Shown: piece after piece, positions 1 to 64,000 of the stretch
Numbering within the stretch: the first letter of the stretch is position 1
How the letters are laid out: each line of letters begins with the position of its first letter
Assembly: GCA_965202625.1 (NCBI GenBank)
Contig: CBDBBI010000010.1
Location: forward strand, 1,019,050-1,083,049
Length of the DNA stretch: 64,000 nucleotides
Origin: a bacterium
GTDB lineage: Bacteria; UBA8248
Direction: 5' to 3'
Position numbers and translations under genes: made by a program
Notes under the pieces: generated by a model
The model's database searches: none
Seen by the model: the letters and a program-made list of their open reading frames with translations, nothing else
Told to the model about the DNA's origin: nothing

Positions 1-230
1 ACCTCAGCCACGTGATAACGCCCATCGCCGCACTTGAAAGAAAACCAACAGGGCTTGAAATCTCTAGCGTTCACGCTGGTCACTCAATGGATGAAGTGAT
101 CGAGAAGACCGGGTTTGGCTTGCAACGTCCAAGAATTGTTGCGCAAACCGCCCCGCCGAGTGCCGAGGAGCTGGAGGCTTTGGGTGAACTCGACCCGGAC
201 GGCGTGCGTTTTTCAGAGTTCCGCATATAA
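1..230 (+). CDS. 3'-terminal fragment of a gene running off the window start; possibly a CoA-transferase subunit B-like C-terminus
   Basis: ORF track 12..230 (the track allows TTG/GTG starts). The frame is open to the window edge and the C-terminus reads ...GELDPDGVRFSEFRI. Weak similarity only. Confidence 0.3.
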   Translation, partial: LSHVITPIAALERKPTGLEISSVHAGHSMDEVIEKTGFGLQRPRIVAQTAPPSAEELEALGELDPDGVRFSEFRI

Positions 231-318
231 GTTTCGTAAACTACGGAAAATGGGGAGTCGCTTCATTCCCCACCTCCCTCTGGGGGCCTTGCAGAGTGGC
301 GGATTCAGGAGGATTCAC

Positions 319-960
319 ATGGACAATGCATTGGTGCATCATCTGAGGAACTACTCGACCTGTCAGGCGGCGGACGCCTTCGACAAATTAAACATCAAAG
401 GCCATATGCCCGACATTGTCCTGCTCTCCCCAGACCCTGATTACAGAATGGCGGGAGAAGCGCATACCGTTCAGATGATTCCCGCCGGTGGCGGGAATCT
501 GTCCAAACGAGAGACCCACCACATCGACGCGGCACCTGAGGGGAGCATCGTCGTCATCAGCGTCCCCTTCGGGGTGACGACGGCCAACTGGGGCGGCATG
601 ATGAGCACGCGGGCGAAGGCGATGAGACTGGGCGGGGTCGTCCTTGACGGCCGGGCTAGGGACATCGAAGAACACCGCCGGATGGGATTCCCCGTGTTCT
701 CCAAGGGCATATCGGTTCATGGCAGCGGAGGATACACGGTCCCCAGCGGCGTGGGGCTCCCGATCAACTGCGGGGGCGTTGCGGTGAGGCAGAGGGACAT
801 CATCTTGGGAGACGTCAACGGCGTGGTCGTGGTTCCAAGGGAGAGGCTCAAGGAGATCATCGAGAAAATGGATGAATTGGCAAGAATTGAAGAAAAAATC
901 ATCCACGAGCTGGAAAGCGGCGCGCCCATCGGCGAAGCGTTCGAGAAGTATCGAGGCTAG
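319..960 (+). CDS. RraA family protein (RNase E regulator / 4-hydroxy-4-methyl-2-oxoglutarate aldolase-like)
   Basis: Trimmed from ORF 115..960 to the ATG at 319, which is preceded by AGGAGG. The protein shows RraA-like motifs (GGNLSKRE...ANWGGMMSTRAKAMRLGGVVLDGRARD...GDVNGVVVVP). Confidence 0.75.
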   Translation: MDNALVHHLRNYSTCQAADAFDKLNIKGHMPDIVLLSPDPDYRMAGEAHTVQMIPAGGGNLSKRETHHIDAAPEGSIVVISVPFGVTTANWGGMMSTRAKAMRLGGVVLDGRARDIEEHRRMGFPVFSKGISVHGSGGYTVPSGVGLPINCGGVAVRQRDIILGDVNGVVVVPRERLKEIIEKMDELARIEEKIIHELESGAPIGEAFEKYRG

Positions 961-1079
961 GACATGGGTTCAGACTTTCGCAGGACAAGGGCTTGACGAT
1001 ATGTCGGCTCCACTCCTCCTATGGCTGGCGCGCCCATCCAAAATGCGTCAAGAGTCAAGATAAACGCGAGGGGAACGAC

Positions 1080-3152
1080 TCAATTCCTCTCGAGCGCCCT
1101 TTTGATCGCCTGCGTCTCCGAGAGCGGCTCCTTGCAGATAAAATTCTCACATACATACACGGCGGCTCGTCCATTCACCATTGCTTTTCCACGAAGCAGG
1201 GGCACTGCGGCGTCCGCCTCTGCACCAGATAATTCTGACTTGAGGGCCAAAACCTTGTTCGGCGCGAAAGTGGAATCAACTGCTCTCAGAGCGGCGCGCG
1301 TGTCCTCGGAATCTCTCTCACCAACAATCGCCACCTCCATCGGGGTGTCGAGATGAAAGTCCAACGCGGCCAGCATCATGTGAAAGGCGGCCGGCGCGCG
1401 GGCGAGATACTCACCGAAGGCGCGCAAAACCCCCTCGCCGCGCACGGCGAACTCCGCCCGCCCCGAGAGCCTAGCCAATTTCAGCAAACCTAGCGCCGCC
1501 ATGGAATTTCCGCTCGGTATGGCACCATCCTGCGTCATCTTCCTCCTGACGATGAGTCGTTCATGATCGTGGGCGGTAAAGAAAAATGCGCCCTCCTCAT
1601 CATCCCCGTATCGCGCTATCATCTCCTCAGCCAAGTCCGAGGCCGCGCGGATCCACCTGGGCTGAAAGCTCGCCTCATATAAATCCACCAAGCCCACGAG
1701 CAGAAAAGCGTAATCATCTAGATAGGCGTTCAACTTACTCACTCCTTCCCGATGGCTCCTCAGCAGTCCCCGCCCATCGCGCATGTTGCCCAAAATAAAA
1801 TCCGCCGCCTCGGTCGCCGCTTCAAGGTAGGGGGAGTGTTCCAGAATCCTGCCCGCCAAGGCCATTGAGCCCACCATGAGTCCGTTCCAGCTCGTGAGAA
1901 TTTTATCATCAAGACCAGGCTTCACGCGCCGCTCTCGTTCGGCAAAGAGTCTTGTGCGTCCCCTTTGCAAGATAGCGAGAAGTTTATCTTCCTCCATTCC
2001 CTCTTTCTCGGCGAAAACGCGAGGTGGGTCTTGGATGAACAAAGGGGAGGTTTTTCCCTCAAAGTTCCCCTCCTCCGTCACGCCGTAAAATCGGCAGAAC
2101 ACGCTTCCCTCGCCCTCTCCAAGAATTTCCTCTATCTGTTCGGGACGCCATACGAAGTATTTCCCCTCCTCCCCCTCGCTGTCCGCATCCTGGGCGGAGT
2201 AAAACCCGCCCATCGGACTGGTCATCTCGCGCAAAACGTAATCCAGGGTATCGGCCGCCACAGAGCGATAAAACGTGCTTCCCGTCGCCTGATACGCTTC
2301 AAGATACACTCTAGGCAAAAGCGCGTTGTCATAAAGCATTTTTTCAAAATGGGGAATGAGCCAGTAGTTATCCACGCTGTATCGATGGAATCCACCACCA
2401 AGCTGATCGCACATCCCACCGAGGGCCATCCTTTGAAGCGTCGTCTCAACAATCTTCATCAATTCCTGAGATTCCGACTGCCTCCACCTTCTCAAAAGCA
2501 ACATCAACGCCATTGAGGGCGGAAATTTCGGGGCGCGTCCGAAGCCGCCCCAGGAAGCGTCGAATCGTTCCTTCAACTCCTTGACAGCCTGATCTATCCA
2601 CTCCGCCCTTAAGTCGCCCGTTACGGGCGCGACGTCTCCCATTTGACCCAAATTTGCCGTTATCTTCTCCGCGCTGTCCCGCAAATCCTCTTGTCGCGTT
2701 CGATAGACCTCGGCCAGCCTCAGGAGCACGTTTTTGAACCCGGGTCTCCCCCATTTGTCATCCGGCGGAAAATATGTCCCACAGAAGAAAGGACTCAAAT
2801 CCGGCAGCAAGAAAACGCTCATGGGCCAACCACCTTGGCCCGTCATCATCTGGACCGCCTCCATATATATCCCATCGATATCCGGCCGCTCCTCGCGGTC
2901 CACCTTGATGGAGACGAAATGGTCGTTCAAAATTTTGGCGATTTCCTCATTCTCGAAACTCTCATGCTCCATCACGTGACACCAATGGCAAGCCGAGTAG
3001 CCGACGGACAGAAAGATGGGCTTGTTCTCCTCTCTCGATTTGCGAAGCGCATCCTTCCCCCAAGGGTGCCAATTCACCGGGTTATACTGATGCTGCAAAA
3101 GGTAGGGACTTGTCTCCTGCGCGAGACGATTTTTTGGACGGGGCTGACTCAT
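1080..3152 (-). CDS. thioredoxin-domain protein of the YyaL/DUF255 family (N-acylglucosamine 2-epimerase-like C-terminal domain)
   Basis: The ORF is 691 aa from the internal Met MSQPRP. Motifs [17 protein letters not shown] and [18 protein letters not shown] are typical of DUF255. Confidence 0.85.
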
Positions 3153-3302
3153 GAATCCCTCATGCGAACAACCGAAAGAGCGGCAGCGGCAAAAAACGCC
3201 TAGTGACGGGGCGTGGAACAATGACGAGAAAACAATGCGGGCTAAGGAGCGAGTCGCGCGTGGGTCTCCACGCGCCCATATCCTCCAATGTGCTGTATGT
3301 CG

Positions 3303-3729
3303 TCACCCCAGTTCTCCACCCAAGTCGTGGACACTAGATGCAACCGAGGGCAATGCCTCGGGTTCTCCCCCGCGCAAAGTATCGCAGTAGGTGCCCTTCG
3401 AGCCTGCGCCCCAGAGGTTCCATGCGCGGATGAAATTCTCATCACGTCTCATCTTCATCCAATCAATCAACACGTCCTCGCTCGTCAAAAAATTCCGAGT
3501 TTTCCGGATGTCACACTTGCCGGCGAATCCCTCTCCTCCATAGACGTAGGGGATATCTCTCGACGAGAGGAAGAATCCCACCCGTTATTTGCCATATTGT
3601 GAATTCCTCCTACTGCAGGGGATACCGGCGCGCATCCACCACGCCCACAACGCTATGTTCGCCGAGAAAGTTCAAAAATTTCTCCGCATCATAGTTGTTG
3701 TGGCCTATCGTCCAGAGGGAATATTTCAA
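3303..3729 (-). pseudogene. DUF488-family gene disrupted by an in-frame TAG and a frameshift
   Basis: The N-terminal part (TTG start) reads LKYSLWTIGHNNYDAEKFLNFLGEHSVVGVVDARRYPLQ followed by TAG. The downstream part, in a different frame (ORF 3303..3581), reads ...DIPYVYGGEGFAGK.... The start overlaps the stop of the M20 gene (TTGA). Confidence 0.4.
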
Positions 3730-5066
3730 GCGATCCCCCTCATGAGAGCGACCGCGACCTCGCATCCTCGGTGAAAGAGCTCTACGTCGATGTTCTCATC
3801 GGGAGCATGGGCGTTTGAATCCGCATTGGCGAGGGGGAGCCAAACGGAAGGAACGCGCAATTCCCTCGTGAACATTTTGTCGGGAACGCTGCCGCCGAAG
3901 TTTGGATAGATGACGGGTTCGACACCATAACAACTGACAGCCTCGATCACCTTTTGAACGTAAGGATCGTCCGCCGGCGTCTTACTGGCGTCAAACGTCG
4001 CCATCTTGCGCGCCTCGATATCGTCAAAGCCCTCCGCCTTCAAGAATGAACGCAATTGATGGAAAATCTCATCAGGGGACTGATCTACCACCAGGCGAAA
4101 ATCTAACTTGGCGCGCGCAGTGCCCGGTATGACCGTCTTCATACCATTCCCAGAATAACCCCCCTGAAATCCGCAAACGTTCAAGTTTGGCTGCGTAAGA
4201 GACTTCGCGTAAAAAGCGGAGATATCTGGAATTCGCTCAACCCCGTCTCCGAGGACGGCGCGAAGTTCCGCCTCCGGGTCGGGGATTCCCGCTAGGGCGT
4301 CTCGATCCGCATCGCTAATCGGGAGCACAGCGTCGTAGAATCCAGGTACGCGCACCCTCCCCTCGCCGTCTCGCAGACATCGCACGGCGTCGATGAGGCG
4401 CCAGAATGGATTGAGAACCGGCCCGCCATACATCCCGGAGTGGAGGTCTTTTCCGGCCCCGCGCGCAACGAGTTCGACATAAAGCAATCCCCTGCAGCCC
4501 AAAGAGAGCGTCGGCCTACCAGATGGGTGCAAGGAACCATCCGATGAGCAGGCGATATCTGCTTTTAGCAGCTCTTTGTTCGATTGGATAAATTTTCGCA
4601 AGTTAGGAGACCCCACCTCCTCCTCGCCTTCTATCAGAAACTTAAGGTTGATAGGCACCTCGGCACTCGTTCGGTGATAGGCTTCCGCCGCCTTGATCTG
4701 GGCGAAGTGCTGGCCTCTATTGTCTCCCGCTCCACGAGCGTACAAACGGCCATCGCGCACCTGAGGATCAAATGGTTCAGAACTCCAGCCCTCCGCTATA
4801 TTGGCCGGCTGAACGTCGTAGTGGCCATAAATCAGCATCGTGGGGGCATCTGAATGTCCCTTCATCTCTCCATACACGAGGGGAATTCCCTCGGTCGGGA
4901 GAATTTGCGCTTTGATACCCGCATCGCTCATCAACGCCGCCAAATGATCCGCCGCCTCTTGAACGCCTACTCCCAAAGTGCTGATGGCGGGTTTTTTAAG
5001 GTATTCGACGAGCTCCGCCAGGTTTTGCTCCCTTCTTGCTCGCAGAAAGTCAATCACCGCCGACAT
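3726..5066 (-). CDS. M20-family metallopeptidase (dipeptidase/ArgE/DapE-like)
   Basis: Trimmed to the Met at MSAVIDFL. Motifs HYDVQP, GAGDNRG and EGEEEVGS are M20 metal-binding signatures. Confidence 0.8.
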   Translation of the reverse strand: MSAVIDFLRARREQNLAELVEYLKKPAISTLGVGVQEAADHLAALMSDAGIKAQILPTEGIPLVYGEMKGHSDAPTMLIYGHYDVQPANIAEGWSSEPFDPQVRDGRLYARGAGDNRGQHFAQIKAAEAYHRTSAEVPINLKFLIEGEEEVGSPNLRKFIQSNKELLKADIACSSDGSLHPSGRPTLSLGCRGLLYVELVARGAGKDLHSGMYGGPVLNPFWRLIDAVRCLRDGEGRVRVPGFYDAVLPISDADRDALAGIPDPEAELRAVLGDGVERIPDISAFYAKSLTQPNLNVCGFQGGYSGNGMKTVIPGTARAKLDFRLVVDQSPDEIFHQLRSFLKAEGFDDIEARKMATFDASKTPADDPYVQKVIEAVSCYGVEPVIYPNFGGSVPDKMFTRELRVPSVWLPLANADSNAHAPDENIDVELFHRGCEVAVALMRGIA

Positions 5067-5191
5067 TGCGCTCTCCTTCACTAAAGACACAACGCTCCGA
5101 GATGTTGCCAAAATAGTTGAGCCAGATTATTCTTATCCTCTGCTTGAGTCGCTTAGATTTTTCCCTGCCGCCGTGTAAGCAGTGAACTCGC

Positions 5192-6151
5192 ATGATTCGA
5201 AAACTTTGTAGCATAACCCGTCCCATTTTCAAGGTCATCCGTGCAAGACGACTCATCCTCTTCGTCCTCCCCATGCTCATGGTGACGAGCTGTACCCGAC
5301 CTCGCACCCTGGGCCTCGCTTCCGCCCCTACTGGAAGGTACCATTATAAGGAAATTCATGTTGACCTCCCCTCCAGCGTTGAAAACGCATCAATAGCGGG
5401 GTATCTAGCGCGCCCTTCTGGAAACGGGAGACATCCTTGTGTCATATTGCTGCATGGGAAAGGCGGCTGGTGGCAAGCATACTCCCGCTACGCCCGGAAG
5501 CTTGCAAGCCACGGATTTTCCGCTTTGATCATCAACTATTACTCGGTGCACCAAGTCGACCTTGAGGGACTGATGACGCCTTTTGCCCAGCGAAAGCGGA
5601 ATTTCGAGCGCCAAAACGAAGACATCAACCGATCCGTGTCCGCCTTTGCGAGAAGCCCACATTGTGCAAAAGACGAAGTCGCCCTCATCGGATTCTCGCT
5701 CGGTGCGGACAAGGCTTTCAGGACGGCCGCGTCGCTTCCAGTAGTGAAAGCCGTGGTAGCCTACTATGGCCCCTATGATTATGTTTCGCTCATCAAAAGC
5801 CGCATCAACCCCGCGGTTCTCGCCCTTGCGACCGGGGATTTACTCCGGTGGAAAAAATATTTGGAATTCCACAGCCCAACGAACAAAATAAGGAATACGA
5901 AAGCTTCCGCTTTGATGTTTCATGGCGTGGCGGATGGGGTGATTCCTGTGCAGCAGTCATTCACGATGGTCAAAAGATTGCTATCACGGTCATCCGGCTC
6001 CACCGAGCTGAAACTCTATGAAGGCACCGGCCACAATTTTGTTCTCAGAAGAAACACGCGCCTAGAAAAAGAGGATTCTATTCGGCGTGCACTGCTTTTT
6101 CTCAAAAACCACCTGTCCCAGCCCCAAGTCCGGGAGCCGTCTAAAACGTGA
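5192..6151 (+). CDS. alpha/beta hydrolase (dienelactone hydrolase-like), probable lipoprotein
   Basis: A signal peptide with a lipobox-like LMVTSC is present. Motifs HPCVILLHGKGGW, the nucleophile elbow GFSLGA and a C-terminal GTGHNF are also present. Confidence 0.7.
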   Translation: MIRKLCSITRPIFKVIRARRLILFVLPMLMVTSCTRPRTLGLASAPTGRYHYKEIHVDLPSSVENASIAGYLARPSGNGRHPCVILLHGKGGWWQAYSRYARKLASHGFSALIINYYSVHQVDLEGLMTPFAQRKRNFERQNEDINRSVSAFARSPHCAKDEVALIGFSLGADKAFRTAASLPVVKAVVAYYGPYDYVSLIKSRINPAVLALATGDLLRWKKYLEFHSPTNKIRNTKASALMFHGVADGVIPVQQSFTMVKRLLSRSSGSTELKLYEGTGHNFVLRRNTRLEKEDSIRRALLFLKNHLSQPQVREPSKT

Positions 6152-6224
6152 GGCGTAGACAAAAAACAAGCCCAAGACCTATCCTCTGAAAGCCAAAGCG
6201 AAAAACGAGGCGATTAATATACTG

Positions 6225-8450
6225 ATGGATACGACACCGGACGGCAGACACGGCAAGAGCGAATCCTGGATTCGAGAATGGGTGGGCTGGAGCAAACTCA
6301 ACCCCGCCGGAAACGTAGAGGCGGGTGCGTGGGGAACGTGGACGATCACCTACCACGTGGGCAGATATGGGGTGGATGACGGCGGAACCATCGTTCTCTC
6401 ACGCCGCTTCGCCAGCGATTGGGCCAAACCACAAACCACCACGCCAGGCGAGGCACACTATACGAGCGCGACCACGAGCGGAGGCGCCACTCTCAGAATA
6501 AGATGGGACCCTAAATCGAACGTCAGGCCCTGGCAACAGGGCTTGGCTATTGACGTATTTGACAGCTATCTGGCGGAAGGCGATACGGTGACCATCGTTC
6601 TGGGGGATAGAGCCGGCGGCGGCCGGGGAACCCGCGCTCAAACTTTTTGCGAAAACAATTTTCGTTTTCGGCTCTTTGTCGACTGCTTCGGCTCAAATCG
6701 CTTCATCGAAGCGGCCTATACGCCCACCTTCGCCATCCTCCCTGGCAAACCCGCTCGTCTCGCCATCCATGGCGCAACCGAACAAGCTCCCGACGAGAAC
6801 TCTTGGATGCAGGTGAAACTTGAGGACCTATGGGGAAATCCCTGCCACGACGTCGATGCGAAAGTATCCCTCGTCGCCGAAGAAGGCGTCTGTCGAGGGT
6901 TGCCCGAGTCTGTTCAATTCAAGCGCGGCCAGCCCGCGGTGGTTCGCCTGGAGAATTTACGCTGGAAATCCTCAGCGTGGGGACGCATACGCGGCAACGC
7001 GAACTTCGACATTCCTCCTGCGCACAGCCACTACGTTCGCGCGATGGCAAAAACGCACCGGTGGAAGCAATTCTGGGGCGACCTCCACGGCCAAAGCGAG
7101 GAGACGGTAGGCACGAACACGGTAGATGATTACTTCGCGTTCGCCCGCAACATGGCTGGAGCGCAATTCTCCTCTCATCAAGGAAACGATTTTCAGGTGA
7201 CGAGGCAAACCTGGGACGCGGTTCGAACGGCCACGAAAAAATATAATTCGCCGGGTCGCTTCGTCACATTTCTAGGGGTCGAATGGTCGGCTGTGACGGG
7301 CATGGGCGGGGACAGGAATATTCTGTATCTTGGCAATGACGGACCCTTGCGCCGAACAAGCCACTGGCAAATAGACGACTGGGACGACCAGAAAAATGAC
7401 CGATACCCCCTCGACAGGCTCTACGACGCTATGCAGGAACGCAGGGACGTCACGCTCATCCCTCATATCGGGGGCCGACGAGCGAGTCTGGACTACCACC
7501 ACGCGGAGCTTGAGCGCGTCATGGAGATATATTCCTCTTGGGGGCGATTCGAGTGGTTCGTGGAAGAGGCGCTGGAAAAGGGTTGGCGCGTGGGCATCAC
7601 AGCGGGCAGCGACGGACACAAGGGACGGCCGGGAGCCAGCTACCCGGGCGCAGCTATTTTTGGAGTCTACGGCGGCTACACTTGCATCTACGCAGAAAAA
7701 CTCACGCGAGAGAGCTTGTGGGAGGCGATTCAGTCAAGGCGCGTCTACGGGACGACGGGAAAGAAAATTCATCTTTCCTTCTCGACAGAGGATCATTTTA
7801 TGGGAGAAGAATTCGAATCCCCCAAGCCCCCTGTATTCAAGGTGCGGGCCATGGGCGAATGCGGCATAGAATTGATAGAGCTGAAGCGGGCCTCCAAGAC
7901 CATCTCCTCTTATCGTCCGAAAGATGGCGCCGCCCGAAATTCAGACTGGTTTCGCGTTTCCTGGAGCGGCGCGCGCATCCATCAGCGCAACCGCCAGACC
8001 CACTGGCATGGCGGGCTAAGGGTGGACAAAGGGAGAATCGATGCGCCGAGAAACTGGCAGATGGACAATTTGGAAGAAGGCATACAATCTGCCGACGAGC
8101 GGAGCATCCGGTGGCTGAGCCGTACAACCGGCGATGCGGACGGCGTCGAATTTCACCTCTCAGACGAGGCGGGCGCGAGGCTCTTTTTCGAGACCGCCGT
8201 CGTTTCTTTTGAAGTGAAATTTGACGTGATCGGCACCGTTCCCTACGTCGTGGACGCAGGCGGCGTTCGCCAGAAAGTGGAAGTCCAGCGCATCAGCCCA
8301 GTTCAGGGCTACCCTGAGGCGAAAATCACTTTTAACGTCGATGAAAGCGATTTTCACGATGGCTGGAACCCCTATTTTATCCGCCTTATGCAAGAGGACG
8401 GGGCGTTGGCCTGGAGCAGCCCGATTTTCGTGAAAAGAGGGAAAAAATGA
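6225..8450 (+). CDS. large conserved hypothetical protein, DUF3604-like with PHP-type metal-binding motifs
   Basis: The ORF is 741 aa. Motifs FWGDLHGQSE and ITAGSDGHKG resemble PHP-domain His/Asp clusters. Its stop overlaps the next gene's start (ATGA). Confidence 0.45.
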   Translation: MDTTPDGRHGKSESWIREWVGWSKLNPAGNVEAGAWGTWTITYHVGRYGVDDGGTIVLSRRFASDWAKPQTTTPGEAHYTSATTSGGATLRIRWDPKSNVRPWQQGLAIDVFDSYLAEGDTVTIVLGDRAGGGRGTRAQTFCENNFRFRLFVDCFGSNRFIEAAYTPTFAILPGKPARLAIHGATEQAPDENSWMQVKLEDLWGNPCHDVDAKVSLVAEEGVCRGLPESVQFKRGQPAVVRLENLRWKSSAWGRIRGNANFDIPPAHSHYVRAMAKTHRWKQFWGDLHGQSEETVGTNTVDDYFAFARNMAGAQFSSHQGNDFQVTRQTWDAVRTATKKYNSPGRFVTFLGVEWSAVTGMGGDRNILYLGNDGPLRRTSHWQIDDWDDQKNDRYPLDRLYDAMQERRDVTLIPHIGGRRASLDYHHAELERVMEIYSSWGRFEWFVEEALEKGWRVGITAGSDGHKGRPGASYPGAAIFGVYGGYTCIYAEKLTRESLWEAIQSRRVYGTTGKKIHLSFSTEDHFMGEEFESPKPPVFKVRAMGECGIELIELKRASKTISSYRPKDGAARNSDWFRVSWSGARIHQRNRQTHWHGGLRVDKGRIDAPRNWQMDNLEEGIQSADERSIRWLSRTTGDADGVEFHLSDEAGARLFFETAVVSFEVKFDVIGTVPYVVDAGGVRQKVEVQRISPVQGYPEAKITFNVDESDFHDGWNPYFIRLMQEDGALAWSSPIFVKRGKK

Positions 8451-9172
8451 CGGCGCACGAACTTCCCGCCTTGGATGAGGATTGGCGTCGTGCGCTCGCA
8501 ATCGTGGCGCATCCGGACGACATGGAGTTTGGCGCGTCGAGTGCGGTCGCTAGATGGACGGCGCAAGGCAAGGATGTTTCCTATGTCCTCATGACGAGTG
8601 GCGAGGCGGGCATCAATGGCATGTCGCCAGAGGAGGCGGGGCCCGCCAGAGAGGAGGAAGAATACAAAAGCGCCGCCATAGTCGGCGTCGAAAGTGTAGA
8701 GTTCCTAGGCTATACAGATGGGGTGATAGAGTACAATCTGGACCTAAGGCGCGACCTCGCTCGAAAGATTAGAACCTATCAACCAGACATCCTAATCACC
8801 CTGTCCCATCATCTCACCTGGCCGGGCGGCCCCTTGAACATGGCGGATCATCGCTGGCTCGCTTATGGCGTGATGGACGCGGGCCGTGACGCAGGCAACC
8901 GCTGGATTTTTCCGGAACTCTTGGACGAGGGGTTGGAGCCTTGGACGGGCGTTCGCGCGGTTTTGCTCAGCGGCTCGCCAAAACCCACACACGCGGTGGA
9001 CGTCACCGATCACTTGGAGAGAGGAATATCATCCCTCCAAGCCCACAAACTCTATCTCGACAACCTCGATGGAGGGTTTGACGCTGTAGGCTTCCTCACC
9101 CAGGCGGCGGTCGAAACAGGCAAACGCGCTGGCTTTCACTACGCGGCGTCATTTGAGACAATTTCTATATGA
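8447..9172 (+). CDS. PIG-L/LmbE-family N-acetylglucosaminyl deacetylase
   Basis: The AHPDDMEFG motif is the AHPDDE zinc-binding signature. Length is 241 aa. The gene is translationally coupled to the upstream gene. Confidence 0.8.
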   Translation: MTAHELPALDEDWRRALAIVAHPDDMEFGASSAVARWTAQGKDVSYVLMTSGEAGINGMSPEEAGPAREEEEYKSAAIVGVESVEFLGYTDGVIEYNLDLRRDLARKIRTYQPDILITLSHHLTWPGGPLNMADHRWLAYGVMDAGRDAGNRWIFPELLDEGLEPWTGVRAVLLSGSPKPTHAVDVTDHLERGISSLQAHKLYLDNLDGGFDAVGFLTQAAVETGKRAGFHYAASFETISI

Positions 9173-9291
9173 GTTTCAAAAAATTGGATCGAGGACTATA
9201 TCTTCTAAGCTGAATTGAGTAGTATGGCGATTACGTTTGACGCTCCTTATCCTGTTGTTTGTTATCATCTTTGACTTTTACGAGGAAATGG

Positions 9292-10236
9292 ATGCTCGGC
9301 GAAGCGACCAAAAAAGAATTAAGCGAAAAACATTACAACGCTACCCTTGCGAACATCGTGTGGCAGCATGAAACGTTGGCGTGTTTTCGGGTAAAACCCG
9401 ACTTTGATTTTCCCCAATACAAATCAGGTCAATATACGACGCTGGGCCTTGGCAACTGGGAGCCTCGCCACAAGGACGCCGTCAAGGAAGGAGAACTTGA
9501 TGAGAAAAAAATAAGGCGATTGGGCAGGCGCGCCTATTCCGTGTCCCATCCTGTGCTCAACGAGGCGGGCGAACTCTACCCAGCCGAGCATTTGGACTTC
9601 TTAGAATTCTACATCGTCATGGTGACTGGCGTGGAAAGCGAACCCGCCCCTCTTCTCACCCCAAGGCTCTTTCTCTTAAAAGCCGGCGATCGCATTCATA
9701 TGGGTCAAAAATTCACGGGCGAATATACGCTCGACTGCATGAGCAACATTCGGGACAACGAGGACTCTTTCGTCATCTTCGCCGCCACAGGAACTGGAGA
9801 GGGCCCGCACAACCACATGATTTGGGAGCTTCTTCGCACCGGCTACAAAGGCCAGATCGCCAGCATCAACGTCGCGCGATACAAGAAAGACCTCGCATAT
9901 GAGCCCCTCTACCGGAAGCTCGAGAAGAAATACCCAACCCTCTCGTACCACACGCTCACCACGCGCGAAACGGATACCATCCACAACAAGGTATATGTGC
10001 AGGATTATCTGGCCTCGGGCGCATTCGAGGAGAACATGAGTCGCAAGATGGATACAAAAAACACGCATCTGTTCTTATGCGGCAACCCCGCGATGATCGG
10101 CATCCCCAAAGTTCATGAAGGCAACAAGATATGGCCCGAAGGGGCGCCGGGCGTCATCCAAATCATGGAAGATCGCGGCTTCACGATGGACTACGGCCGG
10201 ACGAAGGGCAACATTCACTACGAAAAATACTGGTAA
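9292..10236 (+). CDS. fpr: ferredoxin--NADP+ reductase (plant-type FNR family)
   Basis: Trimmed to the ATG at 9292, which is preceded by GAGGAAA. Motifs RAYSVSH, GTGEGP, LCGNPAMI and a terminal EKYW are present. Confidence 0.85.
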   Translation: MLGEATKKELSEKHYNATLANIVWQHETLACFRVKPDFDFPQYKSGQYTTLGLGNWEPRHKDAVKEGELDEKKIRRLGRRAYSVSHPVLNEAGELYPAEHLDFLEFYIVMVTGVESEPAPLLTPRLFLLKAGDRIHMGQKFTGEYTLDCMSNIRDNEDSFVIFAATGTGEGPHNHMIWELLRTGYKGQIASINVARYKKDLAYEPLYRKLEKKYPTLSYHTLTTRETDTIHNKVYVQDYLASGAFEENMSRKMDTKNTHLFLCGNPAMIGIPKVHEGNKIWPEGAPGVIQIMEDRGFTMDYGRTKGNIHYEKYW

Positions 10237-10291
10237 GACCACAAGTTTAGGCGTCACCTCAGCTCAAACAGACAAAATTCGCAGGAGAGCC

Positions 10292-11050
10292 GATGCCCAC
10301 TCTGATTCAGAAAGACAAAGGCGTGTTCTCCACCTTGAAATTCAACCGAAAAGACGTTCGCAACGCCATCAACGAAGAAATTATGCAGAGTCTCTCCGAT
10401 ACCATCCACACCCTCAAGGCATCGCGCGGGCGATGAGGCGTTCTGCTCGGGCGGCGACTTGAAATGGCTTCAAACTTTTGAATCCCGTAAGGCGTAAGGA
10501 CGGCATGTCCATGAGTAGGCGCATGCAGACGATACTGAGACGCCTTTCTTCATTGCCGGTACCCGTCATCGCCATTCTGAATGGATACGCCCTCGGCGGC
10601 GGCGCTGAAATCGCCATGGCCTGCGATATACGGATCATGGAGGAACACGCCTATATACGCTTCAAGCAAGCGCGCGTGGGCCTCATGCCGGGTTGGGGAG
10701 GCAGAGGGCGGGTCCTCCGTGCGGTCGGCTATGGACGAGCGATCGAATTATTGACCACTTGCAAAGACCTCCACCCTGAAGACCCACTGGAAATGGGACT
10801 CGCCAACACCGTTGTCCCCAAGGGAGACGGTCTCCGCGTCGCTAAAGCGATGGTGGGGGAAATCGCTAAAAGCGCTCCCGGAGCGATTCGCTCTCTGAAG
10901 GAATTACTCTTGTTCGGCCTGGAAAATACACAGGAGAAAACAGCGAGTGCAGAATCATCGCTGCTTGCGGAGCTTTGGACGTCTCAGGATCATGGCGAGA
11001 CGATAAAAGCATTTTTTGAGAAGCGAAGCCCCGACTTCAAGGGAAGATAA
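10292..11050 (+). pseudogene. enoyl-CoA hydratase/isomerase (crotonase) gene interrupted by two frameshifts
   Basis: Three collinear pieces lie in frames 2, 1 and 2: MPTLIQKDKGVFSTLKFNRKDVRNAINEEIMQSLSDTIHTLKASRGR, then DEAFCSGGDLKWLQTFESRKA, then ...PVPVIAILNGYALGGGAEIAMACDIRIMEE...GLMPGWGG.... Together they are a recognisable crotonase fold. Confidence 0.6.
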
Positions 11051-11055
11051 CCAGT

Positions 11056-12642
11056 ATGGCAGCCGACTATCGCCAGGTGAAAACGCACGCGGGCCTCCTC
11101 GTTCAAAATACATATGGGACTGGGGACGCGCCCCGGGATCATGAACCGGGCGAGCCGGGCGTTTATCCTTTCACGCGGGGCATCCACCCAGAAATGTACA
11201 GAAAGCGTCTATGGACGATGCGTCAGTCCTCGGGCTTTGGAACCGCAGAGGAGACAAACCGGCGCTATCGCTTCTTGCTTGATGAGGGAAACACCGGGCT
11301 TTCTGTCGCACTCGACCTCCCTACGCAGCTCGGACTCGACAGCGACGACGAAAAATCATCGGGCGAGGTCGGTAAAGTCGGCGTGGCCATCGACTCCCTA
11401 GCGGACATGGAGACCATATTCGAGGACATTCCGCTCGACAGGATCAGCTCGTCTTTCACCATCAATTCAACGGCCGCCATTCTTTATGCCATGTACGTCA
11501 TCGTTGCAAAGAAACAGGGCGTTTCGCCCTCTCAGCTCACCGGCACGATTCAGAACGACATTCTGAAAGAATACATCGCTCGCGGAACATGGATATTTCC
11601 GCCTGAGCCCTCTTTAAGACTGATTGTCGATACCGTTGAATATGGCGTGAAAAACACCCCGAAGTTCAACACGATCAGCGCCGCGGGCTCTCACTTCAGA
11701 GACGCGGGCGCAACCGCCGTCCAAGAAGGCGGGCTCACCCTAGCCGACGCCGTCGTTTACGTGGAGAGATGCTTGGAGCGCGGGCTAGACATTGATGAGT
11801 TCGCCCCCAGGGTCAGCTTTTATTTTTACACCCACATGGATTTTTTCGAGGAAATCGCCAAATATCGCGCCATGCGAACGCTGTGGGCCAAAATTATGCG
11901 CGAGCGGTTCGGGGCAAAAAACAAGAGGAGCTGGCTGTTCCGCTTCGGCGTCGCCTGCGGTGGCAGCACTCTTACCGCGCAAGAGCCTGAGAACAACATT
12001 GTCAGAGTCACCTACGAGGCGCTGTCCGCCATCTTGGGCGGCGCCCAAACCATTTTCACCTGCGCTTATGACGAGGCGCTTGCGCTGCCGACGGAGGAAA
12101 GCGCCCTGCTCGCCCTGCGCACCCAGCAAATCATCGCCCACGAAAGTGGCGCATCCGACGTGGCAGACCCCCTAGGTGGCTCATATTTTTTGGAAAATCT
12201 GACCGCTCGCATGGAAGCGGAAATGGTGAAAATTATTGAAGACATCGAAGAACGAGGCGGCATGGTCGAGTGCATTCATCGGGGCGTCGTCCAAAGCTGG
12301 ATAGCCGAGAGCGCCTTCCGCTGTCAGAAAGAGGTGGAAGCACGAGAGCGAACGATCGTGGGCGTAAATAAATACGCGCAGGAAGAGCCATCCCCTCAAG
12401 AGATATTCACCATCGATCCTGAACTTGAGGAACGCCAAAAGAAAATGGTCGATAAAGTGAGAAAAGAACGCGATTCCGCCCAGGTGGAGACGGCCCTCAA
12501 GCGTCTTGAATACACCGCCAAAAGCGATGAGAACCTTATGGAGGTAATCTTTCAGTCCGTGGAAGCCTACGCCACCATCGGGGAGATGACGAATGTGCTC
12601 CGTGGCGTTTTCGGAGAATTTCAAGAACCCATGGCTTTCTAA
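11056..12642 (+). CDS. acyl-CoA (methylmalonyl/isobutyryl-CoA) mutase large subunit, substrate-binding TIM-barrel domain only
   Basis: The ORF is 528 aa. Motifs RTLWAKIMRERFGAKN, FRFGVACGGSTLTAQEPENNIVRVTYEALSA and RTQQIIAHESG are mutase signatures. No C-terminal B12-binding domain is present. Confidence 0.85.
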   Translation: MAADYRQVKTHAGLLVQNTYGTGDAPRDHEPGEPGVYPFTRGIHPEMYRKRLWTMRQSSGFGTAEETNRRYRFLLDEGNTGLSVALDLPTQLGLDSDDEKSSGEVGKVGVAIDSLADMETIFEDIPLDRISSSFTINSTAAILYAMYVIVAKKQGVSPSQLTGTIQNDILKEYIARGTWIFPPEPSLRLIVDTVEYGVKNTPKFNTISAAGSHFRDAGATAVQEGGLTLADAVVYVERCLERGLDIDEFAPRVSFYFYTHMDFFEEIAKYRAMRTLWAKIMRERFGAKNKRSWLFRFGVACGGSTLTAQEPENNIVRVTYEALSAILGGAQTIFTCAYDEALALPTEESALLALRTQQIIAHESGASDVADPLGGSYFLENLTARMEAEMVKIIEDIEERGGMVECIHRGVVQSWIAESAFRCQKEVEARERTIVGVNKYAQEEPSPQEIFTIDPELEERQKKMVDKVRKERDSAQVETALKRLEYTAKSDENLMEVIFQSVEAYATIGEMTNVLRGVFGEFQEPMAF

Positions 12643-12762
12643 CGAGCCTCTCTCCCCCGTCCGCTTGCCCAGCCGGGCGAAACGCGAAATAATCCCCCTC
12701 GAGAAAAAAACAATATGGACTCAGCATCCCATACGATATGCGCATAGGAGGTAGGCACAAAA

Positions 12763-14631
12763 ATGTGGACAGACGCCGAAAATGGAAACACCGCGCCAGC
12801 CGATTACAGGTATAGAAGCGCGACCGTTGACCTTAGCAGCCGAAACATCACGCTCACAGATAAGCACTGTGAGGACTTAGAGGATTTTCTGGGCGGAATC
12901 GGCAGGATTTTCAAAATTCTCTCCCACCACGACGTATCCGACCCCTATGTCCCCTCTGCCCCGCTCGTGATGGAGCTTGGCTGCTTCTCGGGGACGAACC
13001 TGATGACGGGATTGAGGACTTTCTTTGGTGGCTACAGCCCTCTCAAAAGCACGCGCGCCGGTGCGCCCTCGGCCATGTATTCAGCAGGTTCCGGCAAATT
13101 CGGAACCAAGGTGGCCTGCGCGGGTATAGATGAAATCGTCTTTACCGGAAGAAGCGAGGAGCCCGTGATGCTGTTGATCAAGAGCGATACCCTCGGCGGG
13201 CCCGCACACATAGAGATCGTGGACGCATCCTATCTTCTGGGGAAAGATTCGCATGAGAAAATCATGGCGCTCGCCAGTGAGTATGGCGACGCGCATTTCG
13301 CCGTCGTCGGTCCGCCAGGAGAGAATTACAAGACGAATCGGATGGCGTCCATCGTCCTGAGCACGGAAAACCAGATCAAAACGGGGGAGTGCAAACCGAG
13401 ATTTTGTGGGCGCGGCGGCTTCGGTGGCGTGATGGGCTCTAAAAATCTCATCGCTATCATCGCGCAAGCACCCGACGACAAAACGGCCGTCACGGAGGTC
13501 GTGAAGGCGGCGAACAAGATCATCTCCCGAGGGGCCGGCTCCAAGAACTACCGCGATGCCCACAAGGCCGACGGCGGCGGCGGCACGTGGCGAAACATCG
13601 CGGGGCTCCATCCTCTGGGCTGCTTGCCGGAGAGAAACTTTTGGGCACCGAACAACGATGACGCCGTTCAACTCTACCGGGGCAGTTTTGAAGAGTCCTA
13701 CGTCATCAAGGACGAATCCTGCTTCAAATGTGGCATCGCGTGCCACAAAAACATCTACGATAGGCCCGAAGGCGAAACGGCCGAAGGAAGAAAAGCGAGG
13801 AAGGGAAAATTCAGGGTCAAATTCGACTACGAGCCACTCGATCTCATCACAGCGAACTGCGGCGTCTATGAAGCGGAAGAATCGCTCGATCTAGTCGAAC
13901 TAGGCGACCGTATGGGCTATGACGCCATCAGCCTGGGCGCCACCATCAGCTACGCCATGGAATGGAACGAGCGAAACCCCGACGAACCCGTGCTGGACAA
14001 CATCCGTTTCGGCGACGCCCGGAAGATGGAGGAGCTAATCCGAAAAGCGGCGGCCGGAGAGTGTGAGGAGCTGGCGCAGGGCACCATGCGCCTAGCCCAG
14101 CAATGCGGAGATCTTTCCTTCGCCATGCAAGGAAAAGGTCTCGAATACCCCGCCTATCTACCCGAAACCAACCCTGGCTACCCTTGGGCGCTGGCCGGCG
14201 GCCACATGAGCATGCGTACGTTCTTACTCCTCATCCTAGACGGCCAGAAAACAGACATAGACTATTGGGAAAACGCCATCCTGAACGGCATCTACTATAC
14301 CAGGGACGACCTCATCGGCACCTGCAAGTTCGCAGGAGCCCCGAATGAAAATATCGTCGATAGTTTAAACGACATGTTCGGTCTCTCCTTGACGGAGGAG
14401 GGCGTGAACAAGGCGATCAGACGCTCCTACCTACGGGGGCGTTTGCTGGAGAAGAAAGTAGGCTATACAGATGAGGAATACGACGTGCCCGCCCGCGTGT
14501 ATGAACGGGTGAATGAAAACGTCAAAATGCCCAGTTTCATCACCCGCGAATTCATGGACGAACTGAAGAAACGAACCGAGAAGAATTTGGACAGGCTCAC
14601 GAAGGAGGAGGACATCGCCCTCCCCGTTTAG
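12763..14631 (+). CDS. aldehyde:ferredoxin oxidoreductase (tungsten-containing AOR family)
   Basis: The ORF is 622 aa with AOR N- and C-domain motifs (CFKCGIACHK, GKGLEYPAY, DSLNDMFGLSLTEEG). Confidence 0.85.
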   Translation: MWTDAENGNTAPADYRYRSATVDLSSRNITLTDKHCEDLEDFLGGIGRIFKILSHHDVSDPYVPSAPLVMELGCFSGTNLMTGLRTFFGGYSPLKSTRAGAPSAMYSAGSGKFGTKVACAGIDEIVFTGRSEEPVMLLIKSDTLGGPAHIEIVDASYLLGKDSHEKIMALASEYGDAHFAVVGPPGENYKTNRMASIVLSTENQIKTGECKPRFCGRGGFGGVMGSKNLIAIIAQAPDDKTAVTEVVKAANKIISRGAGSKNYRDAHKADGGGGTWRNIAGLHPLGCLPERNFWAPNNDDAVQLYRGSFEESYVIKDESCFKCGIACHKNIYDRPEGETAEGRKARKGKFRVKFDYEPLDLITANCGVYEAEESLDLVELGDRMGYDAISLGATISYAMEWNERNPDEPVLDNIRFGDARKMEELIRKAAAGECEELAQGTMRLAQQCGDLSFAMQGKGLEYPAYLPETNPGYPWALAGGHMSMRTFLLLILDGQKTDIDYWENAILNGIYYTRDDLIGTCKFAGAPNENIVDSLNDMFGLSLTEEGVNKAIRRSYLRGRLLEKKVGYTDEEYDVPARVYERVNENVKMPSFITREFMDELKKRTEKNLDRLTKEEDIALPV

Positions 14632-14848
14632 GTGCGGCATCGGAACGAAAAACGCCCCCCAAGCACTCCCCAGCAGGGCGTTTTCGCCTCATTAAACGCA
14701 ACCGAGTTCCCTCAGGAGCGGCTCTCTCCCCATCCACCTTGCGCCGTCTCGAGAATGGAGAATGATTTTAGCGGCGCTTTTGAGATGCGGCCATTCAAAT
14801 GCTCGTTGCCCACAAATCCGCCGCCATTACCCCACGCGCAGCTAAACC

Positions 14849-15595
14849 CTAAACCCCCCGCCTGTCTCCCCACAACATGACGTGCAGCCTGGGGGTGAAC
14901 CGAAAACCACGGTTCATCGAAACTTCAGCCAAAGAGGACGATCTGCCTTCCATCTGCTCGCGCGTCTGGCCCCCCGGGGAGATGATGACCCGCTCTCGCG
15001 GGAACCCACAAAGACCGTAGGCTTCAAGGATAGCCTCGACTTCATCCAATTCATCCGGCCGATGAAGCACGAATTTAAGATAAGGCTCCTTGACGCGCTG
15101 TAACCAAGCGAGGGTTTTCGGCCGTTTCTCCTCTGAGATTCGCGCCGATTTCAGCTTGGGCGAGACATTCCACTGATCCACCCATTTGAGGGCGACCTCG
15201 GGTGGTGGAACATGGCCGGCCGTTTCCACCTCTACTCTGAAACCCGCGCGTGAAAGCGATACAACAAGTGCTGAGAACTGGGGGGACTCTAAGGGTTCTC
15301 CACCCGTCAGCACCACTTGGGCACCGTCGTGCGCCTCACAAAAATCCAGAATTTCAGAGATCCTTTTTTCTGCCACAGGAGGACCCGACCAGGAATACTT
15401 CGTATCGCACCACGCGCAGGCCACCGCGCAGCCCATCAGGCGAACGAAAATAGAGGGACGGCCGATGGAGGCGCCCTCCCCCTGCAAAGAGAAAAAAAGC
15501 GGATCGGCAAGGGGCACCGCCAAATCCGCTTCTTCTCTTGTTTTTCTCACCACGCTACGCCCACCTCCTGGCCACGTTTCCCTTGTCATTCCCAA
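14849..15595 (-). CDS. queE: 7-carboxy-7-deazaguanine synthase QueE (radical SAM)
   Basis: The radical SAM cysteine motif GCAVACAWCDTKY is followed by VLTGGEPL. Length is 248 aa. Confidence 0.75.
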   Translation of the reverse strand: MGMTRETWPGGGRSVVRKTREEADLAVPLADPLFFSLQGEGASIGRPSIFVRLMGCAVACAWCDTKYSWSGPPVAEKRISEILDFCEAHDGAQVVLTGGEPLESPQFSALVVSLSRAGFRVEVETAGHVPPPEVALKWVDQWNVSPKLKSARISEEKRPKTLAWLQRVKEPYLKFVLHRPDELDEVEAILEAYGLCGFPRERVIISPGGQTREQMEGRSSSLAEVSMNRGFRFTPRLHVMLWGDRRGV

Positions 15596-15638
15596 CCCGG
15601 GAAGCCGAAAGAGCAGCAGAATAAAACATCAGAAAAAA

Positions 15639-15923
15639 CTACCCCAATGCAGATGAAACGATGAGCGCCACGCCAAGCAATATCCCGCCCACCACGATTC
15701 CGACTGCCCGATTCTGATCCTTGGACAGCGCATCGTTCACCGAGAAGGGCGTGATCCATTCGAAAATCTTGTAGCCGATCATCAATAAAATGATGCCGAC
15801 CAGACCGTAGACGATAGACAGAAAAAGGCCCGTGCCAACACCCATGCGCGGCCCCGCTTGGGCGAAGGCGGCGAGAGGCGTCATCGAAAAACCCAAGGCA
15901 ATAGCGATGACGAATTTTTTCAT
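15639..15923 (-). CDS. DUF350-family small membrane protein
   Basis: The 94-aa protein has two hydrophobic helices and a DUF350-like core (IGYKIFEWITPFSVNDALSKDQN). Confidence 0.65.
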   Translation of the reverse strand: MKKFVIAIALGFSMTPLAAFAQAGPRMGVGTGLFLSIVYGLVGIILLMIGYKIFEWITPFSVNDALSKDQNRAVGIVVGGILLGVALIVSSALG

Positions 15924-16174
15924 GTACGAAACTCCTTTTTATGGGAGAGAAGGAAAATTCAATGCCGAGAGATCATTCTCAAAATGCGCACCAAGACAAG
16001 AAGAAGCATTCGCCCCAGGAGGAAAATGCACCGGTAAAAGCACCGTTCTTTTCATCAAGAGGGCCTCGCGTCGGGCGGTCAAGAGGATGCAAATAGATTA
16101 GCAGAGGGTGGAGATTTCCTCAATCACCCATTCTTATTCTACGTTCCGCCCTTGCAACGCGCTCATCGAGAGAT

Positions 16175-16954
16175 TCAATCCCATTTCCTGCCTGGCATGT
16201 GGTTATAGACGCTGTTCAGAATGCCGCCGTCGATGTCGAGACGAGAGGCCGTAATCCAATCAGATTCCTCGGAGAGCAAAAACAAAATCCCGTGCGCGAT
16301 ATCCACCGGCTGACCTACGCGACCTAGGGGCGTCACGTCGCTTCTACCCTTTTTGATCTCTGGGTCTTGCAGATAGGCGGTCAGTGGCGTTTCCGTGTGG
16401 CCGGGACATACGGCGTTCACGCGAATTCCCTTACGCGCCCATTCGATGCCCAGCTGTTTGGAAAGCATGATGATGCCCGCCTTCACCGTGCTGTACGCCC
16501 CCGACATTCCGTAAGGCTGGACCCCTGCATTTGATGAGAGATTCACGATGACGCCCGGCCTTTCGTTCTCTATCAGCCAGCGACCCGTCGCCTGACACAT
16601 CAAAAACATACCCGTGAGACCGATGTCCAGGACAAGGTTCCAGCTCTCCAAAGGCAAATCAACCAAAGGTGCGGGGGCCATCTTGATCGCGCAGTTCACC
16701 AAATGGTTCAGACCGCCGAACTCCCTAACCGCGCGCTCCACCGCAGCATGGCAAGATGCTTCATCCGTCACGTCGACCCTTTGAAACGCTGCTCTCTCTC
16801 GGCCGAGTTTCGTCTCCAACTCGACACCCAGATCCTCGTTCACGTCCCCGATGAGAACGCGGCCCCCTTGCGCCACGTACATTTCACAAGTCTTGGCGCC
16901 AATGCCCCGCGCGCCTCCCGCGACGATGCAGACGTCTTCTTCAAAACGGCCCAT
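16175..16954 (-). CDS. SDR-family oxidoreductase
   Basis: A GGARGIG cofactor motif and a YSTVK catalytic Tyr/Lys are present. Length is 259 aa. Confidence 0.85.
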   Translation of the reverse strand: MGRFEEDVCIVAGGARGIGAKTCEMYVAQGGRVLIGDVNEDLGVELETKLGRERAAFQRVDVTDEASCHAAVERAVREFGGLNHLVNCAIKMAPAPLVDLPLESWNLVLDIGLTGMFLMCQATGRWLIENERPGVIVNLSSNAGVQPYGMSGAYSTVKAGIIMLSKQLGIEWARKGIRVNAVCPGHTETPLTAYLQDPEIKKGRSDVTPLGRVGQPVDIAHGILFLLSEESDWITASRLDIDGGILNSVYNHMPGRKWD

Positions 16955-16975
16955 ACCCCGCCCTCCTCTCCTACT

Positions 16976-17788
16976 CTATTCAATCGTCCTATATCCTATC
17001 TCCCTGCCACCCCAGTTGCGTCCTGGCGTGTGGATCATCTTGCTCTCCGCCTGTCCGCCGTCGATGGGCAAGTTCGCCGCCGTGATGTACCTCGCCCGAT
17101 CCGAGAGCAGGAACACGCACCCTTCCGCGATGTCCTCGGGCTTCGCCACGCGCCCCATCGGCACCACGGCGGCGCGACCCGCCGCGATTTCCGGGTTCTC
17201 GAACATAGCTTCCGTCATGGGGGTGCGCACCTGCCCCGGCGAGACCGTGTTCGCGCGAACACCGCGTCCGCCCCATTCCACGCCAAAGAGTTTGCCCAAC
17301 ATGATAGCCCCCGCCTTGCACACGCTATAGGCCCCCGCGAGGGGGTAGGCCTGCATCCCGCCTATCGAGGAGACGAAGACGATTGCGCCCGCCCTCCTCT
17401 CCAGCATCACGCGACCCGCCGCCTGAGCGCAAAGAAAATAGCCCTTGAGCCCAATGTCCATCACCATGTCCCAGTCGGCCTCAGGCAAATCCTCCAAATT
17501 TCCCGGCACGAGTTTGATCGCGCAGCACACGAGACCGTCTATCGTTCCAAAGGCTTCTACCGCTTGCACCACCATGCGTTGGGCGTCGGCTTTTTTCGAG
17601 GCGTCCATCTCAATTGAAATCGCCTCCCCGCCCGCCTCCTCCACCATGGAGACCGTCTCAGCGGCGGTTTTCGGATCAATATCGGCCACGGCGACGGCAG
17701 ATCCCTCGACCGCTGCAAGCAAGCACGTCGCCCGGCCGATGCCACTCCCCCCTCCGGTCACGACGACCTTCTTGCCCTCAAGCATCAT
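16976..17788 (-). CDS. SDR-family oxidoreductase, paralog of the adjacent SDR
   Basis: Trimmed to the start MMLEGKKVVVTGGGSGIGRA. The catalytic motif is YSVCK and the C-terminus HTPGRNW matches the neighbouring gene's HMPGRKW. Confidence 0.85.
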   Translation of the reverse strand: MMLEGKKVVVTGGGSGIGRATCLLAAVEGSAVAVADIDPKTAAETVSMVEEAGGEAISIEMDASKKADAQRMVVQAVEAFGTIDGLVCCAIKLVPGNLEDLPEADWDMVMDIGLKGYFLCAQAAGRVMLERRAGAIVFVSSIGGMQAYPLAGAYSVCKAGAIMLGKLFGVEWGGRGVRANTVSPGQVRTPMTEAMFENPEIAAGRAAVVPMGRVAKPEDIAEGCVFLLSDRARYITAANLPIDGGQAESKMIHTPGRNWGGREIGYRTIE

Positions 17789-18382
17789 GGCGCGATCCTC
17801 CCTCGAAAACGATGTCTGCAGTCTATCATAGGCGCGCGGTTCGCAACGTTCGGCGTCCACCTCCGGGCGCATTTTATTTCCATCATATAAAACAACAGAC
17901 TAGGGAGTTATGAAGGGCGTTTGGGGTGTTTGAGGATGAAATTTTTTCGAGAAATATCGTGAATTTAGCGTATTTTTCGATATTCTCATCCACAGGCTGT
18001 AAACGCCAGAACCGCCAAAAGAAACCGGTGCGCCCGACTCAAGAAGCATCCCCTCATCACAAATATAAATGAAGGACATCTGCTCGTGGGGACGCCTGTG
18101 CACGACGACCTCGGAGCTTCGGGAGAAAGTCCAGAGCGCGAGCGTCTGCTCTCGCCCACGATCATGTGGAACTCAATGACGCTCTCGGAGAGGACGTTCG
18201 CGTGGTTGACGCGCACGGAGGGAACCTCGTCCCGTCTCCGAAAGATTATGGTTTCCTCCTTCTTGGTTCTTGATTGAACGAGTGGGAAGCCGACGAATGG
18301 AAGTCTCAAAACCAAGGGACGCCGCCAAAGCGGGCATGACGCCTGGGTGAATAGAGATGGAGCGTGGAGACGACCTATGGAC

Positions 18383-19441
18383 CTATTTCCACCCTTTCCA
18401 CAAATTGGCCCGGCGCATGAACACGGACGGATCCGCGTGCCACTCTCGATACCCGATGCGCCGGCCGCTCGTCAGCCAGTCAATCTTGTCGCTGATGCAA
18501 GCGGCTAGTTCCGCGTCTTTCACGGAAAGGGCAAAGCCGCCATACTCGTCTATCGGGCCCAAGGCGGTGACCGCGAATGCGCCGCCAGAAGCATGGGCCG
18601 CGGCACTGTTGCCGATCTCCACGCCTGCCACCGCGTCTATCCGCCTCTCTCGAAGCGCCGCCAGAAGCGCAGCTTCGCCGGTTTTCTCGCCGAGATAAAT
18701 CACCTGCGGCATGGTCTCTGCCGGTGGGAGCAGGCGTCGCCGCCCAAGGAGGCGCGAGGACGCGCCAGAGGCGTTGATAACGTAATTCGCCCCGCCGTCG
18801 GCGACGACCACGCGGTGCGCCATCTCCGCGCGCGTTCCAGCGGCGAGAACGCCGGCGGCGTTCGCAAGCCCCGTCAACTGCAAAAGACGCGCCTCTCCCG
18901 TCGTGCCAGCCAAGGCGCCGACGCGCACGCTGCTGGTCAACCTGTCATGCGAGGGGAGGCGCGCAGCGTCGGCGGCGCGCACCAGAAGCGACTGGCGGAA
19001 CGCGACATGCCCCGATGTGAAGACGACGGCGCGCGCGCGCGCCGCGTCTCGAGTACGGGAATCGAGAATCGTGATGCCGCCGCCCACCATGTCATATTCA
19101 GTGCCGGCGGGAAGCAGCCAGATGCTCTCCCATTGGGCGATGGGGCTGCGCGAGAAGGACAGATCCGCGCCTTTCATGGCTTCGAGAGCGTCCAGTAAAT
19201 CCGCCTCGTAGCCGCGATGGACTTTGAAGCCGGGGGATTTCGGAGCGGCGTCCGCGCTGTAGCTCAAGGGTTTGAAAAAAGCGTAGAAACCGAACCGAAG
19301 AACGCGTCCATCGCTCGGACAAGCCTTCGGTGCCGCGGCGAACCCAGAAGTGGTGCAGGCGAGAGCGAGAAGAAAGGCGAACGCTCCGGCGAGCAGGCCT
19401 TTCAGATTGCGAGCAGAATGGGGAGAAATTCTGGGGCACAC
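18383..19441 (-). CDS. periplasmic substrate-binding protein (solute-binding protein family 3-like) with signal peptide
   Basis: The ORF has a GTG start and a signal peptide (LLAGAFAFLLALAC). The bilobal amino-acid-binding-protein-like composition is present, but no transporter partner genes are nearby. Confidence 0.6.
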   Translation of the reverse strand: MCPRISPHSARNLKGLLAGAFAFLLALACTTSGFAAAPKACPSDGRVLRFGFYAFFKPLSYSADAAPKSPGFKVHRGYEADLLDALEAMKGADLSFSRSPIAQWESIWLLPAGTEYDMVGGGITILDSRTRDAARARAVVFTSGHVAFRQSLLVRAADAARLPSHDRLTSSVRVGALAGTTGEARLLQLTGLANAAGVLAAGTRAEMAHRVVVADGGANYVINASGASSRLLGRRRLLPPAETMPQVIYLGEKTGEAALLAALRERRIDAVAGVEIGNSAAAHASGGAFAVTALGPIDEYGGFALSVKDAELAACISDKIDWLTSGRRIGYREWHADPSVFMRRANLWKGWK

Positions 19442-20456
19442 AGTTTCATCGTTCCTATGCTTTTTAGCACGTGATGACGCTGGCGCGCCATTGAGGGCAG
19501 CTATGAAAGAGCATTCATCACCCGATTATCATCATACGATGTTTTGCGCACACGACGCCATCGCCCGCCTCTATCGGAATCCATAGGGAACGTATGACGC
19601 ACCGCTAATCACGAGGGAAAGATGATGAATCTGGACCAATAGGTTGAAATACTTCAGGAACTCCTGCGATATCCATCCGTTCCTAAGCGAGGCTACCCTT
19701 TTGCGTTCTTACTACTAACTGATTCACACGGCCCGTATGTCGATCCAAACGAAAGGTACACCGTAAGGATAATGTGGATCCAACAATCTTAGATCGCGCG
19801 TCCGGCCGCGTTTCTTGCATATCCCCCCAGAGGATGGAGCCGGCGCGACGAGAGGCGGAGAATGCGGCTTCATCGCTCCGGTTCTTTCAACGATATGCCT
19901 TGTTCAGCCATGAAGAACATGAAAATTCAGATTCTAATCGCACGCCCTCAAAAAAAAGAAGCGGCAGGCCATAGATTCATCCCCAGCTCATTCCGAGGTG
20001 GGTCAATCAAAAGGCTGTATCCGTCTCCTTCAACCCCCTAACCTGAAAATCGAGAGATCGCTATCTGTTTCCAATGAACTTGTTAGAGTTTCAGAATGAA
20101 ACTTATACTTTAATTTAGTAGCGAAATACTTCTGACTGATAAACCTCCCCTCAATTTTAGTGATGTCACCTTTTTTGATTCTCTTGGATAGTTCACGAGC
20201 AAAGTACGTAGCCAGGGAATCTGGGCCGGTCCCTGTCCCGCCAATTCGCTTTCCAATCTGTTGAGATTTGGTAGGTTGAGAACCGAATTGCGATTTGGTA
20301 GGGGGTCATGAATGGTCGTCCAAAATGGTGATTTGGGTCACGATCGCTCCTTATAGGTATGTCCAAAACCTCAACGATTTTATCTTCTAACTTGAGGTTG
20401 TCCCAATCCGACATGAATTTCCTCTCCTTTGATTCGATTCCCTGCAAGTTTCATAA

Positions 20457-20539
20457 TGCCCGGAGCCGGACTCGAACCGGCACGGCCTCTCGGCCAAGGG
20501 ATTTTAAGTCCCTAGTGTCTACCATTCCACCACCCGGGC
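20457..20539 (-). tRNA. tRNA-Leu (anticodon UAA), class II with long variable arm
   Basis: The reverse complement folds as a cloverleaf: acceptor GCCCGGG/TCCGGGC, anticodon stem AGGGA/TCCCT with loop CUUAAAA, variable arm TGGCCGAGAGGCCGT, T-arm GCCGG-TTCGAGT-CCGGC. No CCA is encoded. Confidence 0.85.
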
Positions 20540-20850
20540 TGGTTCGAGGAGAATACCCCACGAGACGGCGTTTATTCCACTTTGATACTTCGCGCGAGAC
20601 GCAAGAGAGGAGCGGGAAGGAGGCGCGCATTTTCCCGTTGACGTAAAGGATGACCATATTCGGCACCAATGGCCATGCGCGCGCAAGGCATGGTCGCAAA
20701 CGAAAGAAGAGCGGCGGCCACGAGACGTAACTTCATCCCATGGGTCGCGCGACCCCCTTCGCGCGTCAAGTGGAAATTCAAGCCCCGCGAGAGTATTTCA
20801 TACCCTGAAGATCCGGACCTTTCGCTCAGATCACCTGTAAAAGGTGCAGC

Positions 20851-22125
20851 CTAGCCCATGTACTCCAGAATGTGCAGGCCCAGCCCCCAGCGGTCGGCCA
20901 TGTAGATGAGGCCCGTATCCTTGTCCACCTGAACGTCGTTGCTCTGGGGGCAGCAGCGCTCCTTCGTGCCGGCGGGGATGTAGTAGCCCACCTCCTTGGG
21001 CCGGAAGGGATTCGACCAGTCCACCACCCGCAGCCCCGCGTTGAACCAGCAGATGTACATGAGGTCGTCCTTCGTCATGTCAAGCCAGATGTTGTGCGCG
21101 CCGTGGCGCGAGCCCGTCTCGCTCCATTTCCTGTCGAGGGGCCGCATTTCAACGGGGTCGATCTCATAGGGCATGAAGGTGCTCACGGGCAGAGGCGCAA
21201 GCGGGTTTCTCAGATCGTAGAAGGTGACGAACGCCGGAGGATCATCGCAGTTCACCGTGGTGGTCTCCTGCGTCACGATGCCGAAATCCGACCCCTCCGG
21301 CACCAGAAAGCTGTGATAGCAGCCCGCCCAGCCGTGCGTCTCATGGGGGTTGTGTCGCCACACGAGCTCAGGCGCGGCCGGATCGGTCAAGTCGAACAGG
21401 GCGACGCCTGCGTCCCAATAGCCCGCGGTGACGTAGTTTCCCCAAGGGTTCCCCTCGTGAATCCAGGCTCCGTCGCCCACGATGTCCGGATCCCAGGAGG
21501 GCTCCTCCCCCTCCTTCTGGCCGGGTATAGCGCCCATGCCGATGAACTCCGGTGCCCAAGGGTCCTTCATGTCGTGGACGAGGAGCACCTTGCCCCGATA
21601 GCCGTCCTTGAAGCCCGAGCTGTACATGAGCTGCCGCTTGCGGTCGTAGATCGGCCGGTGGATTCCAAAGCCGTCCACCTCCACGTAGTTCACGAATTTA
21701 GGATGGAACGGGTCGCGGTTGTCGAAGACGCGCAAGCCACCGATGGCGTCCGGATATTTCTCTCGCAAGGCGGGCCGCAGCTCGGAGTTCGTGATCAGCA
21801 CCTCGTCGTTGATGCGCAGCACCTTGTGCGTGCGCGCCGCGGGGCTGTCCACAATCTGGTTGATGATTTTGGGATTCGCCGGATCTTTGACGTCGAGAAT
21901 CGTCATGCCGTCGTGGCCGTTCACGCCCGAGGCCGCGACGTAGCAGATGCCGCCGCCCACCTGAATCTGAAACGCGTCGCCCCAGCCGTTCAGGTCCGAA
22001 TGGGCGACGAGGCGGACGCCCTGCGCCTCCTCCTGCCAAGGCTCGGTGAGCACGTGATCCACTCCCGTGTAGGCGTCGTTGCCACCGCCTCGAATGGGGT
22101 TTGGGTGATACGAGGGTCTGGGCAT
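20851..22125 (-). CDS. LVIVD-repeat beta-propeller protein
   Basis: Trimmed to the Met MPRPSYHP. Repeated ~40-aa units carry LxVxD-like cores (MTILDVKD, VALFDLTD, LRVVDWSN). Confidence 0.65.
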   Translation of the reverse strand: MPRPSYHPNPIRGGGNDAYTGVDHVLTEPWQEEAQGVRLVAHSDLNGWGDAFQIQVGGGICYVAASGVNGHDGMTILDVKDPANPKIINQIVDSPAARTHKVLRINDEVLITNSELRPALREKYPDAIGGLRVFDNRDPFHPKFVNYVEVDGFGIHRPIYDRKRQLMYSSGFKDGYRGKVLLVHDMKDPWAPEFIGMGAIPGQKEGEEPSWDPDIVGDGAWIHEGNPWGNYVTAGYWDAGVALFDLTDPAAPELVWRHNPHETHGWAGCYHSFLVPEGSDFGIVTQETTTVNCDDPPAFVTFYDLRNPLAPLPVSTFMPYEIDPVEMRPLDRKWSETGSRHGAHNIWLDMTKDDLMYICWFNAGLRVVDWSNPFRPKEVGYYIPAGTKERCCPQSNDVQVDKDTGLIYMADRWGLGLHILEYMG

Positions 22126-22267
22126 GGTTCCTCCGCGAAAAAAATAGACGATGACGAATGAAGCGAACTCGCGAGTTTCACTATATGAGAAAATTCCGGC
22201 TTGCGAAAGCACGGGAGGGAGCCGGCTTCTATTGCCTCTTCATTCAAGCCATCCCCTCCTGAGGGGG

Positions 22268-23389
22268 TCATTCTTGCCGGAACAAGCGGATGAAATCCGC
22301 AAAGGGGGCGGGCGGGATTTTGGCGACCTCCATGTTTTCCAGAACGTGAGAGATCTGGCGCATTCCCACGAGGGCGACGGCCACGCCGGGTGCGCTGCGC
22401 GTGAACTGAATGGCGCGCTGCGCATCGGTGGAAAAACCGGAAAACGTCTCCCCCACGACGGCGGGAAGCCCTTGGGCCGCTTGTCCCTGAAGCATTGAGC
22501 CGCTCGTCATGACGGTGAGGCCGCTCTGGGCGGCGGCGGCCAGAAAACTCTTCATCTCTCCGCCTTGGTCCTGATTCGGCCGGGAGAAAGCCTCGGTCAT
22601 GCCCAGGTTCAGGGGCAGCTGCACCGCCCGAAAATGGTGATCCTCCCCGCCCGCCGCCCGCGCCGCCTCCAACACCTCGGCGAGCGAGAGATACTCCCCC
22701 TCGTCCGGTGCCAGGCGATAGCCATTCCAGGTGGCCGTGCCGTAGGTACGTATCTTCCTTTCCGCCACGGCACGCTCGCACTCCTCGAAAGCGTCCCGCA
22801 GCCGGCCCAGAAAAATTTTTCGTGAAACCGCCTGCAGCTGCGTCTCGGGGTTGTGGAGGTAATAGACGTCGATGGTCTCAAGTCCCAGGTTCCGAAGGCT
22901 CGCTTCCAGTTCGTGCCGCAAATACGCAGGCGTCATGCAGTGACAATTTGCGACGACGTCCGCAGGGGTGCAGATACGAGGCGCGAAATAGGTTTTTCGC
23001 ATGTAATCCTCAAAATCTTCCCGCCCCTGGGGCGGATGCGCGTCGAAGGGAATGAATCCCCCTTTCGAGGATATGACCAGCCCCTCCCTGCGCGCATCCC
23101 CTGCGGCGAACGCATCCTCCAAAGCCGCCCCGGCGCTCCTCTCGCTGCGCTGAAAACGATAGTTCACCGCCGTGTCGATGACGTTGCACCCGCTGCGGAC
23201 GGCGGCTGCCAGAGACGCGCGATACGCCTCGTCCGTCGCCTCATCCGCCTCTCCGAGATAGGTGCCGACCCCGATCGAGGAGAGCCAGAGGCCGTTTGAT
23301 TCCCGGAAATGCGCGGGATGGCAAGTGGAGGAGTGCGTTTGCGCATAGCTTCGCGTCCCCTCGGTCGTAGCGAAACCCGGATGGGACAT
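22268..23389 (-). CDS. aldo/keto reductase family oxidoreductase
   Basis: The 373-aa protein shows AKR motifs GCNVIDTAVNY, IDVYYLHNPE and a C-terminal GMRQISHVLEN. Confidence 0.85.
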   Translation of the reverse strand: MSHPGFATTEGTRSYAQTHSSTCHPAHFRESNGLWLSSIGVGTYLGEADEATDEAYRASLAAAVRSGCNVIDTAVNYRFQRSERSAGAALEDAFAAGDARREGLVISSKGGFIPFDAHPPQGREDFEDYMRKTYFAPRICTPADVVANCHCMTPAYLRHELEASLRNLGLETIDVYYLHNPETQLQAVSRKIFLGRLRDAFEECERAVAERKIRTYGTATWNGYRLAPDEGEYLSLAEVLEAARAAGGEDHHFRAVQLPLNLGMTEAFSRPNQDQGGEMKSFLAAAAQSGLTVMTSGSMLQGQAAQGLPAVVGETFSGFSTDAQRAIQFTRSAPGVAVALVGMRQISHVLENMEVAKIPPAPFADFIRLFRQE

Positions 23390-23836
23390 CAGGGGATTAT
23401 CCGCTCGGCCAATGGGAGGCGAGGTCGGCAGCGTTCAGGGCGAACGCGGGAAGGGGCTGAATGAGGTTTTCTGCGGCGGTGCGGATGGTCATTCACGGCA
23501 TGAATCCCTCGCCCGCAAGGTCTTTTCTGATCTCTATTGCCTCTCCTGCTCCGGGCCTGTCAATGTTTCGCGAGCACACTCTATCAGACAAGACGGGAAG
23601 GTTCATACTTTAGAGTGAAGCGTCCACACATGATACAACCAAGGGCGGAGAAGATGAACGAAAAAAGCCGCTTTTCGTCAAAAATTGCCTCCTTGACACG
23701 CCCCCCCACTTCACCGATAATACACCCATCCGATAATTTCATTGAGGGCGAGGTCGCTATTTGCACATGATAGAGAAGCTGTTTTCCTCGTTGGGGAGCG
23801 CGCTTTGGACGTCTTTCACGAGAGGGGCTGAAGACC

Positions 23837-24301
23837 TTGGAAATCACCCTCACCATCAACGGCGAGAGCCAGACATACGACGCACCGCCCAGAACCCTTC
23901 TGGTTCACCTCCTGCGCGATGAGGCGGGGCTTACGGGTACCCACGTCGCTTGCGAAACCTCGATATGCGGGGCCTGCACCGTCCTGATTGACGGCAAGGC
24001 GGTGAAAAGCTGCACCCTGCTGGCCGCACAGGCGGACGGCTGTGCGATCACGACCATTGAGGGGGTGGCCTCGGGCGATGCGCTTCACCCTCTTCAGGAG
24101 CAGTTCTGGGAGAAGCACGGCCTTCAGTGCGGCTACTGCACGCCGGGCATGATCATGACGGCACACCAGCTCATCGCGTCGAACCCCGACCCGAGCGATG
24201 CGGAAATCCGGCACGGCATCGAGGGGAACGTTTGCCGATGCACGGGTTATCAGAACATCGTCGACGCCATTTCCGCCGCGGCGGCCCAGATGAGGGAATA
24301 A
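23837..24301 (+). CDS. coxS: [2Fe-2S]-binding small subunit of a xanthine dehydrogenase-family molybdoenzyme (CoxS/CutS-like)
   Basis: The ORF has a TTG start. The plant-type ferredoxin motif is CETSICGAC and the second cluster motifs are QCGYCTPG and CRCTGY. Confidence 0.85.
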
Positions 24302-24304
24302 CAG

Positions 24305-26638
24305 ATGGCACAGGCTCCCAAGTTCATCGGCGCGCCCATCAAGAGACGAGACGATCCGCGTCTCATTCAGGGCCTCGCCCATTACGTGGACGACTTCAAC
24401 CCGCCCGGCACCCTGCACATGGCGGTGGTGAGAAGTCCATACGGCCACGCCGCCATACGCTCGGTCGACGCGTCGAAGGCCCGGGCTGCGGAGGGCGTCG
24501 TCGCCGTATATACGTATGAGGACACGAAAGGGATCGGCCCCGTTCCAGTAGGCGGCCTCGTGCCTGACGCCAAGGTGCCCGAGCAGCCGGTTCTGGCGAA
24601 CAAGAAGGCGCTCTTCGCCGGAGAGCCCATCGCCGTGGTCGTCGCGCGGACGCGCTATGGTGCGCGAGACGCCGCGGAACTCGTGGAGGTCGATTGCGAT
24701 CCGCTCGACGCCGTGGTGGACGTCGAAAGCGCCCTGGACGCCAACGCACCCAGGGTGCACGAGGCGTATGAGAACAACGAGGCGTTCAAATGGGGGATAT
24801 CCGGCGGGGACGTGGAAGCCGGCTTCAGGGCGGCCGACGTCATCGTCAAGGAGCGCATCACGAACGCCCGCGTCGCTCCGCTGGCACTGGAGCCTCGGGG
24901 CGTTCTGGCCCACTACCTGCCGGGCGAGGACAAGATGACGCTGTGGACCTCCACCCAGGTACCGCACAAGGTGCGCACGCTGGTGGCGGGCCAGATTGGC
25001 ATGCCGGAGAATCGCATGCGCGTCATCGCACCCGAGGTGGGCGGCGGCTTTGGCAGCAAACTCAACATCTACCGCGAGGAGGCACTCGCCGCCTACGTCT
25101 CGCGCGAACTCGGCTTGCCGATCAAATGGGTGGAGAGCCGCTCAGAGAATTTCATGGCCACCATTCACGGGCGCGGCCAGGTGGGCGAAGTGGAGATGGG
25201 GCTCAAGAGCGACGGCACCATCACCGCCTTTCGCTACAACGTCCTTGCCGACTGCGGCGCCTACTATCAGCTGCTCACCGTGGCCATCTTCACGCTAACG
25301 GGCCTCATGCTTCCCGGTCCCTACAAAATCGACAACGTCGAGATGAACGCCACCGGCGTGTTCACGAACAAGATAGCGACGGACGCCTACCGGGGCGCCG
25401 GCCGTCCCGAGGCCACCTACATTCTCGAACGCATGATGGACGTCGCGGCGAAAAAGCTGGGGATGGACCCCGCGGAAATCCGCCGAAGGAATTTTCCGGA
25501 CAAGGCCGACTTCCCCTTCCCTACGTCCGCCGGCCTCACCTACGACAGCGGGGATTACCACGCGGCACTCGAGCGCGCACTCGAGGCCGCCGACTACCCC
25601 GCCATGCGCGCCCAGCAAGAGGAGGCCCGAAAGGCGGGTCGGCATCTGGGAATCGGCCTTTCCACCTACGTCGAGATTTGCGGTATGGGGCCTTCCGCCG
25701 CCATGGGCGGCCAGGGATGGGAGAGTGCGCGCGTGCGCGTGGAGCCCACGGGCAAGGCCACCGTATTCTCCGGCGCCTCGCCCCACGGCCAGGGCCAGCA
25801 AACCTCCTTCGCCCAGATCGTGGCCGACGGGCTGGGCATCGGGGTGGACGACGTCACCGTCATTCACGGGGACACCGACGTGGTACCCTATGGCGTGGGC
25901 ACCTTCGGCAGCCGGGGCACGGTGGTGGGCGGCTCGGCGGTCGTCTGCGCGCGCGACAAGGTGCGCGAGAAGATGGCCAAATTCGCGGCGCTCGAATTCG
26001 AGGCGGACGCGAGCGACGTCGCCTTCGAGGGCGGGGAGGTTTTCGTCAAGAGCGCACCCGAGAAGTCGGCCGCCTTCGCCGACATCGCGCAGCTCGCCTA
26101 CAGTGCCATCAAACTTCCGGAGAACACCGATCCGGGGCTTGAGGAGACGCACTTCTTCGAGCCGAGCAACTTCACCTTCCCCTTCGGGGCGCACGTCGTT
26201 CTGGCCGAGGTGGATTCAGAGACGGGGGACGTGGAGATTCTCCGATACGTAGCGGTGGACGACGTGGGCAACATGATCAACCCGCTGCTCGTCCAGGGCC
26301 AGATTCACGGCGGCATCGCCCAGGGGATGGGACAGGCACTGGAAGAGGAGATGCTCTACGGCGAGGGCGGACAGCCGCTCAACGCATCCCTCATGCACTA
26401 CGCCCTCCCCAAGGCGAATCGCCTGCCCCGCTTCGAGCTTCTCCACACCACCACGCCGACGGACGTCAACCCGCTCGGGGCGAAAGGCGTGGGCGAGGCC
26501 GGTACCATCGGCTCCACCCCCGCCGTGGTGAACGCCGTCATCGACGCCCTCGCACCCTTTGGCGTCACCCACATCGACATGCCCCTGCGCCCCGAGAAGG
26601 TATGGCGCGCCATCGCCGGAAAGAAGGGTCTCGCATGA
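24305..26638 (+). CDS. coxL: molybdopterin-binding large subunit, form-II CO-dehydrogenase-like (CoxL-II)
   Basis: The 777-aa protein carries the active-site loop ATDAYRGAGRPE, which is the form-II AYRGAGR variant rather than the form-I VAYRCSFR. The gene order is S-L-M. Confidence 0.85.
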   Translation: MAQAPKFIGAPIKRRDDPRLIQGLAHYVDDFNPPGTLHMAVVRSPYGHAAIRSVDASKARAAEGVVAVYTYEDTKGIGPVPVGGLVPDAKVPEQPVLANKKALFAGEPIAVVVARTRYGARDAAELVEVDCDPLDAVVDVESALDANAPRVHEAYENNEAFKWGISGGDVEAGFRAADVIVKERITNARVAPLALEPRGVLAHYLPGEDKMTLWTSTQVPHKVRTLVAGQIGMPENRMRVIAPEVGGGFGSKLNIYREEALAAYVSRELGLPIKWVESRSENFMATIHGRGQVGEVEMGLKSDGTITAFRYNVLADCGAYYQLLTVAIFTLTGLMLPGPYKIDNVEMNATGVFTNKIATDAYRGAGRPEATYILERMMDVAAKKLGMDPAEIRRRNFPDKADFPFPTSAGLTYDSGDYHAALERALEAADYPAMRAQQEEARKAGRHLGIGLSTYVEICGMGPSAAMGGQGWESARVRVEPTGKATVFSGASPHGQGQQTSFAQIVADGLGIGVDDVTVIHGDTDVVPYGVGTFGSRGTVVGGSAVVCARDKVREKMAKFAALEFEADASDVAFEGGEVFVKSAPEKSAAFADIAQLAYSAIKLPENTDPGLEETHFFEPSNFTFPFGAHVVLAEVDSETGDVEILRYVAVDDVGNMINPLLVQGQIHGGIAQGMGQALEEEMLYGEGGQPLNASLMHYALPKANRLPRFELLHTTTPTDVNPLGAKGVGEAGTIGSTPAVVNAVIDALAPFGVTHIDMPLRPEKVWRAIAGKKGLA

Positions 26639-27510
26639 TTCCAGCCCCTTTCGACTACGTTCGTCCCAAGACGCTTGCGGACGCCCTCGCGCGTCTCAAA
26701 GAATCCGGAGACGATGCGAAACTCCTCGCCGGCGGCCACAGTCTTCTGCCCGTGATGAAGGCGAGGCTCGCGCATCCGCGCGTCCTCATCGACGTCGCCC
26801 GGGTTGAGGGGCTGTCGGGCATCGCAGAATCAGACGGCACCCTTCGCATCGGGGCGATGACGACCCACGCCGAAATCGAGGCGTCACCCGTAGTGGGGGA
26901 GAAATGCCGGCTCCTCGCCGAGGCTGCGGGTGCGATTGGCGACGCGCAGGTCAGAAACCGGGGCACGCTGGGCGGTGCTCTCGCCCATGCCGACCCTGCC
27001 GCCGACTACCCGGCGGCCATGCTGGCGAGCGGTGCGGAAATCATCGCGGCGGGCGAGAACGGGGAGCGCGTCATCGGTGCTGACGACTTCTTCACCGGAA
27101 CGTATGAAACCGCCCTCGCCCCTGGCGAGATTCTCGTTTCTGTCCGCATACCCGCTTCACCAGCGCGCAGCGGAGGGGCGTATCTCAAGGCGGCACAGCA
27201 GGCCAGCGGCTTCGCCGTCTGCGGCGTGGCGGCCCGGCTCGCACTGGGTGCGGACGGCTCCGTCTCCTCCCTTCGCGTGGGCGTGACGGGCGTCGCCACT
27301 CCCGCCTATCGCGCCAGGAGCGTCGAGAACGCCCTCATCGGCGGGACACCGAGCGCGGAGGAAATCCAGGCGGCGGCGCGGACGGCCGGCGAAGGCGTCG
27401 AGGCACTCGATGATTTTTACGCCGGAGCGGATTTCAGACGCCACCTTGCCGGAGTCTACGCCGGGCGCGCCATCTCCAAAGCACTGGCGCGTGCCTCCGG
27501 CGGCGAATAG
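26635..27510 (+). CDS. coxM: FAD-binding medium subunit (CoxM/CutM-like)
   Basis: The start overlaps the coxL stop (ATGA). The N-terminus is the FAD-binding PCMH type (LLAGGHSLLPVMK). Confidence 0.85.
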   Translation: MIPAPFDYVRPKTLADALARLKESGDDAKLLAGGHSLLPVMKARLAHPRVLIDVARVEGLSGIAESDGTLRIGAMTTHAEIEASPVVGEKCRLLAEAAGAIGDAQVRNRGTLGGALAHADPAADYPAAMLASGAEIIAAGENGERVIGADDFFTGTYETALAPGEILVSVRIPASPARSGGAYLKAAQQASGFAVCGVAARLALGADGSVSSLRVGVTGVATPAYRARSVENALIGGTPSAEEIQAAARTAGEGVEALDDFYAGADFRRHLAGVYAGRAISKALARASGGE

Positions 27511-27594
27511 ATACACCCACGTCCCAGCGACGCAATCCCATGCTCTCCATTCGCGGCGCACGGCGCGCTTTTTCTCTCCCCCAGCGATGCCGGC

Positions 27595-28434
27595 ATGTGC
27601 TCCCTGACGTTGGCTAAGCCTCCGCTCCTCCCCTCCATCCCCTGGCTTGCGCGTGAGAACGCGCGTCTCATCTCCCGGCTCCGCGCGCTCTCCGACGCCG
27701 ATTGGCGAAAGCCCACTTTCTGTCCCGCCTGGGACGCGCGCCAGCTCGTCGGCCACATGACGGGAGGTGCCATCTCCTATCTCGAGCGGATACAGGCGAC
27801 GCAGCAGGGCGACGTCATCCTCTCTCTCGGTGCCGAGACGCCGGAGGAATTCCAGGCGGCGCGGGATGCGATCATGAAAAAATCCGCCGCCATGTCTTCG
27901 GCGGATCGCATCGACTGGCTGGAAAGGAGCCAGGACGCGCTACAAAATGCGCTGGCACGCCTCACGCCCGGCGATCTGGATCGGCCGCTCTGGCATAGAA
28001 AGGGAGACACGCGGCTTCGATCTTTTCCCGATCAGAGGCTTTATGAGGTAGCGCTTCACTGCTGGGATTTGAAGAACCATTCCGCCGCACCTCTTCACGC
28101 CGACGCATTGGGCGCGCTCGTGGACGTCCTCAGGACGAGGCTTCCCCTGCAGTGCAACCGCGCCGCGGCGGCGGGAATAGAAGGCACGTTTCGTTTCGAG
28201 ACAACCGCGCCCAAAGCGGCATGGGAGATGACGATAGCCGACGGCGAGGCATCGCCCAGTGCGCGTCTTTGCGAGGCACCCGACGCCTCCCTCTCCGCGT
28301 CCGCCAGCGACATGGTACTCTTGTGCGCGGGCCGGGCGTGCCGTGCTGCGAAGATGGCGAGCGGCGACCTCCTCGTCCAGGGAGACGCGCGGGGAGCGGC
28401 GCGACTCATGGACGTCCTGTTCCAGCCCTTTTGA
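27595..28434 (+). CDS. maleylpyruvate isomerase N-terminal-domain (DinB/MDMPI, TIGR03083-like) protein
   Basis: The N-terminal motif WRKPTFCPAWDARQLVGHM is typical of the mycothiol-dependent MDMPI N-domain family. Confidence 0.6.
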   Translation: MCSLTLAKPPLLPSIPWLARENARLISRLRALSDADWRKPTFCPAWDARQLVGHMTGGAISYLERIQATQQGDVILSLGAETPEEFQAARDAIMKKSAAMSSADRIDWLERSQDALQNALARLTPGDLDRPLWHRKGDTRLRSFPDQRLYEVALHCWDLKNHSAAPLHADALGALVDVLRTRLPLQCNRAAAAGIEGTFRFETTAPKAAWEMTIADGEASPSARLCEAPDASLSASASDMVLLCAGRACRAAKMASGDLLVQGDARGAARLMDVLFQPF

Positions 28435-28444
28435 AGGATCACGT

Positions 28445-28960
28445 ATGCGGCTCCTCATTGACGGCTACAACCTCATCCCCGCCATTCCGGAGCTCAGGCG
28501 AACGCTTCATCAGGACCTTGAGGCCGGGCGCGACGGCCTCATCAAGACGCTTCAGGACTATCGCAGAAACTCTCCGCTGAAACCGCTCATCACCGTCGTG
28601 TTCGACGGCAAATCCCGCCACGATCGAGGCGGAAGCGGAAAAGCGAACGGGGTCGAGGTGCTGTTCTCCAGAGGCGAAATTGCCGACGCGCTCATCTTGC
28701 GCCTTTTGAAAAACGAATACAGGGGCGCCGTTCTCGTCACATCGGACAGAGCACTCGGTGCGTCGGCGGCCCCTTACGCGGCGACGGTCGTGCGGACGGG
28801 AGAATTCAGAGAACGCCTCTATGAGGCGTCCTTCACCGATGAAGAGAAAGACTGCGATGAAGCCCCCATACGCACAAGGAGCGACACACGGAAAAAGGGA
28901 AACCCGAGGCGCGCCTCCAAAAAAGAGCGCAGGCGCAACAAACATCTCAGAAACCTTTGA
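28445..28960 (+). CDS. NYN-domain protein (YacP/Rae1-like predicted RNA nuclease)
   Basis: Trimmed to MRLLIDGYNLIP. The PLITVVFDG motif matches the YacP-type NYN fold. The C-terminal tail is basic. Confidence 0.65.
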   Translation: MRLLIDGYNLIPAIPELRRTLHQDLEAGRDGLIKTLQDYRRNSPLKPLITVVFDGKSRHDRGGSGKANGVEVLFSRGEIADALILRLLKNEYRGAVLVTSDRALGASAAPYAATVVRTGEFRERLYEASFTDEEKDCDEAPIRTRSDTRKKGNPRRASKKERRRNKHLRNL

Positions 28961-29062
28961 GACGCGCGCCGGTTCTTTCCAGGGTTTTCATATCCCCCCT
29001 GCGGCGGGTGCTCATTCCATGATCGAAAAACGCCCCATCCCTCGCTTGCCCCGGAGTTCACG

Positions 29063-29764
29063 ATGACCGCCGCGCATGACGCGTCGTTTCGCGTCGGTCT
29101 GTTGGTTCCATCGTCAAACGCCACGATGGAGCGCGATTTTCACAAAAACCTGCCTGAGGAAGTCTCCGTTTGCACCTCCCGAATGTTTCTGGACGAGACG
29201 ACCAGGCAAGCCGAAATCCGCATGATCGAAGAATCCCTGCCCGAGGCGAGTCGGATGCTTCGGACGGCTCATCCCCATTTTTGCGTCTTTGGCTGCACGT
29301 CGGGAGGCGCGCTCTTTGGAAGGGCGCACGACAGGAGAATACAAGCGCGGATCGAGGCGCAAACCGGCGCCGAGACGACCACCATTCTCTCGGCACTCTC
29401 CAGGGAGTTCTCCGAGATGGGCGCGAAAAAGCTGGTGGTGCTCACGCCCTATATTGATGAGTTGAACGCGCCCATCCGCGCCTCCCTTGAAGAAGACGGA
29501 CGTGAGGTTCTCTCCATAGACGGCATGGGGATGACGAACAACGTCGCCATCGGAAACACGGGGGCGGAGAGAATCCTCCAATTCTCGGACGAGCACCTTT
29601 CGGCGCAAACCTTGAAAAATGCGGACTGTCTTTTCATCTCCTGTACGAACCTGCCCGCTCTCGACGCCCTGCCCCAGATTCACGCCCGCTACCCCGGCCT
29701 GGCGGTGATGACGAGCAACCTGGCCGCACTCCTGGCAGTGCGCAGAAAACTGAAGGAAAAATGA
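29063..29764 (+). CDS. Asp/Glu/hydantoin racemase superfamily protein, two-Cys type (maleate cis-trans isomerase-like)
   Basis: The two conserved catalytic Cys contexts FGCTSGG and ISCTNLPALD are present. Length is 233 aa. Confidence 0.7.
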   Translation: MTAAHDASFRVGLLVPSSNATMERDFHKNLPEEVSVCTSRMFLDETTRQAEIRMIEESLPEASRMLRTAHPHFCVFGCTSGGALFGRAHDRRIQARIEAQTGAETTTILSALSREFSEMGAKKLVVLTPYIDELNAPIRASLEEDGREVLSIDGMGMTNNVAIGNTGAERILQFSDEHLSAQTLKNADCLFISCTNLPALDALPQIHARYPGLAVMTSNLAALLAVRRKLKEK

Positions 29765-29896
29765 TTCGGTGCGCGTCCGCCAGGGGACTCCCCCTCTCCT
29801 TTTTTCTTGCGGAAAAATCGGTGTAAGATGCCCGTTCTTCTCACACGCACCGAACCCATGCGGCATCCAAGGCCGCCTTGGGGACCATAGGCTCTG

Positions 29897-31318
29897 GTGC
29901 GGAATGCGCATACGCCTCATCACCATGGAGTGAACCCCCTCGTGGAAGTGCGCGTGCTCTCTCCTTGCGGCGTCATCGGCTCCGGCTTTCCGGAGAGCTC
30001 CTTCGAGCGCGGACTGTCCATGAAGCCCCACGTCATCGCCTGCGACGGGGGCTCGACGGACAACGGGCCCGCGTCTCTCGGCTCGGGTAAGCCAAACTTC
30101 TCCCGCTCGGCCACCAAGCGGGATTTGCGGCTCATGCTCAAGGGGCGTGAAAGTCTGGGCGTTCCCCTGATAGTGGGTTCGTGCGGCACGGCGGGCGGTG
30201 ACGCGGGGCTTGCGTGGATGCGCGGGATTTGTCTGGAAATCGCCCGGGAGGAAGGCGCGCGTTTCAGGCTCGCTCTGATTCGGGCGGAGCAGGAGAAGGC
30301 GTATCTCCAGAAAAAATACAAAGAAGGCCGCATTCAGGGGCTCGATCCGGCACCTCCGCTCAACGAGGAGGTGATAGAGCACAGCGCGCACATCGTGGGC
30401 ATGATGGGCGATGCGCCCATCGCCGAGGCACTCGAGGGGGGAGCGGACGTCGTGTTGGCGGGCAGGGCATCGGACACCTCTATTTTCGCCTGCCATCCCG
30501 TCCGGATGGGGGCGGACCGAGGGCTCTCCTGGCACGCGGCCAAGATACTGGAATGCGGGGCGGCCTGTGCCGTGCATCGCGCGCGGCCAGACGGCTGCTT
30601 CGCCTGGATTCGGGACGATCACTTCGTGGTCGAACCCCTGAACCCCCAGATGTATTGCACCCCGCAGAGCGTGGCCTCGCACACCCTGTATGAGAACATA
30701 GACCCTTTCCGCATCACCGAACCCTCGGGCGTCCTGGATACCAGCCGCTCCGTCTATGTGCCCGAAAGCGCGCGTGCCGTGCGCGTTGCGGGCTCCGCCT
30801 TTCATCCGGCAAAGCGATACTCGATCAAGCTCGAGGGGGCGGAGCTCGTAGGCTACCAGTCCGTCATCATCGGCGGAGTGCGCGACCCCATGATCCTGAA
30901 GCAGCTGGACTCCTGGCTCGACGGCGTCCGGATGGGCTTTGAGAAGCGCGCGCGAGAAATTTTCCCCGACCGGAAAACCCCGCCCGCACATCAACTCCAC
31001 GTCCGCGTGTTCGGGCGGGACGCCGTGATGGGAGCACTCGAGCCGGAGAGGAGCCGCGTCCCGCACGAGGTGGGCGTTCTCTTCGAGGTGACGGCGGAAG
31101 ATCAGGCGTCCGCCAACACGATGGCGGCCACCCTCGCCCACTTCGCGCTTCACTACCCCATTCCGGAGTGGAGCGGCCTCATATCGACTCTCGCGTTTCC
31201 CTTCGCGCCGGCGGAACTTGAAAAAGGCCCCGTCTATCGCTTCAACCTGCACCACGTCGTCTATCCAGATACTCCCTGCGAGATGTTCCCGACCGAGATC
31301 ATGGAGGTGGAGAACTGA
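29897..31318 (+). CDS. AtuA-like (DUF1446) family protein
   Basis: The ORF has a GTG start; the true start may be 30-45 nt downstream. The protein is DUF1446-like throughout and the gene is followed by its usual partner, DUF4387. Confidence 0.7.
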   Translation: MRNAHTPHHHGVNPLVEVRVLSPCGVIGSGFPESSFERGLSMKPHVIACDGGSTDNGPASLGSGKPNFSRSATKRDLRLMLKGRESLGVPLIVGSCGTAGGDAGLAWMRGICLEIAREEGARFRLALIRAEQEKAYLQKKYKEGRIQGLDPAPPLNEEVIEHSAHIVGMMGDAPIAEALEGGADVVLAGRASDTSIFACHPVRMGADRGLSWHAAKILECGAACAVHRARPDGCFAWIRDDHFVVEPLNPQMYCTPQSVASHTLYENIDPFRITEPSGVLDTSRSVYVPESARAVRVAGSAFHPAKRYSIKLEGAELVGYQSVIIGGVRDPMILKQLDSWLDGVRMGFEKRAREIFPDRKTPPAHQLHVRVFGRDAVMGALEPERSRVPHEVGVLFEVTAEDQASANTMAATLAHFALHYPIPEWSGLISTLAFPFAPAELEKGPVYRFNLHHVVYPDTPCEMFPTEIMEVEN

Positions 31319-31635
31319 TGGCCACGCTCGGCGAACTCGCCAAACTCATTCGCTCGAAAAACGCCGGACCTTTCCACCTCACGTTCGACGTCATGTTCGA
31401 CGAGGAGGCCGTCTATCGGCGCGTGGTGGACGCAAACGTCCTCACCAAAGAGGCGTTTTGCCGCATCTACAATCTGGAAGAGGAGAAGGTGCTGCTCGTG
31501 TGCCACGACGCCGCGCGGGCGATTAAAATATCCATTCCGCGCCCCGTGTCCTCCTGCGACCTGGAGGATGGCGACTGCTACGGTGGGCAGCAGTTCGGCC
31601 CCCTCGTCAACCTGGAGATTCCGGAGATTTCATAA
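31318..31635 (+). CDS. DUF4387-family protein (partner of AtuA/DUF1446)
   Basis: The 105-aa ORF is coupled to the upstream gene by a TGATG overlap. The sequence MATLGELAKLIRSKNAGPFHLTFDVMFD is typical of DUF4387. Confidence 0.65.
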   Translation: MATLGELAKLIRSKNAGPFHLTFDVMFDEEAVYRRVVDANVLTKEAFCRIYNLEEEKVLLVCHDAARAIKISIPRPVSSCDLEDGDCYGGQQFGPLVNLEIPEIS

Positions 31636-31743
31636 AACGCAAGGCGCGACCCGGCGAGCGGTACTTGGGCGCGCACCCGGATGACCAGCCTTTCGGTTTC
31701 AGGCGCATCAGCCCGCGCGCCCAAGCCATGAGGGAGAAGGAAA

Positions 31744-32352
31744 ATGGCGATTCAGACGAACGCAGATGAGATTCGCGCACTTTTCCCTGAAGTGTGCCAA
31801 ATTGAAGACGCGGAGTTGCGCGAAGGGGTGATACGCATCTGGCTTGAGGTGGCCGAGGAAACCGCCTGGGAGCGTTTTGAGGACGTCCCCAAAAACCTGA
31901 AGGAAGAGAAGCACATGACGCTCATCGGCCACGTCCAGGGCGTCACGCGCATGGCTCTCGCCATGGCCGACGTCGCCCAGAAACTTCACGGCGTCGCCAT
32001 CGACCGCGACCTGCTGATCGCCTCCTGCCTTCTGCACGACGTCTCCAAACCCCTGGAGTCCGCCCCTCATTCCGGCGGCTCCCCCACAGGCGGGCGCGTG
32101 CCGCCGGCCAGAATCACCGAATTTGGCGAGAAAATCCAGCACGGCGTTTACGGAGCGCACAAAATATGGAAACGAAGCCTCCCCAAAACCCTGGAGCTGG
32201 CCCACCTCGTCATCACCCACGCGCGCGCGAGCAACACGCGCGCAAAAAGCTATGAGGCCGCCCTGCTCTTCTACGCCGACTGGGCAGATTCGGACGCCGG
32301 CATCGTCTCAGGCGGCGGGACGCCCTTCTCCGCCAGATGGGTGGAGGGGTAG
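31744..32352 (+). CDS. HD-domain phosphohydrolase
   Basis: H...HD motifs are present (LIGHVQG...SCLLHDVSKP). Length is 202 aa. Confidence 0.7.
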   Translation: MAIQTNADEIRALFPEVCQIEDAELREGVIRIWLEVAEETAWERFEDVPKNLKEEKHMTLIGHVQGVTRMALAMADVAQKLHGVAIDRDLLIASCLLHDVSKPLESAPHSGGSPTGGRVPPARITEFGEKIQHGVYGAHKIWKRSLPKTLELAHLVITHARASNTRAKSYEAALLFYADWADSDAGIVSGGGTPFSARWVEG

Positions 32353-32505
32353 GGGGAGGCACCCCCGGCCTTCGCATTCAGAAAACACTCCCATGTTCCC
32401 GAAATAGATTGACGTCCGGATAACTTTGTCCTATAGCATTACGTTTTAGAAAGACCACATAAAAAATATCAAGACATCCTTGGCACATTCTGGGAGCTTT
32501 TCCGT

Positions 32506-33519
32506 ATGAAGTGGCGCAAAATAGAAGGAAAAATAGCGCATACAGTTATGAGAGCGGGATTTTTCCTCAAGAGATTTCCGTTTATTATTCTCCTCTTTAC
32601 GACTGGCTGCGCCACGGTTGCTCCTTCCACCACTCCGGTGGAAGCTCCCGTATCTAGGGCCGCCCAGAAAAAAGCGCAACAAAAGGCTCTCACTCCCCAG
32701 AGAAAGATACTCAAGCGCAAAATCGCGATTGGCCGCTTCACCAACGAGACGCGTTACGGCAAGACTTTCTTGCGAGACGGGGACACCGACCCTTTAGGAA
32801 AGCAAGCTTCCGACATGCTCGCCAATCGCCTCGTAAGTTCCGGGAAATTTCTGGTTTTTGAGCGTCCGGACCTTGTGAAAATCAAGCGCGAACAAAGCGT
32901 CCTAAAAAAATCCAACCTGATCGGCGTGGACGTCCTTATCTTGGGGTCGGTGACGGAGTTCGGTCGCTCCACCACGGGCCAGTCCGGCTTCTTGAGTGCG
33001 ACGAAAAAGCAGACTGCGCAGGCGAAGGTCGAAATACGTATGGTGGACGTACGGACGGGGCACGTGTTTTTCTCCGCCTCCGGCTCAGGAGAGGCAAGTA
33101 CCGAATCGGGGGAAGTCGCCGGCTTCGGCAGTCGGGCGGGCTACGACGCCACGCTGAATGACAAGGCGATTGGCGCCGCCATATCCGACTTCCTGAATTC
33201 CCTTATCTCGAAAATCGATGAGAGAATTTGGAGAACGGACATCCTGCGAATCAAGGGAAGCGAGATCATCATCACTGGCGGCAGACGGCAGGGGATTCAG
33301 ATCGGTGACGTATTAAACGTGATGAGAGAAGGAGAACGGGTGAAGAGCAGGCAAACTGGCTTTGAAATTTCGCTTCCCCCTTCAAAGGTCGGCGAAATAC
33401 GGATTGTCAGCCTTTTTGGAGATACCGAAACCAATGAAGGGTCAGTGGGCACAATCTTGTCGGGAACGTTTCCTGGAAGTCGGACGGATGGACTCTTCGT
33501 TTCAGAGATAAGGAAATAA
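32506..33519 (+). CDS. CsgG-family (curli-type assembly/transport) lipoprotein
   Basis: A lipobox LFTTGC is followed by the CsgG core (KIAIGRFTNETRYG...DMLANRLVSSGKFLVFER). Confidence 0.7.
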   Translation: MKWRKIEGKIAHTVMRAGFFLKRFPFIILLFTTGCATVAPSTTPVEAPVSRAAQKKAQQKALTPQRKILKRKIAIGRFTNETRYGKTFLRDGDTDPLGKQASDMLANRLVSSGKFLVFERPDLVKIKREQSVLKKSNLIGVDVLILGSVTEFGRSTTGQSGFLSATKKQTAQAKVEIRMVDVRTGHVFFSASGSGEASTESGEVAGFGSRAGYDATLNDKAIGAAISDFLNSLISKIDERIWRTDILRIKGSEIIITGGRRQGIQIGDVLNVMREGERVKSRQTGFEISLPPSKVGEIRIVSLFGDTETNEGSVGTILSGTFPGSRTDGLFVSEIRK

Positions 33520-33524
33520 TTTCG

Positions 33525-33854
33525 ATGAAATTATTTGTTGCGGGCTTTCTGCTCATGCTCCTCACCGTTGGTTGCTATCCATCAAGCGAGGTTCGGGTGA
33601 CGGACAGTAGACCGAGGCTAGCCATCAAGAACGCCCCAAAGAACGCCATCATCTATGTCGATGGGCTGAATTTGGGATTCGCGAACCAATATAGCGGAGA
33701 CCAGTCGAGTGACGAGAGTGGAGAGGTGCGCGTCCTTTTGTTAGAGCCGGGAAGGCACCTGATTGAGGTGAAGAGCGACGGCGAAACATTGCTTTCCGAG
33801 GATGTTTTCCTTGGAGAAGGCACACTGAAAACGCTGACAGTGAAACAGGAGTGA
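33525..33854 (+). CDS. small lipoprotein with PEGA-like beta-sandwich
   Basis: A lipobox LTVGC is followed by IIYVDGLNLG...GRHLIEVKSDG. Confidence 0.5.
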   Translation: MKLFVAGFLLMLLTVGCYPSSEVRVTDSRPRLAIKNAPKNAIIYVDGLNLGFANQYSGDQSSDESGEVRVLLLEPGRHLIEVKSDGETLLSEDVFLGEGTLKTLTVKQE

Positions 33855-33864
33855 GTAAAACGAA

Positions 33865-34239
33865 ATGATCACCAAAAGATTGTCCGTCCTGCTCGTCTCC
33901 ATCCTGATTTCAGCTTGCGCGCAGACAAAATACCATTGGGGCGGGTACGAAAACGCTTTATATCAATACTATAAAAGTCCAGCGGAGCTTGGGAGTCTCG
34001 CGAAAGAGTTAAGAGGTGCAATCACCCAGGGGGAACAGGATGAGAAAGTTCCGCCCGGCCTTTATGCCGAGCTCGGTTATGTGCTCCTCGTCCAAGGAAA
34101 GAAGCAGGAAGCCGTCACTTACTTTCAAAAAGAAAAGAAATTATGGCCTGAATCAGCCAAATTGATGGATACGATGGTTAAAATGGCGAAAACCTCCGGA
34201 GGCGTGAAATCTGCTGGCTCCAAGGGAGAAAATCGATAA
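33865..34239 (+). CDS. DUF4810-family lipoprotein
   Basis: A lipobox ISAC is followed by YHWGGYENALYQYY...VPPGLYAELGYVLL. Confidence 0.55.
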   Translation: MITKRLSVLLVSILISACAQTKYHWGGYENALYQYYKSPAELGSLAKELRGAITQGEQDEKVPPGLYAELGYVLLVQGKKQEAVTYFQKEKKLWPESAKLMDTMVKMAKTSGGVKSAGSKGENR

Positions 34240-34908
34240 ATGCTATCAAAAACATTCGCATCAGGAGTTCTTGTTACGATATTGCTCGTCTCAGGTTGCG
34301 CTGCTCGCCCAAAACCATCGGATTTCACCAAATTCCGCAACGAAAATCCCAGATCGATTCTGGTCGTGCCTGCCATCAACAAGGCCGTTGAAGTCAACGC
34401 TCCAGATTATTTTCTTTCAACTATCTCGAAGCCTGTCGCTGAAAGAGGATTTTACGTATTTCCCGTGAACGTAGTGAAACGTGTAATGGAAGACGATGGT
34501 CTCGCTGATGCGAATTTGGTTCACAATGCCGACCCGAAACGCTTGGGAGAGATATTTGACGCCGATGCCATTCTTTACGTCTCGATAGATAGATGGGACG
34601 CGCAATATATTGTGTTCTCCACCCAGGTGACGGTGGAATTCACTTATGTTCTCAAGAGCGGTCGCACCGGCGAAGAGCTGTGGCGACGAACGGCAAAAAT
34701 GGTGTATTCGCCTCAAAGCAGCACGAATACGGGCAACCCTCTTGCCACTCTCATCATAATGGCGGCCCAGGCAGCTATTACGAAAGCGGCGCCGAACTAT
34801 ATCCCCTTGACCCAACAAGCCAACTTTTTAGCAGTCATTGAACCCGGACAAGGATTGCCCGCAGGCCCTTATCGAAAAGATTATCTGAAAGATCAGGACA
34901 AATTCTGA
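34240..34908 (+). CDS. DUF799-family lipoprotein (GNA1162-like)
   Basis: The start is adjacent to the previous stop (TAAATG). A lipobox LVSGC is followed by ILVVPAINKAVEVNAPDYF, which is typical of DUF799. Confidence 0.6.
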   Translation: MLSKTFASGVLVTILLVSGCAARPKPSDFTKFRNENPRSILVVPAINKAVEVNAPDYFLSTISKPVAERGFYVFPVNVVKRVMEDDGLADANLVHNADPKRLGEIFDADAILYVSIDRWDAQYIVFSTQVTVEFTYVLKSGRTGEELWRRTAKMVYSPQSSTNTGNPLATLIIMAAQAAITKAAPNYIPLTQQANFLAVIEPGQGLPAGPYRKDYLKDQDKF

Positions 34909-34914
34909 AGAACC

Positions 34915-35050
34915 ATAGTCGAAGTCGCTCTCTACTGAGCCGGATAGCCCGGCCCGGAGAGCGTCTCAGCGATCCTCCCCGTCGGCGATGCACGACGTCG
35001 TTCCCCGCAAAATTTTGACCGAGTGCGTCTGAACGGATGGGCGGCGAACA
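34915..35050. repeat. degenerate direct-repeat copy of the 3' end of the prpE-like acyl-CoA synthetase gene (left boundary of the inserted element)
   Basis: It aligns base by base with 42285-42470, beginning atagtcgaagtc... and including ccggatagccc, cgtcggcgatgc and ttccccg.aaaattttg.ccgag. The alignment contains an internal ~50-bp deletion and scattered mismatches. Confidence 0.7.
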
Positions 35051-35306
35051 ACAAGCTGAGGGCGGGACGTGCGCGAACCGGTAATAGGTTTTAGGTTTGT
35101 CCGAAGCCGCAACGCGCGGGCGATGAACACCCTCCGCCAGATGCAGTCTCTTGCTCGTGGATTTCAAGGCAAACGACTGACCTGGCAAGACCTCACGAAG
35201 TGAATCATCCCCATATCTGGGACGCTTGACTCCAAAAATCTACCTCATATCGAGTGAAAAAAGTCGAGAGTTCCGCTGGAGGACCGGAGCTATCGTTGGA
35301 AAGGGC

Positions 35307-36056
35307 TCATGCAGACCGCCTCGTCTGCTCTGCTGAAATATCCATAATACCCTGAGATTTCAATACCTCATCTCTGAGGACTACGCCTACAACGTCCAAG
35401 ACCTGCTTTAACGCAATGCCATTATTATAGGCGGACATTTGCATTGCTTCCCGTGGTATTTTTTCCGTTAAATCATCAAGGAGATTTTCTTGGGCATACG
35501 CAAAGCACATCTCCTGTATTTCGTAGGCATTCTTGTCTTTACCGCTTATTTGTTCCTTTAATGCTTCTGCATATCCCGAAATCCATTCGTTGATTTGTAT
35601 TTCTTCAGCAACCCTTTCCCCCAGTTCGCTGAGCCTGCGCGGGCTATCGGATTCCGTTGTTTCGGGAGGGGGCAATCGCGAAAAAATAGATTTTATGTCT
35701 GCTCGTATTTCCTTTACCTCATTTTTGATTTCGCTTCGTATTGCATTTGTTTCATTTTTGATTTCCGCTCGTATTGCATTTGTTTCATTTCTGATTTCGC
35801 TTCGTATTGCATTTGTTTCATTTCTGATTTCATCTCGTATTTCTTTTGTTTCATTGCTGATTTCATCTCGTATTTCTTTTATCTGATCTCGAATTTCTCC
35901 CATAAATGTCGATATGCTCTCTCCCTTTTCGTTTACTTTTGCAATCCATGTTGCAGCGCGTATTGCAGCCCATATTGCAAGAGCAAAGAGGACGACAATA
36001 ATGAGTAATATATTTCCTTTGAAGGCTTCAAGGAGAAATACGTTGATGGAGCTCAT
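35307..36056 (-). CDS. membrane-anchored protein containing about six tandem 11-aa repeats (NETNAIRSEIR-type coiled-coil)
   Basis: The 249-aa protein has an N-terminal TM helix, then the repeat block EIRDEIRNETNAIRSEIRNETNAIRAEIKNETNAIRSEIKNEVKEIRADIK. The gene's GC content is about 45%, against about 62% for the genome. Confidence 0.6.
   Translation of the reverse strand: MSSINVFLLEAFKGNILLIIVVLFALAIWAAIRAATWIAKVNEKGESISTFMGEIRDQIKEIRDEISNETKEIRDEIRNETNAIRSEIRNETNAIRAEIKNETNAIRSEIKNEVKEIRADIKSIFSRLPPPETTESDSPRRLSELGERVAEEIQINEWISGYAEALKEQISGKDKNAYEIQEMCFAYAQENLLDDLTEKIPREAMQMSAYNNGIALKQVLDVVGVVLRDEVLKSQGIMDISAEQTRRSA
35694..35895. repeat. 33-bp tandem repeat (about 5.5 copies) inside the gene above
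   Basis: Successive copies read gatttcgcttcgtattgcatttgtttcattttt, gatttccgctcgtattgcatttgtttcatttct, gatttcgcttcgtattgcatttgtttcatttct, gatttcatctcgtatttcttttgtttcattgct and further degenerating units. Confidence 0.75.
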
Positions 36057-36529
36057 AGCAAGACCTCACAAAATGAAAGGCATCCTTTGCTATTTGCTAA
36101 CCTGTTGTTTTGGATTTCTTGTCCGCCGCCCGTAAAAATGGATTTAGCGATTTCCTGCGCGGTTGCGGGCAGGGGTTTGATGACGTTCTTCAAAGTCCGG
36201 CCCGGCGACTTTGAAGTGTTCATAGGCGCCCCCCTATGGCGACATATCATGTTCAGGTGAAAAATCCACCTGAGCAAATTTACCATATCACACCTTAAAA
36301 GAAACCTAATTTCATTATCCTTGACAAGTCAAAAACCGTTCTACTATACTCTCGCCTATCGTCAAGCAACTTGCAGAGCGGCCTTGGCTACCGTGTCGCC
36401 TGCCAAACGCAAAACCGCTCCGCGTGGGCGGAAACAGGCAGGAACCCACCACTGGGCTGTGCGTTGTTTGGCGACGGACCCGGCTTTGTCATTAGGCATG
36501 TTTCTTTTTTTCAGGGAGGAGGTCTCAAC

Positions 36530-37195
36530 ATGAAGAGATGGGGATTTCTGTGCGCAGCGGCTGCTCTCATTTTGGTCTTGTCGGCTCCCCTCATGGCAAG
36601 AGCACAAGAGGGGGGAAGTCAACAAGAGGGGGCGGGGAAATGGTATTGGAAATTCAACGTGGGGATATTGTCGCCAAGAGATTTGGAGAGCACCGCACCA
36701 CCCTCACCTACCCTCAACGCGGACATTGATACCGGGGTTTTCGTGAGCACCTCCGTTGGCCGTTCTTTCGGTCGCCTGAGGGGAGAGGTGGAGGTTTTGT
36801 ATGGAGAAGTCGATTACACACTGGACGCAACTACAAGAGGCGTGAACGGAGACGTCGTCGACATCACTCGCATCGGGGGGGAGTTCGCGGAGTTCGAAGC
36901 CAAAATTACGGGGCTGATGTTCAACGCATGGTTTGACCTGGGCGCGAGCGACTGGGCACTCAACCCCTACGTAGGGGGAGGGGTTGGAGTGATGCATCTC
37001 GACGTGCCACGTGGTACCGACAGCGGCTTCTCCTGGCAACTCGGTGCGGGCGCAATTTTTCCCATAGGCAATAATCTGGCACTTGACGCCAGCTACCGGT
37101 TTCTGAACACCGCCTACGAACCTGAAATTTTCTCTATTGTGTATGAGGATATCGAGGCACACGCATTCTTGCTGGGCATCAAGCTCACGTTCTAG
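36530..37195 (+). CDS. outer-membrane beta-barrel protein (OmpW/opacity-porin-like)
   Basis: An RBS GGGAGGAGG precedes the start. The signal peptide is MKRWGFLCAAAALILVLSAPLMA. Alternating-hydrophobic beta strands are present and the C-terminus ends in aromatic LTF. Confidence 0.7.
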   Translation: MKRWGFLCAAAALILVLSAPLMARAQEGGSQQEGAGKWYWKFNVGILSPRDLESTAPPSPTLNADIDTGVFVSTSVGRSFGRLRGEVEVLYGEVDYTLDATTRGVNGDVVDITRIGGEFAEFEAKITGLMFNAWFDLGASDWALNPYVGGGVGVMHLDVPRGTDSGFSWQLGAGAIFPIGNNLALDASYRFLNTAYEPEIFSIVYEDIEAHAFLLGIKLTF

Positions 37196-37210
37196 TCCGA
37201 TTCGCACAAG

Positions 37211-37250
37211 GCCGGCCCCTGCTGATGCGGGGCCGGCTTTTGTTTTTGTG
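37211..37250 (+). terminator. rho-independent terminator after the OMP gene
   Basis: A GC hairpin ggccggcccc-tgctgatg-cggggccggc is followed by ttttgtttttgtg. Confidence 0.6.
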
Positions 37251-37341
37251 CTCGTTGCCCAAGGGAGTCGCCAACCCCAAAAACACCCAGCGGGCACAGG
37301 AATTGCTCGGCAGCGGGGGCCGGGGAGGCAGCTGGCTTTGC

Positions 37342-38103
37342 TTAAGAGGTGAGGAGAGATTTCTCCTGAATGGTTCTTGATGGGTTGATTCCAAACGCTT
37401 GAGGCATTTCAGTCCACGTTCTGCCATCCAGCGTTCGACCCGTCTTTTTCTTGAATACGCCGCCCCATTGCTTGAAGAAAAAAGGCGTGCCGCTGCCCAC
37501 GCAATTATCCCGAATCTCTCGCGCCCAGTCCGGCTCCATGGGCCTTGCGCCCGGACCGCTTTCGCCGCCGACGATGACCCAGTCAATGCCGTCCAGATCC
37601 AGACTCGGCAAGGGTTCAAGCAGCGGCTCAAGAGAGAGAAACTTCGTTCGGGCACCCGTTTGCCGGAGCAGGCGCGCCCGGTTCAGAAAATCCGCAGACT
37701 CAATGCTCGTCCCCAGCCAGATGTTCGGCGTCCAGCGAAGCCGCCGGCTCCACCGGACAGCGCGTCCCGGCCGCTTCGTGAGCACCTGAAACGTGTGCTG
37801 GGTCGCGCGGTTCATCACCCCGAACACGGCCTCAAGGAAGTCCAGCGGCACCGCTCGGTGAAACAGATCGCTCATAGAGTTCACGAAAACAAGGCGCGGC
37901 TTGCGCCACTTCAGAGGCTCTTCCAGAATGGATGGGTGGGTTCTGAGCGAAAAGCCGTCCGCGTACTTGCGGGTCCCCATCCCCTGGAGCCGCCTCGACA
38001 TCCGCGCAGCGTAACAATGCTTGCACCCGGGGCTGATCTTCGTGCAACCGGTAGTCGGGTTCCAGGTGATTTCCGTCCACTCTATGCCGGAAACTTTAGG
38101 CAT
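37342..38103 (-). CDS. phage Gp37/Gp68-family protein (DUF5131)
   Basis: Trimmed to MPKVSGIEWTEITWNPTTGCTKISPGCKHCYAARM, the family's three-Cys N-terminus. The upstream gene's stop lies 2 nt before this ATG. Confidence 0.8.
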   Translation of the reverse strand: MPKVSGIEWTEITWNPTTGCTKISPGCKHCYAARMSRRLQGMGTRKYADGFSLRTHPSILEEPLKWRKPRLVFVNSMSDLFHRAVPLDFLEAVFGVMNRATQHTFQVLTKRPGRAVRWSRRLRWTPNIWLGTSIESADFLNRARLLRQTGARTKFLSLEPLLEPLPSLDLDGIDWVIVGGESGPGARPMEPDWAREIRDNCVGSGTPFFFKQWGGVFKKKTGRTLDGRTWTEMPQAFGINPSRTIQEKSLLTS

Positions 38104-38105
38104 GG

Positions 38106-38846
38106 CTAAATGTGACCCAGAATGTGGCCTGCAATCCGAGTAGCTGGAGCAATTCCCCTGGGGTGGCCTACGCAAAACATAAATTCAAATAGCGCCGAAT
38201 TCTTGGAGTTTTTAAGAGTTCGGGATTTTTCGAGAAACCTGTCTCTAAATAAGCACTTAAGATTTCTTTTGTATATGGAGGTCAGGCCCCCGACGCCAGA
38301 GTCTCTCTCATAATGAAGACCTCCAAATAGATCAGTGTTTTCCTGATACAGGCCTCTCCATCTCTCATCACCGAATACTTTTGTGAGTCGCTCAGCCCAC
38401 TTTGGCTCAACTTCCTCGGGCATTCTTGATTTCGGCAACATCCTAGCAACAGCGGACGTAGGGAAGAGAATCCAGGTATCGAGCACCTTAAGGTTGGCTA
38501 TCTTTTCAATAGTCGCCCATGCAACTTCCGTGGCGAAGCGCCGCTTCGCCGCCGCGTCCGCCGCGCAAAACCCGCTGTCGTGGGCCTCCGAGGTTGCCAC
38601 AATGTGTTCAATGTCCGTCTGGTGCCTGCTGGAAAACGTCCGCCCGGTGTATGGCCCATACGTCCGGCCCCCAAGACCGGCAACGATGCGGGCCTCAAGA
38701 GATTGCGAATACGGATAGTCGCGCCGCTTGTCGTAGGGTGCGCACCGGTGCTCGGGTGCGACCACGAGGCCGCGCCAGGTGTCAGCGGCCCACATGGTTG
38801 CGGGAGTGAGCGCAACGAGAGCGAAAACGAATATACACAAAATCAC
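38106..38846 (-). CDS. secreted DUF1524/HNH-like nuclease-family protein with an uncharacterised C-terminal half
   Basis: The ORF has a GTG start and a signal peptide. The N-terminal half (...HRCAPYDKRRDYPYS...GPYTGRTFSSRHQTDIEHIVATSEAHDSGF) matches the C..PYD / PYTG / DI(D/E)H(V/I)V pattern of DUF1524. It is translationally coupled to the Gp37/Gp68 gene. Confidence 0.45.
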   Translation of the reverse strand: MILCIFVFALVALTPATMWAADTWRGLVVAPEHRCAPYDKRRDYPYSQSLEARIVAGLGGRTYGPYTGRTFSSRHQTDIEHIVATSEAHDSGFCAADAAAKRRFATEVAWATIEKIANLKVLDTWILFPTSAVARMLPKSRMPEEVEPKWAERLTKVFGDERWRGLYQENTDLFGGLHYERDSGVGGLTSIYKRNLKCLFRDRFLEKSRTLKNSKNSALFEFMFCVGHPRGIAPATRIAGHILGHI

Positions 38847-38876
38847 CCTTCATCCACCCCCTTGGTGCCGACCGCC

Positions 38877-39197
38877 TTAACGGTTTCCCTCTTTGCATCG
38901 AACGCGGTAATAGATTCGGCTGCCCGCAGCGCCGAGGTTATATTCCCGAATCACTTTCCGCTCGAAAATCTCGTATCCACCGGGGCACAAGTCGTTGTCA
39001 GTGAGGTAGAGCTTGAGCCTCGATAGTCTGTTGGATTCAGCGGAGGAGCTGTCATGCGGAGTGAGCGGGCCAGCTACCGCCTCGTACTGAAACGTCCCGT
39101 CGGACAATGGCCTGAATCTGGTATCGAATATAGTGTCGTGCGCAGAACAACCCATTAATGCCAGGAACGCAAAAACGGCCAGGCCTTTCGCAAACAT
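38877..39197 (-). CDS. small lipoprotein, copy 1 of a tandemly duplicated pair
   Basis: The start MFAKGLAVFAFLALMGCSAHD is preceded by GGAGGAGG. The protein is about 70% identical to copy 2 and has conserved Cys (DLCPGGYE, RVRCKEGNR). Confidence 0.55.
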   Translation of the reverse strand: MFAKGLAVFAFLALMGCSAHDTIFDTRFRPLSDGTFQYEAVAGPLTPHDSSSAESNRLSRLKLYLTDNDLCPGGYEIFERKVIREYNLGAAGSRIYYRVRCKEGNR

Positions 39198-39255
39198 CGG
39201 CTCCTCCTCCCTCAAAAAGTCCGCGCCATCCAGCACACCTCTCCCAAAACCTCCG

Positions 39256-39335
39256 CACCGCGCGGAGGCGGGATGGGCTCCCACGCCGGATGATCGCTCT
39301 CCAGAATCCACCGCCCCTCCACCCACACCGCGCGC
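39256..39335 (-). pseudogene. orphan fragment of the 3' end of the S24 repressor gene (copy a)
   Basis: The 80 bp are near-identical to 39756-39835 inside the intact repressor gene and would encode ...WVEGRWILESDHPAWEPIPPPR. The fragment is part of a ~485-bp tandem duplication unit. Confidence 0.6.
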
Positions 39336-39363
39336 GGCCACAGCGAACAGGCTGCAGACCGCC

Positions 39364-39690
39364 TTAACGGTTTCCCTCTTTGCATCGAACGCGGTAATGG
39401 ATTCTGTGGGCCAAAGCGTCGGAGCCATATTCCCGAATCGCTATCCGCTCGAAAACCTCGTATCCACCGGGGCACAAGTCGTTGTCAGTGAGGTAGAGCT
39501 TGAGCCTCAATAGTCTGTTGGCTTCAGCGGAGGCACTCTTCGGCGGATAGAACGGGCCAGCTACCGCCTCGTACTCAAACGTCCCGTCGGACAATGGCTT
39601 GAATCTGTGATCGTATCCAGTGATGCGCGCAGTAGTACAACCCATTAATGCCAGGAACGCAAAAACGGCCAGGCCTTTCGCAAACATCAT
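39364..39690 (-). CDS. small lipoprotein, copy 2 of a tandemly duplicated pair
   Basis: The start MMFAKGLAVFAFLALMGCTTARI is preceded by GGAGGAGG. The gene lies directly 3' of the repressor gene on the same strand. Confidence 0.55.
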   Translation of the reverse strand: MMFAKGLAVFAFLALMGCTTARITGYDHRFKPLSDGTFEYEAVAGPFYPPKSASAEANRLLRLKLYLTDNDLCPGGYEVFERIAIREYGSDALAHRIHYRVRCKEGNR

Positions 39691-39701
39691 CTCCTCCTCC
39701 C

Positions 39702-40478
39702 TCAAAAAGTCCGCGCCATCCAGCACACCTCTCCCAACACCTCCGCCCCGCGCGGAGGCGGGATGGGCTCCCACGCCGGATGATCGCTCTCCAGAATCCA
39801 CCGCCCGTCCACCCACACCGCGCGCTTGACCAGCAAGCCATCCTCGCCGCGCACCACGAATATCCGTCCGCTGTGCAGGTGCTTTTTTTTCATGTCAATG
39901 AGAATGGAGCAACCCGCCGGCAGCGTCGGCTCCATGGATTCGCCCGCCACGCGGATGATGCGGCACTGGGCGGCCTCCAGCCCTTGCTCCCTCAGCCACT
40001 CCGCGCGAAACGCCAGACGTCCCGCCACCGTCTCGCTGTCCGCCTCCGCACCGCCTCCCGCCGCCGCGTCCACCTCCACGATTTCCACGTGACGGAAATG
40101 GAAAGCGTCCGTATTTCCGGCGGCCTCCGATTCTGCCGCGTCGCGCAATTTGTCCAGGGTACCGGCCGCATCGCGCAAGCGGGAGAGCTCCGCATCGAAA
40201 GCCTCCTCCAGCATTCGCTTCGCCGAGCCCTCCTGGAGTGCCGCCGCCCCTGATGCATCGGGCACCCCTGATGCACCGGGTGGGGCGACGAGAGGAAATT
40301 CAATGCCCAGAGCTTCGCAAATCTGGGCGGCGCGCCCGATAGAAGGTTGCTGTCCGTCCAGGATTCCCTGGAAACTTCGCACAGGAATCCCCGCACGCAT
40401 TGCCGCCGCGCGTACGGACTCACCATTCCTTGCGAGGTGATCACGAACATCTTTCACAAACCGTTCCCTTACTCCCAT
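39702..40478 (-). CDS. XRE-family HTH repressor with C-terminal S24 (LexA/cI-type) peptidase domain
   Basis: Trimmed to MGVRERFVKDVRDHLARNGESVRAAAMRAGIPVRSFQGIL, which contains the HTH. The C-terminus ...RVAGESMEPTLPAGCSILID...LLVKRAVWVDGRWILESDHPAWEPI is the S24 Ser/Lys fold. Confidence 0.8.
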   Translation of the reverse strand: MGVRERFVKDVRDHLARNGESVRAAAMRAGIPVRSFQGILDGQQPSIGRAAQICEALGIEFPLVAPPGASGVPDASGAAALQEGSAKRMLEEAFDAELSRLRDAAGTLDKLRDAAESEAAGNTDAFHFRHVEIVEVDAAAGGGAEADSETVAGRLAFRAEWLREQGLEAAQCRIIRVAGESMEPTLPAGCSILIDMKKKHLHSGRIFVVRGEDGLLVKRAVWVDGRWILESDHPAWEPIPPPRGAEVLGEVCWMARTF

Positions 40479-40575
40479 GTGGCAATGTATAGCATATTGT
40501 GCCCCCAAATTGCCATTGGCATTATAATGCAAATATGGGCTTGACATCTTGGCGTAATAAAGCCATATTGGCCTT
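40479..40575. promoter_or_regulatory. divergent intergenic control region between the cI-like repressor and the cro-like gene, with candidate operator palindromes
   Basis: Palindromes tgccattggca (40511-40521) and gccatattggc (40562-40572) are present. Plus-strand hexamers TTGACA (40543-40548) and TATAAT (40523-40528) are also present. The region is AT-richer than its flanks. Confidence 0.35.
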
Positions 40576-40824
40576 ATGACGCCAAACCAGATCATCCACC
40601 TTATAGACGTCATGGCCGAGGCGACCGCCCGAAGCCCGCACACGCTCGCCCGCTACGCTGCCGGCTCCGGAGATTTCTACGCGCGCCTGAAGGTTGGACA
40701 CGACATCACGACCCGCCGCGCCGCGCGCGTCGTTCAATGGTTCTCCGATCAATGGCCCTCCGACCTGGAGTGGCCGTCGGACGTTCCCCGCCCTGTGCCG
40801 AAAGCGAAGGAGAGTGCCGCGTGA
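40576..40824 (+). CDS. small hypothetical protein divergent from the repressor (cro-like position)
   Basis: The ORF is 82 aa. The true start may be the internal ATG at 40612. Its stop overlaps the GTG of the next ORF (GTGA). Confidence 0.35.
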   Translation: MTPNQIIHLIDVMAEATARSPHTLARYAAGSGDFYARLKVGHDITTRRAARVVQWFSDQWPSDLEWPSDVPRPVPKAKESAA

Positions 40825-41579
40825 GCGGGTGCGATCTGCGGGTGATAACGGAGGAATCCCCCCCCGTTTCGCCGGCGAAACAGGCACACGAAGCGCCGCG
40901 GCCCCTCTTTCATGAAGGGCTTGGGCGGGATCGCTGGGCGGAGATCGGGCGCGATCTTTCCCACTGGGCGGAGAACACGCAATGGGAAATGGGAGAATGG
41001 GCTCTGTTTGGGGAGGCGTCTTTTGGCGAGAGGACGCTGCGGGAGGTGGCGTCCGGTCTGAAAATCAGCGCGGGCAAACTGTCCAACTGCCGACTGGTCG
41101 CCAAGAATTTCCCCGCGTTTCGCCGGCGAAACGCCTTGAGTTTTTCTCACCATCTCGAAGTGGCGCGCCTGCCGCAAGCGGAGGGCGACGAAATTCTCGC
41201 CCGCGCCGAGGCGGATGGATGGACGCGAGAGCAGATTCGGAAGGAAGCGCGCGAAGCGCGGGCGGCGGTGCTGGCGTGCCTGGTGCGCGAGAACGAGGCG
41301 CTTCGCGCGGAGAATGCGCGGCTCAAAACCACGCCGGCGGCGGCGAAGGATGCGGCGCGCGACCTGGAGAGACGCGCGAAGGCCGCCGCCCGAAAGGTGA
41401 GCGCGGCGTTTGCGGACCTCGCGCGGGTACTGGGCGAGGCGGGTGCATCGGCGGAAATCACAGGTTTGCACGGCAACGCGCGCGCGGCACTCGACGCGCG
41501 CCTGAAACGCATCGTGTGCTCGGCTGGAAGGGATGCGGCCGGCGTGCAGATGCGCTTCACTTTCGGGGCGGGCGAATGA
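40821..41579 (+). CDS. hypothetical protein with coiled-coil C-terminal half
   Basis: The ORF is 253 aa from the GTG at 40821 and has typical high-GC codon usage. Its stop overlaps the next ATG (ATGA). The longer track ORFs 40737 and 40982 are N-terminally over-extended. Confidence 0.4.
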   Translation: MSGCDLRVITEESPPVSPAKQAHEAPRPLFHEGLGRDRWAEIGRDLSHWAENTQWEMGEWALFGEASFGERTLREVASGLKISAGKLSNCRLVAKNFPAFRRRNALSFSHHLEVARLPQAEGDEILARAEADGWTREQIRKEAREARAAVLACLVRENEALRAENARLKTTPAAAKDAARDLERRAKAAARKVSAAFADLARVLGEAGASAEITGLHGNARAALDARLKRIVCSAGRDAAGVQMRFTFGAGE

Positions 41580-42235
41580 ATCCCCACGCCCGTGAAACCG
41601 CCCAGCAACCCTCTTTCATCGCCCTGGAAACGCCCGAAAAACTCCCTTGCAACGACCTGGAAACCGCCTGGAACGCCGCCACGGACGCCCAGAAAGAGCG
41701 CGCCGTCAAGCGGCTGCGTGCGGTCGAGCGTTCCGAGGCTTTGGCGGCGGAGGGGATAGTGCGCGCGGAGGCGGACGGAATAGCGGCACTTGAATGCGGC
41801 GCGTCCAAATCCGCCGTCGCCACCTGGCGGCGTCGCGCACGAGGTGCGGGGCGGGGAGATAGACTGCGCACGCTTCTTGACGCACCGGGGCGCGGACGGC
41901 CGCGTGCAGAATGGACGGGCACGGCGGCGGAGACGCTCTGGACGCTGTGGCGCACGGACTGGCTCCGAGAGGAAGCACCGGATGCGGCGGCGGCACATCG
42001 GCGGGTGGAGGCGGTCGCCCAGGCGCGGGGCTGGGAATGTCCGCCCCTCCAGGCGTTCACCCGCAGGGTGCGGCGCGAGGTTTCCCGCCGCGAAGTCGTA
42101 CGCGCGCGCAAGGGTGCCCTCGCCGCCATGAACACCTCGCCCCACCAGACGCGAAGCGTGGAGGCGGGATGGGCTCCCACGCCGGATGATCGCTCTCCAG
42201 AATCCACCGCCCCTCCACCCACACCGCGCGCTTGA
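41576..42235 (+). CDS. hypothetical protein whose C-terminus is read through an antisense copy of the repressor 3' end
   Basis: The ORF is 220 aa from the ATG at 41576 and shares a frame with the tail of track ORF 40982..42235. The last ~25 codons lie inside repeat copy c, so the gene may be 3'-truncated or fused. Confidence 0.35.
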   Translation: MNPHARETAQQPSFIALETPEKLPCNDLETAWNAATDAQKERAVKRLRAVERSEALAAEGIVRAEADGIAALECGASKSAVATWRRRARGAGRGDRLRTLLDAPGRGRPRAEWTGTAAETLWTLWRTDWLREEAPDAAAAHRRVEAVAQARGWECPPLQAFTRRVRREVSRREVVRARKGALAAMNTSPHQTRSVEAGWAPTPDDRSPESTAPPPTPRA

Positions 42236-42247
42236 CCAGCAAGCCAT
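42158..42247. repeat. third copy (c) of the S24-repressor 3'-end repeat, abutting the right boundary of the inserted element
   Basis: The sequence gaggcgggatgggctcccacgccggatgatcgctctccagaatccaccgcccctccacccacaccgcgcgcttgaccagcaagccatc matches 39756-39842. Confidence 0.65.
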
Positions 42248-42302
42248 CTCGGTAGAGGCACACGTCGGCTTTTGTTCTTGTTCAATAGTCGAAGTCCCTC
42301 CT

Positions 42303-44198
42303 CTACTTCCCCGGATAGCCCAGGCCGGCGAGGGTCTCGGCGATCTCGGGCAGGATGGCCGGGTCGTCAATGGTGGCAGGTGCCTTGTATTCCTCGCCGT
42401 CGGCGATGCGCGACATCGTTCCCCGTAAAATTTTGCCCGAGCGCGTCTTGGGCAGGCGCTTCACCACTGCCGCCTGACGGAATGCGGCCACGGCGCCGAT
42501 CTGGCGGCGCACGAGCTGCACCACCTCGCCGACGACCTCCGCATCCTCCCTCTCAACGCCCGACGTCAAGACCAGAAAACCGAGGGGAAGCTGGCCCTTG
42601 AGCTGATCCTTCACTCCGATGACGGCACACTCCGCCACGTCGGGATGCGAGGTCAACACCTCCTCCATCGCGCCCGTGGAGAGCCTGTGGCCCGCCACGT
42701 TGATGATGTCGTCCGTCCTCGACATCACATAGACGTAGCCCTCCTCGTCCACGTAGCCGGCATCGCCCGTTTTGTAGAAGCCCGGATATTCGCTCAGATA
42801 GGAATCGACAAAACGCGCGTCCGCGTTCCAGAGGGTGGGGAGACAACCGGGCGGCAGGGGCAGTTTGACGCACAGCGCGCCCATCTCGCCCGCACCCAGT
42901 GCGCGGCACTCGCTGTCGAGAACCCGAAAATCGTAGCCGGGAACGGGCTTCGTGGGGGAGCCGTATTTGACGGGCAGATGCTCGATTCCGATGGAGTTCG
43001 CCAGCATCGGCCAGCCGCTCTCCGTCTGCCAATAGTGGTCGATGACGGGAACCCCCAGCTTATCCTCCGCCCACTGCACCGTGTCCGGGTCGGATCGCTC
43101 CCCCGCCAGAAAAAGGGTGCGGAAACAGCCGAGGTCGTAATTTCGCATGAGTTCAGCGTCCGGATCATCGCGCTTGATAGCGCGAAACGCCGTGGGCGCC
43201 GTGAACAAAACCTTCACCCCATGCTCGGAGATGACGCGCCAGAAAGCGCCTGCGTCGGGCGTGCCCACGGGCTTGCCCTCAAACAGGATGGTCGCGCAGC
43301 CGTGGAGCAGCGGCGCATACACGATGTAGGAATGCCCCACCACCCAGCCTACGTCGGACGCCGCCCAGAACACCTCGCCCGGCGCCACGCCATACACGTT
43401 TCGCATCGACCACTTGAGCGCCACCATGTGGCCGCCGTTGTCTCGAACCACCCCCTTGGGCTGTCCCGTCGTGCCCGAGGTGTAGAGGATATAAAGGGGG
43501 TCCGTGGCGGCGACGGGAACACAGGCCGCAGGCATCGCGCCCCGCAGCGCATCGCCCCATTCGACGTCGCGGCCCTCGATGAGCTCCGCCTCCGCCTGGG
43601 CGCGCTGCAGGATGACGCACTTCTCCGGCTTCACGCTCGAGAGGTTGATCGCCTCATCGAGCAGGGGCTTGTAGGCGATGACGCCCGAGGGTTCCACTCC
43701 GCACGAGGCGGATATCATGAGTTTCGGCTTTGCGTCCTCGATCCGCGCCGCCAGCTCGTTCGGTGCGAACCCGCCGAAGACGACCGAGTGCACCGCGCCG
43801 ATGCGCGCGCAGGCGAGCATGGAGATCGCCGCCTCGGGTACCATCGGCATGTAGATGATGACGCAGTCGCCCTTCTCCACCCCCAGGGATTTGAGCGCGC
43901 CCGCGAAATGCGCCACCTCGCGCAGCAACTCCCCATAGGTGAACTTTCGGGCAGGCGCACCCGTGATGGGGGTGTCGTATATCAGGGCGAGTTGATCCGC
44001 GCGTCCCGCCTCGACGTGACGATCCAGTGCGTTGTAGCAGGTGTTGACCTCGCCTCCTGCGAACCAGCGATAGAAAGGAGGGCGGGAATCATCCAGCACC
44101 CTCTCCCATCTCTTGTGCCAGTGCACGTCCTCCGCCGCCTCCGCCCAGAACGCCTCCGCGTCCAAGAGAGAGCGGGCGTGAACCTCTGCGTAGCCCAT
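42303..44198 (-). CDS. prpE: propionate--CoA ligase / acetyl-CoA synthetase family (AMP-forming)
   Basis: The 631-aa protein has an N-terminus like PrpE (EAFWAEAAEDVHWHKRWERVLDDSRPPFYRWFAGGEVNTCYNALDRHV), the AMP-binding motif YTSGTTGQPKGV and the C-terminus RLPKTRSGKILR. Confidence 0.85.
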   Translation of the reverse strand: MGYAEVHARSLLDAEAFWAEAAEDVHWHKRWERVLDDSRPPFYRWFAGGEVNTCYNALDRHVEAGRADQLALIYDTPITGAPARKFTYGELLREVAHFAGALKSLGVEKGDCVIIYMPMVPEAAISMLACARIGAVHSVVFGGFAPNELAARIEDAKPKLMISASCGVEPSGVIAYKPLLDEAINLSSVKPEKCVILQRAQAEAELIEGRDVEWGDALRGAMPAACVPVAATDPLYILYTSGTTGQPKGVVRDNGGHMVALKWSMRNVYGVAPGEVFWAASDVGWVVGHSYIVYAPLLHGCATILFEGKPVGTPDAGAFWRVISEHGVKVLFTAPTAFRAIKRDDPDAELMRNYDLGCFRTLFLAGERSDPDTVQWAEDKLGVPVIDHYWQTESGWPMLANSIGIEHLPVKYGSPTKPVPGYDFRVLDSECRALGAGEMGALCVKLPLPPGCLPTLWNADARFVDSYLSEYPGFYKTGDAGYVDEEGYVYVMSRTDDIINVAGHRLSTGAMEEVLTSHPDVAECAVIGVKDQLKGQLPLGFLVLTSGVEREDAEVVGEVVQLVRRQIGAVAAFRQAAVVKRLPKTRSGKILRGTMSRIADGEEYKAPATIDDPAILPEIAETLAGLGYPGK

Positions 44199-44716
44199 GC
44201 CTTCTCCTTCCAGGGAAAACCTGTATCTTTATTTTCATGATCACGTGAAGACGCATCATACCAAACTCCGCCTCTGCCTGCCTGGAGGATTCTTCGCAGA
44301 TGCACAAACCCTCGACGCGCGCGACGCCGCCAGTCCCGAACCCATCATCAAAAACGGGATGGCGAGGCCCCATAATAAAACCCCATGCGCACTCGATGCA
44401 CACCCCTTGCATCGTTTGTGCAACGCCCTTTCCCGCCCCCTGAAACGGCGGGTTTTCCAGGGGATTTTCTTCTGAAAAACCGGCGCATTTTTCACCCGTT
44501 CGCAATGATTTTCATCGGGCCAGAGCGGCGAGAAAACGATTTCGCCAAGGGAGGCACCGCATTTCAAGCGATAGGCGTTGCGCACGGACGCCTCCAGGTC
44601 GAGAATTTCGTCTTTCACGGACATTTTTTTGCGCCTTTCGCCCAGGTCATTTTTTGCTATACTTCTCCCCATGGTGTTTGCTTTCGTGAGTTGCTCTCAT
44701 TCCAAAGGGGCGATCC

Positions 44717-45175
44717 ATGGCGTCATCAGAGACGAAAGCGGCACCTGACGGGCGGCGCGGCTTCATCGCCACCCTCTTTATGCTTGGCGGCCTCATCGTC
44801 AGCTATGGAACGGCCGCCGTCTATGGATTGCGCTATCTTTTCGGCAGGCAGCTTCCTCCCCGCATGACGCAAGTCCTCACCGCCACCCTTTCCGCCATCC
44901 CCGACGGCGGAAGCATCATCGGGAGCGATCTGTCGGGCAGAAAATTCCTGCTCGTGCGCGCGGGCGATACGGTGCGCGCGTTTTCCACCGCCTGTACCCA
45001 TCTGGGATGCCAGGTCTATTGGCAGGACGAGAAGAAGGTGTTCTTCTGTCCCTGCCACAACGGCTTCTTCGACGCCGACGGCAACCCCACGTCGGGGCCT
45101 CCGCCCACACCGCTCGCCCAATACCCCGTCGAAATACGCGGGACGAGCATTTTCGTCACCATGCCCGAGGCCTGA
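44717..45175 (+). CDS. Rieske [2Fe-2S] subunit of a cytochrome bc-type complex, with Tat signal
   Basis: A twin-arginine motif RRGFIATL is present. The cluster boxes are CTHLGC and CPCHNG. Confidence 0.85.
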   Translation: MASSETKAAPDGRRGFIATLFMLGGLIVSYGTAAVYGLRYLFGRQLPPRMTQVLTATLSAIPDGGSIIGSDLSGRKFLLVRAGDTVRAFSTACTHLGCQVYWQDEKKVFFCPCHNGFFDADGNPTSGPPPTPLAQYPVEIRGTSIFVTMPEA

Positions 45176-45178
45176 GCC

Positions 45179-46234
45179 ATGAACAGCCGGATTCCGCGCT
45201 GGGTCGGAGAGCGAATTCCCTTCGACTGGGATCACCTCAAGCACATCACGAGCGAACCCATTCCGCGTCACCTGAAAAAATGGTGGTTTTGCGTGGGCGG
45301 AACCCCGCTGTATCTGTTCCTCATTCAAATCCTCACGGGCATCGCCCTCACCTTCTACTACGTGCCCGAGCCGGGCAAGGCGTATGAATCGGTGCGCCAC
45401 ATCACCGAGGCGGTCCCCTTCGGCTGGTGGGTTCGCGGAATACACCGCTGGGCGGGAGAGCTGATGGTGGTGACCGTCATCCTGCACATGATGCGGGTAT
45501 TCTTCACGGGTGCGTATCGCAAACCCCGCGAGATCAACTGGCTCATCGGCATGGGACTTCTCATCACCATATTCACCTTCGGCTTCACGGGCTATTCCCT
45601 GATCTACAACCAACTCTCTTACTGGGCGACCGTGGTGGGCACCAACATCGCCGCAGCGGTGCCCGTGGCAGGCCCCTATCTCGCCGGCTTCATCCGCGGA
45701 GGGCCCGTCATCAGCGCGAACACGCTGACGCGCTTCTACGTGCTCCACATCGGCATTTTGCCGACCACCGCCTTCATCCTGCTCGCCCTCCACATCTTTT
45801 TCATCCGCATTCACGGGGTGAGCGAATTCATCGACCCCCGCGACGAGGAAGCGAAAAAAGACCGATTTTTCCCGTTTTTCCCCGATCACCTCCTGACCGA
45901 AGTAGCCCTTGGGGTTTTTCTCATATTTCTGGTCAGTCAGCTGGCCATCATCTTTCCCGCGCAGATGGGCGCGCCGGCGAATCCGGCCATCACGCCTGAA
46001 CACATCAAGCCTGAGTGGTATTTCTACCCGGTGTTCCGCTGGCTGAAGCTGTTCTCCTTCGAGACGGGCATCATCGGCGCAATTCTCATCGTCATCGTCA
46101 TGTTCGCCTGGCCCTGGGTGGACGCCGCCCTGGAACGCCGGGCGCCCGGGCGGGACGTCAGCATATACGTGGGGGTGCTCGCCGTCCTCGCCATGACGAT
46201 ATTCATGATCATCGAGGGCCTTTCAGGCCACTAG
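45179..46234 (+). CDS. cytochrome b (b6 plus subunit-IV-like fused, 351 aa)
   Basis: Multi-TM protein with conserved haem-ligating His in helices B and D and the PEWY-like segment IKPEWYFYP. Confidence 0.85.
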   Translation: MNSRIPRWVGERIPFDWDHLKHITSEPIPRHLKKWWFCVGGTPLYLFLIQILTGIALTFYYVPEPGKAYESVRHITEAVPFGWWVRGIHRWAGELMVVTVILHMMRVFFTGAYRKPREINWLIGMGLLITIFTFGFTGYSLIYNQLSYWATVVGTNIAAAVPVAGPYLAGFIRGGPVISANTLTRFYVLHIGILPTTAFILLALHIFFIRIHGVSEFIDPRDEEAKKDRFFPFFPDHLLTEVALGVFLIFLVSQLAIIFPAQMGAPANPAITPEHIKPEWYFYPVFRWLKLFSFETGIIGAILIVIVMFAWPWVDAALERRAPGRDVSIYVGVLAVLAMTIFMIIEGLSGH

Positions 46235-46258
46235 GAATAATGAGGAAGGGAGGAACTC

Positions 46259-47599
46259 ATGCAGTTGCGAACGAAGCAATGGATAGTCGCAATTTTAAGC
46301 TTGTTCTTTCTGGGTTCCCTGATCACCGTCGGTCTGATTGAGAGTGAGCGCCTCGTGCCCGAGCGGGCGAGGAAGACCGTCGTCACCGCCAAGAACGAAG
46401 GCTGCGTGAATTGCCATACGGAGAAATCGCCGGGCATCGTCGCCCAATGGCAGGACAGCCGACACGCGGAGATCGGCGTGGGCTGTCTGGACTGCCACGA
46501 AGCCCAGAAAGAGGACAAGGACGCCTGGCAGCACGAGGGCTCTCTGGTGGCCGTCATCGTATCGCCGAAGGATTGCGCAAAATGCCACGCCCAGCAGGCG
46601 GAGGAGTTCACGGCCAGCCACCACGCGAAGGCGGCGCAGTTCATCGGCAGCCTGGACAATTTTCTGGGCGTCGTGGTCGAGGGCGTGCCCGCGGCGGTGG
46701 GCGGATGCCAAAAATGCCACGGCTCCACCGTGAAGGTGCTTGCGAACGGCAGGCTCGACCCCGCCACCTGGCCCAACACGGGCATGGGGCGCATCAATCC
46801 GGACGGCAGCAACGGCGCATGTTCCGCCTGTCACGCGCGGCACCAATTCTCGCCCGCGCAATCGCGGCGTCCCGAGAACTGCGGAAAGTGCCACATGGGG
46901 CCGGACCATCCCCAAATCGAGATTTACGAGGAATCCAAGCACGGCATCGTCTTCCACGCGCGCGTGAAAGAGATGAACCTGGACAGCAAAAGCTGGGTGG
47001 TCGGCAAGGACTACACGGCGGCGCCCACCTGTGCGACGTGCCACATGAGCGCGGCGCCGAACCTGCCCACCACCCACGACGTGGGCAAGCGCATCAGCTG
47101 GACGCTGCGGCCCGTCATATCGAAGAAACTCTCCAACTGGGAGCAAAAGCGGACGGACATGAAAAAGGTGTGCGGGGCCTGCCATGGACCGGCGTTCGTC
47201 AACGCCTTCTACACGCAATACGACAACGTCATCCACCTCTACAACGAAAAGTTCGCCATTCCGGCGCAAAACATCATGAAGGAGCTCAAAAAGGAGAAGA
47301 AGCTCACCTCCACCCCGTTCGATGAGAAAATCGAGTGGACCTTCTTTGAGCTATGGCATCACGAGGGACGTCGCGCGCGGATGGGCGCGTCGATGCAGGG
47401 GCCGGACTACACGCAGTGGCACGGATTCTACGAGGTCGCCAAGCACTTCTACTTCAAGTTCCTGCCGGAGGCGGAGGAGCTGCTGCCCGGCGTGAGCGAC
47501 AAATTCGTGAAGGGCCAGCACCACGCCTGGCGCAAGGGAATGAACAAAGAGCAGATTCAGAACATGCTCGATTTCTATCAGACGCGCTACGGGCAATAG
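46259..47599 (+). CDS. membrane-anchored octahaem c-type cytochrome
   Basis: An N-terminal TM helix is followed by eight CxxCH motifs: CVNCH, CLDCH, CAKCH, CQKCH, CSACH, CGKCH, CATCH and CGACH. Confidence 0.8.
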   Translation: MQLRTKQWIVAILSLFFLGSLITVGLIESERLVPERARKTVVTAKNEGCVNCHTEKSPGIVAQWQDSRHAEIGVGCLDCHEAQKEDKDAWQHEGSLVAVIVSPKDCAKCHAQQAEEFTASHHAKAAQFIGSLDNFLGVVVEGVPAAVGGCQKCHGSTVKVLANGRLDPATWPNTGMGRINPDGSNGACSACHARHQFSPAQSRRPENCGKCHMGPDHPQIEIYEESKHGIVFHARVKEMNLDSKSWVVGKDYTAAPTCATCHMSAAPNLPTTHDVGKRISWTLRPVISKKLSNWEQKRTDMKKVCGACHGPAFVNAFYTQYDNVIHLYNEKFAIPAQNIMKELKKEKKLTSTPFDEKIEWTFFELWHHEGRRARMGASMQGPDYTQWHGFYEVAKHFYFKFLPEAEELLPGVSDKFVKGQHHAWRKGMNKEQIQNMLDFYQTRYGQ

Positions 47600-47663
47600 A
47601 AAAAGCCGAGGGGCCAGCGCAAGAGAGGGCGGTTTTGCGTCCGCCGATTTCGGAATGCGCCTC

Positions 47664-48965
47664 TCAAAGTTCGACGACGTCCATGGCGTCCGGATTGAGA
47701 ACCCGGGGGCCATTCTCCTCGACGATCACCTGGGGGCCGAACACCAGGAAAATCCTGTCCTCATGGGCGGCCTTCACCTCGACGGCGAGCGTCATGCCCG
47801 CCTGGACCTCAAAATCCTCCAAAAAACCATAGCGATCGCCCGCCAGGGCGCGCCATTCGGGGTTCTCGGCCAGGCTCCCCTCCACGAAGGCCTCGCGCCA
47901 GGGAGAATCTCTGGGAATATCGCCCGCGCATATCGTCGTCAAGGGCGGCTCGATGCCGTCGATTCCCACGCCGTGCACCTGGGGAATCTCGTGGTAATAT
48001 CCGCCCCGCAGCACCGCCTCGCTGGATGCGCGATCCACTTCGGACCATGCCGTCCCCGGCTTGAGGGCTTCGAGTGCGGCGTGGAGACTTTCCCGCACCG
48101 CCTCGCGCAGCGGCTTGTATTCCGCATCCATCCGGCCGAGCGACATGGAGGTATGCGGATGGCTCCAGTAGCCTCCATAGCGCGCGTAATAGCCGATGCA
48201 CAGCATATCTCCCGAGCGGAGAACCCTGTCCGTGGGCCTTCTGTTCACCGGATAGCCCTTGCCCGAGCAGAGGATCAGCCAGTTGTCGCGGCCCGGCTCC
48301 GCTCCCGCCCGCAGGCTCGCGTTGAAAAGCGCGGCGTATATCTCGTTCTCCCTGACGCCCGGGCGGCAGCATCCGAGCACGGTGTCTATCTCCAGGTTCA
48401 CCATCTCCGCCGCTTTTTCCATCATCGCGATCTCCTCGGGGCTCTTCACCATGCGAAGGCGCGTGAGGATGTCCGAGGCGTCCGAGAACGCGCCATCCGG
48501 CAGCAGGCGCTTGAGATTCTGATACGTCATGTAGGGAATCGCGCCCTCAGCGCCGTATCCGCCGCCGATCAACCCGACAATCCCTATGTTGCCCCGCTCG
48601 TAGCCCAGCTCCTTGACGGCGTCGGAGGCTACGACGCTCACCTTGCCCTCGTGTCCCCGGTAGCGCACCCCCTCGAAGCAGGAATCCGTGTACCACTTGC
48701 CCCAGTTTTGCAGGAGCCAGAAGGTGACGGGCGATCCCTTGCGGGGGAAGACCATGCTGCGCTCCCCATAATCCCCTCCGTCGAGCCATCGGGCGTTGCC
48801 GTTGCCGTTCATCCCGCGCCCCACGATGATGAGGCAGTCAAGCCCTCGCGCATCCATCGCGGCGCGAGTCGCGTCCCACCTTCTGTCGCGCTCCCGGGTC
48901 GAGAACGCGGCCGCGGCATCGCCCAGACGACCATCTTTCGGAAAAAACCTCGGGTCGGTCACCAT
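47664..48965 (-). CDS. M24-family metallopeptidase (Xaa-Pro aminopeptidase/creatinase-like)
   Basis: The 433-aa protein has a creatinase N-like domain and a pita-bread fold (HGVGIDGIE, EAGMTLAVE). Confidence 0.7.
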   Translation of the reverse strand: MVTDPRFFPKDGRLGDAAAAFSTRERDRRWDATRAAMDARGLDCLIIVGRGMNGNGNARWLDGGDYGERSMVFPRKGSPVTFWLLQNWGKWYTDSCFEGVRYRGHEGKVSVVASDAVKELGYERGNIGIVGLIGGGYGAEGAIPYMTYQNLKRLLPDGAFSDASDILTRLRMVKSPEEIAMMEKAAEMVNLEIDTVLGCCRPGVRENEIYAALFNASLRAGAEPGRDNWLILCSGKGYPVNRRPTDRVLRSGDMLCIGYYARYGGYWSHPHTSMSLGRMDAEYKPLREAVRESLHAALEALKPGTAWSEVDRASSEAVLRGGYYHEIPQVHGVGIDGIEPPLTTICAGDIPRDSPWREAFVEGSLAENPEWRALAGDRYGFLEDFEVQAGMTLAVEVKAAHEDRIFLVFGPQVIVEENGPRVLNPDAMDVVEL

Positions 48966-49083
48966 CTCCCATCTCCCATGTGCAAGGCGAATCCTCCGCG
49001 CGCGACTGGACGCGGAGGAGCGGAATCATTTAGCCTCGACTCTCATCTGCTCTCACTATAATAGATTCGCTGGCGTCAGAAAA

Positions 49084-50205
49084 ATGAGCGACCGAAAATT
49101 CACCTGCATTGATTGCGGTCAAAACCATCCCTTGCGCCTCCCCCGCTGGCGATGCGACTGCGGCGGGCCGCTGGAGGTGGAGGGCCCGAACATGTTCCCG
49201 CGCGATGCGCTTGCAGGGCGGCCAGCCAGCCTATGGCGCTACCGGGAGGCGCTTCCCATCGAGAGCGACGCGCACGTCGTCAGCATGGGCGAGGGCATGA
49301 CGCCGCTCATCCCCGTCGCTTTCTCCGGAATGGAAATTCTCTGCAAACTCGACTTTTTGTTCCCCACCGGCTCGTTCAAGGATCGCGGTGCCACCGCCCT
49401 CATCAGCAAACTCAAAGAATGGGGGATCACGAAAGTGCTGGTCGATTCCTCCGGAAACGCCGCCGCGGCCATCGCCGCCTACGCCGCGCGCGCCGGAATG
49501 GAATGCGAGGTCTACGCGCCCGCGTCCACCTCCGCCGCCAAGTGCGCGCAAATCACAGCCTACGGCGCGGCCCTCCGCAAAATACCCGGCCCCAGACAAG
49601 CCGCGACGGACGCTGCGGTGGCGGCGTCTGGGAAACGCTTCTACGCTTCCCATTTCTGGAACCCCTGGTTTCACCACGGAACGAAGACCTGGGCGTTCGA
49701 GGTCTGGGAACAGCGCGGCTTTCAGGCACCCGACTCCGTCGTCGTCCCCGCCGGCCATGGCTCTATGCTCATTGGCGCGCACCGGGGCTTTTCCGCGCTT
49801 CTCCGGGCCGGCTACGTCGCCAAAATGCCGAGAATCTTCGCCGCACAGGCGGCGGGCTGCGCACCGATGGTGAGAATGTGGGAGGAGAACCTGAAAGCCG
49901 TCCCCGCCCTCCGCCCGAAGGCCACGCTGGCGGAGGGCATCTCCATCGCCGCGCCGGTGCGCTGGAAGCAGATGCGCGAGGCGGTGCGCGAGAGCGGGGG
50001 CCGTTTTCTCTCGGTCGAGGATGCGCAGCTGCCCCCCATCCTCAAGGCGTTTGGCAAAAAGGGCGTCTGGATGGAGCCGACGAGTGCCGTCGCGTTCGCC
50101 GCAGCCGCCCTTTTGAGAGAGCGGGGAGAGATCGCAGCAGGGGAGACCGTCGTCGTTCCCGCGACGGGCCATGGACTGAAAGCCGCTGACAAACGAGAGA
50201 AATAA
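49084..50205 (+). CDS. threonine synthase-like PLP-dependent enzyme with N-terminal Cys4 zinc ribbon
   Basis: Trimmed to MSDRKFTCIDCG...RWRCDCGG. The PLP-lysine motif is FKDRGA, and a nucleotide-like loop GNAAAAIAAYAARAG is present. Confidence 0.7.
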   Translation: MSDRKFTCIDCGQNHPLRLPRWRCDCGGPLEVEGPNMFPRDALAGRPASLWRYREALPIESDAHVVSMGEGMTPLIPVAFSGMEILCKLDFLFPTGSFKDRGATALISKLKEWGITKVLVDSSGNAAAAIAAYAARAGMECEVYAPASTSAAKCAQITAYGAALRKIPGPRQAATDAAVAASGKRFYASHFWNPWFHHGTKTWAFEVWEQRGFQAPDSVVVPAGHGSMLIGAHRGFSALLRAGYVAKMPRIFAAQAAGCAPMVRMWEENLKAVPALRPKATLAEGISIAAPVRWKQMREAVRESGGRFLSVEDAQLPPILKAFGKKGVWMEPTSAVAFAAAALLRERGEIAAGETVVVPATGHGLKAADKREK

Positions 50206-50326
50206 CGGGTGCCTGATGGATTTTCGCCGCCTGGAGTTGAACCTGTAGATTTCTCAAACCGCAGACGCCGTTTTCTGCGCGCCGGACAGAATGGAACAGC
50301 CGACCGCACGCGAGAGGAGGTTTTTC

Positions 50327-51532
50327 ATGTACAACGCCATCGCCCCTGTTCCCGTGGATGGGGACTACATCGTTCAACTCGCACAGGAGCTGATTCGCAT
50401 ACCGGCGGAAAACCCGCCGGGAGACTGCTCCGCCATCGCCGAGCGCATTCTGGCGGAGCTCAAGGCCATCGGCGTCGAGGACGTCCGCACCCATGAATAC
50501 GAGGCGGGAATGCCGAATTTCATCATCCAGACCGGCTCCGGCGGGCCGGGCGGCCATCTCCTCATCGGCGGCCACATGGACACCGTGCCCGTTCACCCGG
50601 ACGAGGTGGAAGCCTGGGAGGTCCCTCCATTCAGCGGCGACCTGAGGGGGGGTGAAATCTGGGGCCGGGGCGCCGCCGACATGAAAGGCGCTCTGGCTTC
50701 CACCATCGGCGCGCTCAAGGCGCTCCGGGACGAGAACGTCCCCCTGGACGGCGCCCTCACCTGGGTGCTGCTCTCAGACGGGGAGAAGGGCGACTACCAC
50801 GGCGCGCAGGCGCTGACGGACAACGGCGTCCTGAAAGAGTTGGGCGGCGACATGGTGCTCTACACCGAATCGACGGGCAACAACGTCATCCGATCCTTCA
50901 AGGGGCGCGTCTTCTTCGAGGTCAAGGCGCGCGGCCGATCGGTTCACGTAAGCGTGCCGGAGAAAGGGGTCAACGCCATCGAGAAGATGGCGAAGATCAT
51001 CGGCGCCTTTCGGGCGGAGCGCATCGCACCGCCGCCGCACCCGTTTCTGGGTCCCTCCACCCTCGCCTTCTCCACCATCAAGGGAGGCTCCGCAGTCAAC
51101 GTCGTAGGCGGACGCTGCAGTGCCACTTTCGACGTGCGGATGCTGCCGGGGCAAACCTCGGCGGGCGTAAAGGAGCAGCTCGAGAACGTTCTGGCGGAAC
51201 TCGCCCAGGAGGATCCTGAATTCGACGCATCTCTCGAGATACTGCCCAGCGGGGCGCGCGAGGTCACCGAAATCGCCGAGGACGCGCCCGTCGTTCGGCT
51301 CATGGAGCGGGTCGTCCCCGCGGTGAGGGGCAGGCCGGCCGCGCATCTGCCCGGCATCGAATCTCCGGGTGCGCTCCGGCTTTTCATCGAAAACGGAATT
51401 CCGGGAATTTTCTTTGGCCCCGGCGAGTTCATATCGGAGGCGCATCTTCCGAACGAGCGCGTTCCGGCACAAAACCTCATTGACGCCGCCGGAATGTTCG
51501 CCACGGCCGCCAAGGCGCACTGCCGAAAATAA
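50327..51532 (+). CDS. M20-family peptidase (ArgE/DapE-like)
   Basis: Trimmed to MYNAIAP, which is preceded by GAGGAGG. Motifs GGHMDTVP and GAADMKG are present. Confidence 0.8.
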   Translation: MYNAIAPVPVDGDYIVQLAQELIRIPAENPPGDCSAIAERILAELKAIGVEDVRTHEYEAGMPNFIIQTGSGGPGGHLLIGGHMDTVPVHPDEVEAWEVPPFSGDLRGGEIWGRGAADMKGALASTIGALKALRDENVPLDGALTWVLLSDGEKGDYHGAQALTDNGVLKELGGDMVLYTESTGNNVIRSFKGRVFFEVKARGRSVHVSVPEKGVNAIEKMAKIIGAFRAERIAPPPHPFLGPSTLAFSTIKGGSAVNVVGGRCSATFDVRMLPGQTSAGVKEQLENVLAELAQEDPEFDASLEILPSGAREVTEIAEDAPVVRLMERVVPAVRGRPAAHLPGIESPGALRLFIENGIPGIFFGPGEFISEAHLPNERVPAQNLIDAAGMFATAAKAHCRK

Positions 51533-51599
51533 ATGCGCCGAACGACGGAGAAAAATAGCCGAGAGAGCACCGCTGCGCGCGCACCGCCTCGCCCTCGCC

Positions 51600-51977
51600 T
51601 CAATATCCCTCGTCTATCACCTCTTTGAGCTGCGTGCACCCGGCGACCAGTGCCGTCATTCCGCAGGGGGGCAGCATGCACTCGAGCGCCTCTGTCGCCT
51701 CCTCGACCGTAGCGCCGAGCTGCAAGGCCTTTTTCAGGTGGTTCTTGATGCCCTCCGTATCAGAGGGGTCGCGCGAAGCGCTCGCCACGGCGATAAAAAG
51801 CTCCTTGTATTTCTCCGGAAACGGCCCCTCCTTCTTCATGATGTGGTTCTTGAGGTTCTCGTAGTTCTCCAGAAGGTCCGGGTCCACCTCGCACAAAAGC
51901 GCATAAGCAGGATAGATAAACCCGCGAGCCGCTTTCATGCGCTCATACAGCGCCCTGCCCCGCTCGCTCATCGCCAT
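51600..51977 (-). CDS. carboxymuconolactone decarboxylase (CMD) family protein
   Basis: Trimmed to MAMSERG. The short 4-helix CMD-like protein is 126 aa. Confidence 0.6.
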   Translation of the reverse strand: MAMSERGRALYERMKAARGFIYPAYALLCEVDPDLLENYENLKNHIMKKEGPFPEKYKELFIAVASASRDPSDTEGIKNHLKKALQLGATVEEATEALECMLPPCGMTALVAGCTQLKEVIDEGY

Positions 51978-52024
51978 CGTGAATCCTCCCAAGCGCCCTC
52001 GCCCGGCGGCGCATTGCTTCCCGC

Positions 52025-52795
52025 TTACGGATACACTTCCTTCTCCAGGACGGAAGCCTCATGTCCGGGCAGAATATATTCCTCCTTCGTCGCCCGGTTG
52101 ATGCACTTCCAAATGGAATCCACCGCGTCCTTCATGCTCGACATCTGGCCGGCGGGAACGCGCCGCTTGAGGCCCTCCTGAATCTGAATCACGTCGGCGG
52201 CGATCACGTAGGTACCGACGCGCGTCTCCACGGCGACGGAACAATGCCCCGGCGTGTGGCCCGGCGTGTGGAAATAGGTGACGCCCGGCACGATCTCGAA
52301 ATTATCCGTCCAGATGGGCTCGAAGATGATGCCCTGCTGTGCGACGACCGGCCAGCGGGTGTTGGGGTGAATCGGTGCGTCATAGGGTTTGGATTGCAGC
52401 GCGACCGGACAGACGGAGTATTGCAGCTCTTCCGCCCACACGTATTTGACGGCGTTGGTGAACAGGTCGCAGTTCTGGGAATGATCCCAGTGCAGGTGCG
52501 TGAGAATCAGAATGTCCACCTCCTCGGGCTTCCAGCCGGCACCCTCGAGCCGCTTCCTCACCCCCTGTTCGGGCTCCCTGCTGGCGGGCCAGGGCGCACC
52601 ACCGCGCTCGGGGTCCAGAAAGCTCGTGTCGACCACGATTTTCACGTCTTTTCCGTCGCGATCCTTCGCCCCCTCGATCATGTAGATGAAGGAGGGAATA
52701 GCGAGCTTCGTTCCGAAATTCGTCCAATACACCATGTTGGAATAATCCGTGTGAATGGTGCCGCAGTTCAGGGGACGGATGGTGAGATCTGGCAT
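52025..52795 (-). CDS. MBL-fold metallo-hydrolase (N-acyl-homoserine-lactonase-like)
   Basis: Trimmed to MPDLTIRPLNCG. The zinc motif is LTHLHWDHSQN, with downstream HTPGHTPGH. Confidence 0.75.
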   Translation of the reverse strand: MPDLTIRPLNCGTIHTDYSNMVYWTNFGTKLAIPSFIYMIEGAKDRDGKDVKIVVDTSFLDPERGGAPWPASREPEQGVRKRLEGAGWKPEEVDILILTHLHWDHSQNCDLFTNAVKYVWAEELQYSVCPVALQSKPYDAPIHPNTRWPVVAQQGIIFEPIWTDNFEIVPGVTYFHTPGHTPGHCSVAVETRVGTYVIAADVIQIQEGLKRRVPAGQMSSMKDAVDSIWKCINRATKEEYILPGHEASVLEKEVYP

Positions 52796-52912
52796 GGAAC
52801 TATCCTTTCTGGCTTGGGTTTCGCGGCCAGAAGGCCGCAAACGAACAATGGCGGTCAATCGCCTGATAATCGCCGGCACAGGCACCGCACCGGCGATGGA
52901 ATACGCGGTTCG

Positions 52913-53512
52913 TCAGGTTCGCGCGGTTCGGGAGAAGCGCACCACCTCCCTCAGCGCATCGGGGCCTTCCGGCTCGGTCGCGTCAAGACCAAGAGCGATG
53001 TTCAGCCGATTGCTCATGTTGCGATACGCCACGGAGCCGATGATGTCCATCAGGTTCTCCTCGCTGAAGCCCACCTCGCGCAGCGCGTCCAAATCCGCCT
53101 CGCGCATCGCATAGTGATCAAGCGTGAGCTTCTCGGCGAAGGCGAGCATCGCCTTGTCCGCATCGTCGAGAACCGGAGAATTGTCCCTGTCCATTACCAC
53201 GGTCGCCACCTCCGCCATCGTGACGCCCTCGCCGCTTTCCGCACGGAAAGCCTGGCCATGGTTCATCGTTCAGCCGTAGCAGCCGCCAATCGTGGCCACG
53301 TAGTAGGAGAGGAGCTCCTCGCGCCTTCTGCCCAAAGTCGAATTGCCGCCATGCACGGCCATGTTCATCGTCTGGCGTCCGTTCAGCACCTCGGGACGGC
53401 GCGCCATAGCGAGCAGCAGACGGGGCACGGCGCCTCTTTTCTTACGTATGCCCTCGAGAATCCCTTTCGCGGGTTCTTGCGCCTCGTTCAGCCTTAAAGG
53501 GGATATCCACAT
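52913..53512 (-). CDS. AhpD-like/CMD-family peroxidase-related protein with in-frame UGA at the CxxC position (candidate selenoprotein, Cys-x-x-Sec)
   Basis: Track ORFs 53270..53512 and 52913..53266 share one frame and are separated only by a TGA (53270-53272) and one codon. The sequence reads ...IGG-C-Y-G-[TGA]-T-M-N-H-GQAF and fits the AhpD-core C-x-x-C-x-x-x-H with TGA at the second Cys. Confidence 0.6.
53234..53251 (-). promoter_or_regulatory. candidate SECIS-type hairpin 18 nt downstream of the in-frame UGA
   Basis: On the mRNA this reads GCUUUCC-GUGC-GGAAAGC, a perfect 7-bp stem with a 4-nt loop containing G and U. Confidence 0.4.
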
Positions 53513-53540
53513 TCTGTTTTCTCCTCAACGCCGATATCAT

Positions 53541-54593
53541 TCACTCGATTGTAGCCGCGCGCTCTTTCTGAAACGCGGGCATCACCTCTTTTGAAAACCT
53601 CTCCAGGGAGAGAATCGCCTCGTCCTGGGGTATGCCCCGGAGAACGAACAGCATGACGTGATTCACCTTGAACTCCGACTGGAGACGCTTGAGATCGGCA
53701 ATCACCTTCTCTGGCGGACCGATGACGCCGCCCCCCTCGATGACCTCGCGGATGTTGACGTCGTAGCTCCAGTTGCGCTTGAGGGCCTCTTTCTCCTCAA
53801 TGGACATCTCGATGGAGTTCACCGCGCTGCGGTAGGAAAGATACCAGGATTCCGAGGGCTCGATCTGCTTCCAGGCGCGCTCGGGATCGTCGCAAACGTG
53901 CACGTGGTGGGCCATGAGGGCGGGATAATCGTCCGGGTTCCCCCCGCGCTTCCTCACCGCCTCGTGAAACAAGCCCATTTTTTCCAGATACGCCTCGGGC
54001 CCCTTGAAGGTGCCCGAGGCCATGACGTTAAAACCCCTCTCTCCAGCAAAGGCATAGGTTTCGGGGCTCGTGCCGGCCAGCCAAACGGGAGGACGCGGCT
54101 TCTGAATCGGTTTGGGGAATATCTCCGCGTCAATGCAGCTGTAATGCTTTCCGCGAAAGGTGAGGCATTCTCCCTCCAGAAGGCGGGTCAGTACCTCAAT
54201 GCCCTCCTGCATCTTCTCTCTGCTGTCGGTGGGAGAGACGTCAAAGCCCTGAAACTCCTTCGGCTGGGAGCCTCGGCCTATGCCCAGCTCCAGGCGTCCG
54301 CCGCTGAGCACGTCGGCGAGAGCGGCCTGCTCGGCCAGGCGCACCGGATTGTGGAAGGGCATGATGCAGATGGCGGTGCCCACCCTGATCCTCTTCGTTC
54401 TTTGCGCGATGGCGAGGGCGACCATGAGCGCGTCCGGGCACATGCCCACGCGCGAGAAATGGTGCTCCGCCAGAAACACGGCCTCGTAGCCCAGCGCATC
54501 AGCCGCCTCGCACTGGACGATCAGCTGCTCGAACTCATGCTGATAGGTCTCGCCTTCCTGACACGCCGGAATATAGAAAAGAGAGAATTTCAT
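53541..54593 (-). CDS. LLM-class (luciferase-like) flavin/F420-dependent oxidoreductase
   Basis: The 350-aa protein has a TIM-barrel LLM signature (AVFLAEHHF..., GRLELGIGRGS). Confidence 0.8.
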   Translation of the reverse strand: MKFSLFYIPACQEGETYQHEFEQLIVQCEAADALGYEAVFLAEHHFSRVGMCPDALMVALAIAQRTKRIRVGTAICIMPFHNPVRLAEQAALADVLSGGRLELGIGRGSQPKEFQGFDVSPTDSREKMQEGIEVLTRLLEGECLTFRGKHYSCIDAEIFPKPIQKPRPPVWLAGTSPETYAFAGERGFNVMASGTFKGPEAYLEKMGLFHEAVRKRGGNPDDYPALMAHHVHVCDDPERAWKQIEPSESWYLSYRSAVNSIEMSIEEKEALKRNWSYDVNIREVIEGGGVIGPPEKVIADLKRLQSEFKVNHVMLFVLRGIPQDEAILSLERFSKEVMPAFQKERAATIE

Positions 54594-54631
54594 CTTTCAG
54601 GCCTCCAACCTCGACGTGAAAATCTGGCGGA

Positions 54632-55030
54632 TCACGCACCCATGGTGAACGCTTTTCTCACGCGTATTCGGTAGATGACGCGCACCTGGCCCGGCTGGCG
54701 GTTCGGATAGACGTCCTTGTCCAGATACTTCTTCGACAAGGCGTCGATGTGCTCCTCCGCTCCCTCCTCGCTGATCTCCACAACCTCGCCCTGAAGCCCC
54801 AGCCAGCGATAGAGATTTTCCGGATCGACGATAGCCATCGACACCCGGGAGCGGGAGCGCATGTTGACGTCCTTCAATCGACCCCTGGCGGAATTGATTC
54901 GGATGAGATCGCCCTCCGTATCGAACCAGATGGGTGAGACCTGGGGCGAGCCGTCCTTGTTCTGGGTACCCAGATACAAAAGGGCCTTGGTGTCGAGAAT
55001 GCCGATGTGCGACTGCGGTATCTGTAGCAT
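54632..55030 (-). CDS. PPOX-class (pyridoxamine-5'-phosphate-oxidase-like) F420/FMN-binding protein
   Basis: Trimmed to MLQIPQSHIGILDTKALLYLGTQNKDGSPQVSPIWF, a typical PPOX split-barrel N-terminus. Confidence 0.7.
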   Translation of the reverse strand: MLQIPQSHIGILDTKALLYLGTQNKDGSPQVSPIWFDTEGDLIRINSARGRLKDVNMRSRSRVSMAIVDPENLYRWLGLQGEVVEISEEGAEEHIDALSKKYLDKDVYPNRQPGQVRVIYRIRVRKAFTMGA

Positions 55031-55086
55031 CTGCGGGTTCCTTGTATGAGAAAAAACGGTTGATGACGCGAAGAAGAAAGGCGCGC

Positions 55087-56061
55087 TCACGCGCACCTGG
55101 GCAAAACCTCCTCGGTGAACATTTTGAGGGAGTCGTCGAAGTCCTGAACGGGAGGGTCGATCATGATGCTCTTCACCCCATAGGATTCGATCTCCTGAAT
55201 GCGCGCGACGCACTCCTCCGGCGTGCCCGTGATGGTGAAGCGATCCAGAATGTAGTCGGTGATGAGGGGGACGTGCTTGGGGTCGCGCCAGTTGCGCACG
55301 TCGAAATTGTCCAGGAGGTTCTGAATTTCGGACTTGAATTCGTGCGGAACGGAATCAAGCGTCATGCGAAAATTATGGTGTGCGCGATTCGCCACCCGCG
55401 CCCGCACCTTTTCTCTCGCGCGGGTGCCGTCGCCGTCCACGGAAACGATCGCCCCAAAAATGACGTCCATCTCGCCGAGAGAGGCATCGCGGCGCACCAG
55501 CCCCTCGTTCAAATGCCCCAAAACCCATTCCACCGTCTCTTGATAGACGCCTGAGCCCACGATGACGCCGTCTGCGATCTCGCCGGACATGGCGAGCGTC
55601 CTGGGCCCCTCGGCGGACGTATAGATGGGGATTTCGCGCGCACACCACATTTTCACGTTGACGCCCTCGGCGTATTCCACCGTCTCGCCGCGCGTGAACG
55701 CCCGAACGTTCGCTATGGACTCCCGCATTCTGGCGAGCCGGGCCATCTTTTTCCCCAGCGTATAGACGGGCGTATCCCCCGAGCCTATGCCGAACATGAC
55801 GCGCCCGCCGGACAGCTCATCCAGCGTGGCGACGGCACTCGCCGCCACGCTGTCGTCGTGGAGTACGGGGTTCGTCACGCCGGGGCCGATTTTCACCTTC
55901 TCGGTGTGCTCAATCGCCAAGGCGAGGGCGACGTTGTGATCCCGACAGGTGAGGTGGCTCTCCGCTATCCATACCTGCTCGAAGCCGTTGTCCTCGGCGT
56001 ATTTCGCCCGCTCCGCCAAGAGCCGGATATCGTCGGGCACCAGATGAAGACTAAAACGCAT
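55087..56061 (-). CDS. LLM-class F420-dependent oxidoreductase
   Basis: Trimmed to MRFSLHL. Motifs WIAESH and GGRVMFGIGSGD are present. Length is 325 aa. Confidence 0.8.
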   Translation of the reverse strand: MRFSLHLVPDDIRLLAERAKYAEDNGFEQVWIAESHLTCRDHNVALALAIEHTEKVKIGPGVTNPVLHDDSVAASAVATLDELSGGRVMFGIGSGDTPVYTLGKKMARLARMRESIANVRAFTRGETVEYAEGVNVKMWCAREIPIYTSAEGPRTLAMSGEIADGVIVGSGVYQETVEWVLGHLNEGLVRRDASLGEMDVIFGAIVSVDGDGTRAREKVRARVANRAHHNFRMTLDSVPHEFKSEIQNLLDNFDVRNWRDPKHVPLITDYILDRFTITGTPEECVARIQEIESYGVKSIMIDPPVQDFDDSLKMFTEEVLPRCA

Positions 56062-56596
56062 TCCCAACGCCTCCCCCATTGTCAGACAAGAGAAAAAACC
56101 TCAAAAGCGGCCCCCATGCGCTCCCACCGGCGCGGCCTCGCTCCCCTGCGCCCGACAGCGAGATACTCCCCGTGTTTGGTGCGCTTCAAAGCATTGCTCC
56201 CCATCGTTCGCATCGCACGCAGCACCGCCCGCGTTTTTGACGGCATCATCAAAGGCGATGCCCGGCATACCAGACGCGCGAACAGCCCGGCGCATCCGCC
56301 GGAAGGCTCCCCTCGCCCATCTCCTCCGGGCGATACAAGACGTGAAAGGAGGAAAATCCATTCGGCCATCCCTGGTTCCCGCGCGCTGAGGGCGGCGTTG
56401 ACAGATTCCCTTTCGGCGTCCACAAGGACTCCGACGCCATGAGCGTGGAAAGGGGTTTTCAGAGCTCCCGCATACGGGTTTGAAAGTTATAATGCCGACA
56501 TCATCGCAATCGCGTCAAGGTTGGAGCGTGAAGTTTGCAGATTTCCTTTGAGGACATATTCTCGATGCGGCATACGCGCATCTCGCCGAGGTTATC

Positions 56597-57355
56597 TTGA
56601 GTTCTTTCGCTTTCATCGCCGTCTTTTGCGCTGCGTTCATCGGCTCAGGCCTCAAAGCCGTCGGGGGATTTGGTTTCGCCACCCTGACGACGCCGGTCGT
56701 TGCCATCTTCTGGGACGTGCCCACGGCCATCGCCGTCATCTCCGTTCCCACCCTTTGCACGAGCCTCATGAACGCCTGGCGCGTGCGCGAAGCCGTTCAC
56801 GAGGGGCTCAGGTCTTTCGTCCCCTTTTTCATGATGAGCCTGGTGGGCCTGGCCGTTGGTCTGACGATTCTTCTCAACGCCGACCCGCATCTGATGAAAT
56901 TCATCCTCGGCGCCTTCCTCATCTGCCAGCTCGTCTGGCAATGGACGCATCCGGAGAAATCAGCCCCCGAGGATTCCTTGACGCGCTCTCTGGGCATGGG
57001 CGCGATCGCCGGGTTGATGCTGGGCACGATCAACGTTCCCTCTCACGTCATCGCGTCCTACCTCACGGGGATGAAAATCTCCAAGGAGCGGTATTTGTTC
57101 GTGCTGAGCGCGAGCCAGGTCGTGCTTCGCGTCGCGGCTATCGCCTCCATCGCGACCGCGGGCTTCATCGACTCCAGGGCGCTGTGGCTCATCCTCGTTC
57201 TGGCGACGCCTGTGCTGCTCGGATTTTTCGTGGGCACGAAAATATACAGCATTTTCACGGACCAGCTGTTTTTCCGCATCATCACCATCGTTCTGTTCCT
57301 GATGGGCGTCGTGCTCGTCGTGATGAACGCGAAGGCGCTCGCCATCTTTCATTGA
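56597..57355 (+). CDS. TauE/SafE-family (DUF81) anion exporter
   Basis: The ORF has a TTG start and is 252 aa. It has about 7-8 TM helices in two internal repeats, each with a glycine-rich first helix. Confidence 0.7.
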   Translation: MSSFAFIAVFCAAFIGSGLKAVGGFGFATLTTPVVAIFWDVPTAIAVISVPTLCTSLMNAWRVREAVHEGLRSFVPFFMMSLVGLAVGLTILLNADPHLMKFILGAFLICQLVWQWTHPEKSAPEDSLTRSLGMGAIAGLMLGTINVPSHVIASYLTGMKISKERYLFVLSASQVVLRVAAIASIATAGFIDSRALWLILVLATPVLLGFFVGTKIYSIFTDQLFFRIITIVLFLMGVVLVVMNAKALAIFH

Positions 57356-57493
57356 ACCGCCCGAGGCGAAGCAGGGGGTGCGTCGAATTGACGAGGGCGA
57401 ATCATCCAGGGTATTTTTTGTATTCATCATTGACACTGGAAAAACCGAGACACTGAGGCATATCCATCGGGTATCTCAAGAGGATCGAACAAA

Positions 57494-58246
57494 ATGCCAG
57501 TGAAAGTAAGCATCAAAAACCTGCACATGGAATACTACCTCAAGGACAGGAAGGTTCATGCCCTCAAGGAAATCAACCTCGACATTCAGAATGGAGAGTT
57601 CGTCTGCGTCGTGGGGTTGTCCGGATGCGGAAAGACCACTCTGCTGAACATTCTTGCCGGATTCCTGGAGCATACGGCCGGCTCCATTCTGCTTGACGGC
57701 AAACCCATCTCGAATGCGGGCCGCATGAACCGGGGCGTCGTGTTTCAGGAATACGCGCTCTTCCCCTGGCGTACGGCTCTTCGGAACGTCGAATTCGGAC
57801 TTGAGATGAAGGGACTGAGCAGGGAGGAGCGCACGAAAAAAGCCCAGGAATACCTCTCGCTCGTCCACCTGGAGAAGTTCACCCACCTGTATCCCCACAA
57901 CCTCTCGGGCGGCATGAAGCAGCGCGTCGCCGTGGCGAGGGCATACGCCTACGAACCCCAATTCATGCTGATGGACGAGCCCTTCGGCGCACTCGACGCG
58001 CAGACGAGGGAGAATCTCCAGTCCCTGACGGTCGAGGTCTGGGAGAAGACCCAAAAAACCATCTTCTACGTCACGCACAACCTCAGCGAAGCGGTTTATC
58101 TTGCGGACAGAATCATCGTCCTCGCCGGCCAGCCGGGGAAAATTCACAAAGAGATCAGGGTGGACCTCCCCCGGCCCAGAGACCCGTTCGACCCCAAGGT
58201 GGTGGACCTCGAACATCAGACGACCGAGGCGGTGCGCGGCAACTGA
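57494..58246 (+). CDS. ABC transporter ATP-binding protein (NitT/TauT nitrate/sulfonate/taurine family)
   Basis: Walker A GLSGCGKTT, signature LSGGMKQR and Walker B FMLMDEPFGALD are all present. Confidence 0.85.
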   Translation: MPVKVSIKNLHMEYYLKDRKVHALKEINLDIQNGEFVCVVGLSGCGKTTLLNILAGFLEHTAGSILLDGKPISNAGRMNRGVVFQEYALFPWRTALRNVEFGLEMKGLSREERTKKAQEYLSLVHLEKFTHLYPHNLSGGMKQRVAVARAYAYEPQFMLMDEPFGALDAQTRENLQSLTVEVWEKTQKTIFYVTHNLSEAVYLADRIIVLAGQPGKIHKEIRVDLPRPRDPFDPKVVDLEHQTTEAVRGN

Positions 58247-58528
58247 AGCCGTCTCATCTGGGATTTTTTCCGAATTTTCCGGTGCAACAGCACATGCAGA
58301 TCCGGACGCGAGAGCGCAAACTCCCGCAAGGGGGGAAGCCTGTGCTTACAAGTTTGGATTATTGAAAATGGAATGGTGCGCTTTTGGATTCGATAAAATA
58401 GCCCAACCTTCCTATTTTATAAGCATAGAAGGAGGGACACGATGAACATGAGAGATTTGCAAGACTTTTCACGCCGAAAGCGGGGAGGGATTCGATGATT
58501 CGATTCGCCAGTTTATCGGGGCGGCCGC

Positions 58529-59475
58529 ATGAACCGCCTGTTTTATGGGGACAATCTTCAGATTATGGGAGAATTGCCTCCAAATAGCGTTGACCTCATC
58601 TATTTAGACCCGCCATTCAACTCGAACAAAAACTACAACCTCATGTATCGGGACATGGTGGGCCGTCCCGTTTCGGAACAAATAGAGGCGTTCTGCGACA
58701 CATGGGAAATGGACGCCGAGAAGGAAGAGATCGCCCGGAAAATGCCGGTCCCTTATGCGAGAACAAGGGATCGAGGATTACTACGTCGATTTCTGGCGGC
58801 TCTGGATCAAGGCTTTGCGGCACACCCAGCCGCGCCCTCGCCTATCTCTCCTACATGTCGGAACGGCTTGCCGAGGCGCGCCGCCTCCTCAAGCCCACAG
58901 GCTCCATCTACCTGCATTGCGACCCGACCATGAGCCATTATCTGAAGGCGGTGATGGATGACGTTTTCGGCGTCAAGAATTTTAGAAACGAGATTATTTG
59001 GAGCGGCATTCCGCACGACCTCTCCAGTGCGCGGAAGCTCGCGCAGGACAAACCCTTCGACTTCGAGAAATGGGCGATTTGCCGAATCCCCGGGCTCGCG
59101 CCAAACGCCAGGCAGGTGGGCGACGGGGGAATCGACGGACGTGGCCTGCTTTTGAACGCGCCCGACGATCACGATTCCCGCCTGGTACTGGCACAAGTCA
59201 AGGGTGGAAAATTCCAGGCGAGCGGGTTGCGGGATTTTCTGGGCGTCATGGAAAGGGATCGCGCCGCCATGGGCGTATTCATCACCCTGAACAGCGCGAC
59301 CTCTCCCCATGCGCACACCGAAGCGGGGCGAAAGGGAAGCATCCGCATGGGCGCGTCTCAATATCCGCGCGCGCAATTATGGTCGATAGACGATCATTTC
59401 AGAAAGAATCAGCCGCACATGCCGCCCCTCGCCGACCCTTACACGGGCAAGGAAATGCAGCAGCCCCTGTTTTGA
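58529..59475 (+). pseudogene. N6/N4 DNA methyltransferase (PF01555-type, DPPF...TGSIYLHCD) fused to an Mrr-like PD-(D/E)xK endonuclease domain, frameshifted
   Basis: Frame A reads MNRLFYGDNLQIMGELPPNSVDLIYLDPPFN...AFCDTWEM. Frame B (ORF 58702..59475) reads ...ALAYLSYMSERLAEARRLLKPTGSIYLHCDPTMSHYLKAVMDDVFGVKNFRNEIIW...VGDGGIDGRGLL...LAQVKGGK. At least one frameshift lies near 58740-58790. Confidence 0.6.
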
Positions 59476-59494
59476 CAATACGAAGGGAGATGAC

Positions 59495-59761
59495 GTGATA
59501 TGGTTCGCGGAATTTATCGATTCAAGCGGAAAGTTCGTCGCGTTCGGCGATGATCCCGAAGAGATGCCCGTCCACAAGGAACAGCGGAACGGCGGCCTCT
59601 ATCCGACGCCCATGACCTTCCCCTCGTGTCTGAAGTTTCTCTGGGGAGCGGATGAGGTGGCGCTGCCCCGCAAGGTCACCGAGCAGGAAATCCTGAATCG
59701 CTTCGCCGATCCCGATCATGAAGAAGACTGGGAGCGCGAACTGCGGCGCCGAACGACCTGA
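59495..59761 (+). CDS. small hypothetical protein (MTFPSCLKFL family), paralog of 61004..61204
   Basis: The 88-aa protein starts MIWFAEFIDSSGKFVAFGDD and contains MTFPSCLKFLWGADE, shared with the paralog at 61004..61204. Confidence 0.4.
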   Translation: MIWFAEFIDSSGKFVAFGDDPEEMPVHKEQRNGGLYPTPMTFPSCLKFLWGADEVALPRKVTEQEILNRFADPDHEEDWERELRRRTT

Positions 59762-60007
59762 CGTTCTCGCCAACGGGGACTTTCCCGATTCTTTGGCGCG
59801 CTATCTGACGCCGCATTCCCTTGCCCAGCGCTGGACGTTCCCAGATCGCCCTCCGTTGTCTGGCGCACTATCTGACGCCTCTGACGCCATCACCTCGCGC
59901 TGGCCATGCTTCGCGCCTGTCCGTTATTTCCTTGGGAAATTTTGTTGATTTGTCGCCAATCGGATAGCGTTGGATTCGCCGTTTTCGCGTTGACGCAAGG
60001 CGCGGTT

Positions 60008-60302
60008 CCGAAATCCAAGACCTTCTGATGCGAAAACGGCCGACTCCCCGGAGGGGAGCCGGCCGCCTTAAGCCGCTCTTATCGCCGCTGACCGCCCACT
60101 TCCTCCATCATGCCCCACTTGACGACGGTCACCCTCTCGAACTTCTCAAAAATGAATTTCTCCATCACGAATCCCACCAAAGCGATGGCCGCGATTCCCA
60201 CGAGCATGAAAGCCGTATCCAGATCTTCACGGCTGTCGAATATGGCGTATCCCAAGCCCCAATCACTCGCGGCCACCATCTCTCCGGCGATGCCCGCGCG
60301 CC
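60008..60302. repeat. displaced direct-repeat copy of the 3' end plus downstream hairpin of the ABC permease gene (native copy 61366-61662)
   Basis: About 295 bp are near-identical to the native copy and encode the ...AASDWGLGYAIFDSREDLDTAF...MMEEVGGQRR C-terminus (track ORF 60079..60279). Confidence 0.75.
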
Positions 60303-60457
60303 GAAGCGGGACAAAAGGGGAACATCCGCATGGGCGCGTCCCAATATCCGCGCGCGCAATTATGGTCGATAGACGATCATTTCAGAAAGAATCAGCCGCA
60401 CATGCCGCCCCTCGCCGACCCTTACACGGGCAAGGAAATGCAGCAGCCTCTATTTTG
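60303..60457. repeat. second copy of the methyltransferase-Mrr gene 3' end (native copy 59321-59475), fused directly to the permease-3' repeat
   Basis: The sequence gaagcggg...catccgcatgggcgcgtc.caatatccgcgcgcgcaattatggtcgatagacgatcatttcagaaagaatcagccgcacatgccgcccctcgccgacccttacacgggcaaggaaatgcagcagcc is repeated. Confidence 0.75.
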
Positions 60458-60544
60458 AGCTGACGCGCTGGCGGGGCGCGGATGGCGGGACAACGCGCTG
60501 ATGCGCGGGCTTTATTCGCACTTTTAATATGTGATACAAGCAAA

Positions 60545-60578
60545 GGGCTCCGGGTAGAGACCGGAGCCCTTTTGATTT
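60545..60578 (+). terminator. rho-independent terminator
   Basis: A hairpin gggctccgg-gtagaga-ccggagccc is followed by ttttgattt. Confidence 0.55.
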
Positions 60579-60680
60579 GCCCGTTCGCTTGCTGACAAGG
60601 TCGCTCACGGGATATGACCGCTGCCCCCAACATATCCTTTGCAAAGCGAACCTGTCAACTTCATGGGAGGGGTTCGCTTT

Positions 60681-60950
60681 ATGGACGAGAAGACGCTTCT
60701 TTGCCGCGTTTGCAAGATCGAGCCGAAACGCGTCGAAGAGGAAGGAAAGCCTGATCTGATACGTTGTCCCCGGTGCGGCGCATTCGGTAATTTTGATGAA
60801 GTCCTTGAAGCGGCTTCCAGGCATTTGACAGGCAGCATCATAAACGACGGGTTCAATCGCCGCGCGCGTAAATCCAGGAGATCGAAGGTTATGCGCTACG
60901 TCCTCGGCAATCGCAAAAATATCACTGCCCCCGCTTTCATCTTTCAATGA
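60681..60950 (+). CDS. small zinc-ribbon protein (CxxC...CxxC)
   Basis: The 89-aa protein reads MDEKTLLCRVCKIEPKRVEEEGKPDLIRCPRCGAF and has a basic C-terminus. The GGAGGGG RBS is upstream. Confidence 0.4.
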   Translation: MDEKTLLCRVCKIEPKRVEEEGKPDLIRCPRCGAFGNFDEVLEAASRHLTGSIINDGFNRRARKSRRSKVMRYVLGNRKNITAPAFIFQ

Positions 60951-61003
60951 TGATTCCTCCTTGACGCGCGCTAGACGATCTCCCGACCGAAGCGTTTCCT
61001 GAT

Positions 61004-61204
61004 CTATTTCGCCGTCGTCTTGGCGGCATCGGTGATGTCGTCCGCACCGTGCAGGAATTTGAGGCAGGAAGGGAACGTCATCTCCGTTCTGGAATAGTCG
61101 GGACCGCCGCCGACGCCCAGGCTGTAGACGGGCAGGACGTTCCTGTTTTCTCCAAACGCGATGAATTTATGGTCGCCGTCCGTGAATTGCACCAGATAGA
61201 TCAT
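61004..61204 (-). CDS. small hypothetical protein (MTFPSCLKFL family), paralog of 59495..59761 in opposite orientation
   Basis: The 66-aa protein reads MIYLVQFTDGDHKFIAFGEN...MTFPSCLKFLHGADD. Confidence 0.4.
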   Translation of the reverse strand: MIYLVQFTDGDHKFIAFGENRNVLPVYSLGVGGGPDYSRTEMTFPSCLKFLHGADDITDAAKTTAK

Positions 61205-61438
61205 TCGTATTTCTCCAAAATGGACTTATTGAACACGTCGGCGGCGAAGTTGGCGTTTTCCGCGCGGGAAACGCCCGACGGATTCATGGCGATTTCGGAG
61301 ACGAGGGAGAACTTGATGGGACTTAGGGGATCTGCACCAAAGCGTCGAGGGCCAGGGGGCGCAGTTCCGAAATCCAAGACCTTCTGATGCGAAAACGGCC
61401 GACTCCCCGGGAGGGGAGCCGGCCGCCTTAAGCCGCTC

Positions 61439-62308
61439 TTATCGCCGCTGACCGCCCACTTCCTCCATCATGCCCCACTTGACGACGGTCACCCTCTCGA
61501 ACTTCTCAAAAATGAATTTCTCCATCACAAATCCCACCAAAGCGATGGCCGCGATTCCCACGAGCATGAAAGCCGTATCCAGATCTTCACGGCTGTCGAA
61601 TATGGCGTATCCCAAGCCCCAATCACTCGCGGCCACCATCTCTCCGGCGATGCCCGCGCGCCAGGCGCGCGCCAGGCCGATGCGGACGCCTGAGAGAATG
61701 AACGGCAGCGAACCTGGGAAGATGACCTTCCAGAACAAGGTCATCCCCTCCGCGTTCATCGACTTCGCAGCCCGTATCCAGATCGGATTGATGGTTTTCA
61801 CCCCCGTCCACGTGGAGGAGATGGCGGGCAGTGCCGCGGCGAACGCGGTGATGAAAATCATGGTGGTATTGCCGAGGCCGAACCACAAAACGAGAATCGG
61901 GCTCCAGGCCAGTGCCGGTATGGGCAGAAGCATGCTCAGGATGGGGATCATGAATTTCTCGAACCAACCGACGCGGCCCATGGCGATGCCGATGGCTATC
62001 CCCACGAAGCCGGCGATGATCATTCCCACCATAATCCGCCAGGCGGTGTGATAGGAGTGCACGCAGAGAACGCAGGTGGTATCGCCGGACTTGAGGAAAG
62101 TGACTTCATAAAAACGGTGCAAAATGGGCAGTGCCCGCGGAAAGAGCGCGGGCTCGTTCACAATCCAGGCGATGGACTCCCAAATCACCAGCACCGCGAT
62201 AAAACTGGGAATGTTGTCCCTGATCCACATCCACATTTTTTCCTGCGCGGTGTATTCCGTCGGCAGCCTGACGTCATCCCTTCTGATTTCATCCGTCGCG
62301 GTGGTCAT
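61439..62308 (-). CDS. ABC transporter permease (NitT/TauT family, TauC/SsuC-like)
   Basis: The 289-aa protein has six TM segments and an EAA-like loop region. It is the likely partner of the ATPase at 57494..58246 but lies on the opposite strand, 3.2 kb away. Confidence 0.8.
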   Translation of the reverse strand: MTTATDEIRRDDVRLPTEYTAQEKMWMWIRDNIPSFIAVLVIWESIAWIVNEPALFPRALPILHRFYEVTFLKSGDTTCVLCVHSYHTAWRIMVGMIIAGFVGIAIGIAMGRVGWFEKFMIPILSMLLPIPALAWSPILVLWFGLGNTTMIFITAFAAALPAISSTWTGVKTINPIWIRAAKSMNAEGMTLFWKVIFPGSLPFILSGVRIGLARAWRAGIAGEMVAASDWGLGYAIFDSREDLDTAFMLVGIAAIALVGFVMEKFIFEKFERVTVVKWGMMEEVGGQRR

Positions 62309-62590
62309 CGACCAGCCTCCTAGATCATGCGAAGAGCAAAGCGTTCAACGCATCTTGCGTCATTCACCCATGCGAAAAACAGCGGCGTCATCCGCTTGGC
62401 TTTCGGCCCCGTTTCGAGAAGGAGTCATTCTTGCAAAAATGGCTTTTCAAGTCAAAATCCCCGCCCAAGACGCCGCCCTTCACCCATCATGAAACGGCGG
62501 GACAACGCATTTTCTCTCGCCGCCGCGCTCGTATGCGCGCTTCCCTCTCATCGCCCGAACGTCAAGGCCATCGCCCCCTGCCGCATTCGA

Positions 62591-63037
62591 TCAATCTCTG
62601 CCTGATTCGGCACCCTCCTCGGCAATCGCTCGAAAGCGAGCGGCGACGCTCTCGCTCGCACCCTCGCCGATATACGCCCCATAGGAAGAATCATCATCGG
62701 CGACGCCCTCAATCTCCCAGGCCGTATCCTTCGCCACGATGAAAACGACGTCCTCATCATCCGCGGCCACCATGCTGTGGAGCGCATTCGCCGGTATGTG
62801 AATGATCCCCCCCGCCCCGACCGTCTTTCGCTCCCCGTCGATCATCGCCTTCAGACGACCCTGCTGAACGAGAATGAACTGCTCGTTCGCGTGCCGGTGC
62901 GGCCTGCTGCCCGTACCGGCGGGCTTGTTGATGATGCCGAATATGACGCGCTCGCCGTCGACCCACACGCCCTCGGAGGTGCTGTAGCTCCGCCCCGCCA
63001 GTTTTTGCTCCATCGTCTTGGGATCGTAAAAAGGCAT
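62591..63037 (-). CDS. cupin-domain protein
   Basis: Trimmed to MPFYDP. A two-motif cupin core is present (GSRPHRHANEQFILVQQG...GGIIHIPANALH). Confidence 0.65.
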   Translation of the reverse strand: MPFYDPKTMEQKLAGRSYSTSEGVWVDGERVIFGIINKPAGTGSRPHRHANEQFILVQQGRLKAMIDGERKTVGAGGIIHIPANALHSMVAADDEDVVFIVAKDTAWEIEGVADDDSSYGAYIGEGASESVAARFRAIAEEGAESGRD

Positions 63038-63119
63038 CGTATTCCCTCTCCCCCTTTGGTTGTGTGAAAGGCCCGGAAACGCGCCTGCGGTTTCGCACGC
63101 TTCATCCATTCATTATATT

Positions 63120-64000
63120 TCATATTTCTCGATATTCCGTGGCGAGGGCGAACCCTTTGTTCCCCGCCTCTACCGGCCCGCTGCACCGGCTGAAAAAGAG
63201 CACCCCCTCGGCGGGACTCCGCAACTCCTCGACCACTTCAAGGCGAAAAGGGTCCAGCATCTCGCCCAGCAACTCCCCCTCGCTCACCCGCGCGCCAAGG
63301 TCGGAGAAACCTGTTTTTCGAGAGAGGAGATAGCCCCCTCCCGACGGATTGACCTCGACGCGATGGGCGAAGTCAAAGCAGGTAATTCTCTCCCTTCGCT
63401 CCTCCCCCGAAACCATCTGGAGATGACGGAGGAGGTTCCAGAAGCCACCCTCCAGGCTTTCTCGATACAGGTTCTCCTCACACTCGGGCAGATAGACCCC
63501 GCCAATCTCAGCGCTGATGGCGGGCACGTTCTGCGTGAGGGCATAACCGGAGGGGCTCGACGCGTTCGAAGGCACGCCATGCACCATCCCCGCCCCCCCG
63601 CTGGCGAAGGCGATCGCCAGCGCGCGCGCGCGCGCTCCGAGCGGGCCCTCGACGTTCGGGGCCACGTCGACGCGCCTTTGAATTCTCCCCGCCATTCCGC
63701 CAGAGTGGAATTCGACGAAATAATCCGCGTCGTCGAGCAGCGTTTCACGGATTTTGGAGGCGAAGCGCTGCGTCAGCGTCCCCCTCGCAGAACCTGGAAA
63801 CGCCCCCCAAAGATTCGTCTGCTCATGCTGATCCGGAGACTGGCGGGAGAAACTGGCAAAAGCAAAAGGGTTCCCTACCGGAACGAGCAGCAAGGTGCCT
63901 CTGAAACGCTGGGGATCGATGCGCGTCAGGACATTTTGAAGCGCGCGAATCGGCTGCGGCTCATCCCCATGCACACACGCCAGAGCGGAGAGGGTGGGTC
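63120..64000 (-). CDS. succinylglutamate desuccinylase/aspartoacylase (AstE/AspA) family protein, 5' end beyond window
   Basis: The sequence ...ALACVHGDEPQP is the zinc-binding HGxE motif. The frame is open to the window edge, so the N-terminus lies outside the window. Confidence 0.6.
   Translation of the reverse strand, partial: PTLSALACVHGDEPQPIRALQNVLTRIDPQRFRGTLLLVPVGNPFAFASFSRQSPDQHEQTNLWGAFPGSARGTLTQRFASKIRETLLDDADYFVEFHSGGMAGRIQRRVDVAPNVEGPLGARARALAIAFASGGAGMVHGVPSNASSPSGYALTQNVPAISAEIGGVYLPECEENLYRESLEGGFWNLLRHLQMVSGEERRERITCFDFAHRVEVNPSGGGYLLSRKTGFSDLGARVSEGELLGEMLDPFRLEVVEELRSPAEGVLFFSRCSGPVEAGNKGFALATEYREI

Follow-up and report, generated by a model that had tools for sequence, protein, structure and literature searches.

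About 10 kb of foreign, heavily fragmented DNA lies 3' of a propionate/acyl-CoA ligase gene (here called prpE) in the 64,000-nucleotide stretch that we analyzed (the window). A preliminary description of this DNA had proposed a single inserted element. We found instead a mosaic island in which at least four modules, unrelated to one another and each truncated, stand together with internal duplications. Judged by sequence, no component of the island should now be able to catalyze movement. It is an ordinary, immobile graveyard of prophage and island fragments and not a new kind of mobile element, and as a finding it is ordinary and of low novelty. The reading that we tentatively prefer, with confidence just short of even, is that the locus is an immobile, decayed mosaic in a variable gap 3' of prpE, which foreign DNA entered by a Campbell-type crossover and in which it later decayed.

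Extent and foreign character of the island

We delimited the island by comparison with the two closest genomes (L001 and L002; 85% amino acid identity); no relative closer than this was found in genomes or metagenomes. Both have the gene order prpE-EamA-HD with a single prpE 3' end, and they carry neither the repeat described below nor any island gene. Their EamA gene, which fills the gap between prpE and HD, is absent here, and the CsgG block found here is absent there. Relative to L001 and L002, the lineage-specific DNA spans positions 32353 to 42302 (~10 kb). The repeats, which had been taken as its borders, do not bound it, and about 2.5 kb of low-GC DNA beyond them, the CsgG operon, is also foreign and lineage specific. 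An uninterrupted prpE joining both flanks, the empty site for which a search had been suggested, was not found in exact form in any available genome or metagenome, and no related copy of the island turned up in any searched collection.

The proposal that the enclosed DNA is foreign fared better than the borders assigned to it. All island genes have non-host GC3; in the bracketed genes it is 36 to 73%, compared with 78 to 84% in the flanking host genes. Neither L001 nor L002 has the bracketed DNA, which is in part phage derived. The locus resembles generic genomic and defense islands in its foreign composition, in mixing phage remnants with a defense-candidate gene and surface-protein genes, and in occupying a site that varies among relatives. 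It differs from them in having no tRNA target and no integrase and in being flanked by a repeat of a protein-coding gene's 3' end.

A displaced copy of the prpE 3' end

Three features define the repeat:

42303 to 44198, minus strand: intact prpE-like acyl-CoA (propionate-CoA) ligase gene, 631 aa (Pfam ACAS_N, AMP-binding, and AMP-binding_C)
42285 to 42458, minus strand: right repeat copy, covering the final ~51 codons of the intact prpE, its stop, and the next 18 bp
34915 to 35047, minus strand: left repeat copy, a displaced pseudo-3' end of prpE (alignment, BLASTN)

The intact gene matches the NCBIfam propionate-CoA ligase model (E = 6e-229, below the equivalog cutoff), has a host-like GC3 of 0.83, and encodes a product with 85% amino acid identity to those of L001 and L002. 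The right copy runs from 18 bp beyond the TAG stop (42303 to 42305) to about codon 580 of 631, and so includes a few more codons than the ~45, with ~20 bp of downstream DNA, that were first assigned to it. Both copies open, as had been observed, with ATAGTCGAAGTC. They are 85% identical; the left copy has a 47-bp frameshifting deletion, in agreement with the ~50 bp and the mismatches originally described, and carries substitutions in the conserved, invariant KTRSG motif.

The degenerate direct repeat is real. A local alignment of 34900 to 35100 with 42270 to 42520 scored 129, compared with 19.4 ± 3.3 (maximum, 34) in 300 shuffles, which settles the doubt about significance that had been raised. 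BLASTN recovered the repeat as two blocks (34915 to 34974 with 42285 to 42345, 84%; 34973 to 35030 with 42391 to 42448, 90%) and found no third copy in the whole window. The two copies are sisters: they share 18 positions that differ in L001 and L002, and private changes are more numerous in the left copy than in the right. The last 175 nt of the functional gene are 85% and 83% identical to L001 and L002, respectively, and the rest of the gene is 84.5% and 83% identical. These values, like the sister relationship of the copies, would fit either a native 3' end or a mimic from a very close host. The functional end bears no sign of foreign origin, a point that weighs against integrase-type entry. 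No mimic of the prpE 3' end was found on viral contigs.

The remnant of a Mu-like phage

The right part of the bracketed DNA contains the immunity and early region of a Mu-like phage:

39702 to 40643, minus strand: S24 (LexA/cI-type) c repressor of a Mu-like phage (Peptidase_S24, E = 4e-14; phrog_4)
40576 to 40824, plus strand: small cro/ner-like open reading frame (ORF), divergent from the S24 gene, with a promoter-like site at 40541 to 40569
40821 to 41579, plus strand: ParB/LmbU-like early gene (NCBIfam LmbU_fam, E = 5e-27, below cutoff)
41576 to 42178, plus strand: stump of a Mu-type transposase, its N-terminal DNA-binding third (HTH_Tnp_Mu_2, E = 5e-15)

The repressor and divergent cro-like gene had been recognized from the start. 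The repressor, whose likely start is Met56 at 40478, retains intact catalytic motifs (GESMEP and VKR); its best phage matches are c repressors of D3112/JBD69/RcapMu-type transposable phages, and it is 38% identical to the repressor on the uncultured Mu-like phage contig L176. The cro/ner-like ORF is 50 to 57% identical to unannotated DNA at the corresponding place in L174 and L176, flanked there by the S24 repressor gene and by the first gene read rightward. The stop of the ParB/LmbU-like gene (database version P0001, 252 aa) overlaps the start of the transposase. Its homologs P0002 to P0004 lie just upstream of full-length Mu transposases, overlapping directly in L174 and separated by one small gene in L173; in L176, the gene downstream of the homolog is cut off.

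The preliminary description listed no transposase or other recombinase, but one of its two ORFs with overlapping stops (41576 to 42178) is the truncated Mu transposase. It corresponds to approximately residues 34 to 219 of 628, ending at about residue 215 (~31 to 35% of full length), and to positions 78 to 272 of 696 of the transposase family phrog_310; it is 53% identical to the L173 transposase (E = 3e-41). The rest of the transposase (the DDE core and C-terminal domain) was not found in the window with queries that are 53% identical N-terminally. Likewise, the window contains no match to MuB, and no structural PHROGs beyond low-complexity coiled-coil matches. Among the matches in the PHROGs search that had been recommended were phrog_4 (repressor), phrog_310 (transposase), and phrog_2045 (see below).

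In gene order, the remnant resembles the early regions of RcapMu, D3112/JBD69 (Casadabanvirus), and the uncultured phages L173, L174, and L176: a leftward S24 c repressor, followed rightward by a cro/ner-like gene, a ParB-like gene, and a transposase that has the Mu I-gamma DNA-binding domain. Sequence identity to the uncultured phages ranges from 28 to 57%. Unlike these phages, it retains only ~2.5 kb of a ~37- to 40-kb genome and lacks the DDE_2 and Mu-transpos_C domains of the transposase, MuB ATPase, head, tail, and lysis genes, and recognizable ends. The right arm is gone and a 488-bp duplication has rearranged the left side, so that the ends could not be placed. Within the bracketed DNA, the Mu-like module is confined to 39.7 to 42.2 kb, and none of the other island genes occurs in its relatives.

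Other cargo and internal duplications

The remaining features are as follows:

32506 to 34908, plus strand: low-GC operon of four genes encoding CsgG-like, PEGA-like, DUF4810, and GNA1162/DUF799-like lipoprotein products (Pfam)
35307 to 36056, minus strand: membrane-anchored protein with 33-nt (11-aa) tandem repeats and a unique C-terminal domain (41% GC)
36530 to 37195, plus strand: outer-membrane beta-barrel protein (OMP_b-brl, E = 1e-14)
37342 to 38175, minus strand: intact DUF5131 protein (phage Gp37/Gp68 family), component B of the PADLOC candidate system PDC-M41
38106 to 38846, minus strand: chimeric ORF, 246 aa, with a breakpoint near 38535 (profile matches and GC step)
38866 to 39352 and 39353 to 39842: tandem duplication of a ~488-bp unit (identity mosaic, 87% and 97%)
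38877 to 39200 and 39364 to 39690, minus strand: two lipoprotein genes, one per ~488-bp unit
42126 to 42284, minus strand: third, isolated copy of the S24 repressor 3' end (98% identical to 39750 to 39842 over 93 nt)

The CsgG operon has a GC content of 47 to 53%. The tandem-repeat membrane protein has almost no homologs, and its gene is indeed low in GC, more so than the ~45% first estimated; L001 has a low-GC repeat-protein gene of its own at the same locus. The outer-membrane protein gene is preceded by a promoter-like site (36321 to 36350; 11 of 12 positions matched) and, in keeping with the preliminary description, followed by its own intrinsic terminator (37210 to 37248; hairpin z = -4.5).

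The neighboring pair had been described as a DUF1524 nuclease coupled to a Gp37/Gp68 protein. The second assignment was upheld, as DUF5131 (Pfam, E = 4e-98; phrog_2045, E = 1e-93; PDC-M41B, E = 1e-111, positions 4 to 235 of 241). The first was not: the chimeric ORF has no Pfam match at E = 0.01. Its residues 1 to 103 comprise a signal peptide and a weak HNH-like fragment (HNH_4, E = 0.065), and residues 104 to 244 represent only the C-terminal half of TcmP/PDC-M41A (TIGR04474, positions 139 to 258 of 263, E = 1e-11; PDC-M41A, positions 154 to 295 of 298, E = 1e-27), with GC stepping from 49% to 60%. As in known TcmP/DUF5131 pairs (the TIGR04474 partner arrangement; PDC-M41), a full-length DUF5131 gene has a TcmP-related ORF directly upstream and co-oriented. 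Here, however, no full-length TcmP adjoins it, and with half of TcmP fused to an unrelated N terminus, the pair is probably nonfunctional as a system.

Each ~488-bp unit consists of a lipoprotein gene, which bears out the earlier report of two duplicated lipoprotein genes, and ~140 nt of the S24 gene 3' end. The isolated third copy of that 3' end occupies the space from the transposase stump to the right prpE repeat. The tandem duplication and this stray repressor end mark further rearrangements. Because the prpE repeat is 85% identical and the internal duplications are 97 to 98% identical, ages and origins differ within the island.

Possible routes of entry

An intact gene at one end and a decaying displaced fragment of its 3' end at the other had been read as a scar of integration, and the geometry is that of Campbell-type integration: direct repeats of the target gene's 3' end, an attL/attR-type feature, bracket the DNA. 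The closest comparison is e14 and phage 21 in icd of Escherichia coli, where the protein-coding gene stays intact and a pseudogene copy of its last ~163 to 170 bp lies at the far end; for e14, this is a 163-bp pseudo-icd' (PMC6379469). Like the island, e14 (a "grounded" prophage) is a defective, mosaic prophage region. It differs in its target, icd rather than a prpE-like gene, and in keeping its integrase next to the att site. In addition, decay of the displaced copy has gone much further here (15% divergence and the 47-bp deletion), and no sign was seen that an element supplied the functional 3' end, whose identity to L001 and L002 is that of the remainder of the gene. No integrase domain was found in any ORF (Pfam, PHROGs, and NCBIfam) or in six-frame translations of the gaps, and tblastn with three tyrosine integrase queries, a search of limited sensitivity, gave no match across the window. 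Because neither an integrase gene nor a fragment of one is present, the site-specific step is purely inferred. We found no precedent in the literature for an attB in the prpE 3' end.

In the history that we prefer, a single crossover of the Campbell type would have brought foreign DNA in at the prpE 3' end. The circle that came in, most likely a site-specific integrative element of the e14/phage-21-into-icd type, would have carried a ~170-bp copy of the prpE end; the gene itself would have stayed whole, and a second copy of its end would have come to lie ~7.4 kb away and decayed there as a pseudogene. A Mu-like transposable phage would later have inserted into the island and lost >90% of its genome by deletion, leaving the immunity/early region and the transposase stump. 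Local duplications and deletions would then have cut down the TcmP/DUF5131 pair and eliminated the integrase that had been there at first.

A comparable duplication of the prpE 3' end occurs in only 1 of 160 other prpE loci, a rarity that, like the lack of an exact empty site and the 2.5 kb of equally foreign DNA beyond the repeats, counts against this history. In that unrelated locus (L156), 151 bp of the 3' end are duplicated, with the inner boundary again at the conserved stretch that encodes ARLPKTRSGK, and the insert between the copies holds only a 77-aa DUF4926 gene and no recombinase. The copies differ by 24 nucleotide and 8 amino acid changes, mostly at synonymous sites. The common boundary may be a weak hint of site specificity. 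It is rather improbable that this A10-motif sequence is the attachment site of an undescribed family of integrative elements that carry a substitute 3' end with them. If so, the window would contain an old member that has lost most of its content, and L156 would represent another, reduced independently; the shared boundary would be the recombinase core site, and intact, integrase-bearing members would be expected at other prpE genes.

The L156 boundary also fits host recombination without an integrase, which we consider somewhat unlikely as the origin of the repeat. DNA from a close donor, comprising the 3' part of prpE and an adjacent island, would have been taken in either through homology-facilitated illegitimate recombination or through a single RecA-dependent crossover of a circularized fragment. 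Anchored in prpE and joined illegitimately at the sequence of the highly conserved A10 motif, it would have displaced the 3' end of the recipient's gene. No recombinase remnant is tied to the repeat, and copies from the same or a very close lineage, with a native-looking functional end, are what a close donor would provide. No stretch of nucleotides is better conserved across the gene family than that at the inner boundary, which makes it a natural microhomology or anchor point, and the mostly synonymous differences in L156, with its recombinase-free insert, suggest that two functional alleles were brought together there. However, the donor order, prpE directly followed by this island, was not found in the 160 loci, and a 170-bp repeat around several kilobases is also exactly what e14/phage-21-type integrases produce. 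Homology-facilitated illegitimate recombination is, moreover, known mainly from experimental transformation. An unlikely reading is that there never was one 7-kb element and that the left fragment is what survives of a second, tandem prpE copy or of a local segmental duplication. Deletion would have removed most of that copy, and unrelated mobile DNA would later have accumulated between the two. One relative (L008) does have tandem full-length prpE paralogs, 87% identical over their 3' ends. The sister relationship of the copies, differences resembling those of neutral decay (5 synonymous and 9 nonsynonymous), enclosed DNA of several origins and ages, and the variability of the locus in relatives, including the L001 repeat-protein gene, would follow as well. 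Yet the deletion endpoint would have to match the L156 boundary by chance, the 18 bp past the stop would have to be duplicated too, and BLASTN found no other trace of a second gene body in the window.

The preliminary description also considered a decayed prophage, a satellite-like island, or an element mobilized in trans. The Mu-like remnant shows that part of the DNA does come from a phage. A still-functional, integrase-less satellite that uses the prpE repeats as att sites for a helper's recombinase is very improbable, even though direct repeats bracket the DNA and the repressor/cro switch is intact. That switch belongs to the Mu-like remnant, and Mu-like phages transpose and have no att sites. 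Excision is unlikely because the left att-like copy is mutated and lacks 47 bp. The genes are fragments of unrelated systems (transposase stump, half TcmP, stray repressor end), no related island exists in any searched collection, and the hallmarks of phage satellites (PICI, P4-like, PLE, and cf-PICI), namely, integrase, replication/primase, and helper-exploiting packaging or capsid-redirecting genes, were undetected by Pfam, PHROGs, and NCBIfam. That the Mu-like phage itself made the repeat by transposing into the prpE 3' end is scarcely credible. The transposase stump and a repressor fragment do lie within 130 bp of the right repeat, but the Mu-like module covers only a part of the bracketed DNA, and Mu-type transposition duplicates ~5 bp of target, not 170 bp.

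Some of the cargo may have outlasted the decay. The S24 repressor, the two lipoproteins, the outer-membrane protein, and the DUF5131 protein are likely still functional, and the intact repressor could possibly confer immunity to related Mu-like phages.

A displaced copy of the prpE 3' end

The 3' end of the prpE-like gene occurs twice in the window as a degenerate direct repeat (34915-35047 versus 42285-42458), and both copies start with ATAGTCGAAGTC. The right copy still belongs to an intact minus-strand gene (42303-44198), of which the repeat takes in the last 51 or so codons and the TAG stop, plus the next 18 bp. The 631-amino-acid product contains ACAS_N, AMP-binding, and AMP-binding_C domains and matches the propionate--CoA ligase profile very strongly, yet below its cutoff. 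By local alignment, the repeat scored 129, compared with 19.4 +/- 3.3 (maximum, 34) for composition-matched shuffles. BLASTN split it into an 84%-identical and a 90%-identical block, between which the left copy lacks 47 bp, and detected the prpE 3' end nowhere else in the 64-kb window. With both methods, the displaced, degenerate copy reported in the preliminary description held up.

The two window copies are mutual closest relatives. They share 85% identity, whereas either copy is 68 to 76% identical to L001 or L002, the nearest genomes (complete MAG chromosomes OZ253442.1 and OZ242260.1, respectively; 85% amino acid identity in prpE). At sites where L001 and L002 agree, both window copies depart from the relatives at 18 common positions, with 8 private changes in the left copy and 3 in the right. 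The duplication arose in the lineage of the window, once this had diverged from L001 and L002. The repeat, at 15% divergence, is also much older than the duplications internal to the enclosed DNA, which are 97 to 98% identical. The functional 3' end is as similar to L001 and L002 (85% and 83%) as the rest of prpE is (84.5% and 83%), with concordant third codon positions, and thus shows no sign of import from a distant source. The left copy is a decaying pseudogene. Read by eye from the alignment, it carries 9 nonsynonymous and 5 synonymous differences; the invariant KTRSG motif is altered at K, R, and G, and the 47-bp deletion is frameshifting.

Extent of the foreign DNA

After L001 and L002, the next-nearest prpE genes belong to Nitrospinota MAGs (73 to 77% amino acid identity); scans with prpE returned nothing closer than 85% amino acid identity in genomes or 78% in metagenomes. 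In L001 and L002, prpE is followed by a gene for a 300-amino-acid EamA transporter, then by homologs of two window genes, and then by further window-gene homologs. The two genes are as follows:

31744-32352: HD-domain gene, with homologs after EamA in L001 and L002
31318-31635: DUF4387 gene, with homologs following that of the HD-domain gene in L001 and L002

By this gene order, the interval between the HD-domain gene and prpE measures about 10 kb in the window (32353-42302), compared with 1.1 to 2.6 kb in its relatives. No EamA remnant was found in the window, and none of the island genes appeared among the 160 prpE loci compared. GC content drops to 40 to 55% over approximately 32250-36500, beginning well to the left of the left repeat, and GC3 is 36 to 73% for every gene within 32.5 to 42.2 kb versus 78 to 84% in the flanking host genes. 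Taken together, the gene order of the relatives and the GC profile show that the lineage-specific region is larger than the repeat-bounded stretch, which makes up only its right-hand 7.2 kb. The operon of CsgG, PEGA-like, DUF4810, and GNA1162 (DUF799) genes is also foreign, even though it lies outside the repeats. Hence, the repeats do flank foreign DNA, but they are not the bounds of an element as had been proposed, because lineage-specific DNA reaches 32353, left of the left repeat.

The interval between prpE and the HD-domain gene is a variable spot across the lineage, since the nearest relative has a low-GC gene of its own at the equivalent position. This unrelated gene (L001:13060-14352; 37 to 46% GC) sits between prpE/EamA and the HD-domain gene and encodes a 430-amino-acid, cysteine-containing repeat protein. 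On the upstream side of prpE (44256-47627), the window carries a cytochrome b-like gene (45179-46234) and a multiheme cytochrome gene (46259-47599), both with host-like GC3. Neither has a counterpart in the equivalent interval of L002, where synteny returns only at window positions 47628-50201; prpE therefore has nonsyntenic DNA on either side. Genes at 20851-22164 of the window are found close downstream of prpE in two Nitrospinota relatives (L003 and L005), which indicates a larger-scale rearrangement of the neighborhood. A single tRNA gene, for tRNA-Leu(TAA), is present in the window, at 20457-20539 on the minus strand.

Content between the repeats

The enclosed content is a patchwork of broken pieces:

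35307-36056, minus strand: membrane-anchored protein gene, 41% GC, with 33-nt (11-amino-acid) tandem repeats
36530-37195, plus strand: outer-membrane beta-barrel gene with a promoter-like site and a strong intrinsic terminator at 37210-37248 (z = -4.5)
37342-38175, minus strand: intact DUF5131 (Gp37/Gp68) gene, component B of the PADLOC candidate PDC-M41 (E = 1e-111)
38106-38846, minus strand: chimeric ORF, the C-terminal half of TcmP joined to a signal peptide and an HNH-like stretch
38866-39842: tandem duplication of about 488 bp, each unit with one lipoprotein gene plus the last 140 nt or so of the repressor gene
39702-42178: early and immunity region of a Mu-like phage
42126-42284, minus strand: third, isolated copy of the repressor 3' end, 98% identical to 39750-39842 over 93 nt

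The low-GC repeat protein has no informative relatives; a homolog search with its C-terminal domain gave one weak match, on a 1.8-kb contig. In the chimeric ORF, residues 104 to 244 match only the C-terminal half of TcmP and PDC-M41A (profile positions 139 to 258 of 263 and 154 to 295 of 298, respectively), residues 1 to 103 comprise a signal peptide and a feeble HNH-like stretch (E = 0.065), and the two parts join near 38535, where GC content changes from 49% to 60%. The earlier label of this ORF as a DUF1524 nuclease was discarded because DUF1524 was not detected. Identity between the 488-bp units is itself mosaic, at 97% over the repressor 3' end and lipoprotein signal peptide and 87% over the mature lipoprotein, where many amino acids have changed. 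The pattern points either to a lipoprotein under diversifying selection or to recombination between two phage alleles. The stray repressor fragment is 36 bp from the right prpE repeat. Neither its 93-nt repeat core nor the left prpE repeat showed unusual structure on folding, and there was no Rfam match over 31.5 to 43 kb. Three independent rearrangement breakpoints cluster within about 130 bp of the 3' end of the S24 gene (39750-39842, 39826-39842, and 42150-42284): one is the junction of the 488-bp duplication, and the other two delimit the stray repressor copy.

Remnant of a Mu-like phage

The enclosed DNA had been described as free of any recombinase. That claim is wrong in detail, because the ORF at 41576-42235 (plus strand) encodes the Mu transposase I-gamma DNA-binding domain (HTH_Tnp_Mu_2, E = 5e-15) and covers positions 78 to 272 of a 696-position transposase PHROG. 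It remains true that no functional recombinase is present. Searches with close queries detected no DDE core, MuB, or tyrosine integrase anywhere in the window, and X-masked six-frame translations of the uncovered gaps yielded no recombinase or other domain. Homology to the transposase ends at approximately 42150-42178, where the stray repressor fragment starts.

Used as a query, the transposase fragment had no match in viral contigs, in a word-indexed protein search, or in phage genomes (tblastn). Its identity was settled through a neighboring 280-amino-acid ORF, whose three homologs (36 to 39% identity) are all on contigs of Mu-like phages (L173, L174, and L176). In L174 and L173, the homolog sits shortly upstream of the transposase gene; the two overlap in L174 (625-amino-acid transposase), and one small gene intervenes in L173 (628-amino-acid transposase). 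In L176, the contig end falls inside the gene that follows the homolog. Both transposases contain HTH_Tnp_Mu_2, DDE_2, and Mu-transpos_C domains, and both genes are followed by a MuB-like ATPase gene. The window's fragment is 53% identical (E = 3e-41) to residues 34 to 219 of the L173 transposase. Ahead of the homolog, L174 and L176 carry small cro-like ORFs and, in divergent orientation, an S24 repressor gene; L173 has an S24-like match in that position. The cro-like ORF of the window is 50 to 57% identical to its phage counterpart, and the S24 repressor is 28 to 38% identical. Judged from its full-length S24 domain with GESMEP and VKR motifs, this repressor looks intact. Its best matches among cultured phages are the c repressors of D3112/JBD69-type phages and RcapMu, whose annotated left arms share gene order with the window's remnant. 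Among the early proteins of RcapMu and JBD69, the repressor was the only BLAST match to the window.

Origin of the repeat

An intact gene with a displaced copy of about 170 bp of its end across foreign DNA is the arrangement that e14 creates at icd, with a 163-bp pseudo-icd' as its trace (PMC6379469). Three processes fit this geometry (an integrase, host recombination, and local duplication), and the data do not separate them. We tentatively prefer the first, which is quite possible but falls short of probable: an element with a mimic of the prpE 3' end would have been integrated by an integrase whose gene was deleted afterwards. It is somewhat unlikely that DNA of a close relative entered either by homology-facilitated integration or by a homologous single crossover. 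The third process, in which a local duplication later gathered mobile DNA, would draw on the fact that prpE does duplicate locally, as in a Desulfobacteraceae MAG (L008; JAABRU010000126.1) with tandem full-length paralogs on the same strand, about 3 kb apart (8017-8454 and 11033-11470) and 87% identical over their last 226 nt. For the window, we consider this clearly unlikely.

Two further explanations were rejected. The preliminary description had allowed for a satellite-like element or one mobilized in trans, but the content consists of broken fragments and one att-like copy is damaged, which makes any such active element highly improbable. Mu transposition yields 5-bp target duplications and so cannot explain a repeat of 170 bp; we regard it as barely conceivable that it made the repeat.

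The prpE 3' end at other loci

A comparable 3'-end duplication was found at 1 of the 160 other prpE loci, in a distant lineage (L156, Ga0181536_10027502; 66% amino acid identity). There, a prpE homolog is followed by a 77-amino-acid DUF4926 gene and then by a second, in-frame copy of its own last 53 or so codons; the whole arrangement lies at 1791-2364. The repeat (151 nt, 84% identity) flanks the DUF4926 gene only. Most differences between its copies are synonymous, which looks like the union of two alleles that were each functional. At its inner boundary lies the conserved ARLPKTRSGK-coding sequence (the A10 motif), just as for the window's fragment, and this shared boundary is one hint for a site-preferring process. 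We consider it improbable that the A10-motif region of prpE is a recurrent attachment site of an undescribed element family; possible recurrent insertion there (2 of 161 loci) is the sole point of wider interest. Just downstream of the second copy in L156 (2432-2659) is a weak match to the C-terminal part of an IS1595 transposase.

Viral contigs scanned with the prpE C terminus contained no isolated prpE C-terminal fragment or prpE attP mimic. The matches were only generic acetyl-CoA synthetase genes beside integrases, at least one pair of which is separated by a tRNA-like sequence. In three predicted IMG/VR proviruses (L164:1983-3575, L165:1983-3575, and L166:2001-3418), a full acetyl-CoA synthetase gene comes first, followed by a convergent tyrosine-integrase-like gene. 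The translation of the intervening ORF in L166 (...GFEPR...) suggests a tRNA gene between the two, so that the attachment site there is probably a tRNA gene rather than the synthetase gene. The literature searched offered no precedent for attB sites in acyl-CoA synthetase genes, prpE included, and nothing relevant on TcmP.

Present state of the island

The locus is a decayed, mosaic, immobile island with a Mu-like prophage remnant, at a site that is variable in relatives too. Nothing in the island can move: one att-like copy is damaged, the sole recombinase gene is a stump, and the candidate defense pair is half missing. From their sequences, several genes may still act individually, namely, the two diverged lipoproteins, the outer-membrane protein gene with its own promoter-like site and terminator, and DUF5131. 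The 258-amino-acid S24 repressor, encoded at 40478-39702, and its divergent promoter region at 40478-40576 could possibly confer immunity against related Mu-like phages, an advantage proposed for "grounded" prophages (PMC6379469). With the remaining phage gone, an intact S24 repressor is a textbook candidate for superinfection immunity that has been domesticated.

The repeat and the foreign island are both real, but ordinary. Their value is mainly one of annotation, in that about 10 kb of horizontally acquired, decayed DNA is recognized in an uncultured lineage allied to Nitrospinota, and a supposedly recombinase-free element is corrected to a fossil island with the stump of a Mu-like transposable phage. 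The comparison also documents a lineage of Mu-like phages, represented by L173, L174, and L176, with past or present hosts in this poorly known group.

Two of these phage contigs (L173:652-921 and L176:852-1109) encode a small protein with an Acb2/Tad1 hairpin domain (PF24729, an anti-defense sponge family) beside the Mu Gp36 gene.

What the first reader, a model, noticed from the sequence alone, without database searches (positions are those of the whole stretch)
38862..39842. Tandem ~485-bp duplication of [repressor 3' end + small lipoprotein gene] downstream of a cI/LexA-like repressor; candidate superinfection-exclusion lipoproteins
Unit 1 (about 38862-39357) and unit 2 (about 39358-39842) are collinear and about 85-90% identical. 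Each contains a ~108-aa lipoprotein gene with a GGAGGAGG RBS (MFAKGLAVFAFLALMGC...DLCPGGYE...RVRCKEGNR).

Each unit also holds the last ~80 bp of the S24 repressor gene. In unit 2 that segment is the real gene end. In unit 1 (39256-39335) it is an orphan fragment.

Small lipoproteins directly downstream of a prophage repressor are the usual location of superinfection-exclusion or lysogenic-conversion genes.

The two copies have already diverged. Their N-terminal mature regions differ (SAHDTIFDTRFRP versus TTARITGYDHRFKP).
Basis: seen in the sequence. Interest (0 to 1): 0.5.

Follow-up and report, generated by a model that had tools for sequence, protein, structure and literature searches.

The report
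Duplicated, fast-evolving prophage lipoprotein genes
A decayed Mu-like prophage has recently duplicated a small lipoprotein gene sitting just after its repressor gene; the two copies are diverging under positive selection and belong to an unnamed phage lipoprotein family that most likely blocks infection by other phages.

Summary
Unit 1 (38866-39335) and unit 2 (39353-39825) are tandem copies separated by 17 nt of filler. Each holds the last 124 nt of an S24 repressor gene (an orphan fragment in unit 1), a GGAGGAGGAG ribosome-binding site and a 106/107-aa lipoprotein gene.

- The element is a 5-kb remnant of a Mu-like transposable prophage: c repressor, ner-like gene and a MuA-like transposase cut at codon 193. 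It is bracketed by an 18-nt direct repeat.
- A third orphan copy of the repressor 3' end lies at 42156-42248.
- The duplication is young (dS 0.034; upstream DNA 3.6% different), yet amino-acid changes are 4.6 times faster (34.5 non-synonymous versus 2.5 synonymous differences). They fall in three patches, and both copies changed.
- The proteins belong to an uncharacterised family of about 100-aa lipoproteins, with 293 clusters and no Pfam, NCBIfam or PHROG model.
- Of 20 loci (19 plus the window), the gene directly follows a repressor-type gene in 5 and sits in the tail module in 7. Only the window has a tandem pair.
- A candidate defence pair (PADLOC PDC-M41) follows on the same strand.

The superinfection-exclusion function is inferred from context, not shown.

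The parts
37234..37251 (+). Left copy of an 18-nt imperfect direct repeat (CGGCTTTTGTTTTTGTGC). It is the T-tail of the terminator hairpin of the upstream OMP gene and probably marks the left edge of the island.
   Evidence: The pattern occurs only twice in the window, against 0.01 expected. Sequence read.
37342..38103 (-). DUF5131 gene, matching PADLOC PDC-M41B. It is the last gene of the minus-strand gene string.
   Evidence: Pfam DUF5131 at 3e-98. PADLOC PDC-M41B at 7.5e-112.
38106..38846 (-). 246-aa protein with an N-terminal signal-like segment. Its C-terminal half matches PADLOC PDC-M41A. The gene starts 30 nt after the Lp1 stop codon.
   Evidence: PADLOC at 1.2e-27; no Pfam hit; ORF.
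38866..39335 (-). Repeat unit 1: Lp1 gene, RBS and orphan repressor 3' fragment.
38877..39197 (-). Lp1, a 106-aa lipoprotein gene (MFAKGLAVFAFLALMG|C...).
   Evidence: ORF and translation. Family HMM at 6.7e-36. AF2 model with pLDDT 84.7.
39212..39335 (-). Orphan copy 1 of the last 124 nt (41 codons plus stop) of the repressor gene. It has no upstream part of the gene.
39336..39352 (.). 17-nt filler at the duplication junction.
   Evidence: The 21-nt stretch 39336-39356 that contains it is unique in the window.
39353..39825 (-). Repeat unit 2: Lp2 gene, RBS and the real 3' end of the repressor gene.
39364..39687 (-). Lp2, a 107-aa lipoprotein gene. Its start codon lies 14 nt after the repressor stop codon.
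39702..40478 (-). Intact 258-aa repressor, with an N-terminal HTH-like region and a Peptidase_S24 domain. It is related to the c repressors of Mu-like phages.
   Evidence: Pfam S24 at 2e-14. phrog_4 repressor. tblastn hits to the c repressors of D3112, RcapMu and MuM16-1.
40541..40569 (+). Sigma-70-like promoter (TTGACA-17-CATATT) facing the early genes.
   Evidence: Consensus scan only.
40576..40824 (+). ner/cro-position early gene, 82 aa.
   Evidence: phrog_7669 at 1e-25. 44% identical to the equivalent gene of a Ruegeria Mu-like prophage.
40737..41579 (+). Early gene X (longest ORF shown; the likely start is the GTG at 40821, overlapping the ner stop codon).
   Evidence: ORF. 41% identical to a gene in Ruegeria locus L001. 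No Pfam hit.
41576..42155 (+). N-terminal 193 codons of a MuA-like transposase, truncated where it meets repressor-fragment copy 3.
   Evidence: Pfam HTH_Tnp_Mu_2 at 5.5e-15. phrog_310 transposase. Junction read.
42156..42248 (-). Orphan copy 3 of the repressor 3' region: 93 nt, 98% identical to the real gene, and lacking the last 48 nt of the gene.
42266..42283 (+). Right copy of the 18-nt direct repeat (CGGCTTTTGTTCTTGTTC), 20 nt before the stop codon of the acyl-CoA synthetase gene (42303-44198, minus strand).

Best explanation
Shown. A 5-kb island (about 37252-42265) is the remnant of a Mu-like transposable prophage. It keeps an intact c-type S24 repressor. Downstream on the same strand, with gaps of 14, 166, 30 and about 2 nt, it carries Lp2, Lp1 and a candidate two-gene defence pair (PDC-M41A and B). 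A 470-nt unit, made of the last 124 nt of the repressor gene plus the RBS plus the lipoprotein gene, was duplicated in tandem by illegitimate recombination, leaving 17 nt of filler. The duplication is recent: neutral divergence is about 3.5%. Since then both copies have accumulated amino-acid replacements about 4.6 times faster than synonymous changes. The replacements fall in three patches, while the signal peptide, the lipobox, two further cysteines and all family-invariant residues stayed intact.

Inferred. Both genes are transcribed from the repressor promoter in the 'lysogen'. Their products are lipid-anchored, disulfide-bonded periplasmic or outer-membrane proteins with a beta-beta-alpha-beta-beta fold. 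They act as superinfection-exclusion factors. The most likely mechanism is binding and disabling an envelope component that related phages need for adsorption or DNA entry, as T5 Llp, Cor and Rtp45 do. The duplication followed by diversifying selection gives the host two specificities in an arms race with incoming phages.
For: - Structure of the duplication.
- Mu-like identity. The slot downstream of c carries variable cargo in RcapMu and RcWaterboi.
- Lipoprotein nature: the sequence fits the PROSITE-type lipobox. Cys17 is invariant in a 46-member alignment, and 137 of 152 family sequences have a lipobox.
- Real, folded protein family: 293 clusters at E<1e-3 and an AF2 model at pLDDT 84.7.
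- Positive selection: 34.5 non-synonymous vs 2.5 synonymous differences, omega 4.6, dS 0.034, against 5/138 differences in upstream DNA. Bootstrap gives pN<=pS in 0.1% of replicates, and 4 of fewer than 5000 random-mutation simulations reach the observed value. Fisher p is 0.004-0.02.
- Both lineages changed: 9 and 8 unique replacements, plus 8 sites where all three close relatives differ. Changes sit at family-variable columns (p=0.019).
- Accessory-gene (moron) behaviour in 19 other loci. The gene lies directly after a co-oriented repressor-type gene in L004, L017, L020 and L027. It lies between or beside NlpC/P60, GpJ or tape-measure tail genes in L002, L003, L012, L015, L021, L023 and L025, four times on the opposite strand.
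- Defence-type neighbours on the same strand.
- Literature: small lipoproteins of T5 and Rtp (Llp, Rtp45) block the receptor (PMC9586334, PMC12685063). Lipoprotein genes inside the structural cluster of mEpimmI phages exclude phages according to receptor type (PMC11893012).
Against: - No experiment and no homology to any characterised exclusion protein. Pfam, NCBIfam, PHROGs and PADLOC give nothing for the lipoproteins.
- Expression is inferred from gene spacing only. A weak hairpin precedes each RBS.
- The dN/dS test rests on one pair of sequences with 37 differences. Clustered multi-nucleotide changes could partly reflect gene conversion from unseen alleles.
- The tail genes and receptor of this phage are unknown, because the remnant has lost them.
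- Eight of the 20 family contexts are uninformative.
Confidence: 0.55

Rival explanations
1. Lysogenic-conversion lipoprotein with a host-directed role other than phage exclusion. Examples would be envelope stress tolerance, serum or predator resistance, adhesion, or metal or redox handling in the periplasm, in the manner of lambda Bor. The duplication and diversification would then reflect selection by a non-phage antagonist.
For: The gene is prophage-expressed by position. The product is a small exported disulfide protein. The closest fold is the periplasmic metalloprotein FPM13 (PMC13028475).
Confidence: 0.2
2. Periplasmic inhibitor ('immunity protein') of the NlpC/P60 cell-wall peptidase carried by siphophage tail tips. 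It would block cell-wall penetration by incoming phages, or protect the producer from its own tail peptidase.
For: In L002, L012 and L015 the gene directly follows an NlpC/P60 gene on the same strand. In L003 and L025 it sits at the same K|J junction.
Against: In the other 15 of 20 loci, including the window, no NlpC/P60 gene is adjacent. No similarity to known peptidase-immunity families was found.
Confidence: 0.08
3. Functionless by-product: a local rearrangement in a decaying prophage, with one or both copies drifting towards pseudogenes.
For: The island is heavily rearranged. It has a truncated transposase, three copies of the repressor 3' end and a filler junction.
Against: Both ORFs, their start codons, RBS, signal peptides, cysteines and family-invariant residues are intact. 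Neutral decay predicts omega near 1 and scattered changes. Observed omega is 4.6 with changes in three patches.
Confidence: 0.06
4. Two-cassette variation system. The near-identical flanks (192 nt upstream at 97% identity, and the conserved 3' end) would serve as homology arms for gene conversion between the copies, shuffling the variable patches.
For: The layout is conserved flanks around a variable core.
Against: There are only two copies, both with full expression signals. No recombinase or extra silent cassettes are present in the window. No evidence of mosaic exchange.
Confidence: 0.04
5. Virion or tail-assembly protein occupying the gpI position between K and J.
For: K-Lp-J order with overlapping stop and start codons in L002 and L012.
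Against: The lipoprotein signal peptide is invariant. The gene occurs on the opposite strand inside tail operons, and alone behind repressors. No Pfam Lambda_tail_I hit.
Confidence: 0.02

Closest known systems
T5 Llp, Cor (phi80/N15/T1) and Rtp45: receptor-blocking superinfection-exclusion lipoproteins of siphophages
   Same: All are small phage-encoded outer-membrane or periplasmic lipoproteins. Their genes are linked to the receptor-binding protein gene, as in 7 of 20 family loci here. An arms-race type of evolution is expected for them. (PMC9586334, PMC12685063, bioRxiv 10.64898/2026.03.26.714494; the location of Cor is from my own knowledge.)
   Different: There is no detectable sequence or profile similarity: PHROGs gave 0 hits for 46 family members and Pfam none. 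None of these proteins appears among the fold-search hits. The target is unknown. In the window the gene is in the repressor operon, and no tail genes remain.
Ltp of Streptococcus thermophilus phage TP-J34 (exclusion lipoprotein of the lysogeny module)
   Same: A lipoprotein gene placed in the lysogeny module and expressed from the prophage along with the immunity functions (PMC3952083).
   Different: Ltp belongs to a Gram-positive host and an unrelated sequence family, and blocks DNA injection. No homology was found.
Lpp021 and Lpp010 of the mEpimmI coliphages
   Same: Lipobox-bearing small proteins encoded inside the structural gene cluster. Allelic types track receptor use, and exclusion has been shown experimentally (PMC11893012).
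   Different: A different sequence family. Those are single-copy genes, not placed behind the repressor.
Cargo slot at the left end of Mu-like phages (for example RcapMu genes 2-5, RcWaterboi gene 2)
   Same: Variable hypothetical genes lie between the c repressor and the left end, on the repressor strand. The repressors are related.
   Different: Those cargo genes are not family members. Here the prophage is a 5-kb remnant, and the cargo includes a tandem pair plus a PDC-M41 candidate defence pair.
Lambda Bor / Iss lysogenic-conversion lipoprotein
   Same: A prophage-expressed lipoprotein of about 100 aa.
   Different: No Pfam Lambda_Bor match. A different predicted function.

Membership tests
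Bacterial lipoproteins (Lgt/LspA-processed) | N-terminal signal peptide ending in a lipobox with an invariant Cys | tested here: met
   MFAK-GLAVFAFLAL-MG|C fits the PROSITE-type pattern. The Cys is invariant in 46 aligned members. 137 of 152 family sequences have a lipobox.
Bacterial lipoproteins (Lgt/LspA-processed) | Actual lipidation and membrane anchoring | not testable with these tools
   Needs globomycin sensitivity, palmitate labelling or fractionation.
Receptor-blocking exclusion lipoproteins (Llp / Cor / Rtp45) | Sequence or profile homology to a characterised member | tested here: not met
   PHROGs: 0 families for Lp1, Lp2 and 44 relatives. Pfam and NCBIfam: none. PDB profile search: nothing.
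Receptor-blocking exclusion lipoproteins (Llp / Cor / Rtp45) | Gene genetically linked to the receptor-binding or tail-tip gene | tested here: inconclusive
   Met in 7 of 20 family loci. Cannot be assessed in the window, because the tail genes are deleted.
Receptor-blocking exclusion lipoproteins (Llp / Cor / Rtp45) | Binds the phage receptor and prevents adsorption or DNA entry | not testable with these tools
   Requires infection assays and binding studies.
Lysogeny-module exclusion genes (Ltp-like arrangement) | Located in the immunity region and co-oriented with, or adjacent to, the repressor gene | tested here: met
   Window: 14-nt gap between the repressor stop and the Lp2 start. Same arrangement in L004 (16 nt), L017 (overlap), L020 and L027.
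Mu-like transposable phage | c-type repressor divergent from an early operon encoding a MuA-type transposase | tested here: met
   Repressor related to the c repressors of D3112, RcapMu and MuM16-1. HTH_Tnp_Mu_2 domain and phrog_310 transposase.
Mu-like transposable phage | Complete transposase (DDE core), B ATPase, structural genes and TG...CA ends with a 5-bp target duplication | tested here: not met
   The transposase stops at codon 193. An acyl-CoA synthetase gene follows. The flanks carry an 18-nt, not a 5-bp, direct repeat. It is therefore a remnant, not a functional phage.
Diversity-generating retroelement target | Differences confined to adenine positions of one repeat, and a reverse transcriptase nearby | tested here: not met
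   The 37 differences involve all four bases evenly (A 11, C 10, T 9, G 7). No Pfam hit to a reverse transcriptase among the island ORFs scanned.
PADLOC candidate defence system PDC-M41 (neighbouring genes) | Adjacent A and B components | tested here: met
   38106-38846 matches PDC-M41A at 1.2e-27 (C-terminal half only). 37342-38103 matches PDC-M41B at 7.5e-112. The system itself is only a candidate.

The most novel reading that the evidence does not exclude
The roughly 300-cluster family is a new class of phage-encoded envelope lipoprotein that neutralises the tail tip of incoming siphophages. It could, for example, inhibit the tail-borne NlpC/P60 peptidase or bind the J protein in the periplasm, rather than masking a receptor. 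The window would then capture this class in the act of specificity expansion through tandem duplication and positive selection inside a domesticated repressor operon.
Probability: 0.12. Interest if true: 0.7.

Novelty: new member of a known kind. Interest (0 to 1): 0.42.

Why it matters
If the function is confirmed, this names and places a widespread but unannotated phage lipoprotein family: 293 clusters and no Pfam, PHROG or NCBIfam model. Phages insert it repeatedly at two classic accessory-gene positions, behind the repressor and next to the receptor-binding tail genes.

The window offers a clean natural experiment. A duplication with about 3.5% neutral divergence shows a 4.6-fold excess of amino-acid change confined to three patches. 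That pinpoints the likely specificity-determining surface and gives two ready-made alleles to test.

It also illustrates how a 5-kb prophage stump can be kept as a host defence cassette: repressor immunity, exclusion lipoproteins and a candidate defence pair.

Tried and rejected
**Searches that led nowhere**
- Close relatives. Only three proteins exist in 5.8 billion: the gene itself, its paralogue, and P0003 at 73% identity.
  - The DNA of P0003 could not be fetched. So I could not check copy number in the second genome or run a three-sequence codon test.
  - The window's own genome is not in the position index, so the organism was not identified.
- Both genome-contig scans gave nothing useful: none for the lipoprotein, and one distant Ruegeria Mu-like prophage without the lipoprotein for the repressor.
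- Cultured phages. tblastn of P0001, P0004 and P0015 against 50,697 phage records gave no significant hit.
- The MuA fragment has no tblastn match in cultured phages.
- One literature search was wasted because min_terms was set too low.

**Ideas considered and rejected**
- DGR-type mutagenesis: no adenine bias and no reverse transcriptase.
- Rz1-type spanin: wrong location, and the protein is a folded 89-aa domain.
- gpI-like assembly protein: it carries a lipoprotein signal and occurs on the opposite strand.
- Assembly artefact: the copies differ by 8%, and the sequence lies on a 2.9-Mb contig.
- A second Mu insertion as the source of the repeats: the three repressor fragments overlap by 76 nt instead of abutting with a 5-bp duplication.
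Full report
**1. The observation**

The region was read directly and analysed with repeat finding and MAFFT. Two collinear units lie head to tail. Unit 1 is 38866-39335 and unit 2 is 39353-39825, separated by 17 nt (39336-39352); the 21-nt stretch 39336-39356 that contains this filler occurs nowhere else in the window.

Identity is uneven. The 280 nt covering most of the lipoprotein coding sequence are 87% identical. The 192 nt covering the signal peptide, the RBS and the repressor-derived segment are 97% identical.

Each unit carries, on the minus strand, an intact ORF. Lp1 is 38877-39197 (106 aa) and Lp2 is 39364-39687 (107 aa). Both are preceded by GAGGGAGGAGGAG and begin MFAKGLAVFAFLALMGC.

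Each unit also contains the last 124 nt of the repressor gene. In unit 2 this is the true 3' end of the 258-aa gene at 39702-40478. In unit 1 it is an orphan (39212-39335).

**2. The surroundings: a Mu-like prophage stump**

- The repressor has a Peptidase_S24 domain, matches the PHROG repressor family phrog_4, and is most similar to the c repressors of transposable phages such as D3112, RcapMu and Shewanella MuM16-1.
- Divergent from it lie a promoter-like site, an 82-aa ner-position gene (phrog_7669) and a gene X. Both have relatives in a Ruegeria Mu-like prophage.
- Next come the first 193 codons of a MuA-type transposase (Pfam HTH_Tnp_Mu_2, phrog_310).
- At 42155/42156 the transposase gene is cut and joined to a third copy of the repressor 3' region. 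This copy is 42156-42248, 93 nt long and 98% identical to the real gene.
- Fifty-four nucleotides further on, an acyl-CoA synthetase gene ends.
- Copies 1 and 3 share a base (giving VEGRW) that the real gene has changed (VDGRW). All three therefore derive from one ancestor, and the functional gene has since changed.
- An 18-nt imperfect direct repeat, CGGCTTTTGTTYTTGTKC, occurs only at 37234-37251 and 42266-42283, against 0.01 expected. It brackets the whole block. The left copy is the T-tail of the terminator of the neighbouring OMP gene.

The element is thus a 5.0-kb island that has lost nearly all phage functions.

The origin of copy 3 is inferred. The simplest history is a 2.4-kb tandem duplication from inside the repressor 3' end to transposase codon 193, followed by a deletion that removed the second copy and the rest of the prophage. 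The 18-nt repeat is not what Mu-type transposition leaves (5 bp), and it remains unexplained.

**3. The gene string**

On the minus strand the order is repressor, Lp2, Lp1, a 246-aa protein, then a DUF5131 protein. The gaps are 14, 166, 30 and about 2 nt. No convincing terminator lies between them; the scan found only a weak six-pair hairpin before each RBS, no better than shuffled sequence.

The last two genes match the two components of the PADLOC candidate defence system PDC-M41, at 1.2e-27 and 7.5e-112.

In RcapMu and RcWaterboi, the space between the left end and c likewise holds variable hypothetical genes on the c strand. The lipoprotein genes therefore sit in a known cargo slot. In this island that slot is filled with defence-type genes. 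Co-transcription with the repressor is inferred from spacing only.

**4. The proteins**

Word-indexed search of 5.8 billion proteins found only the two paralogues and one 73%-identical protein from another contig. A full HMMER profile search of 1.84 billion cluster representatives found 293 hits at E<1e-3, and 40 at E<1e-10. Nearly all are 95-125 aa long.

Family features:
- A 46-member alignment has invariant Cys17 (lipobox), Glu54, Arg57, Leu61, Cys71, Arg80, Tyr97 and Cys101.
- 137 of 152 sequences have a PROSITE-type lipobox.
- No Pfam, NCBIfam or PHROG model matches any tested member, and no PADLOC model matches Lp1 or Lp2.
- No PDB sequence is related.

With the 46-sequence alignment AlphaFold2 gives a confident model, with mean pLDDT 84.7 and the core above 92. 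It has a flexible tether, then beta-beta-alpha-beta-beta. The two conserved cysteines lie at the start of strand 3 and the end of strand 4, which is consistent with a disulfide (inference).

**5. Evolution of the pair**

A Nei-Gojobori count gives 34.5 non-synonymous and 2.5 synonymous differences. That corresponds to dN 0.157, dS 0.034 and omega 4.6. The 138 nt upstream differ at 5 positions (3.6%), which matches dS.

Tests of omega greater than 1:
- Codon bootstrap gives pN<=pS in 0.1% of replicates.
- Random placement of 37 mutations gives so few synonymous changes in 4 of fewer than 5000 trials.
- Fisher tests give p between 0.004 and 0.02.

The signal peptide is identical in both copies. 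Changes cluster at aa 18-29, 44-52 and 79-95. The third close relative varies at the same patches. Polarised with that relative, 9 changes are unique to Lp1, 8 are unique to Lp2, and at 8 sites all three differ. Both copies have therefore moved.

The changed sites fall in columns that are variable across the whole family (entropy 2.94 vs 2.28, p=0.019). There is no adenine bias, so DGR-type mutagenesis is excluded.

The simplest reading is a recent duplication followed by diversifying selection on exposed loops. A caveat applies: this is a single pair with 37 differences, and conversion from unseen alleles could contribute.

**6. Where phages keep this gene**

I collected 19 further loci through encoding-contig look-ups, IMG/VR and metagenome scans and a degenerate-motif scan. 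The motif scan's hits were checked with a family HMM, and 11 of 12 were true members. Neighbours were annotated with Pfam.

Directly downstream of a co-oriented repressor-type gene:
- L004: HTH_3 + S24, 16-nt gap.
- L017: HTH_19 + S24, stop and start codons overlap.
- L020 and L027: HTH_3 only.
- The L004 repressor gave no tblastn match to the window's repressor, so the association is not simple shared descent of one module.

In tail modules:
- K-Lp-J order on one strand in L002, L012 and L015.
- On the opposite strand at the K|J junction in L003 and L025.
- On the opposite strand after the tape-measure gene in L021 and L023.

Other positions:
- Beside a terminase gene on the opposite strand (L019).
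- Next to ParA and a ribbon-helix-helix gene (L009).
- In early-gene clusters (L007, L016, L022).
- Uninformative (L008, L024, and the contig carrying P0032).

No locus other than the window has two copies. This is the behaviour of an independently mobile accessory gene (a 'moron', PMC3594210). It is repeatedly recruited to the two positions where characterised exclusion lipoproteins are found. One is the lysogeny module, as with Ltp (PMC3952083). The other is the neighbourhood of the receptor-binding gene, as with Llp and Rtp45 (PMC9586334, PMC12685063) and with Lpp021 and Lpp010 (PMC11893012).

**7. Mechanism and rivals**

My best estimate is 0.55. In it, the proteins are prophage-expressed, lipid-anchored envelope proteins that exclude related phages. 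They probably do so by binding an envelope component needed for adsorption or DNA entry. The duplicated, positively selected pair widens the range of excluded phages.

Shown:
- the duplication and its age;
- intact genes and translation signals;
- family membership and the predicted fold;
- omega greater than 1;
- the comparative gene contexts.

Inferred:
- transcription with the repressor;
- lipidation and outer-membrane location;
- the target and the exclusion phenotype.

Rivals:

| Rival | Confidence |
|---|---|
| Non-phage lysogenic-conversion role | 0.2 |
| Inhibitor of the tail-tip NlpC/P60 peptidase | 0.08 |
| Functionless by-product | 0.06 |
| Two-cassette variation system | 0.04 |
| Tail-assembly protein | 0.02 |

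The peptidase-inhibitor idea is suggested by the K-Lp-J order, but the peptidase is not adjacent in the other 15 of 20 loci.

**8. Novelty and score**

By kind, this is a familiar thing: a prophage accessory lipoprotein in the immunity region. It is new in three respects:
- the protein family is widespread but unnamed;
- this is the only tandem pair among 20 loci (the window plus 19 others);
- the signal of positive selection in a very young duplicate is unusually clean.

I rate it a new member of a known kind, with interest 0.42. The function remains to be tested.

Noticed in passing
window 42156-42248: A third, orphan 93-nt copy of the repressor 3' region, 98% identical to the real gene. It is fused on one side to a MuA-like transposase gene cut at codon 193, and lies 54 nt from the acyl-CoA synthetase gene on the other side. 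It shares a base with orphan copy 1 that the functional gene has since changed.
   Followed up: partly
window 37234-37251 and 42266-42283: An 18-nt imperfect direct repeat (16 of 18 bases match) that occurs only twice in the window and brackets the whole 5-kb island. The left copy is the T-tail of the OMP gene terminator. It is not the 5-bp duplication expected of Mu-type transposition, and the island holds no integrase.
   Followed up: partly
window 37342-38846 (minus strand): The two genes directly downstream of Lp1 match the two components of the PADLOC candidate defence system PDC-M41. The 246-aa protein (C-terminal half only) matches component A, and the DUF5131 protein matches component B. 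A DUF5131 gene also lies downstream of the repressor-lipoprotein pair in viral contig L004, where it is 514 aa long with a large insertion.
   Followed up: partly
window 32506-34908: A four-gene lipoprotein cluster: CsgG-like, a 109-aa lipoprotein, DUF4810 and GNA1162-like. It lies in a lower-GC stretch (50-56%) just upstream of the island.
   Followed up: partly
window 35307-36056 (minus strand), repeats at 35691-35888: A 45% GC ORF encoding a membrane-anchored coiled-coil protein built from 11-residue (33-nt) tandem repeats (EIRxEIxNETNAIRS...). It gives weak matches to apolipoprotein-like and ZorA-like profiles.
   Followed up: no
window 59312-61662: Several long direct repeats: 257 nt at 99% identity spaced 1360 nt apart, 164 nt at 95% spaced 983 nt apart, and 58 nt at 95%. 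This suggests a second duplicated or repeated element near the end of the window.
   Followed up: no
L001 (Ruegeria atlantica NZ_WQCG01000005.1), 7113-10801: In a distantly related Mu-like prophage, the slot downstream of the repressor holds a reverse-transcriptase-like 581-aa gene and a 618-aa P-loop NTPase-like gene instead of a lipoprotein. I judged these by reading the translations, and did not check them against profiles.
   Followed up: no
L002, L003, L012, L015, L025: The junction between the NlpC/P60 (K-like) and J-like tail-tip genes of uncultivated siphophages is a recurrent insertion point for this lipoprotein gene, on either strand.
   Followed up: yes

Follow-up and report, generated by a model that had tools for sequence, protein, structure and literature searches.

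A repressor-gene fragment at the end of a truncated Mu-type transposase gene as a probable deletion scar in a decayed Mu-like prophage

A third copy of the 3'-end segment of a phage repressor gene, found at the end of a truncated Mu-type transposase gene in the 64-kb stretch of DNA analysed here (the window), is probably (at a probability of about 0.7) a non-functional scar left where most of a Mu-like prophage was lost by illegitimate recombination, that is, a product of ordinary prophage decay. The locus is a previously undescribed Mu-like element, now decayed. An insertion or deletion scar was one of two options offered for this repeat by the initial annotation, and it fits the data: the transposase homology ends exactly at the repeat, and the rest of the phage is missing.

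What is left of the element measures 3.4 kb and consists of two paralogous lipoprotein genes, a repressor gene, a ner-like gene, orf251 and the first 195 codons of a transposase gene (related loci are denoted by L numbers):

38877..39197, minus strand: lipo1, a small lipoprotein gene (MFAKGLAVFAFLALMGC... lipobox) and paralogue of lipo2 (ORF list, alignment).
39364..39690, minus strand: lipo2, a lipoprotein gene whose start lies 12 nt past the repressor stop and is preceded by the Shine-Dalgarno sequence GGAGGAGG (sequence and ORFs).
39702..40478, minus strand: intact S24 (LexA-like) phage repressor gene, 258 aa (Pfam Peptidase_S24, 2.3e-14; phrog_4 transcriptional repressor; 170 homologues).
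40541..40569, plus strand: candidate sigma-70-like promoter of the early (ner-like) operon, a consensus match only (consensus scan, 10/12 matches).
40576..40824, plus strand: gene in the ner/cro position, 82 aa (phrog_7669, 1e-25), conserved in L002, L084, L085 and L087.
40824..41579, plus strand: orf251, conserved between the ner-like gene and the transposase gene in related Mu-like prophages (synteny with L084/L085).
41576..42161, plus strand: MuA', the first 195 codons of a Mu-type transposase, comprising the DNA-binding part with the DDE core absent (Pfam PF09039; homology to relatives).

The layout of this early region, in which the repressor gene is divergent from the ner-like gene and the transposase gene follows, was also found in L085, L084 and L002. 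Compared with Mu, the D3112/B3-type Pseudomonas phages, SfMu and BcepMu, the order is again the same, with the repressor facing the left end, a divergent ner-like gene and a MuA-type transposase. The repressor of the remnant is S24/LexA-like and in this respect presumably unlike Mu c; its sequence was supported by L083, a 1216-nt contig from an independent sample (Logan SRR23871865) that is 99% identical and equivalent to window positions 39678-40893. The orf251 product gave a weak match to an LmbU-like regulator (NCBIfam NF038070, 3.4e-27, below the family cut-off), and lipo1 had no match in Pfam, PHROG or NCBIfam. The two lipoproteins have an identical signal peptide and C-terminus, and the alignment of their genes is a mosaic in which 50-nt blocks with 37-39 identical positions alternate with blocks with 48-50, suggesting that diversifying selection or patchwise recombination may have acted on them.

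Unlike intact Mu-like phages, however, the remnant retains just 195 of about 600 transposase codons and has no DDE core, MuB or late genes, and it is also without recognisable TG...CA ends or a 5-bp target duplication. No transposase core, MuB or late gene was found anywhere in the window, and a tblastx search of the window with six related prophage loci revealed nothing outside 39185-42248 except host genes. By comparison, L085 is an intact Mu-like prophage in which the same early order is followed by MuB (AAA_22), GemA, Mu gp27 and a terminase. GenBank contained no phage DNA similar to 38860-42300; single-protein scans of IMG/VR returned no relative of MuA' and one distant locus (26% identity) for the repressor, and exact look-ups of the repressor, MuA', Acs and the DUF799 protein yielded no record. 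Positions that could mark phage ends are 42284, where the sequence ends ...TTCA, and 38866 and 39353, which start with TG; matching inverted repeats and a 5-bp target duplication were not found at these putative TG/CA ends, and the phage ends were probably deleted. The TG at 38866 or 39353 was rejected as a phage left end and taken as coincidence, with a lipoprotein stop 11 nt away and no space for transposase-binding sites. Two readings of the segment 42249-42284 were rejected as well, a right end of Mu and a terminal inverted repeat paired with 35043-35058: locally, the alignment was no better than that of 6-14% of random windows. The segment showed no similarity to the putative left-end region of L085 either. 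Partial deletion of Mu-like prophages has been reported (PMC4378225).

The repeat finder located the repressor 3'-end segment of about 90 bp as three direct copies in the window, at 39260-39352, 39750-39842 and 42156-42248, with start-to-start distances of 490 and 2406 nt. Together with the sequences that adjoin them, the copies can be described as follows (eq., equivalent position in the resident repressor gene):

39144..39335, minus strand: copy 1, comprising the terminal 124 nt of a repressor gene (eq. 39702-39825) together with the stop, the Shine-Dalgarno sequence and the start of a lipoprotein gene (repeat finder; tblastn with repressor aa 216-258).
39336..39352, no strand: 17-nt filler at the joint of a tandem duplication (alignment).
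39750-39842, minus strand: copy 2, inside the intact repressor gene, aa 213-242.
42160..42248, minus strand: copy 3, an internal repressor fragment (codons 213-242, DGLLVKRAVWVEGRWILESDHPAWEPIPPP) without either gene end (repeats, alignments, tblastn).
42249..42284, no strand: 36 nt between copy 3 and the right boundary repeat of the surrounding island, no match found.

A 52-mer (GGAGGCGGG...CCACCGCC) is identical in all three copies and has exactly three matches in the window, with 0 expected by chance (0.00 matches in 100 shuffled sequences). Taking copy 2 as the reference, copy 1 is 88% identical over 93 nt and copy 3 is 98% identical. The true repressor match of copy 1 stops at 39335, inside the span given by the repeat finder, and holds only the last 41 codons of the repressor; the whole copy 1 region is 97% identical to 39634-39825. 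This copy is part of a 490-nt tandem unit (38866-39352 / 39353-39842) whose two members show 87% identity in the small-gene coding part and 97% in the repressor-tail part, and lipo1 and lipo2 each begin about 12 nt past a repressor stop with a strong Shine-Dalgarno sequence, the "repressor end" in front of lipo1 being copy 1. A source was sought for the 17-nt filler at the joint, and none turned up in the window, the 245 fetched loci or IMG/VR. A dispersed element of the REP or MITE type was rejected, all three copies in the window lying at the repressor locus and the segment having 0 exact matches in IMG/VR.

Copy 3 differs from copy 1 in its extent. The base T42159, scored as a mismatch by the repeat finder, is a transposase-gene base, L002 having ...agcgtgg at the same place directly before the junction; the repressor-derived part of copy 3 is therefore 42160/42162-42248, or 87-89 nt. 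The initial annotation had placed a third copy of the segment near 42158-42247, about 35 bp from the right edge of the element, and had read it in the opposite sense as the C-terminus of ORF 41576..42235. All of this was borne out: the copy ends 36 nt before 42285, and that ORF takes its last 24 codons and its stop from it (EAGWAPTPDDRSPESTAPPPTPRA, then the stop). It contains neither the end of the repressor gene with its stop and Shine-Dalgarno sequence nor the 5' body, and its two break points lie 87-89 nt apart. Over the 72-nt overlap (42160-42231 and 39264-39335) copies 3 and 1 show no difference, and copy 3 reaches 17 nt beyond the end of copy 1 (to eq. 39842), where it matches copy 2. 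One base distinguishes it from copy 2 (C vs G at eq. 39807; in the repressor frame, a GAG codon for Glu as against a GAC codon for Asp), so that a Glu codon is found in copies 1 and 3 and an Asp codon in copy 2. A diversity-generating retroelement with a template/variable pair was rejected as a source of the repeat, with no reverse transcriptase among the island ORFs and this sole internal G/C difference not being adenine-specific.

The transposase side of copy 3 could be compared directly with relatives. In ORF 41576..42235, Pfam identified HTH_Tnp_Mu_2 (PF09039, the Mu transposase I-gamma DNA-binding subdomain, as in Mu-like phages) at aa 91-194, and the ORF matched the transposase profile phrog_310 at positions 78-269 of 696 only; the PF02914 core was absent from the Pfam result, unlike in P0001, L084 and L085. 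P0001 is the single close relative of MuA' (65% identity), and the full-length transposases among the relatives measure 589-607 aa (L084, 589 aa; L085, 607 aa). The alignment of MuA' with the P0001, L084 and L085 transposases ends at ...PHQTRSV (aa 195, nt 42161), exactly where copy 3 begins. The proposal that this ORF was truncated or fused was thus correct: it is a Mu transposase N-terminus whose homology is lost at aa 195, precisely at the repeat. At the DNA level, relative L002 reads ...cagacgcgaagcgtgg/ccggcc and the window reads ...cagacgcgaagcgtgg/aggcggg (slash, junction), and in a three-way comparison the relative MuA gene has ...GCGTGG/CCGGCC, the window ...GCGTGG/AGGCGGG and the repressor gene ...GCGCGG/AGGCGGG. 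These comparisons indicate that the transposase gene breaks off at nt 42161, where repressor sequence follows without any spacer. Microhomology at this junction amounts to 2-6 nt (GG alone, or GCGYGG with one mismatch, 5/6 nt), a low level that is typical of illegitimate joining. Microhomology was assessed at the transposase side, the right side of copy 3 being occupied by 36 nt without a matched partner; the repressor homology stops at 42248, and 42249-42284 had no match in the window, the 245 fetched loci or IMG/VR.

The stop of the MuA homology at 42161, the internal piece of repressor gene that follows and the missing phage together place copy 3 between two illegitimate junctions, where it was trapped. 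Homology is lost abruptly on both sides, and the putative donor, which has the same orientation, is found 2406 nt upstream. Filler DNA or templated insertion at illegitimate junctions, and tandem duplication followed by deletion, are known from break repair and template switching. Like templated filler, copy 3 is a patch of 87-89 nt between two break points, with its source 2.4 kb away in the same orientation.

An obvious concern with such joints is an error of metagenome assembly, in which the repeat would have given rise to a chimera or a collapse. Every one of the closest relatives is a metagenome-assembled genome, the proteins of the window are mostly missing from the gene index, and a mixed population with two repressor-tail alleles exists (L083), all of which are compatible with an artefact. 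Against this, the MuA'/copy 3 junction (k-mer GAAGCGTGGAGGCGGGATGG), the junction of copy 3 with the 36 nt (k-mer AGCCATCTCGGTAGAGG) and that of copy 1 with the 17-nt filler have only 0-6 nt in common. Assemblers join at shared k-mers, and the junction sequences must therefore exist in the reads; a wrong path through an 89-nt repeat could at most swap flanks, not create them. In addition, the context of copy 2, alone among the copies, was confirmed at 99% identity by the independent sample. We thus regard an assembly artefact as highly improbable.

The scar can be derived from an ancestral Mu-like prophage at this site that would have carried the accessory lipoprotein gene(s), the S24 repressor gene, the ner-like gene, orf251, MuA, MuB and the late genes. 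From codon 196 of the transposase gene to the right end of the phage, at least 30 kb by comparison with relatives would have been lost by illegitimate recombination at the level of microhomology. Two routes may be envisaged. In route (a), a single complex deletion would have occurred during break repair or a replication template switch, in which the repressor gene, 2.4 kb upstream, served as the template for 87-89 nt of filler inserted in the same orientation. In route (b), a tandem duplication of eq. 39760-42161 (2.4 kb) would have come first, and a deletion would then have removed what lay between eq. 39843 of the second unit and the vicinity of the right end. The formation of copy 3 would fall in a period when the resident repressor gene still had a tail of the copy 1 type (Glu); the present Asp-variant tail, together with lipo2, would later have arrived from a related phage through two crossovers, one homologous and the other illegitimate. 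The Glu base common to copies 1 and 3 suggests that copy 3 may predate the present repressor tail, and the identity of copies 1 and 3 against copy 2 at this single base needs an extra assumption about the order of events if copy 3 is a scar. Which route was taken, and in what order the events fell, we infer rather than observe, and both routes amount to illegitimate recombination.

The same base would be explained if copy 3 were the residue of a second, related Mu-like prophage, either a superinfecting one inserted in or near the transposase gene or a tandem lysogen, that was deleted almost entirely from both sides, given that its Glu-codon variant is common to copy 1 and not to the resident repressor. 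The lipo1 and lipo2 units, at 87% identity in the coding part and 97% in the repressor tail, also look as expected for two related alleles combined, and L085, L166 and L087 have foreign repressor tails near their own repressor genes, with protein-level similarity extending past the DNA-level similarity. However, this history would require at least three events (one insertion and two deletions) that left just 89 nt, and 42161/42162 shows neither phage-end sequence nor a 5-bp target duplication. Moreover, copy 3 keeps 99-100% identity to the resident copies up to an abrupt end, without the graded divergence seen in the foreign tails of the relatives. A second prophage is consequently unlikely as the origin of copy 3.

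The related prophages, which the initial annotation had proposed as a comparison, were surveyed at 165 loci encoding relatives of the repressor. None of the 165 had a copy on the transposase side of the repressor gene, and four (L084, L085, L166 and L087) had an extra, same-strand repressor C-terminal fragment downstream of the repressor gene and directly before an accessory gene:

L084 11985-12284, same strand as the repressor: repressor-tail fragment.
L085 11607-11710, same strand as the repressor: repressor-tail fragment.
L166 2748-2873, same strand as the repressor: repressor-tail fragment.
L087 7145-7324, same strand as the repressor: repressor-tail fragment.

The accessory genes behind these fragments encode secreted, lipoprotein or ankyrin proteins, and the fragments differ in length, the shortest holding the last 34 codons and the longest the last 65. 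The two genes flanking the L084 fragment code for paralogous ankyrin-repeat proteins, mirroring lipo2 and lipo1. Since four relatives have the same architecture, copy 1 with lipo1 belongs to a recurrent pattern. It resembles morons, as in lambdoid phages and in the plasticity regions of Pseudomonas Mu-like phages (PMC4378225), in that small secreted-protein or lipoprotein genes lie downstream of the repressor gene on the same strand and vary among relatives. Unlike in those cases, the added gene is preceded here and in the four relatives by a partial copy of the repressor tail, a detail not found in PMC4378225. Copy 3 itself is not of this moron or accessory-gene type.

Truncated early-region remnants were present among the relatives too (L084 and L002), and L084 appears to end after MuB. 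L002 (5846-10491) is a rearranged Mu-like prophage that carries the closest transposase relative; an IS (DDE_Tnp_1) lies right after the repressor gene, with inverted late genes next to it, and the called transposase product has only 371 aa compared with 589-607 aa in L084 and L085. This locus is another decaying member of the family. The contig L083 combines a repressor body of the copy 2 type with a tail and lipoprotein start of the copy 1 type (4/4 diagnostic positions), as expected from recombination between copies 1 and 2 or from a strain with a single unit; judged by this sequence, these repeats do appear to recombine in related strains, which supports the order of events proposed above.

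The recurrence of repressor tails raises the question of whether the segment is a specific recombination or cassette-boundary site for adding or exchanging accessory genes, of which copy 3 would be one product. The break points in the window do cluster in the last ~140 nt of the repressor gene, the four relatives have a tail fragment directly upstream of an accessory gene, and the flanking accessory genes of L084 are paralogous exactly as in the window. Nevertheless, no recombinase, integrase or resolvase was found among the ORFs of the remnant and the island by Pfam, PHROG or NCBIfam. An att-type site would have the same core and crossover position across the copies and relatives, but the fragments start at varying codons and the junctions have filler or 2-6 nt of microhomology with no common core. 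Copy 3 lies on the other side of the repressor gene, lacks the tail end that cassette-type fragments keep, and had no counterpart in its position at any of the surveyed loci. In a survey of the variable regions of Pseudomonas Mu-like phages, the flanks of these regions likewise had no common recombinase target (PMC4378225). A dedicated site of this kind is therefore very unlikely, and the site recognised by an absent recombinase that the initial annotation had offered as its other option found no support.

A looser relation between the repressor tail and gene addition may be considered. Copy 1 ends at eq. 39825, copy 3 has its ends at eq. 39760 and 39842, and three break points within 90 nt of a multi-kb region are more clustered than under a uniform random model, which hints at a hotspot. 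The last ~40 repressor codons and the coupled start of the next gene could then be a preferred anchor for adding or duplicating accessory genes expressed in lysogeny, without a dedicated recombinase, and copy 3 would be a mis-targeted product; we consider this quite unlikely. The clustering can also be explained by survival bias, long direct repeats being lost quickly. A second ordinary explanation is that the tail is the most conserved DNA of these genes and hence both detectable and an anchor for homologous exchange.

Copy 3 might instead be regulatory, with read-through of the early operon yielding an RNA of 89 nt that would be antisense to the repressor-lipoprotein mRNA at its 3' end. The geometry would allow this, copy 3 lying on the plus strand at the end of the early operon and being complementary to the minus-strand repressor transcript with one mismatch, and there is a promoter-like site upstream of the ner-like gene. 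Yet copy 3 is conserved in no relative, no terminator or processed-RNA signature was found at it, its local fold is just mildly more stable than that of shuffled sequences (z = -2.2), and the remnant has no lytic functions left to regulate. Such a role is extremely improbable.

The stub lies within a 7.4-kb island that has the 3' end of the neighbouring acs gene at both of its borders, as direct repeats that have diverged (~82%):

34915..35031, minus strand: left boundary repeat, a decayed acs 3' pseudo-copy (coding for ...IAETLSGPGYPAQ and a stop) with a 47-nt internal deletion (blastn-short, alignments to 42285-42449).
42285..42449, minus strand: right boundary repeat, made up of the last ~147 nt of acs and the 18 nt that follow the gene (blastn-short, alignments).
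42303-44198, minus strand: acs, functional gene (Pfam AMP-binding / ACAS_N).

In the two closest genomes (L003/L004; 85% Acs identity), acs is followed by an EamA-type transporter gene and an HD-domain gene, with no island; the nearest named relatives of the host are Nitrospinota MAGs with 76% Acs identity, and the host belongs to an uncultured lineage. On integration, elements such as phage 21 and e14 (at icd) duplicate the 3' end of the protein-coding gene that they target. Like them, the island is flanked by a direct repeat of a gene's 3' end, one functional and one a displaced pseudo-copy; unlike them, it has no integrase (none among the island ORFs in Pfam, PHROG and NCBIfam scans), and its repeats are only ~82% identical, one with an internal deletion. 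Mu-type phages are not known to integrate by duplicating the 3' end of a target gene, and the acs repeat therefore belongs to the history of the island, not to that of copy 3. Other junction scars in the island are the 17-nt filler, a half-TcmP fusion and the decayed acs 3' pseudo-copy.

The half-TcmP fusion, a further rearrangement scar of the island, is a 246-aa ORF at 38106-38846 (minus strand). Its match to the three-Cys-motif partner protein TcmP is confined to the C-terminal half (profile positions 139-258 of 263), and the N-terminus joined to this half is unrelated and starts in a signal-like manner. A complete gene of the DUF5131 (phage Gp37/Gp68-type) family at 37342-38175 (minus strand) overlaps this ORF. 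A gene of low GC content (45%) lies at 35307-36056 (minus strand); its product is a coiled-coil protein anchored in the membrane, with tandem repeats of 11 aa (33 nt; IRxEIxNETxx), and the gene looks like a recent foreign acquisition.

The direct repeats bracketing about 2.4 kb, as described in the initial annotation for copies 2 and 3, are real (spacing 2406 nt). A repeat of 89 nt that contains a single mismatch is of sufficient length for RecA-dependent recombination, so copies 2 and 3 could still delete the intervening 2.4 kb. This is a passive property, and the bracketing is better read as a by-product that homologous recombination can still delete than as an excision system.

Overall, the third copy requires no new mechanism and is of little weight in itself. 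The locus documents the decay of a transposable prophage to a stub of repressor and accessory genes in an uncultured, Nitrospinota-related lineage. The retained module, consisting of the repressor, two lipoproteins and the DNA-binding stub of the transposase, could still give immunity to, or exclusion of, related phages. The fused ORF 41576-42235 keeps the transposase DNA-binding domain with a 24-aa foreign tail, and speculatively it could in principle, along with the intact repressor, act against incoming relatives of the phage. What is mildly new is solely the recurrent fragment of the repressor tail before accessory genes in this family of Mu-like phages with S24 repressors; its presence in five related prophages offers a small clue to how genes are added in Mu-like phages.
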